Positions 1 through 64,000 of a stretch of DNA of 64,000 bases are shown here, in pieces. This DNA comes from Tubulanus polymorphus (taxonomy: Eukaryota; Animalia; Nemertea): NCBI RefSeq assembly GCF_964204645.1, contig NC_134028.1:1-64000 (forward strand). Direction: 5' to 3'. The stretch's first letter is position 1. Each line of letters opens with the position of its first letter. The notes below the pieces were generated by a model. That model was not told where the DNA came from and did no database searches. It was given only the letters and a program-made list of their open reading frames with translations. Both the position numbers and the translations under genes were made by a program.

Positions 1-2
1 GT

Positions 3-287
3 GAAATTGTATACTGCATCGAATGCACCAAGTGCAACATGCTGTACGTCGGCCAAACCGGAATGTCTCTACGAGAACGCGTCACTCATCACGTCTCACG
101 CATCAGAACGAAGAATTCGACTCCAGTCTCGGACCACTTCAACCAAGTCGACCACACCCGCGAACACTTTCGGGTGTACGGTCTCCAACACCTACCAGGC
201 TCCACGAGACCGATCCGCGAAGCAGCCGAACAAGACTGGATACGACGACTCGACACGAACACGCCCCGAGGCATGAACGTCCCGTAG
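3..287 (+). CDS. Family A ORF2 C-terminus (GIY-YIG endonuclease), cut by window start
   Basis: IVYCIECTKCNMLYVGQT...WIRRLDTNTPRGMNVP, identical to the end of the complete ORF2 copies. Confidence 0.93.
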   Translation, partial: EIVYCIECTKCNMLYVGQTGMSLRERVTHHVSRIRTKNSTPVSDHFNQVDHTREHFRVYGLQHLPGSTRPIREAAEQDWIRRLDTNTPRGMNVP

Positions 288-322
288 ACCGCCTCACTAC
301 AACAATTAACTCTCACTACTTT

Positions 323-436
323 TTTACAGGGATAACCCGCTGCCCGTGCACTAGTGGGGTCTCCAAACCTTCGGTTTGGTCCCCTAACCTCTATCTCTAA
401 ACCTAACCTTAGCCCGTGCCAGGTTTCCCTCGTAAA
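323..436 (+). ncRNA. Family A 3' structured RNA element enclosing a telomere-like segment (also 6677-6790, 13031-13144, 19384-19497, 28885-28998, 35136-35249, 41387-41500; cut at CCTAACC in 25733-25818 and 47638-47723)
   Basis: Pairings by eye: TTTAC-AGGGA-AACC (323-337) with GGTT-TCCCT-GTAAA (422-436); GCCCGTGC at 342-349 and 412-419; GGGG..CCAAA cTTCGg TTTGG..CCCC hairpin 356-384; TAACCTCTATCTCTAAACCTAACC 385-408. Confidence 0.65.
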
Positions 437-685
437 TTATCTTAACTGATTAATTATTAATCATCAATCTATTTGCAGAATCATCCTCCGTCGCCTGAAG
501 CAGAAACCCGCTCAGAGACAGAGTACAAAACAAACTCCAAGATCACAAGCTCCACAGGAATCATCAACCTTTTATCTTTTAATTAGTTCTCTCTGCTTTA
601 CTTTGAAAACTCAATCGAAATTCAGTAAGTAAGAAGACAGACCAAATATCAGAAACAGTTAGAAAAATAAACAAAAGCGCGATAT

Positions 686-1236
686 CGGGAACCGAACCCT
701 AACCGCTAGTACAGACTGGTTGCCTGTCCCAGGACGATAGAAACCGGTAACCAGTCCACCGCTATTATCTATTTCGAAAATATGCGTCAGCACTGAGATT
801 ATATCATAGAAACACCCGAAAAGTATTAATTAATCTATTATAAATTTAGAAAGAAAGGGAATCTAGAATAGGTAAGAATATACTCAATTACTAAAACGGC
901 GCGCCTGATCGGGACTCGAACCCGCGGCACCCGAATTAAGCTCCGGAGAATACTCGGGAACCGTACCCGCCGCTCCGAAATTAACCGCTAGTACTGACGG
1001 GTTGCCGGTGCCCCGCGTTAGATACCGGTAACCAGTCCACCGCTCTTATTTATTTTGAAAATATGCGTCGGCACTAAGATTATATCGTAGAAACATCTGA
1101 AAAGTACTATTGTATCCGTCAAAGATTCAGAATTAAAAGGAATCCAGAATAGGTAAAAAACATTTAGAATAGAACTATTCAATTACTAAACGGCGCCTGG
1201 TCGGGACTCGAACCCGCGGCACCCTAATTAACCTCC
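686..1236. repeat. Diverged ~270-bp tandem duplication in the family A spacer (present in each full spacer)
   Basis: TAACCGCTAGTAC..CCGGTAACCAGTCCACCGCT..GAAAATATGCGTC..GAATAGGTAA..CAATTACTAAA..TCGGGACTCGAACCCGCGGCACCC occurs at ~686-945 and ~955-1236. Confidence 0.85.
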
Positions 1237-2582
1237 GTTTAATCTATAACGTTCGGTCGGGGACCTAACCCGCTACGTCCTAATTAACTATTATCGTATC
1301 TACGCGCCAACTCTTGGAACATACTCTATATAGATCCGGGTGTCAAGTTTCAAATTTCTCTAAAACAGACAGTTTATTTTCGGATAACAATTCTAATGAG
1401 ATCGCTCAAAAGTATTAATAGCTATATTCAAAAACCGCACTATAGGTTGTAGAAGTATAAGAAGTTTATAGGATAAATAATAGTCCACGGACATCAATCA
1501 CTGTTTACAAGTCACTCATAATTAGTGACCGATCGGCCACCTGCGCCTCTTGACTAATTATCCGACTCAATTCTATACAAAATCGCAGTTACGACGCCTT
1601 CAAACTCATCGGTTTTTCTCAAAGAACACAGCCCAATATTCCCGATTCAAAAAGAGTTTTATATCCCGTATATATTTCAACCTTCGGATTAAAGAAGAGA
1701 TCATAGTGTTTTTGAACCACTCAAACTACGCAAGCTTAAACCGATTTACTGAATACCCGCGCTCCGGTCTGAATATATTTGTCACATGTTCAAGTTCACA
1801 TAGCTTTACTCGATCCTAATAACTCTAAATAAGCGTAGTTTATCTAATAGAATTATATTTAAGAACTTAGAATTAAAACAGACGTATTAGTAAGACATTT
1901 CTATCAAAACTCGTCACCCATAATTAGGGCTAATTAACCACCCGCGCTCACTCAGTAATTTAGATCTTACGGGTTATAACTTCCTACTAAATCGCCGACG
2001 CCGCGCTGTCTAATTCATCCAATTTTCGGTAGAATACCGCGTAGATATTTCAAAATCCGCTCTTAAAAGCTTTAGAATACGGAGAAAACTTGATTAACTA
2101 AGAACCGGATTTCACCATTTACGACTATTTAGTAAACACGCGTATATCGGAATACGCCTCGGCCGCGCACCGCTAATTAACGCGTCTAAACTAATTAGGA
2201 ATTAAGCAATTTTGAAACTGAACTCGGACATATTTCGAACATTCCGGTTCACGTATATTAATAATACATATTCTAGATTTCTCTTTATAGAAAACACTTT
2301 GAGTATTTATTAGGTTATATCGAAATAAACTTTTCAATTCTATATTAGACACGCCGTTCTTTAGATCTTTAGAACTATACATCAAAGCAAACTATTCAAC
2401 AGCTAGATCAAGGGCCATAATTAGTGCTGTTTTCTAGTCACTCTGGATCAAAGGCATAATTAGTCAGACCCCTAGTTTGTCTATTAGCTTGATCACAGAA
2501 GTACAATTAGTCTAGATCACAAGGTCTCATATGGTCACTTAACTTCTAACTCGAATACTGTTCACTTGTTGCGCGCTGCGTG

Positions 2583-2590
2583 TATAAAAA
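2583..2590 (+). promoter_or_regulatory. TATA box of family A (also 8937, 15287, 21639, 31054, 37305, 43556)
   Basis: TATAAAAA ~44 nt before the hammerhead; family B has TATAAAGA at the equivalent place; the copy at 60377 begins exactly 30 nt after the TATA position. Confidence 0.6.
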
Positions 2591-2613
2591 CCCGTGTCTA
2601 ATCCTAGTTCAGC

Positions 2614-4185
2614 ATGATTCCTGCACTGACACTGACGAAGGCAACCTCGCCGAAATATCTGTCAATGGAGCGATCTACTCGAAAGAAGAAACGACCACCA
2701 GCTGAGAAGACCAGCAAGGGCGGAGGACGCCCTGAGCGACACCAGCAACCCGGGATGTCGCCGAAAACCTATTATAGAGCTCTTCAAGTGGCGCACCACC
2801 TTGCCCAGTTGAGCTCTGGTCCGAAAGCGATTCGGAGGAAGAAGGACCATCTGAAGATGTTCCTGCGGCCGGCGGCTTGCACCGAAGCAGTAACGGTGCA
2901 GCTGCACGCTGCCGCGGACGTCTGGATGGAGACAGTTTCGAAAGAGCTGACCATCCATTACGCTGCCACATTTGTTGAGCTAATGGGTGATCCTCTGCCG
3001 GACTGTCTATCAGCACAGGATGTCGCCCTGACATGGGCCCGGAGGAATTTCGGCTCCCGTCTGAGCCCCGGAACGATCCGGCTTTTCAACATCGCGCTGG
3101 ATTTGCGGTCGAAATTCCGCGGTCAGGCTCTGTCTGACAAACTCAGAAATGTCCTATCTAACCCACCTTCTTCCCCTTCTCATTTCAGGTCACACCACCA
3201 GGAGGCACCCACGGAGCCGAAGATTCGTCCGCCGCCGAGACCGAGCCGGAAGATTCGAAAGCCCGCGACGCCGAGGACGCCTGCACCAACCGCAGTCGCG
3301 CCCGCCGCGCCCACAGCGCCTCCTTCTTTTTCTGATTCCAGGTCACCGAGAAGCTACGCGGATGTCACCAGGACGCCACCAACCAGAATGGCGCCACCAC
3401 CGAGAAGTCCGATGCCGACGCCGCCGCCGCCGCCACCAAGAAGTCCGACGCCACCGAGAAGTCCGACGCCGCCGCCTCGAAACCCGACGCCGCCGCCGCC
3501 GCCGCCGCCGCAGAGAACGCCGACCGCACCAACCAGCAGTCCGACGCCGTCTCTCTCTTCTTCTCTTTCCAGCTCTCCGTCTCATTACAGGTCACCAGGG
3601 CGCCTACTGCCAGCGCGAAGTCCGACGCCTACACCGAGACCGATGGCGCCCCAGGAAGTTCGCCGTCATCCGAATACGGGTCGGAAGAAACAGGATTGGA
3701 GTCTGCCACCAACCCGGCGACCCATTCTGGTGATTGGTGACTCAAATCTGAGTAACATCACATCAAGCCGCCGTCCGGATGACGTCCAGATCGAGAGCTT
3801 CCCCGGCTGCAAGATAGCTCATCTCGCCGACCTGATCGATGCTGTACCGGAGCGCCGAGATCGCCCGGATACGGTGATCATCAGCGTCGGAATCAACAAC
3901 CGCGACAACAACTTCGAAGCGACCGCCAAGAAGACCACACAGCGCCTGATCAACGCCGCAGTCAAGAAGTATCAGCACTCGTTCGTCCACTTCGTTCAAC
4001 TCAACACGACCCGCGAACACCAGCAGTTCGCCCGGAAGTTCAACGAATTCCTCGAGATTCACGACGACGTCACCGCGATACCACCCATCGATGATCGACG
4101 CTTCAGAGTTGTTGGAGACGGGATCCACTGGAACCGTGGTACAGCTAACACCCTGCTGGACCACTGGCTCAGTGGTTTAAACTAA
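2614..4185 (+). CDS. Family A ORF1: helical N-terminal domain, Pro/Ser/Arg-rich linker, SGNH/GDSL esterase (true start probably ATG 2665)
   Basis: SGNH blocks ILVIGDSN, FPG, IISVGINN, DGIHW; homologous to family B ORF1. Confidence 0.9.
   Translation: MIPALTLTKATSPKYLSMERSTRKKKRPPAEKTSKGGGRPERHQQPGMSPKTYYRALQVAHHLAQLSSGPKAIRRKKDHLKMFLRPAACTEAVTVQLHAAADVWMETVSKELTIHYAATFVELMGDPLPDCLSAQDVALTWARRNFGSRLSPGTIRLFNIALDLRSKFRGQALSDKLRNVLSNPPSSPSHFRSHHQEAPTEPKIRPPPRPSRKIRKPATPRTPAPTAVAPAAPTAPPSFSDSRSPRSYADVTRTPPTRMAPPPRSPMPTPPPPPPRSPTPPRSPTPPPRNPTPPPPPPPQRTPTAPTSSPTPSLSSSLSSSPSHYRSPGRLLPARSPTPTPRPMAPQEVRRHPNTGRKKQDWSLPPTRRPILVIGDSNLSNITSSRRPDDVQIESFPGCKIAHLADLIDAVPERRDRPDTVIISVGINNRDNNFEATAKKTTQRLINAAVKKYQHSFVHFVQLNTTREHQQFARKFNEFLEIHDDVTAIPPIDDRRFRVVGDGIHWNRGTANTLLDHWLSGLN
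2627..2664 (+). ncRNA. Minimal type I hammerhead ribozyme, family A
   Basis: TGACA-CTGACGA-A-GGC aacctc GCC-GAAA-TA-TC-TGTCA: stem I TGACA/TGTCA, stem II GGC/GCC, conserved core, predicted cleavage after C2659. Confidence 0.85.
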
Positions 4186-4212
4186 GTATTAGTGAGACCA
4201 ACGGGTCCACTA
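4176..4212 (+). promoter_or_regulatory. Predicted -1 ribosomal frameshift signal, family A (heptamer also at 10530, 16883, 23232, 26384, 32635, 38886, 45137, 61934)
   Basis: T TTA AAC in ORF1 phase directly before TAA; hairpin TAGTG-a-GACC aacg GGTC-CACTA 7 nt downstream; -1 frame is open into ORF2. Confidence 0.75.
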
Positions 4213-6641
4213 TTGGTGAGTTAAATCAACCGGAATTAACCAATGCTTCTCTGATTTCTTCCATTTCCAGGTCCGACGAACACGAAGAACCGGCACCAAA
4301 CCAAGCGCGACGCGATCCGGTCACCGCTCTCGGGAGCCCGGTGGTCAACCTCACACGTTCACTCCGCCTAAGTCCGGCGCAACATCAGCTACTCCGAAAG
4401 GGCCTCACTTATTGCCCGACTCCAAAAATCGGTTCTGATGCCGCCGCGACCGAGCGCACCAAGGGAGTGTGCCGATTCAACCGGCTAGTGAAACTCGACC
4501 ATCACTTCCGAGACAAACCGGACCGCGAGGCTCCGCGTTTCCGTCTGCCCAGCAGTTGGGCTCCGGATGAAATAGAACCAGTAATCGCCGGGTTCTGCAA
4601 CGACGCGCACGAATTGGCTCAACAAACCAGGGATACGCGTCGCGTAAATGATAACCTCACTAAACAGGAACGCGAAGCCCTCCAGCAGCTGCGTGACAAC
4701 ACTAATATTGTCATCAAAGCCGCCGATAAGGGTTCCGCTACGGTTATCATGGACCGCGACGACTACGTCCACGAAGCCATGCGCCAACTAGCCGATCTCG
4801 AGTATTATCAGCCGCTGCAGCAACCGATCTTCGAACAGACCGGGGAAGAAATTCGCGAAATCATCGAAAATATGGCTCGACGAAAAATCATCCCGCTAAA
4901 AACCGCCGAATATCTATTACCGCCCGATAATCCGAAACAGAGGCAGTTCTATCTGCTTCCCAAAATCCATAAAGAACGCGAGAAGTGGACGATACCCGAT
5001 CGCGTACCGCCGGGGAGACCGATCGTCTCCGACTGCGGCTCCGAAACCTACGAAATTTCGGAATGGATCGACTACTATTTGCAGCCGATCGCCCGCGGTC
5101 ACCCGTCGTACGTCAAAGATACCAACCACTTTCTAGATATTTTGGCCGGTAAACAATTTAGCGCCGATGCGTTACTCGTCACCATGGACATCGATTCGCT
5201 CTACACCAACATCCCCCACGAAGAGGGTATCGCCAGCATCCGACAAGCTCTCCGAGATAACCCGAACCCGGGACGCCCGGATGCCGAGCTGCTGAAACTA
5301 CTCGAAATCAGCCTGAAGAAAAATGACTTTAACTTTAACGAAAACACATATTTACAGGTAAAAGGTACCGCAATGGGTAAGCGTTTTGCTCCTTCTTATG
5401 CCAATATCTTTGTAGCCGAATGGGAAAAAGAAGGTCTGTCCAGAAGCGAACTCCAACCATCGCTATACGCTCGGTTCATCGACGACATCTACATAGTTTG
5501 GGAACACGGCCGCGAAACGTTGATGCAATTCATCGACGTCCTACAAACAGTGAGCCGATCCATCAAACTCAAGTTCGAAATCAGCGACACCAGCGTCAAC
5601 TTCCTGGACGTAACCACTTTCAAAGGCCCGCGATTCGAGACAAGTGGCACAGTAGACACCAAAGTCTACTTCAAACCAACCGATTCGCATCAATTACTAC
5701 ATCGATCCTCGTTTCACCCTAAACACACATTTTCCGGTATAGTTAAAAGTCAAATTCTCCGGTTCCGGCGCATCTGCAATAACGATTCGGACTTACACGC
5801 AGCGTCCGGAACCGTCCTTAAAGTACTCAGAGGTCGTGGCTACAAAGACCGCGAACTGCGACACATCAAAAGCCAAGCTCTACGGCACCACGCCGAACGA
5901 GATCTACGAGAACAACAACGGGCCGACGAACCGCCGAAAAAGCGTTTACCGCTTATCTTACCTCACTCCGAAGCCAACCGAACCCTAGCCCGTAACATCC
6001 GAACCAGATTTACGGAACTGGCTACGGCCACCGGCCGGTCTGACGAGGTAACCACGGTCACCGCCTACACCAAGCACAAGAGTCTCAAAGATCTCCTAAC
6101 TTCGTCGCAGCTCAAACCCACGGAGCCACCCCCTCCCCGAGTCCCCTCTTCACCGCATCGTAACAGAAATACTTCCGTTGTTTCCAATTCTTCTATTTCC
6201 AGGTCTACTCAAAGAACTCCGTCAACCCGACGTCGAGGCACCGAGAAATGCAGAACACCGAGATGTCGTACGTGTCCACTCGTCCGAGAAACAACCGTTT
6301 GCCGCAGCCACAACAAAATGCACGCGATCCGCAGCACAATTAATTGCGCGACCCGTGAAATTGTATACTGCATCGAATGCACCAAGTGCAACATGCTGTA
6401 CGTCGGCCAAACCGGAATGTCTCTACGAGAACGCGTCACTCATCACGTCTCACGCATCAGAACGAAGAATTCGACTCCAGTCTCGGACCACTTCAACCAA
6501 GTCGACCACACCCGCGAACACTTTCGGGTGTACGGTCTCCAACACCTACCAGGCTCCACGAGACCGATCCGCGAAGCAGCCGAACAAGACTGGATACGAC
6601 GACTCGACACGAACACGCCCCGAGGCATGAACGTCCCGTAG
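4176..6641 (+). CDS. Family A ORF2: PLE reverse transcriptase + C-terminal GIY-YIG endonuclease (frame open from slippery site; ORF track start GTG 4341)
   Basis: KAADKG, RPIVS, MDIDSLYTNI, GTAMG..FAPSYANIF, RFIDDI, NFLD; Cys linker CRTPRCRTC; IVY..YVGQT..R..H..E..N. Confidence 0.95.
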   Translation, partial: FKLSISETNGSTIGELNQPELTNASLISSISRSDEHEEPAPNQARRDPVTALGSPVVNLTRSLRLSPAQHQLLRKGLTYCPTPKIGSDAAATERTKGVCRFNRLVKLDHHFRDKPDREAPRFRLPSSWAPDEIEPVIAGFCNDAHELAQQTRDTRRVNDNLTKQEREALQQLRDNTNIVIKAADKGSATVIMDRDDYVHEAMRQLADLEYYQPLQQPIFEQTGEEIREIIENMARRKIIPLKTAEYLLPPDNPKQRQFYLLPKIHKEREKWTIPDRVPPGRPIVSDCGSETYEISEWIDYYLQPIARGHPSYVKDTNHFLDILAGKQFSADALLVTMDIDSLYTNIPHEEGIASIRQALRDNPNPGRPDAELLKLLEISLKKNDFNFNENTYLQVKGTAMGKRFAPSYANIFVAEWEKEGLSRSELQPSLYARFIDDIYIVWEHGRETLMQFIDVLQTVSRSIKLKFEISDTSVNFLDVTTFKGPRFETSGTVDTKVYFKPTDSHQLLHRSSFHPKHTFSGIVKSQILRFRRICNNDSDLHAASGTVLKVLRGRGYKDRELRHIKSQALRHHAERDLREQQRADEPPKKRLPLILPHSEANRTLARNIRTRFTELATATGRSDEVTTVTAYTKHKSLKDLLTSSQLKPTEPPPPRVPSSPHRNRNTSVVSNSSISRSTQRTPSTRRRGTEKCRTPRCRTCPLVRETTVCRSHNKMHAIRSTINCATREIVYCIECTKCNMLYVGQTGMSLRERVTHHVSRIRTKNSTPVSDHFNQVDHTREHFRVYGLQHLPGSTRPIREAAEQDWIRRLDTNTPRGMNVP

Positions 6642-8967
6642 ACCGCCTCACTACAACAATTAACTCTCACTACTTTTTTACAGGGATAACCCGCTGCCCG
6701 TGCACTAGTGGGGTCTCCAAACCTTCGGTTTGGTCCCCTAACCTCTATCTCTAAACCTAACCTTAGCCCGTGCCAGGTTTCCCTCGTAAATTATCTTAAC
6801 TGATTAATTATTAATCATCAATCTATTTGCAGAATCATCCTCCGTCGCCTGAAGCAGAAACCCGCTCAGAGACAGAGTACAAAACAAACTCCAAGATCAC
6901 AAGCTCCACAGGAATCATCAACCTTTTATCTTTTAATTAGTTCTCTCTGCTTTACTTTGAAAACTCAATCGAAATTCAGTAAGTAAGAAGACAGACCAAA
7001 TATCAGAAACAGTTAGAAAAATAAACAAAAGCGCGATATCGGGAACCGAACCCTAACCGCTAGTACAGACTGGTTGCCTGTCCCAGGACGATAGAAACCG
7101 GTAACCAGTCCACCGCTATTATCTATTTCGAAAATATGCGTCAGCACTGAGATTATATCATAGAAACACCCGAAAAGTATTAATTAATCTATTATAAATT
7201 TAGAAAGAAAGGGAATCTAGAATAGGTAAGAATATACTCAATTACTAAAACGGCGCGCCTGATCGGGACTCGAACCCGCGGCACCCGAATTAAGCTCCGG
7301 AGAATACTCGGGAACCGTACCCGCCGCTCCGAAATTAACCGCTAGTACTGACGGGTTGCCGGTGCCCCGCGTTAGATACCGGTAACCAGTCCACCGCTCT
7401 TATTTATTTTGAAAATATGCGTCGGCACTAAGATTATATCGTAGAAACATCTGAAAAGTACTATTGTATCCGTCAAAGATTCAGAATTAAAAGGAATCCA
7501 GAATAGGTAAAAAACATTTAGAATAGAACTATTCAATTACTAAACGGCGCCTGGTCGGGACTCGAACCCGCGGCACCCTAATTAACCTCCGTTTAATCTA
7601 TAACGTTCGGTCGGGGACCTAACCCGCTACGTCCTAATTAACTATTATCGTATCTACGCGCCAACTCTTGGAACATACTCTATATAGATCCGGGTGTCAA
7701 GTTTCAAATTTCTCTAAAACAGACAGTTTATTTTCGGATAACAATTCTAATGAGATCGCTCAAAAGTATTAATAGCTATATTCAAAAACCGCACTATAGG
7801 TTGTAGAAGTATAAGAAGTTTATAGGATAAATAATAGTCCACGGACATCAATCACTGTTTACAAGTCACTCATAATTAGTGACCGATCGGCCACCTGCGC
7901 CTCTTGACTAATTATCCGACTCAATTCTATACAAAATCGCAGTTACGACGCCTTCAAACTCATCGGTTTTTCTCAAAGAACACAGCCCAATATTCCCGAT
8001 TCAAAAAGAGTTTTATATCCCGTATATATTTCAACCTTCGGATTAAAGAAGAGATCATAGTGTTTTTGAACCACTCAAACTACGCAAGCTTAAACCGATT
8101 TACTGAATACCCGCGCTCCGGTCTGAATATATTTGTCACATGTTCAAGTTCACATAGCTTTACTCGATCCTAATAACTCTAAATAAGCGTAGTTTATCTA
8201 ATAGAATTATATTTAAGAACTTAGAATTAAAACAGACGTATTAGTAAGACATTTCTATCAAAACTCGTCACCCATAATTAGGGCTAATTAACCACCCGCG
8301 CTCACTCAGTAATTTAGATCTTACGGGTTATAACTTCCTACTAAATCGCCGACGCCGCGCTGTCTAATTCATCCAATTTTCGGTAGAATACCGCGTAGAT
8401 ATTTCAAAATCCGCTCTTAAAAGCTTTAGAATACGGAGAAAACTTGATTAACTAAGAACCGGATTTCACCATTTACGACTATTTAGTAAACACGCGTATA
8501 TCGGAATACGCCTCGGCCGCGCACCGCTAATTAACGCGTCTAAACTAATTAGGAATTAAGCAATTTTGAAACTGAACTCGGACATATTTCGAACATTCCG
8601 GTTCACGTATATTAATAATACATATTCTAGATTTCTCTTTATAGAAAACACTTTGAGTATTTATTAGGTTATATCGAAATAAACTTTTCAATTCTATATT
8701 AGACACGCCGTTCTTTAGATCTTTAGAACTATACATCAAAGCAAACTATTCAACAGCTAGATCAAGGGCCATAATTAGTGCTGTTTTCTAGTCACTCTGG
8801 ATCAAAGGCATAATTAGTCAGACCCCTAGTTTGTCTATTAGCTTGATCACAGAAGTACAATTAGTCTAGATCACAAGGTCTCATATGGTCACTTAACTTC
8901 TAACTCGAATACTGTTCACTTGTTGCGCGCTGCGTGTATAAAAACCCGTGTCTAATCCTAGTTCAGC

Positions 8968-10539
8968 ATGATTCCTGCACTGACACTGACGAAGGCAACC
9001 TCGCCGAAATATCTGTCAATGGAGCGATCTACTCGAAAGAAGAAACGACCACCAGCTGAGAAGACCAGCAAGGGCGGAGGACGCCCTGAGCGACACCAGC
9101 AACCCGGGATGTCGCCGAAAACCTATTATAGAGCTCTTCAAGTGGCGCACCACCTTGCCCAGTTGAGCTCTGGTCCGAAAGCGATTCGGAGGAAGAAGGA
9201 CCATCTGAAGATGTTCCTGCGGCCGGCGGCTTGCACCGAAGCAGTAACGGTGCAGCTGCACGCTGCCGCGGACGTCTGGATGGAGACAGTTTCGAAAGAG
9301 CTGACCATCCATTACGCTGCCACATTTGTTGAGCTAATGGGTGATCCTCTGCCGGACTGTCTATCAGCACAGGATGTCGCCCTGACATGGGCCCGGAGGA
9401 ATTTCGGCTCCCGTCTGAGCCCCGGAACGATCCGGCTTTTCAACATCGCGCTGGATTTGCGGTCGAAATTCCGCGGTCAGGCTCTGTCTGACAAACTCAG
9501 AAATGTCCTATCTAACCCACCTTCTTCCCCTTCTCATTTCAGGTCACACCACCAGGAGGCACCCACGGAGCCGAAGATTCGTCCGCCGCCGAGACCGAGC
9601 CGGAAGATTCGAAAGCCCGCGACGCCGAGGACGCCTGCACCAACCGCAGTCGCGCCCGCCGCGCCCACAGCGCCTCCTTCTTTTTCTGATTCCAGGTCAC
9701 CGAGAAGCTACGCGGATGTCACCAGGACGCCACCAACCAGAATGGCGCCACCACCGAGAAGTCCGATGCCGACGCCGCCGCCGCCGCCACCAAGAAGTCC
9801 GACGCCACCGAGAAGTCCGACGCCGCCGCCTCGAAACCCGACGCCGCCGCCGCCGCCGCCGCCGCAGAGAACGCCGACCGCACCAACCAGCAGTCCGACG
9901 CCGTCTCTCTCTTCTTCTCTTTCCAGCTCTCCGTCTCATTACAGGTCACCAGGGCGCCTACTGCCAGCGCGAAGTCCGACGCCTACACCGAGACCGATGG
10001 CGCCCCAGGAAGTTCGCCGTCATCCGAATACGGGTCGGAAGAAACAGGATTGGAGTCTGCCACCAACCCGGCGACCCATTCTGGTGATTGGTGACTCAAA
10101 TCTGAGTAACATCACATCAAGCCGCCGTCCGGATGACGTCCAGATCGAGAGCTTCCCCGGCTGCAAGATAGCTCATCTCGCCGACCTGATCGATGCTGTA
10201 CCGGAGCGCCGAGATCGCCCGGATACGGTGATCATCAGCGTCGGAATCAACAACCGCGACAACAACTTCGAAGCGACCGCCAAGAAGACCACACAGCGCC
10301 TGATCAACGCCGCAGTCAAGAAGTATCAGCACTCGTTCGTCCACTTCGTTCAACTCAACACGACCCGCGAACACCAGCAGTTCGCCCGGAAGTTCAACGA
10401 ATTCCTCGAGATTCACGACGACGTCACCGCGATACCACCCATCGATGATCGACGCTTCAGAGTTGTTGGAGACGGGATCCACTGGAACCGTGGTACAGCT
10501 AACACCCTGCTGGACCACTGGCTCAGTGGTTTAAACTAA
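8968..10539 (+). CDS. Family A ORF1 (SGNH esterase-containing)
   Basis: Identical protein to 2614-4185. Confidence 0.9.
   Translation: MIPALTLTKATSPKYLSMERSTRKKKRPPAEKTSKGGGRPERHQQPGMSPKTYYRALQVAHHLAQLSSGPKAIRRKKDHLKMFLRPAACTEAVTVQLHAAADVWMETVSKELTIHYAATFVELMGDPLPDCLSAQDVALTWARRNFGSRLSPGTIRLFNIALDLRSKFRGQALSDKLRNVLSNPPSSPSHFRSHHQEAPTEPKIRPPPRPSRKIRKPATPRTPAPTAVAPAAPTAPPSFSDSRSPRSYADVTRTPPTRMAPPPRSPMPTPPPPPPRSPTPPRSPTPPPRNPTPPPPPPPQRTPTAPTSSPTPSLSSSLSSSPSHYRSPGRLLPARSPTPTPRPMAPQEVRRHPNTGRKKQDWSLPPTRRPILVIGDSNLSNITSSRRPDDVQIESFPGCKIAHLADLIDAVPERRDRPDTVIISVGINNRDNNFEATAKKTTQRLINAAVKKYQHSFVHFVQLNTTREHQQFARKFNEFLEIHDDVTAIPPIDDRRFRVVGDGIHWNRGTANTLLDHWLSGLN
8981..9018 (+). ncRNA. Minimal hammerhead ribozyme, family A
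   Basis: Same sequence as 2627-2664. Confidence 0.85.
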
Positions 10540-12995
10540 GTATTAGTGAGACCAACGGGTCCACTATTGGTGAGTTAAATCAACCGGAATTAACCAATGC
10601 TTCTCTGATTTCTTCCATTTCCAGGTCCGACGAACACGAAGAACCGGCACCAAACCAAGCGCGACGCGATCCGGTCACCGCTCTCGGGAGCCCGGTGGTC
10701 AACCTCACACGTTCACTCCGCCTAAGTCCGGCGCAACATCAGCTACTCCGAAAGGGCCTCACTTATTGCCCGACTCCAAAAATCGGTTCTGATGCCGCCG
10801 CGACCGAGCGCACCAAGGGAGTGTGCCGATTCAACCGGCTAGTGAAACTCGACCATCACTTCCGAGACAAACCGGACCGCGAGGCTCCGCGTTTCCGTCT
10901 GCCCAGCAGTTGGGCTCCGGATGAAATAGAACCAGTAATCGCCGGGTTCTGCAACGACGCGCACGAATTGGCTCAACAAACCAGGGATACGCGTCGCGTA
11001 AATGATAACCTCACTAAACAGGAACGCGAAGCCCTCCAGCAGCTGCGTGACAACACTAATATTGTCATCAAAGCCGCCGATAAGGGTTCCGCTACGGTTA
11101 TCATGGACCGCGACGACTACGTCCACGAAGCCATGCGCCAACTAGCCGATCTCGAGTATTATCAGCCGCTGCAGCAACCGATCTTCGAACAGACCGGGGA
11201 AGAAATTCGCGAAATCATCGAAAATATGGCTCGACGAAAAATCATCCCGCTAAAAACCGCCGAATATCTATTACCGCCCGATAATCCGAAACAGAGGCAG
11301 TTCTATCTGCTTCCCAAAATCCATAAAGAACGCGAGAAGTGGACGATACCCGATCGCGTACCGCCGGGGAGACCGATCGTCTCCGACTGCGGCTCCGAAA
11401 CCTACGAAATTTCGGAATGGATCGACTACTATTTGCAGCCGATCGCCCGCGGTCACCCGTCGTACGTCAAAGATACCAACCACTTTCTAGATATTTTGGC
11501 CGGTAAACAATTTAGCGCCGATGCGTTACTCGTCACCATGGACATCGATTCGCTCTACACCAACATCCCCCACGAAGAGGGTATCGCCAGCATCCGACAA
11601 GCTCTCCGAGATAACCCGAACCCGGGACGCCCGGATGCCGAGCTGCTGAAACTACTCGAAATCAGCCTGAAGAAAAATGACTTTAACTTTAACGAAAACA
11701 CATATTTACAGGTAAAAGGTACCGCAATGGGTAAGCGTTTTGCTCCTTCTTATGCCAATATCTTTGTAGCCGAATGGGAAAAAGAAGGTCTGTCCAGAAG
11801 CGAACTCCAACCATCGCTATACGCTCGGTTCATCGACGACATCTACATAGTTTGGGAACACGGCCGCGAAACGTTGATGCAATTCATCGACGTCCTACAA
11901 ACAGTGAGCCGATCCATCAAACTCAAGTTCGAAATCAGCGACACCAGCGTCAACTTCCTGGACGTAACCACTTTCAAAGGCCCGCGATTCGAGACAAGTG
12001 GCACAGTAGACACCAAAGTCTACTTCAAACCAACCGATTCGCATCAATTACTACATCGATCCTCGTTTCACCCTAAACACACATTTTCCGGTATAGTTAA
12101 AAGTCAAATTCTCCGGTTCCGGCGCATCTGCAATAACGATTCGGACTTACACGCAGCGTCCGGAACCGTCCTTAAAGTACTCAGAGGTCGTGGCTACAAA
12201 GACCGCGAACTGCGACACATCAAAAGCCAAGCTCTACGGCACCACGCCGAACGAGATCTACGAGAACAACAACGGGCCGACGAACCGCCGAAAAAGCGTT
12301 TACCGCTTATCTTACCTCACTCCGAAGCCAACCGAACCCTAGCCCGTAACATCCGAACCAGATTTACGGAACTGGCTACGGCCACCGGCCGGTCTGACGA
12401 GGTAACCACGGTCACCGCCTACACCAAGCACAAGAGTCTCAAAGATCTCCTAACTTCGTCGCAGCTCAAACCCACGGAGCCACCCCCTCCCCGAGTCCCC
12501 TCTTCACCGCATCGTAACAGAAATACTTCCGTTGTTTCCAATTCTTCTATTTCCAGGTCTACTCAAAGAACTCCGTCAACCCGACGTCGAGGCACCGAGA
12601 AATGCAGAACACCGAGATGTCGTACGTGTCCACTCGTCCGAGAAACAACCGTTTGCCGCAGCCACAACAAAATGCACGCGATCCGCAGCACAATTAATTG
12701 CGCGACCCGTGAAATTGTATACTGCATCGAATGCACCAAGTGCAACATGCTGTACGTCGGCCAAACCGGAATGTCTCTACGAGAACGCGTCACTCATCAC
12801 GTCTCACGCATCAGAACGAAGAATTCGACTCCAGTCTCGGACCACTTCAACCAAGTCGACCACACCCGCGAACACTTTCGGGTGTACGGTCTCCAACACC
12901 TACCAGGCTCCACGAGACCGATCCGCGAAGCAGCCGAACAAGACTGGATACGACGACTCGACACGAACACGCCCCGAGGCATGAACGTCCCGTAG
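10530..12995 (+). CDS. Family A ORF2 RT + GIY-YIG
   Basis: Identical protein to previous copy (track start 10695). Confidence 0.95.
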   Translation, partial: FKLSISETNGSTIGELNQPELTNASLISSISRSDEHEEPAPNQARRDPVTALGSPVVNLTRSLRLSPAQHQLLRKGLTYCPTPKIGSDAAATERTKGVCRFNRLVKLDHHFRDKPDREAPRFRLPSSWAPDEIEPVIAGFCNDAHELAQQTRDTRRVNDNLTKQEREALQQLRDNTNIVIKAADKGSATVIMDRDDYVHEAMRQLADLEYYQPLQQPIFEQTGEEIREIIENMARRKIIPLKTAEYLLPPDNPKQRQFYLLPKIHKEREKWTIPDRVPPGRPIVSDCGSETYEISEWIDYYLQPIARGHPSYVKDTNHFLDILAGKQFSADALLVTMDIDSLYTNIPHEEGIASIRQALRDNPNPGRPDAELLKLLEISLKKNDFNFNENTYLQVKGTAMGKRFAPSYANIFVAEWEKEGLSRSELQPSLYARFIDDIYIVWEHGRETLMQFIDVLQTVSRSIKLKFEISDTSVNFLDVTTFKGPRFETSGTVDTKVYFKPTDSHQLLHRSSFHPKHTFSGIVKSQILRFRRICNNDSDLHAASGTVLKVLRGRGYKDRELRHIKSQALRHHAERDLREQQRADEPPKKRLPLILPHSEANRTLARNIRTRFTELATATGRSDEVTTVTAYTKHKSLKDLLTSSQLKPTEPPPPRVPSSPHRNRNTSVVSNSSISRSTQRTPSTRRRGTEKCRTPRCRTCPLVRETTVCRSHNKMHAIRSTINCATREIVYCIECTKCNMLYVGQTGMSLRERVTHHVSRIRTKNSTPVSDHFNQVDHTREHFRVYGLQHLPGSTRPIREAAEQDWIRRLDTNTPRGMNVP

Positions 12996-15317
12996 ACCGC
13001 CTCACTACAACAATTAACTCTCACTACTTTTTTACAGGGATAACCCGCTGCCCGTGCACTAGTGGGGTCTCCAAACCTTCGGTTTGGTCCCCTAACCTCT
13101 ATCTCTAAACCTAACCTTAGCCCGTGCCAGGTTTCCCTCGTAAATTATCTTAACTGATTAATTATTAATCATCAATCTATTTGCAGAATCATCCTCCGTC
13201 GCCTGAAGCAGAAACCCGCTCAGAGACAGAGTACAAAACAAACTCCAAGATCACAAGCTCCACAGGAATCATCAACCTTTTATCTTTTAATTAGTTCTCT
13301 CTGCTTTACTTTGAAAACTCAATCGAAATTCAGTAAGTAAGAAGACAGACCAAATATCAGAAACAGTTAGAAAAATAAACAAAAGCGCGATATCGGGAAC
13401 CGAACCCTAACCGCTAGTACAGACTGGTTGCCTGTCCCAGGACGATAGAAACCGGTAACCAGTCCACCGCTATTATCTATTTCGAAAATATGCGTCAGCA
13501 CTGAGATTATATCATAGAAACACCCGAAAAGTATTAATTAATCTATTATAAATTTAGAAAGAAAGGGAATCTAGAATAGGTAAGAATATACTCAATTACT
13601 AAAACGGCGCGCCTGATCGGGACTCGAACCCGCGGCACCCGAATTAAGCTCCGGAGAATACTCGGGAACCGTACCCGCCGCTCCGAAATTAACCGCTAGT
13701 ACTGACGGGTTGCCGGTGCCCCGCGTTAGATACCGGTAACCAGTCCACCGCTCTTATTTATTTTGAAAATATGCGTCGGCACTAAGATTATATCGTAGAA
13801 ACATCTGAAAAGTACTATTGTATCCGTCAAAGATTCAGAATTAAAAGGAATCCAGAATAGGTAAAAAACATTTAGAATAGAACTATTCAATTACTAAACG
13901 GCGCCTGGTCGGGACTCGAACCCGCGGCACCCTAATTAACCTCCGTTTAATCTATAACGTTCGGTCGGGGACCTAACCCGCTACGTCCTAATTAACTATT
14001 ATCGTATCTACGCGCCAACTCTTGGAACATACTCTATATAGATCCGGGTGTCAAGTTTCAAATTTCTCTAAAACAGACAGTTTATTTTCGGATAACAATT
14101 CTAATGAGATCGCTCAAAAGTATTAATAGCTATATTCAAAAACCGCACTATAGGTTGTAGAAGTATAAGAAGTTTATAGGATAAATAATAGTCCACGGAC
14201 ATCAATCACTGTTTACAAGTCACTCATAATTAGTGACCGATCGGCCACCTGCGCCTCTTGACTAATTATCCGACTCAATTCTATACAAAATCGCAGTTAC
14301 GACGCCTTCAAACTCATCGGTTTTTCTCAAAGAACACAGCCCAATATTCCCGATTCAAAAAGAGTTTTATATCCCGTATATATTTCAACCTTCGGATTAA
14401 AGAAGAGATCATAGTGTTTTTGAACCACTCAAACTACGCAAGCTTAAACCGATTTACTGAATACCCGCGCTCCGGTCTGAATATATTTGTCACATGTTCA
14501 AGTTCACATAGCTTTACTCGATCCTAATAACTCTAAATAAGCGTAGTTTATCTAATAGAATTATATTTAAGAACTTAGAATTAAAACAGACGTATTAGTA
14601 AGACATTTCTATCAAAACTCGTCACCCATAATTAGGGCTAATTAACCACCCGCGCTCACTCAGTAATTTAGATCTTACGGGTTATAACTTCCTACTAAAT
14701 CGCCGACGCCGCGCTGTCTAATTCATCCAATTTTCGGTAGAATACCGCGTAGATATTTCAAAATCCGCTCTTAAAAGCTTTAGAATACGGAGAAAACTTG
14801 ATTAACTAAGAACCGGATTTCACCATTTACGACTATTTAGTAAACACGCGTATATCGGAATACGCCTCGGCCGCGCACCGCTAATTAACGCGTCTAAACT
14901 AATTAGGAATTAAGCAATTTTGAAACTGAACTCGGACATATTTCGAACATTCCGGTTCACGTATATTAATAATACATATTCTAGATTTCTCTTTATAGAA
15001 AACACTTTGAGTATTAGGTTATATCGAAATAAACTTTTCAATTCTATATTAGACACGCCGTTCTTTAGATCTTTAGAACTATACATCAAAGCAAACTATT
15101 CAACAGCTAGATCAAGGGCCATAATTAGTGCTGTTTTCTAGTCACTCTGGATCAAAGGCATAATTAGTCAGACCCCTAGTTTGTCTATTAGCTTGATCAC
15201 AGAAGTACAATTAGTCTAGATCACAAGGTCTCATATGGTCACTTAACTTCTAACTCAAATACTGTTCACTTGTTGCGCGCTGCGTGTATAAAAACCCGTG
15301 TCTAATCCTAGTTCAGC

Positions 15318-16892
15318 ATGATTCCTGCACTGACACTGACGAAGGCAACCTCGCCGAAATATCTGTCAATGGAGCGATCTACTCGAAAGAAGAAACGACC
15401 ACCAGCTGAGAATACCAGCAAGGGCGGAGGACGCCCTGAGCGACACCAGCAACCCGGGATGTCGCCGAAAAATTACTATAGAGCTCTTCAAGTGGCGCAC
15501 CACCTTGCCCAGTTGAGCTCTGGTCCGAAAGCGATTCGGAGGAAGAAGGACCATCTGAAGATGTTCCTGCGGCCGGCGGCTTGCACCGAAGCAGTAACGG
15601 TGCAGCTGCACGCTGCCGCGGACGTCTGGATGGAGACAGTTTCGAAAGAGCTGACCATCCATTACGCTGCCACATTTGTTGAGCTAATGGGTGATCCTCT
15701 GCCGGACTGTCTATCAGCACAGGATGTCGCCCTGACATGGGCCCGGAGGAATTTCGGCTCCCGTCTGAGCCCCGGAACGATCCGGCTTTTCAACATCGCG
15801 CTGGATTTGCGGTCGAAATTCCGCGGTCAGGCTCTGTCTGACAAACTCAGAAATGTCCTATCTAACCCACCTTCTTCCCCTTCTCATTTCAGGTCACACC
15901 ACCAGGAGGCACCCACGGAGCCGAAGATTCGTCCGCCGCCGAGACCGAGCCGGAAGATTCGAAAGCCCGCGACGCCGAGGACGCCTGCACCAACCGCAGC
16001 CGCGCCCGCCGCGCCCGCCGCGCCCACAGCGCCTCCTTCTTTTTCTGATTCCAGGTCACCGAGAAGCTACGCGGATGTCACCAGGACGCCACCAACCAGA
16101 ATGGCGCCACCACCGAGTAGCCCGATGCCGACGCCGCCGCCGCCGCCACCAAGAAGTCCGACGCCACCGAGAAGTCCGACGCCGCCGCCTCGAAACCCGA
16201 CGCCGCCGCCGCCGCCGCAGAGAACGCCGACCGCACCAACCAGCAGTCCGACGCCGTCTCTCTCTTCTTCTCTTTCCAGCTCTCCGTCTCATTACAGGTC
16301 ACCAAGGCGCCTACTGCCAGCGCGAAGTCCGACGCCAACACCGAGACCGATGGCGCCCCAGGAAGTTCGCCGTCATCCGAAGACGGGTCGGAAGAAACAG
16401 GATTGGAGTCTGCCACCAACCCGGCGACCCATTCTGGTGATTGGTGACTCAAATCTGAGTAACATCACATCAAGCCGCCGTCCGGATGACGTCCAGATCG
16501 AGAGCTTCCCCGGCTGCAAGATAGCTCATCTCGCCGACCTGATCGATGCTGTACCGGAGCGCCGAGATCGCCCGGATACGGTGATCATCAGCGTCGGAAT
16601 CAACAACCGCGACAACAACTTCGAAGCGACCGCCAAGAAGACCACACAGCGCCTGATCAACGCCGCAGTCAAGAAGTATCAGCACTCGTTCGTCCACTTC
16701 GTTCAACTCAACACGACCCGCGAACACCAGCAGTTCGCCCGGAAGTTCAACGAATTCCTCGAGATTCACGACGACGTCACCGCGATACCACCCATCGATG
16801 ATCGACGCTTCAGAGTTGTTGGAGACGGGATCCACTGGAACCGTGGTACAGCTAACACCCTGCTGGACCACTGGCTCAGTGGTTTAAACTAA
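15318..16892 (+). CDS. Family A ORF1 (524 aa variant)
   Basis: Same motifs; in-frame indels in the Pro-rich linker. Confidence 0.9.
   Translation: MIPALTLTKATSPKYLSMERSTRKKKRPPAENTSKGGGRPERHQQPGMSPKNYYRALQVAHHLAQLSSGPKAIRRKKDHLKMFLRPAACTEAVTVQLHAAADVWMETVSKELTIHYAATFVELMGDPLPDCLSAQDVALTWARRNFGSRLSPGTIRLFNIALDLRSKFRGQALSDKLRNVLSNPPSSPSHFRSHHQEAPTEPKIRPPPRPSRKIRKPATPRTPAPTAAAPAAPAAPTAPPSFSDSRSPRSYADVTRTPPTRMAPPPSSPMPTPPPPPPRSPTPPRSPTPPPRNPTPPPPPQRTPTAPTSSPTPSLSSSLSSSPSHYRSPRRLLPARSPTPTPRPMAPQEVRRHPKTGRKKQDWSLPPTRRPILVIGDSNLSNITSSRRPDDVQIESFPGCKIAHLADLIDAVPERRDRPDTVIISVGINNRDNNFEATAKKTTQRLINAAVKKYQHSFVHFVQLNTTREHQQFARKFNEFLEIHDDVTAIPPIDDRRFRVVGDGIHWNRGTANTLLDHWLSGLN
15331..15368 (+). ncRNA. Minimal hammerhead ribozyme, family A
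   Basis: Same sequence as 2627-2664. Confidence 0.85.
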
Positions 16893-19348
16893 GTATTAGT
16901 GAGACCAACGGGTCCACTATTGGTGAGTTAAATCAACCGGAATTAACCAATGCTTCTCTGATTTCTTCCATTTCCAGGTCCGACGAACACGAAGAACCGG
17001 CACCAAACCAAGCGCGACGCGATCCGGTCACCGCTCTCGGGAGCCCGGTGGTCAACCTCACACGTTCACTCCGCCTAAGTCCGGCGCAACATCAGCTACT
17101 CCGAAAGGGCCTCACTTATTGCCCGACTCCAAAAATCGGTTCTGATGCCGCCGCGACCGAGCGCACCAAGGGAGTGTGCCGATTCAACCGGCTAGTGAAA
17201 CTCGACCATCACTTCCGAGACAAACCGGACCGCGAGGCTCCGCGTTTCCGTCTGCCCAGCAGTTGGGCTCCGGATGAAATAGAACCAGTAATCGCCGGGT
17301 TCTGCAACGACGCGCACGAATTGGCTCAACAAACCAGGGATACGCGTCGCGTAAATGATAACCTCACTAAACAGGAACGCGAAGCCCTCCAGCAGCTGCG
17401 TGACAACACTAATATTGTCATCAAAGCCGCCGATAAGGGTTCCGCTACGGTTATCATGGACCGCGACGACTACGTCCTCGAAGCCATGCGCCAACTAGCC
17501 GATCTCGAGTATTATCAGCCGCTGCAGCAACCGATCTTCGAACAGACCGGGGAAGAAATTCGCGAAATCATCGAAAATATGGCTCGACGAAAAATCATCC
17601 CGCTAAAAACCGCCGAATATCTATTACCGCCCGATAATCCGAAGCAGAGGCAGTTCTATCTGCTTCCCAAAATCCATAAAGAACGCGAGAAGTGGACGGT
17701 ACCCGATCGCGTACCGCCGGGGAGACCGATTGTCTCCGACTGCGGCTCCGAAACCTACGAAATTTCGGAATGGATCGACTACTATTTGCAGCCGATCGCC
17801 CGCGGTCACCCGTCGTACGTCAAAGATACCAACCACTTTCTAGATATTTTGGCCGGTAAACAATTTAGCGCCGATGCGTTACTCGTCACCATGGACATCG
17901 ATTCGCTCTACACCAACATCCCCCACGAAGAGGGTATCGCCAGCATCCGACAAGCTCTCCGAGATAACCCGAACCCGGGACGCCCGGATGCCGAGCTGCT
18001 GAAACTACTCGAAATCAGCCTGAAGAAAAATGACTTTAACTTTAACGAAAACACATATTTACAGGTAAAAGGTACCGCAATGGGTAAGCGTTTTGCTCCT
18101 TCTTATGCCAATATCTTTGTAGCCGAATGGGAAAAAGAAGGTCTGTCCAGAAGCGAACTCCAACCATCGCTATACGCTCGGTTCATCGACGACATCTACA
18201 TAGTTTGGGAACACGGCCGCGAAACGTTGATGCAATTCATCGACGTCCTACAAACAGTGAGCCGATCCATCAAACTTAAATTCGAAATCAGCGACACCAG
18301 CGTCAACTTCCTGGACGTAACCACTTTCAAAGGCCCGCGATTCGAGACAAGTGGCACAGTAGACACCAAAGTCTACTTCAAACCAACCGATTCGCATCAA
18401 TTACTACATCGATCCTCGTTTCACCCTAAACACACATTTTCCGGTATAGTTAAAAGTCAAATTCTCCGGTTCCGGCGCATCTGCAATAACGATTCGGACT
18501 TACACGCAGCGTCCGGAACCGTCCTTAAAGTACTCAGAGGTCGTGGCTACAAAGACCGCGAACTGCGACACATCAAAAGCCAAGCTCTACGGCACCACGC
18601 CGAACGAGATCTACGAGAACAACAACGGGCCGACGAACCGCCGAAAAAGCGTTTACCGCTTATCTTACCTCACTCCGAAGCCAACCGAACCCTAGCCCGT
18701 AACATCCGAACCAGATTTACGGAACTGGCTACGGCCACCGGCCGGTCTGACGAGGTAACCACGGTCACCGCCTACACCAAGCACAAGAGTCTCAAAGATC
18801 TCCTAACTTCGTCGCAGCTCAAACCCACGGAGCCACCCCCTCCCCGAGTCCCCTCTTCACCGCATCGTAACAGAAATACTTCCGTTGTTTCCAATTCTTC
18901 TATTTCCAGGTCTACTCAAAGAACTCCGTCAACCCGACGTCGAGGCACCGAGAAATGCAGAACACCGAGATGTCGTACGTGTCCACTCGTCCGAGAAACA
19001 ACCGTTTGCCGCAGCCACAACAAAATGCACGCGATCCGCAGCACAATTAATTGCGCGACCCGTGAAATTGTATACTGCATCGAATGCACCAAGTGCAACA
19101 TGCTGTACGTCGGCCAAACCGGAATGTCTCTACGAGAACGCGTCACTCATCACGTCTCACGCATCAGAACGAAGAATTCGACTCCAGTCTCGGACCACTT
19201 CAACCAAGTCGACCACACCCGCGAACACTTTCGGGTGTACGGTCTCCAACACCTACCAGGCTCCACGAGACCGATCCGCGAAGCAGCCGAACAAGACTGG
19301 ATACGACGACTCGACACGAACACGCCCCGAGGCATGAACGTCCCGTAG
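16883..19348 (+). CDS. Family A ORF2 RT + GIY-YIG
   Basis: Intact, two amino acid changes vs first copy (track start 17048). Confidence 0.95.
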   Translation, partial: FKLSISETNGSTIGELNQPELTNASLISSISRSDEHEEPAPNQARRDPVTALGSPVVNLTRSLRLSPAQHQLLRKGLTYCPTPKIGSDAAATERTKGVCRFNRLVKLDHHFRDKPDREAPRFRLPSSWAPDEIEPVIAGFCNDAHELAQQTRDTRRVNDNLTKQEREALQQLRDNTNIVIKAADKGSATVIMDRDDYVLEAMRQLADLEYYQPLQQPIFEQTGEEIREIIENMARRKIIPLKTAEYLLPPDNPKQRQFYLLPKIHKEREKWTVPDRVPPGRPIVSDCGSETYEISEWIDYYLQPIARGHPSYVKDTNHFLDILAGKQFSADALLVTMDIDSLYTNIPHEEGIASIRQALRDNPNPGRPDAELLKLLEISLKKNDFNFNENTYLQVKGTAMGKRFAPSYANIFVAEWEKEGLSRSELQPSLYARFIDDIYIVWEHGRETLMQFIDVLQTVSRSIKLKFEISDTSVNFLDVTTFKGPRFETSGTVDTKVYFKPTDSHQLLHRSSFHPKHTFSGIVKSQILRFRRICNNDSDLHAASGTVLKVLRGRGYKDRELRHIKSQALRHHAERDLREQQRADEPPKKRLPLILPHSEANRTLARNIRTRFTELATATGRSDEVTTVTAYTKHKSLKDLLTSSQLKPTEPPPPRVPSSPHRNRNTSVVSNSSISRSTQRTPSTRRRGTEKCRTPRCRTCPLVRETTVCRSHNKMHAIRSTINCATREIVYCIECTKCNMLYVGQTGMSLRERVTHHVSRIRTKNSTPVSDHFNQVDHTREHFRVYGLQHLPGSTRPIREAAEQDWIRRLDTNTPRGMNVP

Positions 19349-21669
19349 ACCGCCTCACTACAACAATTAACTCTCACTACTTTTTTACAGGGATAACCCG
19401 CTGCCCGTGCACTAGTGGGGTCTCCAAACCTTCGGTTTGGTCCCCTAACCTCTATCTCTAAACCTAACCTTAGCCCGTGCCAGGTTTCCCTCGTAAATTA
19501 TCTTAACTGATTAATTATTAATCATCAATCTATTTGCAGAATCATCCTCCGTCGCCTGAAGCAGAAACCCGCTCAGAGACAGAGTACAAAACAAACTCCA
19601 AGATCACAAGCTCCACAGGAATCATCAACCTTTTATCTTTTAATTAGTTCTCTCTGCTTTACTTTGAAACTCAATCGAAATTCAGTAAGTAAGAAGACAG
19701 ACCAAATATCAGAAACAGTTAGAAAAATAAACAAAAGCGCGATATCGGGAACCGAACCCTAACCGCTAGTACAGACTGGTTGCCGGTCCCAGGACGATAG
19801 AAACCGGTAACCAGTCCACCGCTATTATCTATTTCGAAAATATGCGTCAGCACTGAGATTATATCATAGAAACACCCGAAAAGTATTAATTAATCTATTA
19901 TAAATTTAGAAAGAAAGGGAATCTAGAATAGGTAAGAATATACTCAATTACTAAAGCGGCGCGCCTGATCGGGACTCGAACCCGCGGCACCCGAAGCTCC
20001 GGAGAATACTCGGGAACCGTACCCGCCGCTCCGAAATTAACCGCTAGTACTGACGGGTTGCCGGTGCCCCGCGTTAGATACCGTTAACCAGTCCACCACT
20101 CTTATTTATTTTGAAAATATGCGTCGGCACTAAGATTATATCGTAGAAACATCTTAAAAGTACTATTGTATCCGTCAAAGATTCAGAATTAAAAGGAATC
20201 CAGAATAGGTAAAAAACATTTAGAATAGAACTATTCAATTACTAAACGGCGCCTGGTCGGGACTCGAACCCGCGGCACCCTAATTAACCTCCGTTTAATC
20301 TATAACGTTCGGTCGGGGACCTAACCCGCTACGTCCTAATTAACTATTATCGTATCTACGCGCCAACTCTTGGAACATACTCCATATAGATCCGGGTGTC
20401 AAGTTTCAAATGTCTCTAAAACAGACAGTTTATTTTCGGATAACAATTCTAATGAGATCGCTCAAAAGTATTAGTAGCTATATTCAAAAACCGCACTATA
20501 GGTTGTAGAAGTATAAGAAGTTTATAGGATAAATAATAGTCCACGGACATCAATCACTGTTTACAAGTCACTCATAATTAGTGACCGATCGGCCACCTGC
20601 GCCTCTTGACTAATTATCCGACTCAATTCTATACAAAATCGCAGTTACGACGCCTTCAAACTCATCAGTTTTTTTCAAAGAACACAGCCCAATATTCCCG
20701 ATTCAAAAAGAGTTTTATATCACGTATATATTTCAACCTTCGGATTAAAGAAGAGATCATAGTTTTTTTGAACCACTCAAACTACGCAAGCTTAAACCGA
20801 TTTACTGAATACCCGCGCTCCGGTCTGAATATATTTGTCACATATTCAAGTTCACATAGCTTTACTCGATCATAATAACTCTAAATAAGCGTAGTTTATC
20901 TAATAGAATTATATTTAAGAACTTAGAATTAAAACAGACGTATCAGTAAGACATTTCTATCAAAACTCGTCACCCATAATTAGGGCTAATTAACCACCCG
21001 CGCTCACTCAGTAATTTAGATCTTACGGGTTATAACTTCCTACTAAATCGCCGACGCCGCGCTGTCTAATTCATCCAATTTTCGGTAGAATACCGCGTTG
21101 ATATTTCAAAATCCGCTCTTAAAAGCTTTTGAATACGGAGAAAACTTGATTAACTAAGAACCGGATTTCACCATTTACGACTATTTAGTAAACACGCGTA
21201 TATCGGAATACGCCTCGGCCGCGCACCGCTAATTAACGCGTCTAAACTAATTAGGAATTAAGCAATTTTGAAACTAAACCCGGACATATTTCGAACATTC
21301 CGGTTCACGTATATTAATAATACATATTCTAGATTTCTCTTTATAGAAAACACTTTGAGTATTTATTAGGTTATATCGAAATAAACTTTTCAATTCTATA
21401 TTAGACACGCCGTTCTTTAGATCTTTAGAACTATACATCAAAGCAAACTATTCAACAGCTAGATCAAGGGCCATAATTAGTGCTGTTTTCTAGTCACTCT
21501 GGATCAAAGGCATAATTAGTCAGACCCCTAGTTTGTCTATTAGCTTGATCACAGAAGTACAATTAGTCTAGATCACAAGGTCTCATATGGTCACTTAACT
21601 TCTAACTCAAATACTGTTCACTTGTTGCGCGCTGCGTGTATAAAAACCCGTGTCTAATCCTAGTTCAGC

Positions 21670-23241
21670 ATGATTCCTGCACTGACACTGACGAAGGCAA
21701 CCTCGCCGAAATATCTGTCAATGGAGCGATCTACTCGAAAGAAGAAACGACCACCAGCTGAGAATACCAGCAAGGGCGGAGGACGCCCTGAGCGACACCA
21801 GCAACCCGGGATGTCGCCGAAAAATTACTATAGAGCTCTTCAAGTGGCGCACCACCTTGCCCAGTTGAGCTCTGGTCCGAAAGCGATTCGGAGGAAGAAG
21901 GACCATCTGAAGATGTTCCTGCGGCCGGCGGCTTGCACCGAAGCAGTAACGGTGCAGCTGCACGCTGCCGCGGACGTCTGGATGGAGACAGTTTCGAAAG
22001 AGCTGACCATCCATTACGCTGCCACATTTGTTGAGCTAATGGGTGATCCTCTGCCGGACTGTCTATCAGCACAGGATGTCGCCCTGACATGGGCCCGGAG
22101 GAATTTCGGCTCCCGTCTGAGCCCCGGAACGATCCGGCTTTTCAACATCGCGCTGGATTTGCGGTCGAAATTCCGCGGTCAGGCTCTGTCTGACAAACTC
22201 AGAAATGTCCTATCTAACCCACCTTCTTCCCCTTCTCATTTCAGGTCACACCACCAGGAGGCACCCACGGAGCCGAAGATTCGTCCGCCGCCGAGACCGA
22301 GCCGGAAGATTCGAAAGCCCGCGACGCCGAGGACGCCTGCACCAACCGCAGCCGCGCCCGCCGCGCCCGCCGCGCCCACAGCGCCTCCTTCTTTTTCTGA
22401 TTCCAGGTCACCGAGAAGCTACGCGGATGTCACCAGGACGCCACCAACCAGAATGGCGCCACCACCGAGTAGCCCGATGCCGACGCCGCCGCCGCCGCCA
22501 CCAAGAAGTCCGACGCCACCGAGAAGTCCGACGCCGCCGCCTCGAAACCCGACGCCGCCGCCGCCGCAGAGAACGCCGACCGCACCAACCAGCAGTCCGA
22601 CGCCGTCTCTCTCTTCTTCTCTTTCCAGCTCTCCGTCTCATTACAGGTCACCAGGGCGCCTACTGCCAGCGCGAAGTCCGACGCCAACACCGAGACCGAT
22701 GGCGCCCCAGGAAGTTCGCCGTCATCCGAATACGGGTCGGAAGAAACAGGATTGGAGTCTGCCACCAACCCGGCGACCCATTCTGGTGATTGGTGACTCA
22801 AATCTGAGTAACATCACATCAAGCCGCCGTCCGGATGACGTCCAGATCGAGAGCTTCCCCGGCTGCAAGATAGCTCATCTCGCCGACCTGATCGATGCTG
22901 TACCGGAGCGCCGAGATCGCCCGGATACGGTGATCATCAGCGTCGGAATCAACAACCGCGACAACAACTTCGAAGCGACCGCCAAGAAGACCACACAGCG
23001 CCTGATCAACGCCGCAGTCAAGAAGTATCAGCACTCGTTCGTCCACTTCGTTCAACTGAACACGACCCGCGAACACCAGCAGTTCGCCCGGAAGTTCAAC
23101 GAATTCCTCGAGATTCACGACGACGTCACCGCGATACCACCCATCGATGATCGACGCTTCAGAGTTGTTGGAGACGGGATCCACTGGAACCGTGGTACAG
23201 CTAACACCCTGCTGGACCACTGGCTCAGTGGTTTAAACTAA
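21670..23241 (+). CDS. Family A ORF1
   Basis: Same motifs, 523 aa. Confidence 0.9.
   Translation: MIPALTLTKATSPKYLSMERSTRKKKRPPAENTSKGGGRPERHQQPGMSPKNYYRALQVAHHLAQLSSGPKAIRRKKDHLKMFLRPAACTEAVTVQLHAAADVWMETVSKELTIHYAATFVELMGDPLPDCLSAQDVALTWARRNFGSRLSPGTIRLFNIALDLRSKFRGQALSDKLRNVLSNPPSSPSHFRSHHQEAPTEPKIRPPPRPSRKIRKPATPRTPAPTAAAPAAPAAPTAPPSFSDSRSPRSYADVTRTPPTRMAPPPSSPMPTPPPPPPRSPTPPRSPTPPPRNPTPPPPQRTPTAPTSSPTPSLSSSLSSSPSHYRSPGRLLPARSPTPTPRPMAPQEVRRHPNTGRKKQDWSLPPTRRPILVIGDSNLSNITSSRRPDDVQIESFPGCKIAHLADLIDAVPERRDRPDTVIISVGINNRDNNFEATAKKTTQRLINAAVKKYQHSFVHFVQLNTTREHQQFARKFNEFLEIHDDVTAIPPIDDRRFRVVGDGIHWNRGTANTLLDHWLSGLN
21683..21720 (+). ncRNA. Minimal hammerhead ribozyme, family A
   Basis: Same sequence as 2627-2664. 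Confidence 0.85.
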
Positions 23242-25697
23242 GTATTAGTGAGACCAACGGGTCCACTATTGGTGAGTTAAATCAACCGGAATTAACCAAT
23301 GCTTCTCTGATTTCTTCCATTTCCAGGTCCGACGAACACGAAGAACCGGCACCAAACCAAGCGCGACGCGATCCGGTCACCGCTCTCGGGAGCCCGGTGG
23401 TCAACCTCACACGTTCACTCCGCCTAAGTCCGGCGCAACATCAGCTACTCCGAAAGGGCCTCACTTATTGCCCGACTCCAAAAATCGGTTCTGATGCCGC
23501 CGCGACCGAGCGCACCAAGGGAGTGTGCCGATTCAACCGGCTAGTGAAACTCGACCATCACTTCCGAGACAAACCGGACCGCGAGGCTCCGCGTTTCCGT
23601 CTGCCCAGCAGTTGGGCTCCGGATGAAATAGAACCAGTAATCGCCGGGTTCTGCAACGACGCGCACGAATTGGCTCAACAAACCAGGGATACGCGTCGCG
23701 TAAATGATAACCTCACTAAACAGGAACGCGAAGCCCTCCAGCAGCTGCGTGACAACACTAATATTGTCATCAAAGCCGCCGATAAGGGTTCCGCTACGGT
23801 TATCATGGACCGCGACGACTACGTCCACGAAGCCATGCGCCAACTAGCCGATCTCGAGTATTATCAGCCGCTGCAGCAACCGATCTTCGAACAGACCGGG
23901 GAAGAAATTCGCGAAATCATCGAAAATATGGCTCGACGAAAAATCATCCCGCTAAAAACCGCCGAATATCTATTACCGCCCGATAATCCGAAACAGAGGC
24001 AGTTCTATCTGCTTCCCAAAATCCATAAAGAACGCGAGAAGTGGACGGTACCCGATCGCGTACCGCCGGGGAGACCGATCGTCTCCGACTGCGGCTCCGA
24101 AACCTACGAAATTTCGGAATGGATCGACTACTATTTGCAGCCGATCGCCCGCGGTCACCCGTCGTACGTCAAAGATACCAACCACTTTCTAGATATTTTG
24201 GCCGGTAAACAATTTAGCGCCGATGCGTTACTCGTCACCATGGACATCGATTCGCTCTACACCAACATCCCCCACGAAGAGGGTATCGCCAGCATCCGAC
24301 AAGCTCTCCGAGATAACCCGAACCCGGGACGCCCGGATGCCGAGCTGCTGAAACTACTCGAAATCAGCCTGAAGAAAAATGACTTTAACTTTAACGAAAA
24401 CACATATTTACAGGTAAAAGGTACCGCAATGGGTAAGCGTTTTGCTCCTTCTTATGCCAATATCTTTGTAGCCGAATGGGAAAAAGAAGGTCTGTCCAGA
24501 AGCGAACTCCAACCATCGCTATACGCTCGGTTCATCGACGACATCTACATAGTTTGGGAACACGGCCGCGAAACGTTGATGCAATTCATCGACGTCCTAC
24601 AAACAGTGAGCCGATCCATCAAACTTAAATTCGAAATCAGCGACACCAGCGTCAACTTCCTGGACGTAACCACTTTCAAAGGCCCGCGATTCGAGACAAG
24701 TGGCACAGTAGACACCAAAGTCTACTTCAAACCAACCGATTCGCATCAATTACTACATCGATCCTCGTTTCACCCTAAACACACATTTTCCGGTATAGTT
24801 AAAAGTCAAATTCTCCGGTTCCGGCGCATCTGCAATAACGATTCGGACTTACACGCAGCGTCCGGAACCGTCCTTAAAGTACTCAGAGGTCGTGGCTACA
24901 AAGACCGCGAACTGCGACACATCAAAAGCCAAGCTCTACGGCACCACGCCGAACGAGATCTACGAGAACAACAACGGGCCGACGAACCGCCGAAAAAGCG
25001 TTTACCGCTTATCTTACCTCACTCCGAAGCCAACCGAACCCTAGCCCGTAACATCCGAACCAGATTTACGGAACTGGCTACGGCCACCGGCCGGTCTGAC
25101 GAGGTAACCACGGTCACCGCCTACACCAAGCACAAGAGTCTCAAAGATCTCCTAACTTCGTCGCAGCTCAAACCCACGGAGCCACCTCCTCCCCGAGTCC
25201 CCTCTTCACCGCATCGTAACAGAAATACTTCCGTTGTTTCCAATTCTTCTATTTCCAGGTCTACTCAAAGAACTCCGTCAACCCGACGTCGAGGCACCAA
25301 GAAATGTAGAACACCGAGATGTCGTACGTGTCCACTCGTCCGAGAAACAACCGTTTGCCGCAGCCACAACAAAATGCACGCGATCCGCAGCACAATTAAT
25401 TGCGCGACCCGTGAAATTGTATACTGCATCGAATGCACCAAGTGCAACATGCTGTACGTCGGCCAAACCGGAATGTCTCTACGAGAACGCGTCACTCATC
25501 ACGTCTCACGCATCAGAACGAAGAATTCGACTCCAGTCTCGGACCACTTCAACCAAGTCGACCACACCCGCGAACACTTTCGGGTGTACGGTCTCCAACA
25601 CCTACCAGGCTCCACGAGACCGATCCGCGAAGCAGCCGAACAAGACTGGATACGACGACTCGACACGAACACGCCCCGAGGCATGAACGTCCCGTAG
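23232..25697 (+). CDS. Family A ORF2 RT + GIY-YIG
   Basis: Intact (track start 23397). Confidence 0.95.
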   Translation, partial: FKLSISETNGSTIGELNQPELTNASLISSISRSDEHEEPAPNQARRDPVTALGSPVVNLTRSLRLSPAQHQLLRKGLTYCPTPKIGSDAAATERTKGVCRFNRLVKLDHHFRDKPDREAPRFRLPSSWAPDEIEPVIAGFCNDAHELAQQTRDTRRVNDNLTKQEREALQQLRDNTNIVIKAADKGSATVIMDRDDYVHEAMRQLADLEYYQPLQQPIFEQTGEEIREIIENMARRKIIPLKTAEYLLPPDNPKQRQFYLLPKIHKEREKWTVPDRVPPGRPIVSDCGSETYEISEWIDYYLQPIARGHPSYVKDTNHFLDILAGKQFSADALLVTMDIDSLYTNIPHEEGIASIRQALRDNPNPGRPDAELLKLLEISLKKNDFNFNENTYLQVKGTAMGKRFAPSYANIFVAEWEKEGLSRSELQPSLYARFIDDIYIVWEHGRETLMQFIDVLQTVSRSIKLKFEISDTSVNFLDVTTFKGPRFETSGTVDTKVYFKPTDSHQLLHRSSFHPKHTFSGIVKSQILRFRRICNNDSDLHAASGTVLKVLRGRGYKDRELRHIKSQALRHHAERDLREQQRADEPPKKRLPLILPHSEANRTLARNIRTRFTELATATGRSDEVTTVTAYTKHKSLKDLLTSSQLKPTEPPPPRVPSSPHRNRNTSVVSNSSISRSTQRTPSTRRRGTKKCRTPRCRTCPLVRETTVCRSHNKMHAIRSTINCATREIVYCIECTKCNMLYVGQTGMSLRERVTHHVSRIRTKNSTPVSDHFNQVDHTREHFRVYGLQHLPGSTRPIREAAEQDWIRRLDTNTPRGMNVP

Positions 25698-25811
25698 ACC
25701 GCCTCACTACAACAATTAACTCTCACTACTTTTTTACAGGGATAACCCGCTGCCCGTGCACTAGTGGGGTCTCCAAACCTTCGGTTTGGTCCCCTAACCT
25801 CTATCTCTAAA

Positions 25812-25904
25812 CCTAACCCTAACCCTAACCCTAACCCTAACCCTAACCCTAACCCTAACCCTAACCCTAACCCTAACCCTAACCCTAACCCTAACCCTAA
25901 CCCT
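25812..25904 (+). repeat. Telomeric repeat tract (CCCTAA)n, ~15.5 units (TTAGGG on minus strand)
   Basis: CCTAA + 14 perfect CCCTAA + CCCT. Confidence 0.98.
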
Positions 25905-26393
25905 TGGAGTCTGCCACCAACCCGGCGACCCATTCTGGTGATTGGTGACTCAAATCTGAGTAACATCACATCAAGCCGCCGTCCGGATGACGTCCAGATC
26001 GAGAGCTTCCCCGGCTGCAAGATAGCTCATCTCGCCGACCTGATCGATGCTGTACCGGAGCGCCGAGATCGCCCGGATACGGTGATCATCAGCGTCGGAA
26101 TCAACAACCGCGACAACAACTTCGAAGCGACCGCCAAGAAGACCACACAGCGCCTGATCAACGCCGCAGTCAAGAAGTATCAGCACTCGTTCGTCCACTT
26201 CGTTCAACTGAACACGACCCGCGAACACCAGCAGTTCGCCCGGAAGTTCAACGAATTCCTCGAGAATAACGACGACGTCACCGCGATACCACCCATCGAT
26301 GATCGACGCTTCAGAGTTGTTGGAGACGGGATCCACTGGAACCGTGGTACAGCTAACACCCTGCTGGACCACTGGCTCAGTGGTTTAAACTAA
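25905..26393 (+). pseudogene. 5'-truncated family A ORF1 (esterase domain only)
   Basis: Begins at WSLPPTRRPILVIGDSN immediately after (CCCTAA)n; no promoter, hammerhead or N-terminus. Confidence 0.9.
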
Positions 26394-28849
26394 GTATTAG
26401 TGAGACCAACGGGTCCACTATTGGTGAGTTAAATCAACCGGAATTAACCAATGCTTCTCTGATTTCTTCCATTTCCAGGTCCGACGAACACGAAGAACCG
26501 GCACCAAACCAAGCGCGACGCGATCCGGTCACCGCTCTCGGGAGCCCGGTGGTCAACCTCACACGTTCACTCCGCCTAAGTCCGGCGCAACATCAGCTAC
26601 TCCGAAAGGGCCTCACTTATTGCCCGACTCCAAGAATCGGTTCTGATGCCGCCGCGACCGAGCGCACCAAGGGAGTGTGCCGATTCAACCGGCTAGTGAA
26701 ACTCGACCATCACTTCCGAGACAAACCGGACCGCGAGGCTCCGCGTTTCCGTCTGCCCAGCAGTTGGGCTCCGGATGAAATAGAACCAGTAATCGCCGGG
26801 TTCTGCAACGACGCGCACGAATTGGCTCAACAAACCAGGGATACGCGTCGCGTAAATGATAACCTCACTAAACAGGAACGCGAAGCCCTCCAGCAGCTGC
26901 GTGACAACACTAATATTGTCATCAAAGCCGCCGATAAGGGTTCCGCTACGGTTATCATGGACCGCGACGACTACGTCCTCGAAGCCATGCGCCAACTAGC
27001 CGATCTCGAGTATTATCAGCCGCTGCAGCAACCGATCTTCGAACAGACCGGGGAAGAAATTCGCGAAATCATCGAAAATATGGCTCGACGAAAAATCATC
27101 CCGCTAAAAACCGCCGAATATCTATTACCGCCCGATAATCCGAAACAGAGGCAGTTCTATCTGCTTCCCAAAATCCATAAAGAACGCGAGAAGTGGACGG
27201 TACCCGATCGCGTACCGCCGGGGAGACCGATCGTCTCCGACTGCGGCTCCGAAACCTACGAAATTTCGGAATGGATCGACTACTATTTGCAGCCGATCGC
27301 CCGCGGTCACCCGTCGTACGTCAAAGATACCAACCACTTTCTAGATATTTTGGCCGGTAAACAATTTAGCGCCGATGCGTTACTCGTCACCATGGACATC
27401 GATTCGCTCTACACCAACATCCCCCACGAAGAGGGTATCGCCAGCATCCGACAAGCTCTCCGAGATAACCCGAACCCGGGACGCCCGGATGCCGAGCTGC
27501 TGAAACTACTCGAAATCAGCCTGAAGAAAAATGACTTTAACTTTAACGAAAACACATATTTACAGGTAAAAGGTACCGCAATGGGTAAGCGTTTTGCTCC
27601 TTCTTATGCCAATATCTTTGTAGCCGAATGGGAAAAAGAAGGTCTGTCCAGAAGCGAACTCCAACCATCGCTATACGCTCGGTTCATCGACGACATCTAC
27701 ATAGTTTGGGAACACGGCCGCGAAACGTTGATGCAATTCATCGACGTCCTACAAACAGTGAGCCGATCCATCAAACTCAAGTTCGAAATCAGCGACACCA
27801 GCGTCAACTTCCTGGACGTAACCACTTTCAAAGGCCCGCGATTCGAGACAAGTGGCACAGTAGACACCAAAGTCTACTTCAAACCAACCGATTCGCATCA
27901 ATTACTACATCGATCCTCGTTTCACCCTAAACACACATTTTCCGGTATAGTTAAAAGTCAAATTCTCCGGTTCCGGCGCATCTGCAATAACGATTCGGAC
28001 TTACACGCAGCGTCCGGAACCGTCCTTAAAGTACTCAGAGGTCGTGGCTACAAAGACCGCGAACTGCGACACATCAAAAGCCAAGCTCTACGGCACCACG
28101 CCGAACGAGATCTACGAGAACAACAACGGGCCGACGAACCGCCGAAAAAGCGTTTACCGCTTATCTTACCTCACTCCGAAGCCAACCGAACCCTAGCCCG
28201 TAACATCCGAACCAGATTTACGGAACTGGCTACGGCCACCGGCCGGTCGGACGAGGTAACCACGGTCACCGCCTACACCAAGCACAAGAGTCTCAAAGAT
28301 CTCCTAACTTCGTCGCAGCTCAAACCCACGGAGCCACCCCCTCCCCGAGTCCCCTCTTCACCGCATCGTAACAGAAATACTTCCGTTGTTTCCAATTCTT
28401 CTATTTCCAGGTCTACTCAAAGAACTCCGTCAACCCGACGTCGAGGCACCGAGAAATGCGGAACACCGAGATGTCGTACGTGTCCACTCGTCCGAGAAAC
28501 AACCGTTTGCCGCAGCCACAACAAAATGCACGCGATCCGCAGCACAATTAATTGCGCGACCCGTGAAATTGTATACTGCATCGAATGCACCAAGTGCAAC
28601 ATGCTGTACGTCGGCCAAACCGGAATGTCTCTACGAGAACGCGTCACTCATCACGTCTCACGCATCAGAACGAAGAATTCGACTCCAGTCTCGGACCACT
28701 TCAACCAAGTCGACCACACCCGCGAACACTTTCGGGTGTACGGTCTCCAACACCTACCAGGCTCCACGAGACCGATCCGCGAAGCAGCCGAACAAGACTG
28801 GATACGACGACTCGACACGAACACGCCCCGAGGCATGAACGTCCCGTAG
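26384..28849 (+). CDS. Family A ORF2 RT + GIY-YIG (in truncated unit)
   Basis: Intact frame (track start 26549). Confidence 0.9.
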   Translation, partial: FKLSISETNGSTIGELNQPELTNASLISSISRSDEHEEPAPNQARRDPVTALGSPVVNLTRSLRLSPAQHQLLRKGLTYCPTPRIGSDAAATERTKGVCRFNRLVKLDHHFRDKPDREAPRFRLPSSWAPDEIEPVIAGFCNDAHELAQQTRDTRRVNDNLTKQEREALQQLRDNTNIVIKAADKGSATVIMDRDDYVLEAMRQLADLEYYQPLQQPIFEQTGEEIREIIENMARRKIIPLKTAEYLLPPDNPKQRQFYLLPKIHKEREKWTVPDRVPPGRPIVSDCGSETYEISEWIDYYLQPIARGHPSYVKDTNHFLDILAGKQFSADALLVTMDIDSLYTNIPHEEGIASIRQALRDNPNPGRPDAELLKLLEISLKKNDFNFNENTYLQVKGTAMGKRFAPSYANIFVAEWEKEGLSRSELQPSLYARFIDDIYIVWEHGRETLMQFIDVLQTVSRSIKLKFEISDTSVNFLDVTTFKGPRFETSGTVDTKVYFKPTDSHQLLHRSSFHPKHTFSGIVKSQILRFRRICNNDSDLHAASGTVLKVLRGRGYKDRELRHIKSQALRHHAERDLREQQRADEPPKKRLPLILPHSEANRTLARNIRTRFTELATATGRSDEVTTVTAYTKHKSLKDLLTSSQLKPTEPPPPRVPSSPHRNRNTSVVSNSSISRSTQRTPSTRRRGTEKCGTPRCRTCPLVRETTVCRSHNKMHAIRSTINCATREIVYCIECTKCNMLYVGQTGMSLRERVTHHVSRIRTKNSTPVSDHFNQVDHTREHFRVYGLQHLPGSTRPIREAAEQDWIRRLDTNTPRGMNVP

Positions 28850-31084
28850 ACCGCCTCACTACAACAATTAACTCTCACTACTTTTTTACAGGGATAACCC
28901 GCTGCCCGTGCACTAGTGGGGTCTCCAAACCTTCGGTTTGGTCCCCTAACCTCTATCTCTAAACCTAACCTTAGCCCGTGCCAGGTTTCCCTCGTAAATT
29001 ATCTTAACTGATTAATTATTAATCATCAATCTATTTGCAGAATCATCCTCCGTCGCCTGAAGCAGAAACCCGCTCAGAGACAGAGTACAAAACAAACTCC
29101 AAGATCACAAGCTCCACAGGAATCATCAACCTTTTATCTTTTAATTAGTTCTCTCTGCTTTACTTTGAAAACTCAATCGAAATTCAGTAAGTAAGAAGAC
29201 AGACCAAATATCAGAAACAGTTAGAAAAATAAACAAAAGCGCGATATCGGGAACCGAACCCTAACCGCTAGTACAGACTGGTTGCCTGTCCCAGGACGGT
29301 AGAAACCGGTAACCAGTCCACCGCTATTATCTATTTCGAAAATATGCGTCAGCACTGAGATTATATCATAGAAACACCCGAAAAGTATTAATTAATCTAT
29401 TATAAATTTAGAAAGAAAGGGAATCTAGAATAGGTAAGAATATACTCAATTACTAAAACGGCGCGCCTGATCGGGACTCGAACCCGCGACGCCCCAATTA
29501 AGCTCCGGAGAATACTCGGGAACCGTACCCGCCGCTCCGAAATTAACCGCTAGTACTGACGGGTTGCCGGTGCCCCGCGTTAGATACCGGTAACCTGTCC
29601 ACCGCTCTTATTTATTTTGAAAATATGCGTCGGCACTAAGATTATATCGTAGAAACATCTGAAAAGTACTATTGTATCCGTCAAAGATTCAGAATTAAAA
29701 GGAATCCAGAATAGGTAAAAAACATTTAGAATAGAACTATTCAATTACTAAACGGCGCCTGGTCTGGACTCGAACCCGCGGCACCCTAATTAACCTCCGT
29801 TTAATCTATAACGTTCGGTCGGGGACCTAACCCGCCACGTCCTAATTAACTATTATCGTATCTACGCGCCAACTCTTGGAACATACTCTATATAGATCCG
29901 GGTGTCAAGTTTCAAATTTCTCTAAAACAGACAGTTTATTTTCGGATAACAATTCTAATGAGATCGCTCAAAAGTATTAGTAGCTATATTCAAAAACCGC
30001 ACTATAGGTTGTAGAAGTATAAGAAGTTTATAGGATAAATAATAGTCCACGGACATCAATCACTGTTTACGAGTCACTCATAATTAGTGACCGATCGGCC
30101 ACCTGCGCCTCTTGACTAATTATCCGACTCAATTCTATACAAAATCGCAGTTACGACGCCTTCAAACTCATCAGTTTTTTTTCAAAGAACACAGCCCAAT
30201 ATTCCCGATTCAAAAAGAGTTTTATACCCGCGCTCCGGTCTGAATATATTTGTCACATGTTCAAGTTCACATAGCTTTACTCGATCCTAATAACTCTAAA
30301 TAAGCGTAGTTTATCTAATAGAATTATATTTAAGAACGTAGAATTAAAACAGACGTATTAGTAAGACATTTCTATCAAAACTCGTCACCCATAATTAGGG
30401 CTAATTAACCACCCGCGCTCACTCAGTAATTTAGATCTTACGGGTTATAACTTCCTACTAAATCGCCGACGCCGCGCTGTCTAATTCATTCAATTTTCGG
30501 TAGAATACCGCGTAGATATTTCAAAATCCGCTCTTAAAAGCTTTAGAATACGGAGAAAACTTGATTAACTAAGAACCGGATTTCACCATTTACGACTATT
30601 TAGTATACACGCGTATATCGGAATACGCCTCGGCCGCGCACCGCTAATTAACGCATCTAAACTAATTAGGAATTAAGCAATTTTGAAACTGAACTCGGAC
30701 ATATTTCGAACATTCCGGTTCACGTATATTAATAATACATATTCTAGATTTCTCTTTATAGCAAACACTTTGAGTATTTATCAGGTTATATCGAAATAAA
30801 CTTTTCAATTCTATATTAGACACGCCGTTCTTTAGATCTTTAGAACTATACATCAAAGCAAACTATTCAACAGCTAGATCAAGGGCCATAATTAGTGCTG
30901 TTTTCTAGTCACTCTGGATCAAAGGCATAATTAGTCAGACCCCTAGTTTGTCTATTAGCTTGATCACAGAAGTACAATTAGTCTAGATCACAAGGTCTCA
31001 TATGGTCACTTAACTTCTAACTCAAATACTGTTCACTTGTTGCGCGCTGCGTGTATAAAAACCCGTGTCTAATCCTAGTTCAGC

Positions 31085-32644
31085 ATGATTCCTGCACTGA
31101 CACTGACGAAGGCAACCTCGCCGAAATATCTGTCAATGGAGCGATCTACTCGAAAGAAGAAACGACCACCAGCTGAGAAGACCAGCAAGGGCGGAGGACG
31201 CCCTGAGCGACACCAGCAACCCGGGATGTCGCCGAAAAATTACTATAGAGCTCTTCAAGTGGCGCACCACCTTGCCCAGTTGAGCTCTGGTCCGAAAGCG
31301 ATTCGGAGGAAGAAGGACCATCTGAAGATGTTCCTGCGGCCGGCGGCTTGCACCGAAGCAGTAACGGTGCAGCTGCACGCTGCCGCGGACGTCTGGATGG
31401 AGACAGTTTCGAAAGAGCTGACCATCCATTACGCTGCCACATTTGTTCAGCTAATGGGTGATCCTCTGCCGGACTGTCTATCAGCACAGGATGTCGCCCT
31501 GACATGGGCCCGGAGGAATTTCGGCTCCCGTCTGAGCCCCGGAACGATCCGGCTTTTCAACATCGCGCTGGATTTGCGGTCGAAATTCCGCGGTCAGGCT
31601 CTGTCTGACAAACTCAGAAATGTCCTATCTAACCCACCTTCTTCCCCTTCTCATTTCAGGTCACACCACCAGGAGGCACCCACGGAGCCGAAGATTCGTC
31701 CGCCGCCGAGACCGAGCCGGAAGATTCGAAAGCCCGCGACGCCGAGGACGCCTGCACCAACCGCAGCCGCGCCCGCCGCGCCCACAGCGCCTCCTTCTTT
31801 TTCTGATTCCAGGTCACCGAGAAGCTACGCGGATGTCACCAGGACGCCACCAACCAGAATGGCGCCACCACCGAGAAGTCCGATGCCGACGCCGCCGCCG
31901 CCACCAAGAAGTCCGACGCCACCGAGAAGTCCGACGCCGCCGCCTCGAAACCCGACGCCGCCGCCGCCGCAGAGAACGCCGACCGCACCAACCAGCAGTC
32001 CGACGCCGTCTCTCTCTTCTTCTCTTTCCAGCTCTCCGTCTCATTACAGGTCACCAGGGCGCCTACTGCCAGCGCGAAGTCCGACGCCAACACCGAGACC
32101 GATGGCGCCCCAGGAAGTTCGCCGTCATCCGAATACGGGTCGGAAGAAACAGGATTGGAGTCTGCCACCAACCCGGCGACCCATTCTGGTGATTGGTGAC
32201 TCAAATCTGAGTAACATCACATCAAGCCGCCGTCCGGATGACGTCCAGATCGAGAGCTTCCCCGGCTGCAAGATAGCTCATCTCGCCGACCTGATCGATG
32301 CTGTACCGGAGCGCCGAGATCGCCCGGATACGGTGATCATCAGCGTCGGAATCAACAACCGCGACAACAACTTCGAAGCGACCGCCAAGAAGACCACACA
32401 GCGCCTGATCAACGCCGCAGTCAAGAAGTATCAGCACTCGTTCGTCCACTTCGTTCAACTGAACACGACCCGCGAACACCAGCAGTTCGCCCGGAAGTTC
32501 AACGAATTCCTCGAGAATAACGACGACGTCACCGCGATACCACCCATCGATGATCGACGCTTCAGAGTTGTTGGAGACGGGATCCACTGGAACCGTGGTA
32601 CAGCTAACACCCTGCTGGACCACTGGCTCAGTGGTTTAAACTAA
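31085..32644 (+). CDS. Family A ORF1 (519 aa variant)
   Basis: Same motifs. Confidence 0.9.
   Translation: MIPALTLTKATSPKYLSMERSTRKKKRPPAEKTSKGGGRPERHQQPGMSPKNYYRALQVAHHLAQLSSGPKAIRRKKDHLKMFLRPAACTEAVTVQLHAAADVWMETVSKELTIHYAATFVQLMGDPLPDCLSAQDVALTWARRNFGSRLSPGTIRLFNIALDLRSKFRGQALSDKLRNVLSNPPSSPSHFRSHHQEAPTEPKIRPPPRPSRKIRKPATPRTPAPTAAAPAAPTAPPSFSDSRSPRSYADVTRTPPTRMAPPPRSPMPTPPPPPRSPTPPRSPTPPPRNPTPPPPQRTPTAPTSSPTPSLSSSLSSSPSHYRSPGRLLPARSPTPTPRPMAPQEVRRHPNTGRKKQDWSLPPTRRPILVIGDSNLSNITSSRRPDDVQIESFPGCKIAHLADLIDAVPERRDRPDTVIISVGINNRDNNFEATAKKTTQRLINAAVKKYQHSFVHFVQLNTTREHQQFARKFNEFLENNDDVTAIPPIDDRRFRVVGDGIHWNRGTANTLLDHWLSGLN
31098..31135 (+). ncRNA. Minimal hammerhead ribozyme, family A
   Basis: Same sequence as 2627-2664. 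Confidence 0.85.
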
Positions 32645-35100
32645 GTATTAGTGAGACCAACGGGTCCACTATTGGTGAGTTAAATCAACCGGAATTAACC
32701 AATGCTTCTCTGATTTCTTCCATTTCCAGGTCCGACGAACACGAAGAACCGGCACCAAACCAAGCGCGACGCGATCCGGTCACCGCTCTCGGGAGCCCGG
32801 TGGTCAACCTCACACGTTCACTCCGCCTAAGTCCGGCGCAACATCAGCTACTCCGAAAGGGCCTCACTTATTGCCCGACTCCAAGAATCGGTTCTGATGC
32901 CGCCGCGACCGAGCGCACCAAGGGAGTGTGCCGATTCAACCGGCTAGTGAAACTCGACCATCACTTCCGAGACAAACCGGACCGCGAGGCTCCGCGTTTC
33001 CGTCTGCCCAGCAGTTGGGCTCCGGATGAAATAGAACCAGTAATCGCCGGGTTCTGCAACGACGCGCACGAATTGGCTCAACAAACCAGGGATACGCGTC
33101 GCGTAAATGATAACCTCACTAAACAGGAACGCGAAGCCCTCCAGCAGCTGCGTGACAACACTAATATTGTCATCAAAGCCGCCGATAAGGGTTCCGCTAC
33201 GGTTATCATGGACCGCGACGACTACGTCCTCGAAGCCATGCGCCAACTAGCCGATCTCGAGTATTATCAGCCGCTGCAGCAACCGATCTTCGAACAGACC
33301 GGGGAAGAAATTCGCGAAATCATCGAAAATATGGCTCGACGAAAAATCATCCCGCTAAAAACCGCCGAATATCTATTACCGCCCGATAATCCGAAACAGA
33401 GGCAGTTCTATCTGCTTCCCAAAATCCATAAAGAACGCGAGAAGTGGACGGTACCCGATCGCGTACCGCCGGGGAGACCGATCGTCTCCGACTGCGGCTC
33501 CGAAACCTACGAAATTTCGGAATGGATCGACTACTATTTGCAGCCGATCGCCCGCGGTCACCCGTCGTACGTCAAAGATACCAACCACTTTCTAGATATT
33601 TTGGCCGGTAAACAATTTAGCGCCGATGCGTTACTCGTCACCATGGACATCGATTCGCTCTACACCAACATCCCCCACGAAGAGGGTATCGCCAGCATCC
33701 GACAAGCTCTCCGAGATAACCCGAACCCGGGACGCCCGGATGCCGAGCTGCTGAAACTACTCGAAATCAGCCTGAAGAAAAATGACTTTAACTTTAACGA
33801 AAACACATATTTACAGGTAAAAGGTACCGCAATGGGTAAGCGTTTTGCTCCTTCTTATGCCAATATCTTTGTAGCCGAATGGGAAAAAGAAGGTCTGTCC
33901 AGAAGCGAACTCCAACCATCGCTATACGCTCGGTTCATCGACGACATCTACATAGTTTGGGAACACGGCCGCGAAACGTTGATGCAATTCATCGACGTCC
34001 TACAAACAGTGAGCCGATCCATCAAACTCAAGTTCGAAATCAGCGACACCAGCGTCAACTTCCTGGACGTAACCACTTTCAAAGGCCCGCGATTCGAGAC
34101 AAGTGGCACAGTAGACACCAAAGTCTACTTCAAACCAACCGATTCGCATCAATTACTACATCGATCCTCGTTTCACCCTAAACACACATTTTCCGGTATA
34201 GTTAAAAGTCAAATTCTCCGGTTCCGGCGCATCTGCAATAACGATTCGGACTTACACGCAGCGTCCGGAACCGTCCTTAAAGTACTCAGAGGTCGTGGCT
34301 ACAAAGACCGCGAACTGCGACACATCAAAAGCCAAGCTCTACGGCACCACGCCGAACGAGATCTACGAGAACAACAACGGGCCGACGAACCGCCGAAAAA
34401 GCGTTTACCGCTTATCTTACCTCACTCCGAAGCCAACCGAACCCTAGCCCGTAACATCCGAACCAGATTTACGGAACTGGCTACGGCCACCGGCCGGTCG
34501 GACGAGGTAACCACGGTCACCGCCTACACCAAGCACAAGAGTCTCAAAGATCTCCTAACTTCGTCGCAGCTCAAACCCACGGAGCCACCCCCTCCCCGAG
34601 TCCCCTCTTCACCGCATCGTAACAGAAATACTTCCGTTGTTTCCAATTCTTCTATTTCCAGGTCTACTCAAAGAACTCCGTCAACCCGACGTCGAGGCAC
34701 CGAGAAATGCGGAACACCGAGATGTCGTACGTGTCCACTCGTCCGAGAAACAACCGTTTGCCGCAGCCACAACAAAATGCACGCGATCCGCAGCACAATT
34801 AATTGCGCGACCCGTGAAATTGTATACTGCATCGAATGCACCAAGTGCAACATGCTGTACGTCGGCCAAACCGGAATGTCTCTACGAGAACGCGTCACTC
34901 ATCACGTCTCACGCATCAGAACGAAGAATTCGACTCCAGTCTCGGACCACTTCAACCAAGTCGACCACACCCGCGAACACTTTCGGGTGTACGGTCTCCA
35001 ACACCTACCAGGCTCCACGAGACCGATCCGCGAAGCAGCCGAACAAGACTGGATACGACGACTCGACACGAACACGCCCCGAGGCATGAACGTCCCGTAG
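32635..35100 (+). CDS. Family A ORF2 RT + GIY-YIG
   Basis: Intact (track start 32800). Confidence 0.95.
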   Translation, partial: FKLSISETNGSTIGELNQPELTNASLISSISRSDEHEEPAPNQARRDPVTALGSPVVNLTRSLRLSPAQHQLLRKGLTYCPTPRIGSDAAATERTKGVCRFNRLVKLDHHFRDKPDREAPRFRLPSSWAPDEIEPVIAGFCNDAHELAQQTRDTRRVNDNLTKQEREALQQLRDNTNIVIKAADKGSATVIMDRDDYVLEAMRQLADLEYYQPLQQPIFEQTGEEIREIIENMARRKIIPLKTAEYLLPPDNPKQRQFYLLPKIHKEREKWTVPDRVPPGRPIVSDCGSETYEISEWIDYYLQPIARGHPSYVKDTNHFLDILAGKQFSADALLVTMDIDSLYTNIPHEEGIASIRQALRDNPNPGRPDAELLKLLEISLKKNDFNFNENTYLQVKGTAMGKRFAPSYANIFVAEWEKEGLSRSELQPSLYARFIDDIYIVWEHGRETLMQFIDVLQTVSRSIKLKFEISDTSVNFLDVTTFKGPRFETSGTVDTKVYFKPTDSHQLLHRSSFHPKHTFSGIVKSQILRFRRICNNDSDLHAASGTVLKVLRGRGYKDRELRHIKSQALRHHAERDLREQQRADEPPKKRLPLILPHSEANRTLARNIRTRFTELATATGRSDEVTTVTAYTKHKSLKDLLTSSQLKPTEPPPPRVPSSPHRNRNTSVVSNSSISRSTQRTPSTRRRGTEKCGTPRCRTCPLVRETTVCRSHNKMHAIRSTINCATREIVYCIECTKCNMLYVGQTGMSLRERVTHHVSRIRTKNSTPVSDHFNQVDHTREHFRVYGLQHLPGSTRPIREAAEQDWIRRLDTNTPRGMNVP

Positions 35101-37335
35101 ACCGCCTCACTACAACAATTAACTCTCACTACTTTTTTACAGGGATAACCCGCTGCCCGTGCACTAGTGGGGTCTCCAAACCTTCGGTTTGGTCCCCTAA
35201 CCTCTATCTCTAAACCTAACCTTAGCCCGTGCCAGGTTTCCCTCGTAAATTATCTTAACTGATTAATTATTAATCATCAATCTATTTGCAGAATCATCCT
35301 CCGTCGCCTGAAGCAGAAACCCGCTCAGAGACAGAGTACAAAACAAACTCCAAGATCACAAGCTCCACAGGAATCATCAACCTTTTATCTTTTAATTAGT
35401 TCTCTCTGCTTTACTTTGAAAACTCAATCGAAATTCAGTAAGTAAGAAGACAGACCAAATATCAGAAACAGTTAGAAAAATAAACAAAAGCGCGATATCG
35501 GGAACCGAACCCTAACCGCTAGTACAGACTGGTTGCCTGTCCCAGGACGGTAGAAACCGGTAACCAGTCCACCGCTATTATCTATTTCGAAAATATGCGT
35601 CAGCACTGAGATTATATCATAGAAACACCCGAAAAGTATTAATTAATCTATTATAAATTTAGAAAGAAAGGGAATCTAGAATAGGTAAGAATATACTCAA
35701 TTACTAAAACGGCGCGCCTGATCGGGACTCGAACCCGCGACGCCCCAATTAAGCTCCGGAGAATACTCGGGAACCGTACCCGCCGCTCCGAAATTAACCG
35801 CTAGTACTGACGGGTTGCCGGTGCCCCGCGTTAGATACCGGTAACCTGTCCACCGCTCTTATTTATTTTGAAAATATGCGTCGGCACTAAGATTATATCG
35901 TAGAAACATCTGAAAAGTACTATTGTATCCGTCAAAGATTCAGAATTAAAAGGAATCCAGAATAGGTAAAAAACATTTAGAATAGAACTATTCAATTACT
36001 AAACGGCGCCTGGTCTGGACTCGAACCCGCGGCACCCTAATTAACCTCCGTTTAATCTATAACGTTCGGTCGGGGACCTAACCCGCCACGTCCTAATTAA
36101 CTATTATCGTATCTACGCGCCAACTCTTGGAACATACTCTATATAGATCCGGGTGTCAAGTTTCAAATTTCTCTAAAACAGACAGTTTATTTTCGGATAA
36201 CAATTCTAATGAGATCGCTCAAAAGTATTAGTAGCTATATTCAAAAACCGCACTATAGGTTGTAGAAGTATAAGAAGTTTATAGGATAAATAATAGTCCA
36301 CGGACATCAATCACTGTTTACGAGTCACTCATAATTAGTGACCGATCGGCCACCTGCGCCTCTTGACTAATTATCCGACTCAATTCTATACAAAATCGCA
36401 GTTACGACGCCTTCAAACTCATCAGTTTTTTTTCAAAGAACACAGCCCAATATTCCCGATTCAAAAAGAGTTTTATACCCGCGCTCCGGTCTGAATATAT
36501 TTGTCACATGTTCAAGTTCACATAGCTTTACTCGATCCTAATAACTCTAAATAAGCGTAGTTTATCTAATAGAATTATATTTAAGAACGTAGAATTAAAA
36601 CAGACGTATTAGTAAGACATTTCTATCAAAACTCGTCACCCATAATTAGGGCTAATTAACCACCCGCGCTCACTCAGTAATTTAGATCTTACGGGTTATA
36701 ACTTCCTACTAAATCGCCGACGCCGCGCTGTCTAATTCATTCAATTTTCGGTAGAATACCGCGTAGATATTTCAAAATCCGCTCTTAAAAGCTTTAGAAT
36801 ACGGAGAAAACTTGATTAACTAAGAACCGGATTTCACCATTTACGACTATTTAGTATACACGCGTATATCGGAATACGCCTCGGCCGCGCACCGCTAATT
36901 AACGCATCTAAACTAATTAGGAATTAAGCAATTTTGAAACTGAACTCGGACATATTTCGAACATTCCGGTTCACGTATATTAATAATACATATTCTAGAT
37001 TTCTCTTTATAGCAAACACTTTGAGTATTTATCAGGTTATATCGAAATAAACTTTTCAATTCTATATTAGACACGCCGTTCTTTAGATCTTTAGAACTAT
37101 ACATCAAAGCAAACTATTCAACAGCTAGATCAAGGGCCATAATTAGTGCTGTTTTCTAGTCACTCTGGATCAAAGGCATAATTAGTCAGACCCCTAGTTT
37201 GTCTATTAGCTTGATCACAGAAGTACAATTAGTCTAGATCACAAGGTCTCATATGGTCACTTAACTTCTAACTCAAATACTGTTCACTTGTTGCGCGCTG
37301 CGTGTATAAAAACCCGTGTCTAATCCTAGTTCAGC

Positions 37336-38895
37336 ATGATTCCTGCACTGACACTGACGAAGGCAACCTCGCCGAAATATCTGTCAATGGAGCGATCTAC
37401 TCGAAAGAAGAAACGACCACCAGCTGAGAAGACCAGCAAGGGCGGAGGACGCCCTGAGCGACACCAGCAACCCGGGATGTCGCCGAAAAATTACTATAGA
37501 GCTCTTCAAGTGGCGCACCACCTTGCCCAGTTGAGCTCTGGTCCGAAAGCGATTCGGAGGAAGAAGGACCATCTGAAGATGTTCCTGCGGCCGGCGGCTT
37601 GCACCGAAGCAGTAACGGTGCAGCTGCACGCTGCCGCGGACGTCTGGATGGAGACAGTTTCGAAAGAGCTGACCATCCATTACGCTGCCACATTTGTTCA
37701 GCTAATGGGTGATCCTCTGCCGGACTGTCTATCAGCACAGGATGTCGCCCTGACATGGGCCCGGAGGAATTTCGGCTCCCGTCTGAGCCCCGGAACGATC
37801 CGGCTTTTCAACATCGCGCTGGATTTGCGGTCGAAATTCCGCGGTCAGGCTCTGTCTGACAAACTCAGAAATGTCCTATCTAACCCACCTTCTTCCCCTT
37901 CTCATTTCAGGTCACACCACCAGGAGGCACCCACGGAGCCGAAGATTCGTCCGCCGCCGAGACCGAGCCGGAAGATTCGAAAGCCCGCGACGCCGAGGAC
38001 GCCTGCACCAACCGCAGCCGCGCCCGCCGCGCCCACAGCGCCTCCTTCTTTTTCTGATTCCAGGTCACCGAGAAGCTACGCGGATGTCACCAGGACGCCA
38101 CCAACCAGAATGGCGCCACCACCGAGAAGTCCGATGCCGACGCCGCCGCCGCCACCAAGAAGTCCGACGCCACCGAGAAGTCCGACGCCGCCGCCTCGAA
38201 ACCCGACGCCGCCGCCGCCGCAGAGAACGCCGACCGCACCAACCAGCAGTCCGACGCCGTCTCTCTCTTCTTCTCTTTCCAGCTCTCCGTCTCATTACAG
38301 GTCACCAGGGCGCCTACTGCCAGCGCGAAGTCCGACGCCAACACCGAGACCGATGGCGCCCCAGGAAGTTCGCCGTCATCCGAATACGGGTCGGAAGAAA
38401 CAGGATTGGAGTCTGCCACCAACCCGGCGACCCATTCTGGTGATTGGTGACTCAAATCTGAGTAACATCACATCAAGCCGCCGTCCGGATGACGTCCAGA
38501 TCGAGAGCTTCCCCGGCTGCAAGATAGCTCATCTCGCCGACCTGATCGATGCTGTACCGGAGCGCCGAGATCGCCCGGATACGGTGATCATCAGCGTCGG
38601 AATCAACAACCGCGACAACAACTTCGAAGCGACCGCCAAGAAGACCACACAGCGCCTGATCAACGCCGCAGTCAAGAAGTATCAGCACTCGTTCGTCCAC
38701 TTCGTTCAACTGAACACGACCCGCGAACACCAGCAGTTCGCCCGGAAGTTCAACGAATTCCTCGAGAATAACGACGACGTCACCGCGATACCACCCATCG
38801 ATGATCGACGCTTCAGAGTTGTTGGAGACGGGATCCACTGGAACCGTGGTACAGCTAACACCCTGCTGGACCACTGGCTCAGTGGTTTAAACTAA
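37336..38895 (+). CDS. Family A ORF1 (519 aa variant)
   Basis: Identical protein to 31085-32644. Confidence 0.9.
   Translation: MIPALTLTKATSPKYLSMERSTRKKKRPPAEKTSKGGGRPERHQQPGMSPKNYYRALQVAHHLAQLSSGPKAIRRKKDHLKMFLRPAACTEAVTVQLHAAADVWMETVSKELTIHYAATFVQLMGDPLPDCLSAQDVALTWARRNFGSRLSPGTIRLFNIALDLRSKFRGQALSDKLRNVLSNPPSSPSHFRSHHQEAPTEPKIRPPPRPSRKIRKPATPRTPAPTAAAPAAPTAPPSFSDSRSPRSYADVTRTPPTRMAPPPRSPMPTPPPPPRSPTPPRSPTPPPRNPTPPPPQRTPTAPTSSPTPSLSSSLSSSPSHYRSPGRLLPARSPTPTPRPMAPQEVRRHPNTGRKKQDWSLPPTRRPILVIGDSNLSNITSSRRPDDVQIESFPGCKIAHLADLIDAVPERRDRPDTVIISVGINNRDNNFEATAKKTTQRLINAAVKKYQHSFVHFVQLNTTREHQQFARKFNEFLENNDDVTAIPPIDDRRFRVVGDGIHWNRGTANTLLDHWLSGLN
37349..37386 (+). ncRNA. Minimal hammerhead ribozyme, family A
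   Basis: Same sequence as 2627-2664. Confidence 0.85.
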
Positions 38896-41351
38896 GTATT
38901 AGTGAGACCAACGGGTCCACTATTGGTGAGTTAAATCAACCGGAATTAACCAATGCTTCTCTGATTTCTTCCATTTCCAGGTCCGACGAACACGAAGAAC
39001 CGGCACCAAACCAAGCGCGACGCGATCCGGTCACCGCTCTCGGGAGCCCGGTGGTCAACCTCACACGTTCACTCCGCCTAAGTCCGGCGCAACATCAGCT
39101 ACTCCGAAAGGGCCTCACTTATTGCCCGACTCCAAGAATCGGTTCTGATGCCGCCGCGACCGAGCGCACCAAGGGAGTGTGCCGATTCAACCGGCTAGTG
39201 AAACTCGACCATCACTTCCGAGACAAACCGGACCGCGAGGCTCCGCGTTTCCGTCTGCCCAGCAGTTGGGCTCCGGATGAAATAGAACCAGTAATCGCCG
39301 GGTTCTGCAACGACGCGCACGAATTGGCTCAACAAACCAGGGATACGCGTCGCGTAAATGATAACCTCACTAAACAGGAACGCGAAGCCCTCCAGCAGCT
39401 GCGTGACAACACTAATATTGTCATCAAAGCCGCCGATAAGGGTTCCGCTACGGTTATCATGGACCGCGACGACTACGTCCTCGAAGCCATGCGCCAACTA
39501 GCCGATCTCGAGTATTATCAGCCGCTGCAGCAACCGATCTTCGAACAGACCGGGGAAGAAATTCGCGAAATCATCGAAAATATGGCTCGACGAAAAATCA
39601 TCCCGCTAAAAACCGCCGAATATCTATTACCGCCCGATAATCCGAAACAGAGGCAGTTCTATCTGCTTCCCAAAATCCATAAAGAACGCGAGAAGTGGAC
39701 GGTACCCGATCGCGTACCGCCGGGGAGACCGATCGTCTCCGACTGCGGCTCCGAAACCTACGAAATTTCGGAATGGATCGACTACTATTTGCAGCCGATC
39801 GCCCGCGGTCACCCGTCGTACGTCAAAGATACCAACCACTTTCTAGATATTTTGGCCGGTAAACAATTTAGCGCCGATGCGTTACTCGTCACCATGGACA
39901 TCGATTCGCTCTACACCAACATCCCCCACGAAGAGGGTATCGCCAGCATCCGACAAGCTCTCCGAGATAACCCGAACCCGGGACGCCCGGATGCCGAGCT
40001 GCTGAAACTACTCGAAATCAGCCTGAAGAAAAATGACTTTAACTTTAACGAAAACACATATTTACAGGTAAAAGGTACCGCAATGGGTAAGCGTTTTGCT
40101 CCTTCTTATGCCAATATCTTTGTAGCCGAATGGGAAAAAGAAGGTCTGTCCAGAAGCGAACTCCAACCATCGCTATACGCTCGGTTCATCGACGACATCT
40201 ACATAGTTTGGGAACACGGCCGCGAAACGTTGATGCAATTCATCGACGTCCTACAAACAGTGAGCCGATCCATCAAACTCAAGTTCGAAATCAGCGACAC
40301 CAGCGTCAACTTCCTGGACGTAACCACTTTCAAAGGCCCGCGATTCGAGACAAGTGGCACAGTAGACACCAAAGTCTACTTCAAACCAACCGATTCGCAT
40401 CAATTACTACATCGATCCTCGTTTCACCCTAAACACACATTTTCCGGTATAGTTAAAAGTCAAATTCTCCGGTTCCGGCGCATCTGCAATAACGATTCGG
40501 ACTTACACGCAGCGTCCGGAACCGTCCTTAAAGTACTCAGAGGTCGTGGCTACAAAGACCGCGAACTGCGACACATCAAAAGCCAAGCTCTACGGCACCA
40601 CGCCGAACGAGATCTACGAGAACAACAACGGGCCGACGAACCGCCGAAAAAGCGTTTACCGCTTATCTTACCTCACTCCGAAGCCAACCGAACCCTAGCC
40701 CGTAACATCCGAACCAGATTTACGGAACTGGCTACGGCCACCGGCCGGTCGGACGAGGTAACCACGGTCACCGCCTACACCAAGCACAAGAGTCTCAAAG
40801 ATCTCCTAACTTCGTCGCAGCTCAAACCCACGGAGCCACCCCCTCCCCGAGTCCCCTCTTCACCGCATCGTAACAGAAATACTTCCGTTGTTTCCAATTC
40901 TTCTATTTCCAGGTCTACTCAAAGAACTCCGTCAACCCGACGTCGAGGCACCGAGAAATGCGGAACACCGAGATGTCGTACGTGTCCACTCGTCCGAGAA
41001 ACAACCGTTTGCCGCAGCCACAACAAAATGCACGCGATCCGCAGCACAATTAATTGCGCGACCCGTGAAATTGTATACTGCATCGAATGCACCAAGTGCA
41101 ACATGCTGTACGTCGGCCAAACCGGAATGTCTCTACGAGAACGCGTCACTCATCACGTCTCACGCATCAGAACGAAGAATTCGACTCCAGTCTCGGACCA
41201 CTTCAACCAAGTCGACCACACCCGCGAACACTTTCGGGTGTACGGTCTCCAACACCTACCAGGCTCCACGAGACCGATCCGCGAAGCAGCCGAACAAGAC
41301 TGGATACGACGACTCGACACGAACACGCCCCGAGGCATGAACGTCCCGTAG
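38886..41351 (+). CDS. Family A ORF2 RT + GIY-YIG
   Basis: Intact (track start 39051). Confidence 0.95.
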   Translation, partial: FKLSISETNGSTIGELNQPELTNASLISSISRSDEHEEPAPNQARRDPVTALGSPVVNLTRSLRLSPAQHQLLRKGLTYCPTPRIGSDAAATERTKGVCRFNRLVKLDHHFRDKPDREAPRFRLPSSWAPDEIEPVIAGFCNDAHELAQQTRDTRRVNDNLTKQEREALQQLRDNTNIVIKAADKGSATVIMDRDDYVLEAMRQLADLEYYQPLQQPIFEQTGEEIREIIENMARRKIIPLKTAEYLLPPDNPKQRQFYLLPKIHKEREKWTVPDRVPPGRPIVSDCGSETYEISEWIDYYLQPIARGHPSYVKDTNHFLDILAGKQFSADALLVTMDIDSLYTNIPHEEGIASIRQALRDNPNPGRPDAELLKLLEISLKKNDFNFNENTYLQVKGTAMGKRFAPSYANIFVAEWEKEGLSRSELQPSLYARFIDDIYIVWEHGRETLMQFIDVLQTVSRSIKLKFEISDTSVNFLDVTTFKGPRFETSGTVDTKVYFKPTDSHQLLHRSSFHPKHTFSGIVKSQILRFRRICNNDSDLHAASGTVLKVLRGRGYKDRELRHIKSQALRHHAERDLREQQRADEPPKKRLPLILPHSEANRTLARNIRTRFTELATATGRSDEVTTVTAYTKHKSLKDLLTSSQLKPTEPPPPRVPSSPHRNRNTSVVSNSSISRSTQRTPSTRRRGTEKCGTPRCRTCPLVRETTVCRSHNKMHAIRSTINCATREIVYCIECTKCNMLYVGQTGMSLRERVTHHVSRIRTKNSTPVSDHFNQVDHTREHFRVYGLQHLPGSTRPIREAAEQDWIRRLDTNTPRGMNVP

Positions 41352-43586
41352 ACCGCCTCACTACAACAATTAACTCTCACTACTTTTTTACAGGGATAAC
41401 CCGCTGCCCGTGCACTAGTGGGGTCTCCAAACCTTCGGTTTGGTCCCCTAACCTCTATCTCTAAACCTAACCTTAGCCCGTGCCAGGTTTCCCTCGTAAA
41501 TTATCTTAACTGATTAATTATTAATCATCAATCTATTTGCAGAATCATCCTCCGTCGCCTGAAGCAGAAACCCGCTCAGAGACAGAGTACAAAACAAACT
41601 CCAAGATCACAAGCTCCACAGGAATCATCAACCTTTTATCTTTTAATTAGTTCTCTCTGCTTTACTTTGAAAACTCAATCGAAATTCAGTAAGTAAGAAG
41701 ACAGACCAAATATCAGAAACAGTTAGAAAAATAAACAAAAGCGCGATATCGGGAACCGAACCCTAACCGCTAGTACAGACTGGTTGCCTGTCCCAGGACG
41801 GTAGAAACCGGTAACCAGTCCACCGCTATTATCTATTTCGAAAATATGCGTCAGCACTGAGATTATATCATAGAAACACCCGAAAAGTATTAATTAATCT
41901 ATTATAAATTTAGAAAGAAAGGGAATCTAGAATAGGTAAGAATATACTCAATTACTAAAACGGCGCGCCTGATCGGGACTCGAACCCGCGACGCCCCAAT
42001 TAAGCTCCGGAGAATACTCGGGAACCGTACCCGCCGCTCCGAAATTAACCGCTAGTACTGACGGGTTGCCGGTGCCCCGCGTTAGATACCGGTAACCTGT
42101 CCACCGCTCTTATTTATTTTGAAAATATGCGTCGGCACTAAGATTATATCGTAGAAACATCTGAAAAGTACTATTGTATCCGTCAAAGATTCAGAATTAA
42201 AAGGAATCCAGAATAGGTAAAAAACATTTAGAATAGAACTATTCAATTACTAAACGGCGCCTGGTCTGGACTCGAACCCGCGGCACCCTAATTAACCTCC
42301 GTTTAATCTATAACGTTCGGTCGGGGACCTAACCCGCCACGTCCTAATTAACTATTATCGTATCTACGCGCCAACTCTTGGAACATACTCTATATAGATC
42401 CGGGTGTCAAGTTTCAAATTTCTCTAAAACAGACAGTTTATTTTCGGATAACAATTCTAATGAGATCGCTCAAAAGTATTAGTAGCTATATTCAAAAACC
42501 GCACTATAGGTTGTAGAAGTATAAGAAGTTTATAGGATAAATAATAGTCCACGGACATCAATCACTGTTTACGAGTCACTCATAATTAGTGACCGATCGG
42601 CCACCTGCGCCTCTTGACTAATTATCCGACTCAATTCTATACAAAATCGCAGTTACGACGCCTTCAAACTCATCAGTTTTTTTTCAAAGAACACAGCCCA
42701 ATATTCCCGATTCAAAAAGAGTTTTATACCCGCGCTCCGGTCTGAATATATTTGTCACATGTTCAAGTTCACATAGCTTTACTCGATCCTAATAACTCTA
42801 AATAAGCGTAGTTTATCTAATAGAATTATATTTAAGAACGTAGAATTAAAACAGACGTATTAGTAAGACATTTCTATCAAAACTCGTCACCCATAATTAG
42901 GGCTAATTAACCACCCGCGCTCACTCAGTAATTTAGATCTTACGGGTTATAACTTCCTACTAAATCGCCGACGCCGCGCTGTCTAATTCATTCAATTTTC
43001 GGTAGAATACCGCGTAGATATTTCAAAATCCGCTCTTAAAAGCTTTAGAATACGGAGAAAACTTGATTAACTAAGAACCGGATTTCACCATTTACGACTA
43101 TTTAGTATACACGCGTATATCGGAATACGCCTCGGCCGCGCACCGCTAATTAACGCATCTAAACTAATTAGGAATTAAGCAATTTTGAAACTGAACTCGG
43201 ACATATTTCGAACATTCCGGTTCACGTATATTAATAATACATATTCTAGATTTCTCTTTATAGCAAACACTTTGAGTATTTATCAGGTTATATCGAAATA
43301 AACTTTTCAATTCTATATTAGACACGCCGTTCTTTAGATCTTTAGAACTATACATCAAAGCAAACTATTCAACAGCTAGATCAAGGGCCATAATTAGTGC
43401 TGTTTTCTAGTCACTCTGGATCAAAGGCATAATTAGTCAGACCCCTAGTTTGTCTATTAGCTTGATCACAGAAGTACAATTAGTCTAGATCACAAGGTCT
43501 CATATGGTCACTTAACTTCTAACTCAAATACTGTTCACTTGTTGCGCGCTGCGTGTATAAAAACCCGTGTCTAATCCTAGTTCAGC

Positions 43587-45146
43587 ATGATTCCTGCACT
43601 GACACTGACGAAGGCAACCTCGCCGAAATATCTGTCAATGGAGCGATCTACTCGAAAGAAGAAACGACCACCAGCTGAGAAGACCAGCAAGGGCGGAGGA
43701 CGCCCTGAGCGACACCAGCAACCCGGGATGTCGCCGAAAAATTACTATAGAGCTCTTCAAGTGGCGCACCACCTTGCCCAGTTGAGCTCTGGTCCGAAAG
43801 CGATTCGGAGGAAGAAGGACCATCTGAAGATGTTCCTGCGGCCGGCGGCTTGCACCGAAGCAGTAACGGTGCAGCTGCACGCTGCCGCGGACGTCTGGAT
43901 GGAGACAGTTTCGAAAGAGCTGACCATCCATTACGCTGCCACATTTGTTCAGCTAATGGGTGATCCTCTGCCGGACTGTCTATCAGCACAGGATGTCGCC
44001 CTGACATGGGCCCGGAGGAATTTCGGCTCCCGTCTGAGCCCCGGAACGATCCGGCTTTTCAACATCGCGCTGGATTTGCGGTCGAAATTCCGCGGTCAGG
44101 CTCTGTCTGACAAACTCAGAAATGTCCTATCTAACCCACCTTCTTCCCCTTCTCATTTCAGGTCACACCACCAGGAGGCACCCACGGAGCCGAAGATTCG
44201 TCCGCCGCCGAGACCGAGCCGGAAGATTCGAAAGCCCGCGACGCCGAGGACGCCTGCACCAACCGCAGCCGCGCCCGCCGCGCCCACAGCGCCTCCTTCT
44301 TTTTCTGATTCCAGGTCACCGAGAAGCTACGCGGATGTCACCAGGACGCCACCAACCAGAATGGCGCCACCACCGAGAAGTCCGATGCCGACGCCGCCGC
44401 CGCCACCAAGAAGTCCGACGCCACCGAGAAGTCCGACGCCGCCGCCTCGAAACCCGACGCCGCCGCCGCCGCAGAGAACGCCGACCGCACCAACCAGCAG
44501 TCCGACGCCGTCTCTCTCTTCTTCTCTTTCCAGCTCTCCGTCTCATTACAGGTCACCAGGGCGCCTACTGCCAGCGCGAAGTCCGACGCCAACACCGAGA
44601 CCGATGGCGCCCCAGGAAGTTCGCCGTCATCCGAATACGGGTCGGAAGAAACAGGATTGGAGTCTGCCACCAACCCGGCGACCCATTCTGGTGATTGGTG
44701 ACTCAAATCTGAGTAACATCACATCAAGCCGCCGTCCGGATGACGTCCAGATCGAGAGCTTCCCCGGCTGCAAGATAGCTCATCTCGCCGACCTGATCGA
44801 TGCTGTACCGGAGCGCCGAGATCGCCCGGATACGGTGATCATCAGCGTCGGAATCAACAACCGCGACAACAACTTCGAAGCGACCGCCAAGAAGACCACA
44901 CAGCGCCTGATCAACGCCGCAGTCAAGAAGTATCAGCACTCGTTCGTCCACTTCGTTCAACTGAACACGACCCGCGAACACCAGCAGTTCGCCCGGAAGT
45001 TCAACGAATTCCTCGAGAATAACGACGACGTCACCGCGATACCACCCATCGATGATCGACGCTTCAGAGTTGTTGGAGACGGGATCCACTGGAACCGTGG
45101 TACAGCTAACACCCTGCTGGACCACTGGCTCAGTGGTTTAAACTAA
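43587..45146 (+). CDS. Family A ORF1 (519 aa variant)
   Basis: Identical protein to 31085-32644. Confidence 0.9.
   Translation: MIPALTLTKATSPKYLSMERSTRKKKRPPAEKTSKGGGRPERHQQPGMSPKNYYRALQVAHHLAQLSSGPKAIRRKKDHLKMFLRPAACTEAVTVQLHAAADVWMETVSKELTIHYAATFVQLMGDPLPDCLSAQDVALTWARRNFGSRLSPGTIRLFNIALDLRSKFRGQALSDKLRNVLSNPPSSPSHFRSHHQEAPTEPKIRPPPRPSRKIRKPATPRTPAPTAAAPAAPTAPPSFSDSRSPRSYADVTRTPPTRMAPPPRSPMPTPPPPPRSPTPPRSPTPPPRNPTPPPPQRTPTAPTSSPTPSLSSSLSSSPSHYRSPGRLLPARSPTPTPRPMAPQEVRRHPNTGRKKQDWSLPPTRRPILVIGDSNLSNITSSRRPDDVQIESFPGCKIAHLADLIDAVPERRDRPDTVIISVGINNRDNNFEATAKKTTQRLINAAVKKYQHSFVHFVQLNTTREHQQFARKFNEFLENNDDVTAIPPIDDRRFRVVGDGIHWNRGTANTLLDHWLSGLN
43600..43637 (+). ncRNA. Minimal hammerhead ribozyme, family A
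   Basis: Same sequence as 2627-2664. Confidence 0.85.
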
Positions 45147-47602
45147 GTATTAGTGAGACCAACGGGTCCACTATTGGTGAGTTAAATCAACCGGAATTAA
45201 CCAATGCTTCTCTGATTTCTTCCATTTCCAGGTCCGACGAACACGAAGAACCGGCACCAAACCAAGCGCGACGCGATCCGGTCACCGCTCTCGGGAGCCC
45301 GGTGGTCAACCTCACACGTTCACTCCGCCTAAGTCCGGCGCAACATCAGCTACTCCGAAAGGGCCTCACTTATTGCCCGACTCCAAGAATCGGTTCTGAT
45401 GCCGCCGCGACCGAGCGCACCAAGGGAGTGTGCCGATTCAACCGGCTAGTGAAACTCGACCATCACTTCCGAGACAAACCGGACCGCGAGGCTCCGCGTT
45501 TCCGTCTGCCCAGCAGTTGGGCTCCGGATGAAATAGAACCAGTAATCGCCGGGTTCTGCAACGACGCGCACGAATTGGCTCAACAAACCAGGGATACGCG
45601 TCGCGTAAATGATAACCTCACTAAACAGGAACGCGAAGCCCTCCAGCAGCTGCGTGACAACACTAATATTGTCATCAAAGCCGCCGATAAGGGTTCCGCT
45701 ACGGTTATCATGGACCGCGACGACTACGTCCTCGAAGCCATGCGCCAACTAGCCGATCTCGAGTATTATCAGCCGCTGCAGCAACCGATCTTCGAACAGA
45801 CCGGGGAAGAAATTCGCGAAATCATCGAAAATATGGCTCGACGAAAAATCATCCCGCTAAAAACCGCCGAATATCTATTACCGCCCGATAATCCGAAACA
45901 GAGGCAGTTCTATCTGCTTCCCAAAATCCATAAAGAACGCGAGAAGTGGACGGTACCCGATCGCGTACCGCCGGGGAGACCGATCGTCTCCGACTGCGGC
46001 TCCGAAACCTACGAAATTTCGGAATGGATCGACTACTATTTGCAGCCGATCGCCCGCGGTCACCCGTCGTACGTCAAAGATACCAACCACTTTCTAGATA
46101 TTTTGGCCGGTAAACAATTTAGCGCCGATGCGTTACTCGTCACCATGGACATCGATTCGCTCTACACCAACATCCCCCACGAAGAGGGTATCGCCAGCAT
46201 CCGACAAGCTCTCCGAGATAACCCGAACCCGGGACGCCCGGATGCCGAGCTGCTGAAACTACTCGAAATCAGCCTGAAGAAAAATGACTTTAACTTTAAC
46301 GAAAACACATATTTACAGGTAAAAGGTACCGCAATGGGTAAGCGTTTTGCTCCTTCTTATGCCAATATCTTTGTAGCCGAATGGGAAAAAGAAGGTCTGT
46401 CCAGAAGCGAACTCCAACCATCGCTATACGCTCGGTTCATCGACGACATCTACATAGTTTGGGAACACGGCCGCGAAACGTTGATGCAATTCATCGACGT
46501 CCTACAAACAGTGAGCCGATCCATCAAACTCAAGTTCGAAATCAGCGACACCAGCGTCAACTTCCTGGACGTAACCACTTTCAAAGGCCCGCGATTCGAG
46601 ACAAGTGGCACAGTAGACACCAAAGTCTACTTCAAACCAACCGATTCGCATCAATTACTACATCGATCCTCGTTTCACCCTAAACACACATTTTCCGGTA
46701 TAGTTAAAAGTCAAATTCTCCGGTTCCGGCGCATCTGCAATAACGATTCGGACTTACACGCAGCGTCCGGAACCGTCCTTAAAGTACTCAGAGGTCGTGG
46801 CTACAAAGACCGCGAACTGCGACACATCAAAAGCCAAGCTCTACGGCACCACGCCGAACGAGATCTACGAGAACAACAACGGGCCGACGAACCGCCGAAA
46901 AAGCGTTTACCGCTTATCTTACCTCACTCCGAAGCCAACCGAACCCTAGCCCGTAACATCCGAACCAGATTTACGGAACTGGCTACGGCCACCGGCCGGT
47001 CGGACGAGGTAACCACGGTCACCGCCTACACCAAGCACAAGAGTCTCAAAGATCTCCTAACTTCGTCGCAGCTCAAACCCACGGAGCCACCCCCTCCCCG
47101 AGTCCCCTCTTCACCGCATCGTAACAGAAATACTTCCGTTGTTTCCAATTCTTCTATTTCCAGGTCTACTCAAAGAACTCCGTCAACCCGACGTCGAGGC
47201 ACCGAGAAATGCAGAACACCGAGATGTCGTACGTGTCCACTCGTCCGAGAAACAACCGTTTGCCGCAGCCACAACAAAATGCACGCGATCCGCAGCACAA
47301 TTAATTGCGCGACCCGTGAAATTGTATACTGCATCGAATGCACCAAGTGCAACATGCTGTACGTCGGCCAAACCGGAATGTCTCTACGAGAACGCGTCAC
47401 TCATCACGTCTCACGCATCAGAACGAAGAATTCGACTCCAGTCTCGGACCACTTCAACCAAGTCGACCACACCCGCGAACACTTTCGGGTGTACGGTCTC
47501 CAACACCTACCAGGCTCCACGAGACCGATCCGCGAAGCAGCCGAACAAGACTGGATACGACGACTCGACACGAACACGCCCCGAGGCATGAACGTCCCGT
47601 AG
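45137..47602 (+). CDS. Family A ORF2 RT + GIY-YIG
   Basis: Intact (track start 45302). Confidence 0.95.
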   Translation, partial: FKLSISETNGSTIGELNQPELTNASLISSISRSDEHEEPAPNQARRDPVTALGSPVVNLTRSLRLSPAQHQLLRKGLTYCPTPRIGSDAAATERTKGVCRFNRLVKLDHHFRDKPDREAPRFRLPSSWAPDEIEPVIAGFCNDAHELAQQTRDTRRVNDNLTKQEREALQQLRDNTNIVIKAADKGSATVIMDRDDYVLEAMRQLADLEYYQPLQQPIFEQTGEEIREIIENMARRKIIPLKTAEYLLPPDNPKQRQFYLLPKIHKEREKWTVPDRVPPGRPIVSDCGSETYEISEWIDYYLQPIARGHPSYVKDTNHFLDILAGKQFSADALLVTMDIDSLYTNIPHEEGIASIRQALRDNPNPGRPDAELLKLLEISLKKNDFNFNENTYLQVKGTAMGKRFAPSYANIFVAEWEKEGLSRSELQPSLYARFIDDIYIVWEHGRETLMQFIDVLQTVSRSIKLKFEISDTSVNFLDVTTFKGPRFETSGTVDTKVYFKPTDSHQLLHRSSFHPKHTFSGIVKSQILRFRRICNNDSDLHAASGTVLKVLRGRGYKDRELRHIKSQALRHHAERDLREQQRADEPPKKRLPLILPHSEANRTLARNIRTRFTELATATGRSDEVTTVTAYTKHKSLKDLLTSSQLKPTEPPPPRVPSSPHRNRNTSVVSNSSISRSTQRTPSTRRRGTEKCRTPRCRTCPLVRETTVCRSHNKMHAIRSTINCATREIVYCIECTKCNMLYVGQTGMSLRERVTHHVSRIRTKNSTPVSDHFNQVDHTREHFRVYGLQHLPGSTRPIREAAEQDWIRRLDTNTPRGMNVP

Positions 47603-47716
47603 ACCGCCTCACTACAACAATTAACTCTCACTACTTTTTTACAGGGATAACCCGCTGCCCGTGCACTAGTGGGGTCTCCAAACCTTCGGTTTGGTCCCCT
47701 AACCTCTATCTCTAAA

Positions 47717-47816
47717 CCTAACCCTAACCCTAACCCTAACCCTAACCCTAACCCTAACCCTAACCCTAACCCTAACCCTAACCCTAACCCTAACCCTAAC
47801 CCTAACCCTAACCCTA
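47717..47816 (+). repeat. Telomeric repeat tract (CCCTAA)n, ~16.5 units
   Basis: CCTAA + 15 perfect CCCTAA + CCCTA. Confidence 0.98.
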
Positions 47817-49472
47817 CGACGACAACCACAGACAGCAGCCGCCGAACAACCAGTACAACAACCACAGACAGCAGCCACAGTACTACGACGACAACCACAG
47901 ACAGCAGCAACAAAACAACCGCCGTAACAACCGCAGGAAGCAGGCGCGAAACAACAACAGCGACCACAGACAGCAGCCGCGCAACAACGACAGCAACCAC
48001 AGACAACAACCACAACAACACCAGCTCAACCAAAACCGCCGGTCCACGTACCAGGGGCCCCCCGACGGCCTGCTGAAAAACGCAATACAGTCGCACTACC
48101 GCGCTATCCAAGCCATTCAGCACTACCTGAATGTCAACGAAAAATTACCGCCAGGCCTGCTCCGTCAGCAGCAAAACCTGGTTCACAACATCAGACCGGC
48201 CAGCATGACACCAGAAACCGCGCAACACATCCGCGACGCAGCCTCCGAATGGGGCAAATCTATTCACGCGATTCTACGCGAACACCACTTCGCGACCGTT
48301 ATGCACGAATTCAACTACATGAGTTCGATTCCCGCGCCAGTGAAATCGCCCTCAAGTGGGCACGAAAAAACTTCGGAAAACGCCTCCGAAACCCTACGCT
48401 CGCGTTGTACGACCGTTGCAACGCTATCCGACGCGACACGCCGTCCGGCGAGAATCGACTCGCCGGCCTAATCGCGACCTTAAACGCAGGTCCGCCCGCC
48501 GTTGATACATACGCACAGCCGCAACCTATGTGGGTAGCGACCCCACCTGTCCAACAGACAGCCGCTATAGTCATTCCGACTCCGCCTCCACAACCGAGAG
48601 CAACCACCGCGGTTGCCACAGCAACGCCAAACACTCCACGCGCCGCCACACGGAATTCACTCTCCATCGCAGCCAACCAGCAGACTCCGAAACGTCCAAA
48701 GACGAATAAACCGCAACAACCACTGATCGCGACCGCCGCGACGCCGCCAAACGCGCCAATATCGCAACAAACCGCCACAGTGTACGATCAAACACTGGAC
48801 TTTAGTAACATCAGCGCGTGCCCCGTGAGCTCGCCCGCCGTTAATCGCAGCTACGCCGAGGTCGTAGCCACACCTGACCGCTCTACGGAACCCGCCGAAA
48901 ACAACACATACACGCCCGGACCAGCGATGCCACAACCGGTAAGAACCCACCAGAAAACGACACACAAAGTGAAAGAATGGATAATCCCTGAAACCGAAAG
49001 GGAAATCGTCATCCTTGGGGATTCCAACCTCAACCGCATCACATCAAGCCACGATCCGGACGGGGTACAAATCGAGTGTTTCCCCGGCGCGAAAATCAAA
49101 CATTTGCGAGAATTACTAGCGAAAAAGATTCCGGACCGCGCCCAACCGGACCATGTAATTGTCTCGATCGGCATCAACGACCGAGATAACAGTTTCGAAA
49201 ATACAACCAGCGACAATCTGAAAAAACTGATATCCACGACACAGAAAGTGTACAACCAAGCCAGCGTCCATTTCGTGTGTCTAAACTCAATTGCGCGGTA
49301 TCAACCATACGCGGATAAAGTGAACAATATCATACGGGACTACGCGGAACATTACATTCCGCCTATCGCCAGCAGTGAATTCGGAGTCAACCCGGATGAC
49401 GATATTCACTGGACCGAATACACGGCGAACACACTACTCAACCACTGGCTGGAAACCGTAAAAAACGAATAG
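47814..49472 (+). pseudogene. 5'-truncated, frameshifted family B ORF1
   Basis: Starts inside the Q/N repeat; AACTACATG at ~48316 vs AACTTACATG in intact copies (1-bp deletion). Confidence 0.85.
49460..49466 (+). promoter_or_regulatory. Predicted -1 slippery heptamer, family B (also 54973-54979)
   Basis: A AAA AAC in ORF1 phase, one codon before TAG; -1 frame is open into ORF2. Confidence 0.7.
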
Positions 49473-51862
49473 CTTCAGAAGCCAAACAGCCCGTAAGTAA
49501 GATTATTCTTACCCCAAAACCAGACTCTTATCCCATCCCCAGACAGGCCCCTATCGTTAATCCCGCACCAGTCACCCTAAGTGACCAATCAAAACGGACG
49601 GCATTAGGCACCTCAGTTCTAAATCTCTCAAAAAAAACCCAACTCTCCTCGGGCCAGAGAAAACTACTAGAAAGGGGCTTATCCTACTGCCCCAGACCAC
49701 CCAACGCACCCGACCGGGACGCTAAAGATAGATTACAATCCCTTACGGACTTTAATAGACGGGTAATCTTAAATTATCATTTCAAAGACAATACCCCAGG
49801 CATCGCCCCCAAATTCCGTCTGCCCTCGGGTTGGACCCCCGACGAAATAAACCCCGAAATATTGAATTTCTGTCAAAAAAACATAGAGTCAGCCCAGAGC
49901 GCGCAACCTATCCCTGAGAGAAATAATCTGACAACCGAGGAAAAGACAGCCCTCAGACAATTGAAACAGAACCCCGACATCATTATAAAACCTGCCGACA
50001 AGGGCTCCACAACAGTAATCATGGACCGCGAAGACTACATACTCGAGGCCCAAAACCAACTAAATAATCCGACGTACTACCGCAAACTGGACGCCCCTAT
50101 ATATCGCGAGACACAACAGTATATCCACGAAACAGTTGATAATATGCGCCGGCGGAACGTCATCACTCGTAAAACCGCGCAGTATTTAAAACACCCTCCG
50201 GAACCCCGACCGAGACTATTCTATCTACTACCCAAAATTCACAAAAACCCCGACAAATGGACAGTACCCAATGAAATTCCTCCCGGCCGCCCTATCGTAT
50301 CAGATTGCAGTAGTGAATCTTACCACACTGCAGCCTGGATCGATCACTTCCTACAACCTTTAGCCTCTGGACACCCATCTTACCTGAAAGATACCACACA
50401 TTTCCTTGAGACAATCCAACAGCAGACCCTGAGCCCCGACTCCATCCTCGTCACCCTAGACATTAGCTCTCTATATACCAATATTGGTCACGACGACGGG
50501 CTCCGAGCGGTAAGAAACACATTCGCCGCTCACCCCGATCCAGATAGGCCCGATAATGATATATTAAAACTCCTGGAAATAAGCCTGAAAAATAATGATT
50601 TTGAATTGAATGGGGATTATTATTTACAAACCAAAGGGACGGCCATGGGCAAGAAATTCGCCCCCTCATACGCGAATATTTTCGTAGCCGAATGGGAGAC
50701 AGCCGCCCTGGCCAAATCACCTCTACAACCATCCCTCTATAAGAGGTTTATTGACGATATATTCCTCATATGGGAACACGGGGAAGAAGAACTTACCACC
50801 TTCCTAGACATACTACAGACTCACCACGCGTCTATTGACCTGACCTGGGAGATTGACAAGCAATCCGCAAATTTCTTAGATACTACAGTGTTCAAGGGCC
50901 CGCGCTTTGACGCACTCCGTATCCTTGACTCTAAAATATTCTTCAAACCGACAGATTCCCACCAACTTCTTCACACTAGCTCATTTCATCCCCGACACAC
51001 TTTCGCTGGAGTCCTCAAGAGCCAGCTTCTCCGATACAGGAGAATCTGCAATAACGACGCTGACTTCCACGCGGCCACCAAGACACTTTTCACCTCCCTG
51101 CGACAGCGAGGCTACGCTGACCGCACGCTGAGATACGCCAAGTCCCGTATCCTGAAAAACACAAACAATGACGATAAGGGGGAGGCCGAACAGGACGTAA
51201 AAATTCCCCTCATCCTCCCACACAACCGCACTAATAAATTACTATCATATCAAATTAAACATCAATTCACTCAATTACTATCCGAAACCGCACGTACCGA
51301 TCCAATCCGCATCATCACGGCCTACTCCAAACATAAAAACCTAAAAGATATACTAACATCCACAAAACTACACCCTGTAATCCACACTGACAACACAAAT
51401 AACGCTACAACGGCCCCGGGACCCAATATCTACACAAGACGCCCGGGTACGTACTGCTGTAATCAACCGCGTTGCCAAACATGTAAACACATCATAAACA
51501 AAAGATCCATAAAAAATAACGAACAGACATCTCGAATACACAGTCACTTCACCTGCAACTCAAAACAACTAATTTATGCCATCACATGTAATAAATGTCA
51601 CGTATTATACGTCGGACAGACGGGAAATACTCTCAAACAAAGATTCACAAACCACATATCCTGCATCAAAAATGACCTCCCGACCCCAGTAGCTAAACAC
51701 TTTAATTCAGCGGCCCACACCCTTCAAAACATCAATATATTTGGAATCCAATCAATCCCGGACTCGGACCAGAAACTCAGGGAAACCGCCGAAAGCTATT
51801 GGATAAACCATTTAAATACTATGATACCAAACGGCCTGAACGAAAGAGAAATGCACCCGTAA
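49460..51862 (+). CDS. Family B ORF2: PLE RT + GIY-YIG (frame open from slippery site; extends ~130 codons upstream of track start 49862)
   Basis: Upstream frame encodes TALGTSVLNLS..LLERGLSYCP..FNRRVILNYHF..PKFRLPSGWTPDEI, homologous to family A; KPADKG, LDISSLYTNI, GTAMG, RFIDDI, LIY..YVGQT..E..PNGLN. Confidence 0.95.
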   Translation, partial: KKRIASEAKQPVSKIILTPKPDSYPIPRQAPIVNPAPVTLSDQSKRTALGTSVLNLSKKTQLSSGQRKLLERGLSYCPRPPNAPDRDAKDRLQSLTDFNRRVILNYHFKDNTPGIAPKFRLPSGWTPDEINPEILNFCQKNIESAQSAQPIPERNNLTTEEKTALRQLKQNPDIIIKPADKGSTTVIMDREDYILEAQNQLNNPTYYRKLDAPIYRETQQYIHETVDNMRRRNVITRKTAQYLKHPPEPRPRLFYLLPKIHKNPDKWTVPNEIPPGRPIVSDCSSESYHTAAWIDHFLQPLASGHPSYLKDTTHFLETIQQQTLSPDSILVTLDISSLYTNIGHDDGLRAVRNTFAAHPDPDRPDNDILKLLEISLKNNDFELNGDYYLQTKGTAMGKKFAPSYANIFVAEWETAALAKSPLQPSLYKRFIDDIFLIWEHGEEELTTFLDILQTHHASIDLTWEIDKQSANFLDTTVFKGPRFDALRILDSKIFFKPTDSHQLLHTSSFHPRHTFAGVLKSQLLRYRRICNNDADFHAATKTLFTSLRQRGYADRTLRYAKSRILKNTNNDDKGEAEQDVKIPLILPHNRTNKLLSYQIKHQFTQLLSETARTDPIRIITAYSKHKNLKDILTSTKLHPVIHTDNTNNATTAPGPNIYTRRPGTYCCNQPRCQTCKHIINKRSIKNNEQTSRIHSHFTCNSKQLIYAITCNKCHVLYVGQTGNTLKQRFTNHISCIKNDLPTPVAKHFNSAAHTLQNINIFGIQSIPDSDQKLRETAESYWINHLNTMIPNGLNEREMHP

Positions 51863-52065
51863 GGTGACGACCACTCACTCACACGCCATCTATCACTATC
51901 ACAAACAAACACACACAGTTCACTCGCGTCAAAAACAGACGCTCAAACAAACTATCACCCGGCTCGAGCGCTATTGCGCTGCCGCCTAAATATACGGACA
52001 CGAGCCCGCAACCAATCGAACAAACGACGGTATATCAAGCTCTCAAATCACTTTCCAAACTTTCC

Positions 52066-52186
52066 GTGGAAAATAGGCAAATATTTTTCTGTTGCCTGAG
52101 CACCGGGGGTGCAAACCCCCAACCTCTATCCCTAAAACCTAACCCAGCCTGAGCCGGAAAAATATTGTCCTATAATTCATTTCCAC
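52066..52186 (+). ncRNA. Family B 3' structured RNA element with telomere-like segment (also 57579-57699)
   Basis: GTGGAAA/TTTCCAC, ATAGG/CCTAT, AATATTTTTC/GAAAAATATT stems; GCCTGAGC at 52094 and 52147; GGGGGT-GCAA-ACCCCC hairpin; AACCTCTATCCCTAAAACCTAACCC. Confidence 0.65.
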
Positions 52187-52935
52187 ATATCTCTAAAAAC
52201 TGATCCACCACACGGATCACTCGACAGCTAGGCAGCTATCTTAAAAAAGCACGAGTTCACTCAGCACATTTTTTTATCCAATATAAGGAAACAAACGTCG
52301 AGCACATGTCAACCGCTCTTTTTATTTCAACATGTTTTCGAATAGATTCGATCGCCGAATCATCCTGAAATGATGACGCAAACAATTATTCTCTCGGAAA
52401 AAATTTTTTTTATTTAGTAAAGACGAACGAATATCAACACGCTATGACTACACTATTCTCGGCATATTTTCAATTAGTTTCGACCCCCAGCAAGGGCGCT
52501 CTCTTTATAAACATGATTTCTTTCAACATATTTTATTATTTGATATATGGGAACGAACGGCAAATACGCCATAGCTGCACTTTCATTTCGACATATTTTT
52601 TAGATCCGTTTCTCCGGGTCGCCCGCAGCAAGGACGCTCTCTTGTAAAAACACAAGGATTCTCACATAAAATATTTTATTTTTACTCATCAAAACCTCAT
52701 CCCCAGTAACGGTTCTCACGAACAGCGGAGTCTCTCACCCGGAAGTTCGCACCTCGACGTCCAGGCAGGGTATGACGCCCATGACTAATTATCAAAATTA
52801 GCGCCAGCACAGCGACATAGAGCACGCCCGACCAATGCATTACGTTCATAGGGCCCCTATGTCGCTGTACATTAGTCTCCTATGCCCTAATACATTGGAC
52901 TAATTACGCGACCGAGACACACCCCCAAGCCCGAC

Positions 52936-52943
52936 TATAAAGA
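52936..52943 (+). promoter_or_regulatory. TATA box of family B (also 58449-58456)
   Basis: TATAAAGA 42 nt before the hammerhead; CCAAT and CCGGAAGT motifs further upstream. Confidence 0.55.
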
Positions 52944-52977
52944 CCGGCCCGAAAACTCCACTGTCCTAGAATCCTTC

Positions 52978-53016
52978 AGTTACTGACGAAGATACAATCA
53001 ATCGAAACGTTTAACT
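52978..53016 (+). ncRNA. Minimal type I hammerhead ribozyme, family B
   Basis: AGTTA-CTGACGA-A-GAT acaatca ATC-GAAA-CG-TT-TAACT: stem I AGTTA/TAACT, stem II GAT/ATC; predicted cleavage after 53011. Confidence 0.85.
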
Positions 53017-53020
53017 AACG

Positions 53021-54985
53021 ATGAGGTATAACAACCAACCGTACTACCGCGGCAGGGAGCTGACCCCGGATCGCCGCCGGCCTACCAACCAGAGCCGAAA
53101 CCGAAACAGCAACAACCAAGGACCACCACATCCACACCAGAACGTTGACAGCTACAACCACAGACAACAGCCGCGAAATAAACGCAGAAACAACAACAAC
53201 CACAGACAGCAGCCGCGGAACGACCAGTACAACAACCACAGACAGCAGCCACAGTACTACGACGACAACCACAGACAGCAGCCGCCGAACAACCAGTACA
53301 ACAACCACAGGCAGCAGCCACAGTACTACAACGACAACCACAGACAGCAGCCGCCGAACAACCAGAATAACAACCACAGACAGCAGCCACAGTACTACGA
53401 CGACAACCACAGACAGCAGCAACAAAACAACCGCCGTAACAACCGCAGGAAGCAGGCGCGAAACAACAACAGCGACCACAGACAGCAGCCGCGCAACAAC
53501 GACAGCAACCACAGACAACAACCACAACAACACCAGCTCAACCAAAACCGCCGGTCCACGTACCAGGGGCCCCCCGACGGCCTGCTGAAAAACGCAATAC
53601 AGTCGCACTACCGCGCTATCCAAGCCATTCAGCACTACCTGAATGTCAACGAAAAATTACCGCCAGGCCTGCTCCGTCAGCAGCAAAACCTGGTTCACAA
53701 CATCAGACCGGCCAGCATGACACCAGAAACCGCGCAACACATCCGCGACGCAGCCTCCGAATGGGGCAAATCTATTCACGCGATTCTACGCGAACACCAC
53801 TTCGCGACCGTTATGCACGAATTCAACTTACATGAGTTCGATTCCCGCGCCAGTGAAATCGCCCTCAAGTGGGCACGAAAAAACTTCGGAAAACGCCTCC
53901 GAAACCCTACGCTCGCGTTGTACGACCGTTGCAACGCTATCCGACGCGACACGCCGTCCGGCGAGAATCGACTCGCCGGCCTAATCGCGACCTTAAACGC
54001 AGGTCCGCCCGCCGTTGATACATACGCACAGCCGCAACCTATGTGGGTAGCGACCCCACCTGTCCAACAGACAGCCGCTATAGTCATTCCGACTCCGCCT
54101 CCACAACCGAGAGCAACCACCGCGGTTGCCACAGCAACGCCAAACACTCCACGCGCCGCCACACGGAATTCACTCTCCATCGCAGCCAACCAGCAGACTC
54201 CGAAACGTCCACAGACGAATAAACCGCAACAACCACTGATCGCGACCGCCGCGACGCCGCCAAACGCGCCAATATCGCAACAAACCGCCACAGTGTACGA
54301 TCAAACACTGGACTTTAGTAACATCAGCGCGTGCCCCGTGAGCTCGCCCGCCGTTAATCGCAGCTACGCCGAGGTCGTAGCCACACCTGACCGCTCTACG
54401 GAACCCGCCGAAAACAACACATACACGCCCGGACCAGCGATGCCACAACCGGTAAGAACCCACCAGAAAACGACACACAAAGTGAAAGAATGGATAATCC
54501 CTGAAACCGAAAGGGAAATCGTCATCCTTGGGGATTCCAACCTCAACCGCATCACATCAAGCCACGATCCGGACGGGGTACAAATCGAGTGTTTCCCCGG
54601 CGCGAAAATCAAACATTTGCGAGAATTACTAGCGAAAAAGATTCCGGACCGCGCCCAACCGGACCATGTAATTGTCTCGATCGGCATCAACGACCGAGAT
54701 AACAGTTTCGAAAATACAACCAGCGACAATCTGAAAAAACTGATATCCACGACACAGAAAGTGTACAACCAAGCCAGCGTCCATTTCGTGTGTCTAAACT
54801 CAATTGCGCGGTATCAACCATACGCGGATAAAGTGAACAATATCATACGGGACTACGCGGAACATTACATTCCGCCTATCGCCAGCAGTGAATTCGGAGT
54901 CAACCCGGATGACGATATTCACTGGACCGAATACACGGCGAACACACTACTCAACCACTGGCTGGAAACCGTAAAAAACGAATAG
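53021..54985 (+). CDS. Family B ORF1: Q/N-rich repeats, helical domain, Pro/Thr/Ala linker, SGNH esterase
   Basis: IVILGDSN, CFPG, IVSIGIND, DDIHW; WARKNFG domain shared with family A. Confidence 0.9.
   Translation: MRYNNQPYYRGRELTPDRRRPTNQSRNRNSNNQGPPHPHQNVDSYNHRQQPRNKRRNNNNHRQQPRNDQYNNHRQQPQYYDDNHRQQPPNNQYNNHRQQPQYYNDNHRQQPPNNQNNNHRQQPQYYDDNHRQQQQNNRRNNRRKQARNNNSDHRQQPRNNDSNHRQQPQQHQLNQNRRSTYQGPPDGLLKNAIQSHYRAIQAIQHYLNVNEKLPPGLLRQQQNLVHNIRPASMTPETAQHIRDAASEWGKSIHAILREHHFATVMHEFNLHEFDSRASEIALKWARKNFGKRLRNPTLALYDRCNAIRRDTPSGENRLAGLIATLNAGPPAVDTYAQPQPMWVATPPVQQTAAIVIPTPPPQPRATTAVATATPNTPRAATRNSLSIAANQQTPKRPQTNKPQQPLIATAATPPNAPISQQTATVYDQTLDFSNISACPVSSPAVNRSYAEVVATPDRSTEPAENNTYTPGPAMPQPVRTHQKTTHKVKEWIIPETEREIVILGDSNLNRITSSHDPDGVQIECFPGAKIKHLRELLAKKIPDRAQPDHVIVSIGINDRDNSFENTTSDNLKKLISTTQKVYNQASVHFVCLNSIARYQPYADKVNNIIRDYAEHYIPPIASSEFGVNPDDDIHWTEYTANTLLNHWLETVKNE
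53153..53530 (+). repeat. Coding minisatellite (30-33 bp units, core CAACCACAGACAGCAGCC) encoding NHRQQP repeats (also 58666-59043; partial 47814-48018)
   Basis: About ten NHRQQ[P/Q]-type units in ORF1B. Confidence 0.9.
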
Positions 54986-57375
54986 CTTCAGAAGCCAAAC
55001 AGCCCGTAAGTAAGATTATTCTTACCCCAAAACCAGACTCTTATCCCATCCCCAGACAGGCCCCTATCGTTAATCCCGCACCAGTCACCCTAAGTGACCA
55101 ATCAAAACGGACGGCATTAGGCACCTCAGTTCTAAATCTCTCAAAAAAAACCCAACTCTCCTCGGGCCAGAGAAAACTACTAGAAAGGGGCTTATCCTAC
55201 TGCCCCAGACCACCCAACGCACCCGACCGGGACGCTAAAGATAGATTACAATCCCTTACGGACTTTAATAGACGGGTAATCTTAAATTATCATTTCAAAG
55301 ACAATACCCCAGGCATCGCCCCCAAATTCCGTCTGCCCTCGGGTTGGACCCCCGACGAAATAAACCCCGAAATATTGAATTTCTGTCAAAAAAACATAGA
55401 GTCAGCCCAGAGCGCGCAACCTATCCCTGAGAGAAATAATCTGACAACCGAGGAAAAGACAGCCCTCAGACAATTGAAACAGAACCCCGACATCATTATA
55501 AAACCTGCCGACAAGGGCTCCACAACAGTAATCATGGACCGCGAAGACTACTTACTCGAGGCCCAAAACCAACTAAATAATCCGACGTACTACCGCAAAC
55601 TGGACGCCCCTATATATCGCGAGACACAACAGTATATCCACGAAACAGTTGATAATATGCGCCGGCGGAACGTCATCACTCGTAAAACCGCGCAGTATTT
55701 AAAACACCCTCCGGAACCCCGACCGAGACTATTCTATCTACTACCCAAAATTCACAAAAACCCCGACAAATGGACAGTACCCAATGAAATTCCTCCCGGC
55801 CGCCCTATCGTATCAGATTGCAGTAGTGAATCTTACCACACTGCAGCCTGGATCGATCACTTCCTACAACCTTTAGCCTCTGGACACCCATCTTACCTGA
55901 AAGATACCACACATTTCCTTGAGACAATCCAACAGCAGACCCTGAGCCCCGACTCCATCCTCGTCACCCTAGACATTAGCTCTCTATATACCAATATTGG
56001 TCACGACGACGGGCTCCGAGCGGTAAGAAACACATTCGCCGCTCACCCCGATCCAGATAGGCCCGATAATGATATATTAAAACTCCTGGAAATAAGCCTG
56101 AAAAATAATGATTTTGAATTGAATGGGGATTATTATTTACAAACCAAAGGGACGGCCATGGGCAAGAAATTCGCCCCCTCATACGCGAATATTTTCGTAG
56201 CCGAATGGGAGACAGCCGCCCTGGCCAAATCACCTCTACAACCATCCCTCTATAAGAGGTTTATTGACGATATATTCCTCATATGGGAACACGGGGAAGA
56301 AGAACTTACCACCTTCCTAGACATACTACAGACTCACCACGCGTCTATTGACCTGACCTGGGAGATTGACAAGCAATCCGCAAATTTCTTAGATACTACA
56401 GTGTTCAAGGGCCCGCGCTTTGACGCACTCCGTATCCTTGACTCTAAAATATTCTTCAAACCGACAGATTCCCACCAACTTCTTCACACTAGCTCATTTC
56501 ATCCCCGACACACTTTCGCTGGAGTCCTCAAGAGCCAGCTTCTCCGATACAGGAGAATCTGCAATAACGACGCTGACTTCCACGCGGCCACCAAGACACT
56601 TTTCACCTCCCTGCGACAGCGAGGCTACGCTGACCGCACGCTGAGATACGCCAAGTCCCGTATCCTGAAAAACACAAACAATGACGATAAGGGGGAGGCC
56701 GAACAGGACGTAAAAATTCCCCTCATCCTCCCACACAACCGCACTAATAAATTACTATCATATCAAATTAAACATCAATTCACTCAATTACTATCCGAAA
56801 CCGCACGTACCGATCCAATCCGCATCATCACGGCCTACTCCAAACATAAAAACCTAAAAGATATACTAACATCCACAAAACTACACCCTGTAATCCACAC
56901 TGACAACACAAATAACGCTACAACGGCCCCGGGACCCAATATCTACACAAGACGCCCGGGTACGTACTGCTGTAATCAACCGCGTTGCCAAACATGTAAA
57001 CACATCATAAACAAAAGATCCATAAAAAATAACGAACAGACATCTCGAATACACAGTCACTTCACCTGCAACTCAAAACAACTAATTTATGCCATCACAT
57101 GTAATAAATGTCACGTATTATACGTCGGACAGACGGGAAATACTCTCAAACAAAGATTCACAAACCACATATCCTGCATCAAAAATGACCTCCCGACCCC
57201 AGTAGCTAAACACTTTAATTCAGCGGCCCACACCCTTCAAAACATCAATATATTTGGAATCCAATCAATCCCGGACTCGGACCAGAAACTCAGGGAAACC
57301 GCCGAAAGCTATTGGATAAACCATTTAAATACTATGATACCAAACGGCCTGAACGAAAGAGAAATGCACCCGTAA
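54973..57375 (+). CDS. Family B ORF2 RT + GIY-YIG
   Basis: Intact; one change (DYLL vs DYIL) relative to the first B copy (track start 55375). Confidence 0.95.
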   Translation, partial: KKRIASEAKQPVSKIILTPKPDSYPIPRQAPIVNPAPVTLSDQSKRTALGTSVLNLSKKTQLSSGQRKLLERGLSYCPRPPNAPDRDAKDRLQSLTDFNRRVILNYHFKDNTPGIAPKFRLPSGWTPDEINPEILNFCQKNIESAQSAQPIPERNNLTTEEKTALRQLKQNPDIIIKPADKGSTTVIMDREDYLLEAQNQLNNPTYYRKLDAPIYRETQQYIHETVDNMRRRNVITRKTAQYLKHPPEPRPRLFYLLPKIHKNPDKWTVPNEIPPGRPIVSDCSSESYHTAAWIDHFLQPLASGHPSYLKDTTHFLETIQQQTLSPDSILVTLDISSLYTNIGHDDGLRAVRNTFAAHPDPDRPDNDILKLLEISLKNNDFELNGDYYLQTKGTAMGKKFAPSYANIFVAEWETAALAKSPLQPSLYKRFIDDIFLIWEHGEEELTTFLDILQTHHASIDLTWEIDKQSANFLDTTVFKGPRFDALRILDSKIFFKPTDSHQLLHTSSFHPRHTFAGVLKSQLLRYRRICNNDADFHAATKTLFTSLRQRGYADRTLRYAKSRILKNTNNDDKGEAEQDVKIPLILPHNRTNKLLSYQIKHQFTQLLSETARTDPIRIITAYSKHKNLKDILTSTKLHPVIHTDNTNNATTAPGPNIYTRRPGTYCCNQPRCQTCKHIINKRSIKNNEQTSRIHSHFTCNSKQLIYAITCNKCHVLYVGQTGNTLKQRFTNHISCIKNDLPTPVAKHFNSAAHTLQNINIFGIQSIPDSDQKLRETAESYWINHLNTMIPNGLNEREMHP

Positions 57376-58490
57376 GGTGACGACCACTCACTCACACGCC
57401 ATCTATCACTATCACAAACAAACACACACAGTTCACTCGCGTCAAAAACAGACGCTCAAACAAACTATCACCCGGCTCGAGCGCTATTGCGCTGCCGCCT
57501 AAATATACGGACACGAGCCCGCAACCAATCGAACAAACGACGGTATATCAAGCTCTCAAATCACTTTCCAAACTTTCCGTGGAAAATAGGCAAATATTTT
57601 TCTGTTGCCTGAGCACCGGGGGTGCAAACCCCCAACCTCTATCCCTAAAACCTAACCCAGCCTGAGCCGGAAAAATATTGTCCTATAATTCATTTCCACA
57701 TATCTCTAAAAACTGATCCACCACACGGATCACTCGACAGCTAGGCAGCTATCTTAAAAAAGCACGAGTTCACTCAGCACATTTTTTTATCCAATATAAG
57801 GAAACAAACGTCGAGCACATGTCAACCGCTCTTTTTATTTCAACATGTTTTCGAATAGATTCGATCGCCGAATCATCCTGAAATGATGACGCAAACAATT
57901 ATTCTCTCGGAAAAAATTTTTTTTATTTAGTAAAGACGAACGAATATCAACACGCTATGACTACACTATTCTCGGCATATTTTCAATTAGTTTCGACCCC
58001 CAGCAAGGGCGCTCTCTTTATAAACATGATTTCTTTCAACATATTTTATTATTTGATATATGGGAACGAACGGCAAATACGCCATAGCTGCACTTTCATT
58101 TCGACATATTTTTTAGATCCGTTTCTCCGGGTCGCCCGCAGCAAGGACGCTCTCTTGTAAAAACACAAGGATTCTCACATAAAATATTTTATTTTTACTC
58201 ATCAAAACCTCATCCCCAGTAACGGTTCTCACGAACAGCGGAGTCTCTCACCCGGAAGTTCGCACCTCGACGTCCAGGCAGGGTATGACGCCCATGACTA
58301 ATTATCAAAATTAGCGCCAGCACAGCGACATAGAGCACGCCCGACCAATGCATTACGTTCATAGGGCCCCTATGTCGCTGTACATTAGTCTCCTATGCCC
58401 TAATACATTGGACTAATTACGCGACCGAGACACACCCCCAAGCCCGACTATAAAGACCGGCCCGAAAACTCCACTGTCCTAGAATCCTTC

Positions 58491-58529
58491 AGTTACTGAC
58501 GAAGATACAATCAATCGAAACGTTTAACT
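58491..58529 (+). ncRNA. Minimal hammerhead ribozyme, family B
   Basis: Same sequence as 52978-53016. Confidence 0.85.
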
Positions 58530-58533
58530 AACG

Positions 58534-60381
58534 ATGAGGTATAACAACCAACCGTACTACCGCGGCAGGGAGCTGACCCCGGATCGCCGCCGGCCTACCA
58601 ACCAGAGCCGAAACCGAAACAGCAACAACCAAGGACCACCACATCCACACCAGAACGTTGACAGCTACAACCACAGACAACAGCCGCGAAATAAACGCAG
58701 AAACAACAACAACCACAGACAGCAGCCGCGGAACGACCAGTACAACAACCACAGACAGCAGCCACAGTACTACGACGACAACCACAGACAGCAGCCGCCG
58801 AACAACCAGTACAACAACCACAGGCAGCAGCCACAGTACTACAACGACAACCACAGACAGCAGCCGCCGAACAACCAGAATAACAACCACAGACAGCAGC
58901 CACAGTACTACGACGACAACCACAGACAGCAGCAACAAAACAACCGCCGTAACAACCGCAGGAAGCAGGCGCGAAACAACAACAGCGACCACAGACAGCA
59001 GCCGCGCAACAACGACAGCAACCACAGACAACAACCACAACAACACCAGCTCAACCAAAACCGCCGGTCCACGTACCAGGGGCCCCCCGACGGCCTGCTG
59101 AAAAACGCAATACAGTCGCACTACCGCGCTATCCAAGCCATTCAGCACTACCTGAATGTCAACGAAAAATTACCGCCAGGCCTGCTCCGTCAGCAGCAAA
59201 ACCTGGTTCACAACATCAGACCGGCCAGCATGACACCAGAAACCGCGCAACACATCCGCGACGCAGCCTCCGAATGGGGCAAATCTATTCACGCGATTCT
59301 ACGCGAACACCACTTCGCGACCGTTATGCACGAATTCAACTTACATGAGTTCGATTCCCGCGCCAGTGAAATCGCCCTCAAGTGGGCACGAAAAAACTTC
59401 GGAAAACGCCTCCGAAACCCTACGCTCGCGTTGTACGACCGTTGCAACGCTATCCGACGCGACACGCCGTCCGGCGAGAATCGACTCGCCGGCCTAATCG
59501 CGACCTTAAACGCAGGTCCGCCCGCCGTTGATACATACGCACAGCCGCAACCTATGTGGGTAGCGACCCCACCTGTCCAACAGACAGCCGCTATAGTCAT
59601 TCCGACTCCGCCTCCACAACCGAGAGCAACCACCGCGGTTGCCACAGCAACGCCAAACACTCCACGCGCCGCCACACGGAATTCACTCTCCATCGCAGCC
59701 AACCAGCAGACTCCGAAACGTCCACAGACGAATAAACCGCAACAACCACTGATCGCGACCGCCGCGACGCCGCCAAACGCGCCAATATCGCAACAAACCG
59801 CCACAGTGTACGATCAAACACTGGACTTTAGTAACATCAGCGCGTGCCCCGTGAGCTCGCCCGCCGTTAATCGCAGCTACGCCGAGGTCGTAGCCACACC
59901 TGACCGCTCTACGGAACCCGCCGAAAACAACACATACACGCCCGGACCAGCGATGCCACAACCGGTAAGAACCCACCAGAAAACGACACACAAAGTGAAA
60001 GAATGGATAATCCCTGAAACCGAAAGGGAAATCGTCATCCTTGGGGATTCCAACCTCAACCGCATCACATCAAGCCACGATCCGGACGGGGTACAAATCG
60101 AGTGTTTCCCCGGCGCGAAAATCAAACATTTGCGAGAATTACTAGCGAAAAAGATTCCGGACCGCGCCCAACCGGACCATGTAATTGTCTCGATCGGCAT
60201 CAACGACCGAGATAACAGTTTCGAAAATACAACCAGCGACAATCTGAAAAAACTGATATCCACGACACAGAAAGTGTACAACCAAGCCAGCGTCCATTTC
60301 GTGTGTCTAAACTCAATTGCGCGGTATCAACCATACGCGGATAAAGTGAACAATATCATACGGGACTACGATGACCCATGA
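58534..60381 (+). pseudogene. 3'-truncated family B ORF1 (lacks esterase DxxH block)
   Basis: Family B sequence stops at 60370 (..IIRDY); the stop codon comes from the junction. Confidence 0.85.
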
Positions 60382-61943
60382 TTCCTGCACTGACACTGAC
60401 GAAGGCAACCTCGCCGAAATATCTGTCAATGGAGCGATCTACTCGAAAGAAGAAACGACCACCAGCTGAGAAGACCAGCGAGGGCGGAGGACGCCCTGAG
60501 CGACACCAGCAACCCGGGATGTCGCCGAAAACATATTATAGAGCTCTTCAAGTGGCGCACCACCTTGCCCAGTTGAGCTCTGGTCCGAAAGCGATTCGGA
60601 GGAAGAAGGACCATCTGAAGATGTTCCTGCGGCCGGCGGCTTGCACCGAAGCAGTAACGGTGCAGCTGCACGCTGCCGCGGACGTCTGGATGGAGACAGT
60701 TTCGAAAGAGCTGACCATCCATTACGCTGCCACATTTGTTCAGCTAATGGGTGATCCTCTGCCGGACTGTCTATCAGCACAGGATGTCGCCCTGACATGG
60801 GCCCGGAGGAATTTCGGCTCCCGTCTGAGCCCCGGAACGATCCGGCTTTTCAACATCGCGCTGGATTTGCGGTCGAAATTCCGCGGTCAGGCTCTGTCTG
60901 ACAAACTCAGAAATGTCCTATCTAACCCACCTTCTTCCCCTTCTCATTTCAGGTCACACCACCAGGAGGCACCCACGGAGCCGAAGATTCGTCCGCCGCC
61001 GAGACCGAGCCGGAAGATTCGAAAGCCCGCGACGCCGAGGACGCCTGCACCAACCGCAGCCGCGCCCGCCGCGCCCACAGCGCCTCCTTCTTTTTCTGAT
61101 TCCAGGTCACCGAGAAGCTACGCGGATGTCACCAGGACGCCACCAACCAGAATGGCGCCACCACCGAGTAGCCCGATGCCGACGCCGCCGCCGCCGCCAC
61201 CAAGAAGTCCGACGCCACCGAGAAGTCCGACGCCGCCGCCTCGAAACCCGACGCCGCCGCCGCCGCCGCAGAGAACGCCGACCGCACCAACCAGCAGTCC
61301 GACGCCGTCTCTCTCTTCTTCTCTTTCCAGCTCTCCGTCTCATTACAGGTCACCAAGGCGCCTACTGCCAGCGCGAAGTCCGACGCCAACACCGAGACCG
61401 ATGGCGCCCCAGGAAGTTCGCCGTCATCCGAAGACGGGTCGGAAGAAACAGGATTGGAGTCTGCCACCAACCCGGCGACCCATTCTGGTGATTGGTGACT
61501 CAAATCTGAGTAACATCACATCAAGCCGCCGTCCGGATGACGTCCAGATCGAGAGCTTCCCCGGCTGCAAGATAGCTCATCTCGCCGACCTGATCGATGC
61601 TGTACCGGAGCGCCGAGATCGCCCGGATACGGTGATCATCAGCGTCGGAATCAACAACCGCGACAACAACTTCGAAGCGACCGCCAGGAAGACCACACAG
61701 CGCCTGATCAACGCCGCAGTCAAGAAGTATCAGCACTCGTTCGTCCACTTCGTTCAACTCAACACGACCCGCGAACACCAGCAGTTCGCCCGGAAGTTCA
61801 ACGAATTCCTCGAGATTCACGACGACGTCACCGCGATACCACCCATCGATGATCGACGCTTCAGAGTTGTTGGAGACGGGATCCACTGGAACCGTGGTAC
61901 AGCTAACACCCTGCTGGACCACTGGCTCAGTGGTTTAAACTAA
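60378..61943 (+). CDS. Family A ORF1 (521 aa variant)
   Basis: Same motifs. Confidence 0.88.
   Translation: MIPALTLTKATSPKYLSMERSTRKKKRPPAEKTSEGGGRPERHQQPGMSPKTYYRALQVAHHLAQLSSGPKAIRRKKDHLKMFLRPAACTEAVTVQLHAAADVWMETVSKELTIHYAATFVQLMGDPLPDCLSAQDVALTWARRNFGSRLSPGTIRLFNIALDLRSKFRGQALSDKLRNVLSNPPSSPSHFRSHHQEAPTEPKIRPPPRPSRKIRKPATPRTPAPTAAAPAAPTAPPSFSDSRSPRSYADVTRTPPTRMAPPPSSPMPTPPPPPPRSPTPPRSPTPPPRNPTPPPPPQRTPTAPTSSPTPSLSSSLSSSPSHYRSPRRLLPARSPTPTPRPMAPQEVRRHPKTGRKKQDWSLPPTRRPILVIGDSNLSNITSSRRPDDVQIESFPGCKIAHLADLIDAVPERRDRPDTVIISVGINNRDNNFEATARKTTQRLINAAVKKYQHSFVHFVQLNTTREHQQFARKFNEFLEIHDDVTAIPPIDDRRFRVVGDGIHWNRGTANTLLDHWLSGLN
60391..60428 (+). ncRNA. Minimal hammerhead ribozyme, family A
   Basis: Same sequence as 2627-2664. 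Confidence 0.85.
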
Positions 61944-64000
61944 GTATTAGTGAGACCAACGGGTCCACTATTGGTGAGTTAAATCAACCGGAATTAACCA
62001 ATGCTTCTCTGATTTCTTCCATTTCCAGGTCCGACGAACACGAAGAACCGGCACCAAACCAAGCGCGACGCGATCCGGTCACCGCTCTCGGGAGCCCGGT
62101 GGTCAACCTCACACGTTCACTCCGCCTAAGTCCGGCGCAACATCAGCTACTCCGAAAGGGCCTCACTTATTGCCCGACTCCAAAAATCGGTTCTGATGCC
62201 GCCGCGACCGAGCGCACCAAGGGAGTGTGCCGATTCAACCGGCTAGTGAAACTCGACCATCACTTCCGAGACAAACCGGACCGCGAGGCTCCGCGTTTCC
62301 GTCTGCCCAGCAGTTGGGCTCCGGATGAAATAGAACCAGTAATCGCCGGGTTCTGCAACGACGCGCACGAATTGGCTCAACAAACCAGGGATACGCGTCG
62401 CGTAAATGATAACCTCACTAAACAGGAACGCGAAGCCCTCCAGCAGCTGCGTGACAACACTAATATTGTCATCAAAGCCGCCGATAAGGGTTCCGCTACG
62501 GTTATCATGGACCGCGACGACTACGTCCTCGAAGCCATGCGCCAACTAGCCGATCTCGAGTATTATCAGCCGCTGCAGCAACCGATCTTCGAACAGACCG
62601 GGGAAGAAATTCGCGAAATCATCGAAAATATGGCTCGACGAAAAATCATCCCGCTAAAAACCGCCGAATATCTATTACCGCCCGATAATCCGAAACAGAG
62701 GCAGTTCTATCTGCTTCCCAAAATCCATAAAGAACGCGAGAAGTGGACGGTACCCGATCGCGTACCGCCGGGGAGACCGATCGTCTCCGACTGCGGCTCC
62801 GAAACCTACGAAATTTCGGAATGGATCGACTACTATTTGCAGCCGATCGCCCGCGGTCACCCGTCGTACGTCAAAGATACCAACCACTTTCTAGATATTT
62901 TGGCCGGTAAACAATTTAGCGCCGATGCGTTACTCGTCACCATGGACATCGATTCGCTCTACACCAACATCCCCCACGAAGAGGGTATCGCCAGCATCCG
63001 ACAAGCTCTCCGAGATAACCCGAACCCGGGACGCCCGGATGCCGAGCTGCTGAAACTACTCGAAATCAGCCTGAAGAAAAATGACTTTAACTTTAACGAA
63101 AACACATATTTACAGGTAAAAGGTACCGCAATGGGTAAGCGTTTTGCTCCTTCTTATGCCAATATCTTTGTAGCCGAATGGGAAAAAGAAGGTCTGTCCA
63201 GAAGCGAACTCCAACCATCGCTATACGCTCGGTTCATCGACGACATCTACATAGTTTGGGAACACGGCCGCGAAACGTTGATGCAATTCATCGACGTCCT
63301 ACAAACAGTGAGCCGATCCATCAAACTCAAGTTCGAAATCAGCGACACCAGCGTCAACTTCCTGGACGTAACCACCTTCAAAGGCCCGCGATTCGAGACA
63401 AGTGGCACAGTAGACACCAAAGTCTACTTCAAACCAACCGATTCGCATCAATTACTACATCGATCCTCGTTTCACCCTAAACACACATTTTCCGGTATAG
63501 TTAAAAGTCAAATTCTCCGGTTCCGGCGCATCTGCAATAACGATTCGGACTTACACGCAGCGTCCGGAACCGTCCTTAAAGTACTCAGAGGTCGTGGCTA
63601 CAAAGACCGCGAACTGCGACACATCAAAAGCCAAGCTCTACGGCACCACGCCGAACGAGATCTACGAGAACAACAACGGGCCGACGAACCGCCGAAAAAG
63701 CGTTTACCGCTTATCTTACCTCACTCCGAAGCCAACCGAACCCTAGCCCGTAACATCCGAACCAGATTTACGGAACTGGCTACGGCCACCGGCCGGTCTG
63801 ACGAGGTAACCACGGTCACCGCCTACACCAAGCACAAGAGTCTCAAAGATCTCCTAACTTCGTCGCAGCTCAAACCCACGGAGCCACCCCCTCCCCGAGT
63901 CCCCTCTTCACCGCATCGTAACAGAAATACTTCCGTTGTTTCCAATTCTTCTATTTCCAGGTCTACTCAAAGAACTCCGTCAACCCGACGTCGAGGCACC
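61934..64000 (+). CDS. Family A ORF2 RT (partial, cut by window end before the endonuclease)
   Basis: GTG at 62099; sequence matches the other ORF2 copies through ..TPSTRRRGT. Confidence 0.9.

Follow-up and report, generated by a model that had tools for sequence, protein, structure and literature searches.

A doubled-box 3′ fold as a probable scaffold for a target-priming guide in endonuclease-bearing Penelope-like elements

Architecture of the locus

The window (the whole stretch analysed, positions 1 to 64,000 of NC_134028.1 from Tubulanus polymorphus) is occupied almost wholly by head-to-tail copies of two retroelement families, A and B, all on the plus strand. The repeat unit measures 6,354 bp in family A (6,251 bp in its middle array) and 5,513 bp in family B. 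Two perfect (CCCTAA)n tracts of 14–15 units each lie between the arrays; this tract length, together with the single orientation throughout, is compatible with a left chromosome end, short of proof.

In family A, ORF1 (2608..4185, plus strand, first ATG at 2665) has no Pfam match of its own; its C-terminal region, also common to relatives, resembles by motif the GDSL/SGNH domain of B ORF1. ORF2 (4149..6641, plus strand) encodes a reverse transcriptase (RT), a CX4CxxC linker and a GIY-YIG endonuclease with a CCHH motif, and its stop lies 36 nt before the start of the next fold. The B counterparts are ORF1 (53015..54985, plus strand; Pfam Lipase_GDSL_2, E 1.8e-6, under the curated cut-off) and ORF2 (54913..57375, plus strand; upstream copy 49400–51862), which combines RT, CX4CxxC and GIY-YIG and is 50% identical to A ORF2. 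Both ORF2 proteins score above the cut-off for Pfam RVT_1, and for GIY-YIG they reach 27.0 bits (B) and 21.1 bits (A, just below 22.6). CCHH motif and CX4CxxC linker are present in ORF2 of both families, and the endonuclease motifs look intact. The closest protein match to A ORF2, 97% identical over 71% of its length, is labelled Tubulanus polymorphus; a PDB sequence search with the ORF2 profile gave no match. By domain architecture as defined in PMC8557442, A and B are endonuclease-bearing, Neptune/Nematis-type Penelope-like elements (PLEs). They also display the tandem or partial-tandem layout with a hammerhead-like motif, the latter by pattern only.

This motif, a minimal type I hammerhead-like pattern match, sits directly before ORF1 in A (2628..2664, plus strand), with an equivalent before ORF1 in B (52978–53016); its class is taken from PMC4209133, and neither example has an Rfam match in the window search. 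Nearby, a TATA-like box at 2583 precedes a recurrent 5′ end of A copies at 2613 (2583..2613, plus strand). The A copy at 60377 begins at unit position 2613, 30 nt past the TATA-like box, and position 2613 is the likely transcription start of A. Slippery heptamers occur in phase just before the ORF1 stops (T TTA AAC at 4176–4182; A AAA AAC at 54973–54979), ORF2 sits in the −1 frame relative to ORF1, and in A a stem-loop is predicted downstream of the heptamer; ORF1 and ORF2 are thus likely to be fused through programmed frameshifting, as judged from these signals.

The arrays record some internal exchange. The left A array (12996–19348) is a mosaic: units 1 and 2 are identical, and unit 3 changes type somewhere from unit position 1937 to 2266, close to a 4-nt deletion. 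The three units of the middle A array differ at one position. The A spacer holds an 80%-identical direct repeat of ~250 bp (700–945 and 982–1237). At 60370–60377 the B array starts within ORF1; 6 additional bases, free of telomeric repeats, link it to an A copy at that copy's likely transcription start. This junction is probably a template jump between families.

A doubled box inside a closed 3′ fold

Downstream of ORF2, each family carries a fold of the same layout on the plus strand, and all four features that a preliminary description had reported of it were recovered at the stated coordinates. In A (323–436), closing-stem arms at 323..337 and 420..436, in which 323–337 faces 422–436 with one bulge per arm, appear in both the RNAfold minimum-free-energy and centroid structures. 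They enclose box 1 (342..349, GCCCGTGC), a G-run/C-run hairpin with a UUCG loop (356..384; optional, not conserved across relatives), a loop end (385..408) and box 2 (412..419, GCCCGTGC). The B fold (52066..52186) comprises a closing stem with internal loops, likewise formed by RNAfold, whose 5′ arm is at 52066–52089 and 3′ arm at 52157–52186, box 1 at 52094–52101, a GCAA-capped G-run/C-run hairpin at 52105–52120, a loop end at 52121–52145 and box 2 at 52147–52154. The segment AACCTCTATC..CCTAACC, common to A (386–408) and B (52121–52144), follows the hairpin as described; it holds a 7–8-nt perfect match to the telomere and is predicted to be single-stranded (unpaired probability 0.81 in A and 0.98 in B). 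Its CCTAACC (402–408 in A) would be the annealing and priming window, as the joints at 25818 and 47723 and read breaks at 408–415 suggest.

The A 5′ flank pairs with its own 3′ flank at −15.4 kcal/mol, the best among 23 partners. Whole-fold z-scores are −2.06 in A, where 8 of 200 shuffles did as well, and −3.82 in B, where none of 200 did. The preliminary description had the 8-nt box, repeated on both arms, pair with itself. The doubling holds in both families; the self-pairing is weak, with four outer Watson-Crick pairs, two mismatches and two central pairs (C-G in A, G-U in B), and the duplex is open in the RNAfold centroid of A and B (outer-pair probabilities 0.07–0.40).

All seven intact A copies share one fold sequence (further box 1 positions 6696, 13050, 19403, 28904, 35155 and 41406, plus strand), as do both B copies (second fold 57579..57699, plus strand), so that the window holds only two independent fold sequences. 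Covariation between A and B, which had been claimed, cannot be shown from two sequences whose stems have no sequence in common. Rfam returned nothing at gathering score over the window, the fold included, and only chance matches in the fold region (E 0.2–9); the fold thus corresponds to none of the known ribozyme, SECIS or telomerase models. A SECIS element was also rejected by eye, since the fold lacks a conserved UGA/GA quartet and the ORFs are free of in-frame stops.

Some reads and one contig share the A boxes and guide, and leave the A sequence at 380 (87 reads) and 423 (81 reads); what follows is absent from the window (region 336–423). These reads probably represent a third family with a different hairpin and closing stem.

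Junctions with telomeric repeats

Two A copies in the window are cut at the loop end. The first (25733..25903, plus strand) has its joint at 25818, continues into ~14 CCCTAA repeats and is followed by a 5′-truncated A copy from 25904; the second (47638..47813, plus strand) has its joint at 47723, continues into ~15 CCCTAA repeats and is followed by a 5′-truncated B copy from 47814. Both tracts abut the A 3′ UTR at the position equal to 408, the end of CCTAACC, 3 nt before box 2. The RNA-specific AAA directly upstream of CCTAACC is kept at both joints, which confines the switch from target to element to 402–408. Healing by telomerase can account for a tract on truncated 5′ ends; it cannot account for the guide joint, which, inferred from telomerase polarity, lies distal to the tract. 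The tracts are perfect CCCTAA, unlike the degenerate loop, and the loop-primed A copies contain the hairpin, box 1 and ORF2. Family A, specifically, thus shows the Athena/Coprina-type joint: attachment to telomeric repeats through a reverse-complementary stretch, with 5′ truncations capped by repeats. The only 3′ junction of the B array in the window (60370) lies inside ORF1, away from the guide.

Raw reads from a different sample and study (9,214 reads on A from ~12% of the run; family A alone) point the same way. Depth falls from ~1,200 over 60–356 to ~230 beyond 455: most A copies in this second sample stop near the guide end. Loose read ends accumulate at 408 (183, mixed sequence) and at 415 (213, telomeric repeats), with T>C at 409 in 288 of 724 reads; elsewhere, 81 reads leave at 423, and ~100 join 437–465 back into ORF2 or the UTR, so that some copies end just past the closing stem. 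Further joints lead from 415 to 2613/2614, the start 30 nt after the TATA-like box, and 12 reads at a joint from 408 to 1040 show a duplicated guide 12-mer. The earlier proposal that the fold presents CCUAACC to the 3′ end of the telomeric G-strand is therefore supported by both window joints, by hundreds of reads and by two unrelated families.

The box pair is conserved across the clade

A query alignment of 36 ORF2 proteins identified 78 metagenome loci (from the best 80 of 220 confirmed stretches) and 8 genome-collection loci, 86 in all (cited here by L numbers), with an ORF1 relative in 59; viral contigs contained no RT relative. The 64 loci with at least 60 nt after the ORF2 stop formed 50 clusters. 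For 16 of the 50, the 150 nt past the ORF2 stop include an exact match to GCCNG(T/A)GC, a pattern derived solely from A and B (mean 0.23, maximum 2 over 200 dinucleotide shuffles); 5 have two copies, and none of the 50 has a match on the reverse strand or in its ORF end. In 22 clusters no box was found in the first 250 nt with one mismatch allowed; several of these carry it 0.3–1.5 kb downstream and some are cut short. When the window was scanned with a box matrix built from 22 relatives, its nine best matches were the 7 A and 2 B folds, with a clear score for A (26.0) and one for B (18.9) inside the best shuffled scores (up to 20.0). Seventeen two-box matches in 16 viral loci had neither an RT nor an ORF1 relative as a neighbour nor, by eye, a repeat-like loop, and were treated as chance.

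Selection by sequence alone gave 20 box pairs in the 86 loci, all sense (30 shuffles: mean 0.27, maximum 2). After dereplication to 12 rows, in which one element stands twice with alternative first boxes, the flanks pair with their own partner at −13.7 kcal/mol versus −5.2 kcal/mol when swapped; the own partner is best in 9 of 12, and none of 100,000 permutations was as good. A hand-curated set of 23, partly selected by pairing energy, gave −15.2 versus −5.65 kcal/mol, with the own partner best in 17. Box pairs were counted in 22 of these, leaving out L077, whose box 1 has an insertion. Standard pairs fill 87 of 88 outer cells (22, 21, 22 and 22 elements at the four outer pairs), A-U or U-A standing in as replacements in L037, L042 and L044; at the four inner positions C·U, A·G, G·A and U·C predominate.

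An alignment of 13 sequences was scored against the named structure. Paired cells amount to 77.6%, compared with 70.5 in shuffles (0 of 500 as high) and 32–42% in slid registers, and double changes occur at 7 of 11 pairs (8 of 500 shuffles), under a control that ignores relatedness. RNAalifold found no consensus structure in the same alignment. A covariance model from 13 short-loop relatives returned 28 matches in the loci, all sense, and none in A or B at E up to 1, probably owing to the inserted hairpins of the latter. Since MAFFT could not anchor long-loop elements, anchored scripted counting was used. Nearest-neighbour models give mean box-pair probabilities of 0.30 and 0.38, and predict the guide to be mostly unpaired in 13 of 25 intact elements. 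The G/C hairpin is missing in 15 of the 25, where loops span 26–35 nt by eye.

The test that A and B cannot provide was thus made on their relatives, which show partner-specific stems and compensatory changes in the boxes. The elements have in common a variable closing stem, the box GCCNG(U/A)GC in duplicate and a loop that terminates at its 3′ side in a short simple repeat. Beyond the preliminary description, the doubled box emerges as the part conserved clade-wide, and the loop sequence changes with the target repeat.

Several observations accompany this survey. In L075/L076 and L080 a two-box fold lies ~1.5 kb past the ORF2 stop, with a hammerhead-like pattern upstream of it; for priming at this site the RNA would have to be circular or an uncleaved read-through. 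A further conserved 3′ hairpin, preceded by TCTC, was seen at L005:4409, L007:4661, L015:4649 and L030:4117, and also at L037:1104, L056:4307, L072:4380 and L075:3098, with a covarying 6-bp stem (CTGAAG/CTTCAG, CTGGAG/CTCCAG, CTGGGG/CCCCAG, CTAGAG/CTCTAG); a similar hairpin may lie at ~497–516 in the window. L079–L086 are PLE contigs within eight records of a bacterial collection, probably animal DNA contaminating bacterial assemblies.

The loop end follows the target repeat

Of 25 intact elements, 20 have a telomere-like sequence or a short simple repeat over the last 15 bases of the loop (shuffle control: mean 4.4, maximum 13), compared with 2 of 25 for the first 15 bases. In relatives the loop-end repeats are telomeric, (CT)n, (TTA)n, (ATAC)n, (GT)n or (AC)n. 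Loci with a single box complement this picture: 9 of the 22, counted without dereplication, enter a simple repeat 14 nt or longer no more than 130 nt on. The corresponding counts are 16 of 520 for control windows and 0 of 12 for two-box loci, and the repeats entered are CCCTAA, ATGT, TAT, TC and ATAC.

The position of the joint recurs. L061 and L062 each have two copies, the upstream one intact and the downstream one cut 3 nt before box 2; in the family formed with L067 and L070, the 3-nt offset holds in three of four comparisons, a 1-nt upstream indel breaking the exact match in the fourth. L018 compared with L023 places the joint at the same offset. Both families retain a non-telomeric base 6–7 nt upstream, as in A, and the joints are seamless overlaps of 6–7 nt in three families. 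In L035, a circular contig, the break falls 1 nt before box 2. The match to the target in L062 and L018 extends for a few bases and gives way to unique DNA, indicating that internal sites are used too; L062, L018 and L040 join short internal matches and microsatellites.

For microsatellite guides, the link between loop and target comes from tree neighbours, no family having both intact and joined forms. Neighbours agree in the repeat for TTA (L005, L030), ATAC (L056, L015) and CT (L027, L031, L040), and one pair differs in unit (ATGT versus GT), a loose agreement only. In this quick tree (73 rows, with 12 near-duplicates and short matches left out and many open forks), telomeric versus microsatellite guides would require at least five changes among 37 rows labelled by eye.

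Proposed mechanism and alternatives

Taken together, these data show the fold to be a conserved RNA element of an endonuclease-bearing, Neptune/Nematis-type PLE clade, which probably serves as a scaffold for a short, swappable target-priming guide. The two boxes would form a symmetric helix, with G-C/C-G pairs around a 4×4 non-canonical loop, that is bound by the RT. The last 6–7 loop bases, before the 3-nt spacer, would anneal to the free 3′ end of a target strand, which would be the telomeric G-strand for A and B and, elsewhere, a repeat nicked by the GIY-YIG domain. The RT would then start inside the RNA and go on to copy the hairpin, box 1 and the ORFs. Telomeric repeats, likely added by telomerase, would cap aborted 5′ ends and become the next target, and read-through RNA, circular RNA or template jumps may yield tandem units that keep the fold intact. 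A broader reading, to which we give a little less than an even chance, is that this clade, widespread among animals, is naturally RNA-programmed: the two-box scaffold would bind a telomerase-related RT, and changing 6–10 RNA bases would retarget insertion from telomeres to any chosen repeat. Such a clade would be a living model of the step from mobile element to telomerase, in which the RT may now and then re-prime on the loop as telomerase does.

Alternatively, the protein itself, through the CX2-5CxxC linker and GIY-YIG domain, may pick the repeat, the fold merely marking RT binding or the start, and the repeat-like loop being a relic of target DNA from past junctions. The linker has been hypothesised to drive microsatellite bias in Neptune (PMC8557442), the endonuclease motifs of A and B look intact, and PAc, a Poseidon-clade PLE of Anolis and the single PLE assayed in vitro, begins copying at internal positions in the absence of homology to the target (PMC11167929). 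We nevertheless regard this as unlikely, as the repeat-like segment lies inside the fold, between conserved boxes and partner-specific stems, so that capture would require the 3′ half to be rebuilt each time, and as the joints are seamless over 6–7 nt in three families. Protein targeting and RNA annealing are compatible with each other. A, B and their relatives resemble Neptune and Nematis in RT, linker of the CX2-5CxxC type, C-terminal GIY-YIG with CCHH, frameshifted ORF1, tandem pLTR structure, hammerhead motif and microsatellite bias; they differ in that the bias there is credited to the protein linker, and the accessible text of PMC8557442 contains no conserved 3′ RNA scaffold or guide. 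With PAc they share an internal start in a structured RNA loop, an uncopied tail and tandem copies, whereas PAc starts at sites lacking target homology and the start here overlaps the target by 6–7 nt (PMC11167929).

A very improbable explanation is that the joints arise at the DNA level, telomere ends invading existing copies by microhomology at the telomere-like 7-mer while the fold serves 3′-end formation or RNA stability. A joint by itself fits an RNA or a DNA template equally, and the copies that end just past the closing stem (437–465) would suit a role at the RNA 3′ end. Yet the recurrent 5′ ends at the likely transcription start and the many 5′ truncations point to RNA intermediates, the motif is strand-specific, and L062, L018 and L040 join short internal matches and microsatellites.

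The guided-priming reading, which we favour, extends a known principle. In the endonuclease-deficient Athena, Coprina and Terminon elements, a C-rich RNA stretch anneals to G-rich ends and a hammerhead acts as the exposing fold (PMC6431247, PMC8557442, PMC13159263). Common to those elements and A/B are a short C-rich telomeric stretch beside a fold, attachment to G-rich ends, 5′-truncated copies with telomeric caps, head-to-tail arrays and a GDSL-type accessory ORF. Here, unlike there, the RT is fused to an intact-looking GIY-YIG, the guide is exposed by a two-box scaffold closed on both sides of it (in A the hammerhead is ~2.2 kb from it), and the guides of relatives can be non-telomeric. In sturgeon, degraded GIY-YIG PLEs flanked by telomere-like repeats have been noted (PMC12031113). 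Annealing-primed attachment to telomeres is thus known from endonuclease-lacking relatives, and no description of the two-box scaffold was found in the accessible main-text literature searched, including the accessible parts of PMC4209133, PMC3124438, PMC2678813, PMC3846280 and bioRxiv 10.64898/2026.07.22.740005.

A ~75-nt conserved element with a defined 6–7-nt priming window makes two questions about PLEs, how they choose their targets and which RNA their telomerase-like RT recognises, directly testable with one protein and short RNAs. Prior work attributed the microsatellite bias of Neptune to protein, and telomere annealing only to endonuclease-lacking clades (PMC8557442, PMC6431247); the present arrays are an animal example of endonuclease-bearing PLEs built on telomeric repeats. 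Should guide swaps redirect priming, the element would be a eukaryotic retrotransposon with specificity set by base pairing, bearing on the origin of telomerase RNA and on tools for RNA-templated gene insertion.

Relation to telomerase RNA

In telomerase RNA, a pseudoknot adjoins the template. Here, by a simple test, the longest complement of the loop end within ~80 nt on either side is 3–5 nt. The preliminary description had likened the fold to a telomerase RNA whose template abuts a boundary helix, and this framing is unsupported in detail: there is neither a pseudoknot partner nor an Rfam match, loop-primed copies contain the hairpin, and 15 of 25 intact elements lack it. The fold therefore works in part like a telomerase RNA and is not one. 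Telomerase RNA is defined by template, boundary and reiteration (PMC12632851). Like telomerase RNA and the DRT10 ncRNA, the fold would serve a TERT-related RT and hold a short single-stranded C-rich segment in a closed structure for annealing to a primer, and as in DRT10 a variable template would sit in a conserved scaffold (PMC12632851). It differs from both as a cis element of an mRNA without a strict 5′ boundary, pseudoknot, or sequence or model match, repeat addition being seen as hints only. That the element is a true homologue or functional equivalent of telomerase RNA, its loop copied repeatedly to add repeats, is scarcely credible despite the sister relation of PLE RTs to TERT (PMC8557442, PMC12632851), the degenerate tandem repeats at loop ends, the tandem loop copies in L033 and the duplicated 12-mer in 12 reads at one joint, given that copies read through the supposed template boundary, that the hairpin is so often missing, that no pseudoknot partner exceeds 5 nt and no Rfam telomerase model matches, and that the window tracts are perfect CCCTAA rather than copies of the degenerate loop.

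Duplications of the loop were seen at several loci. A 51-nt loop segment is present in 4.2 tandem copies at L033:3730–3945, and in L028, L080 and L020 the ORF2 stop is directly followed by tandemly duplicated segments of loop-like or degenerate telomeric sequence; together with the read joint from 408 to 1040, these possibly reflect re-priming on the loop.
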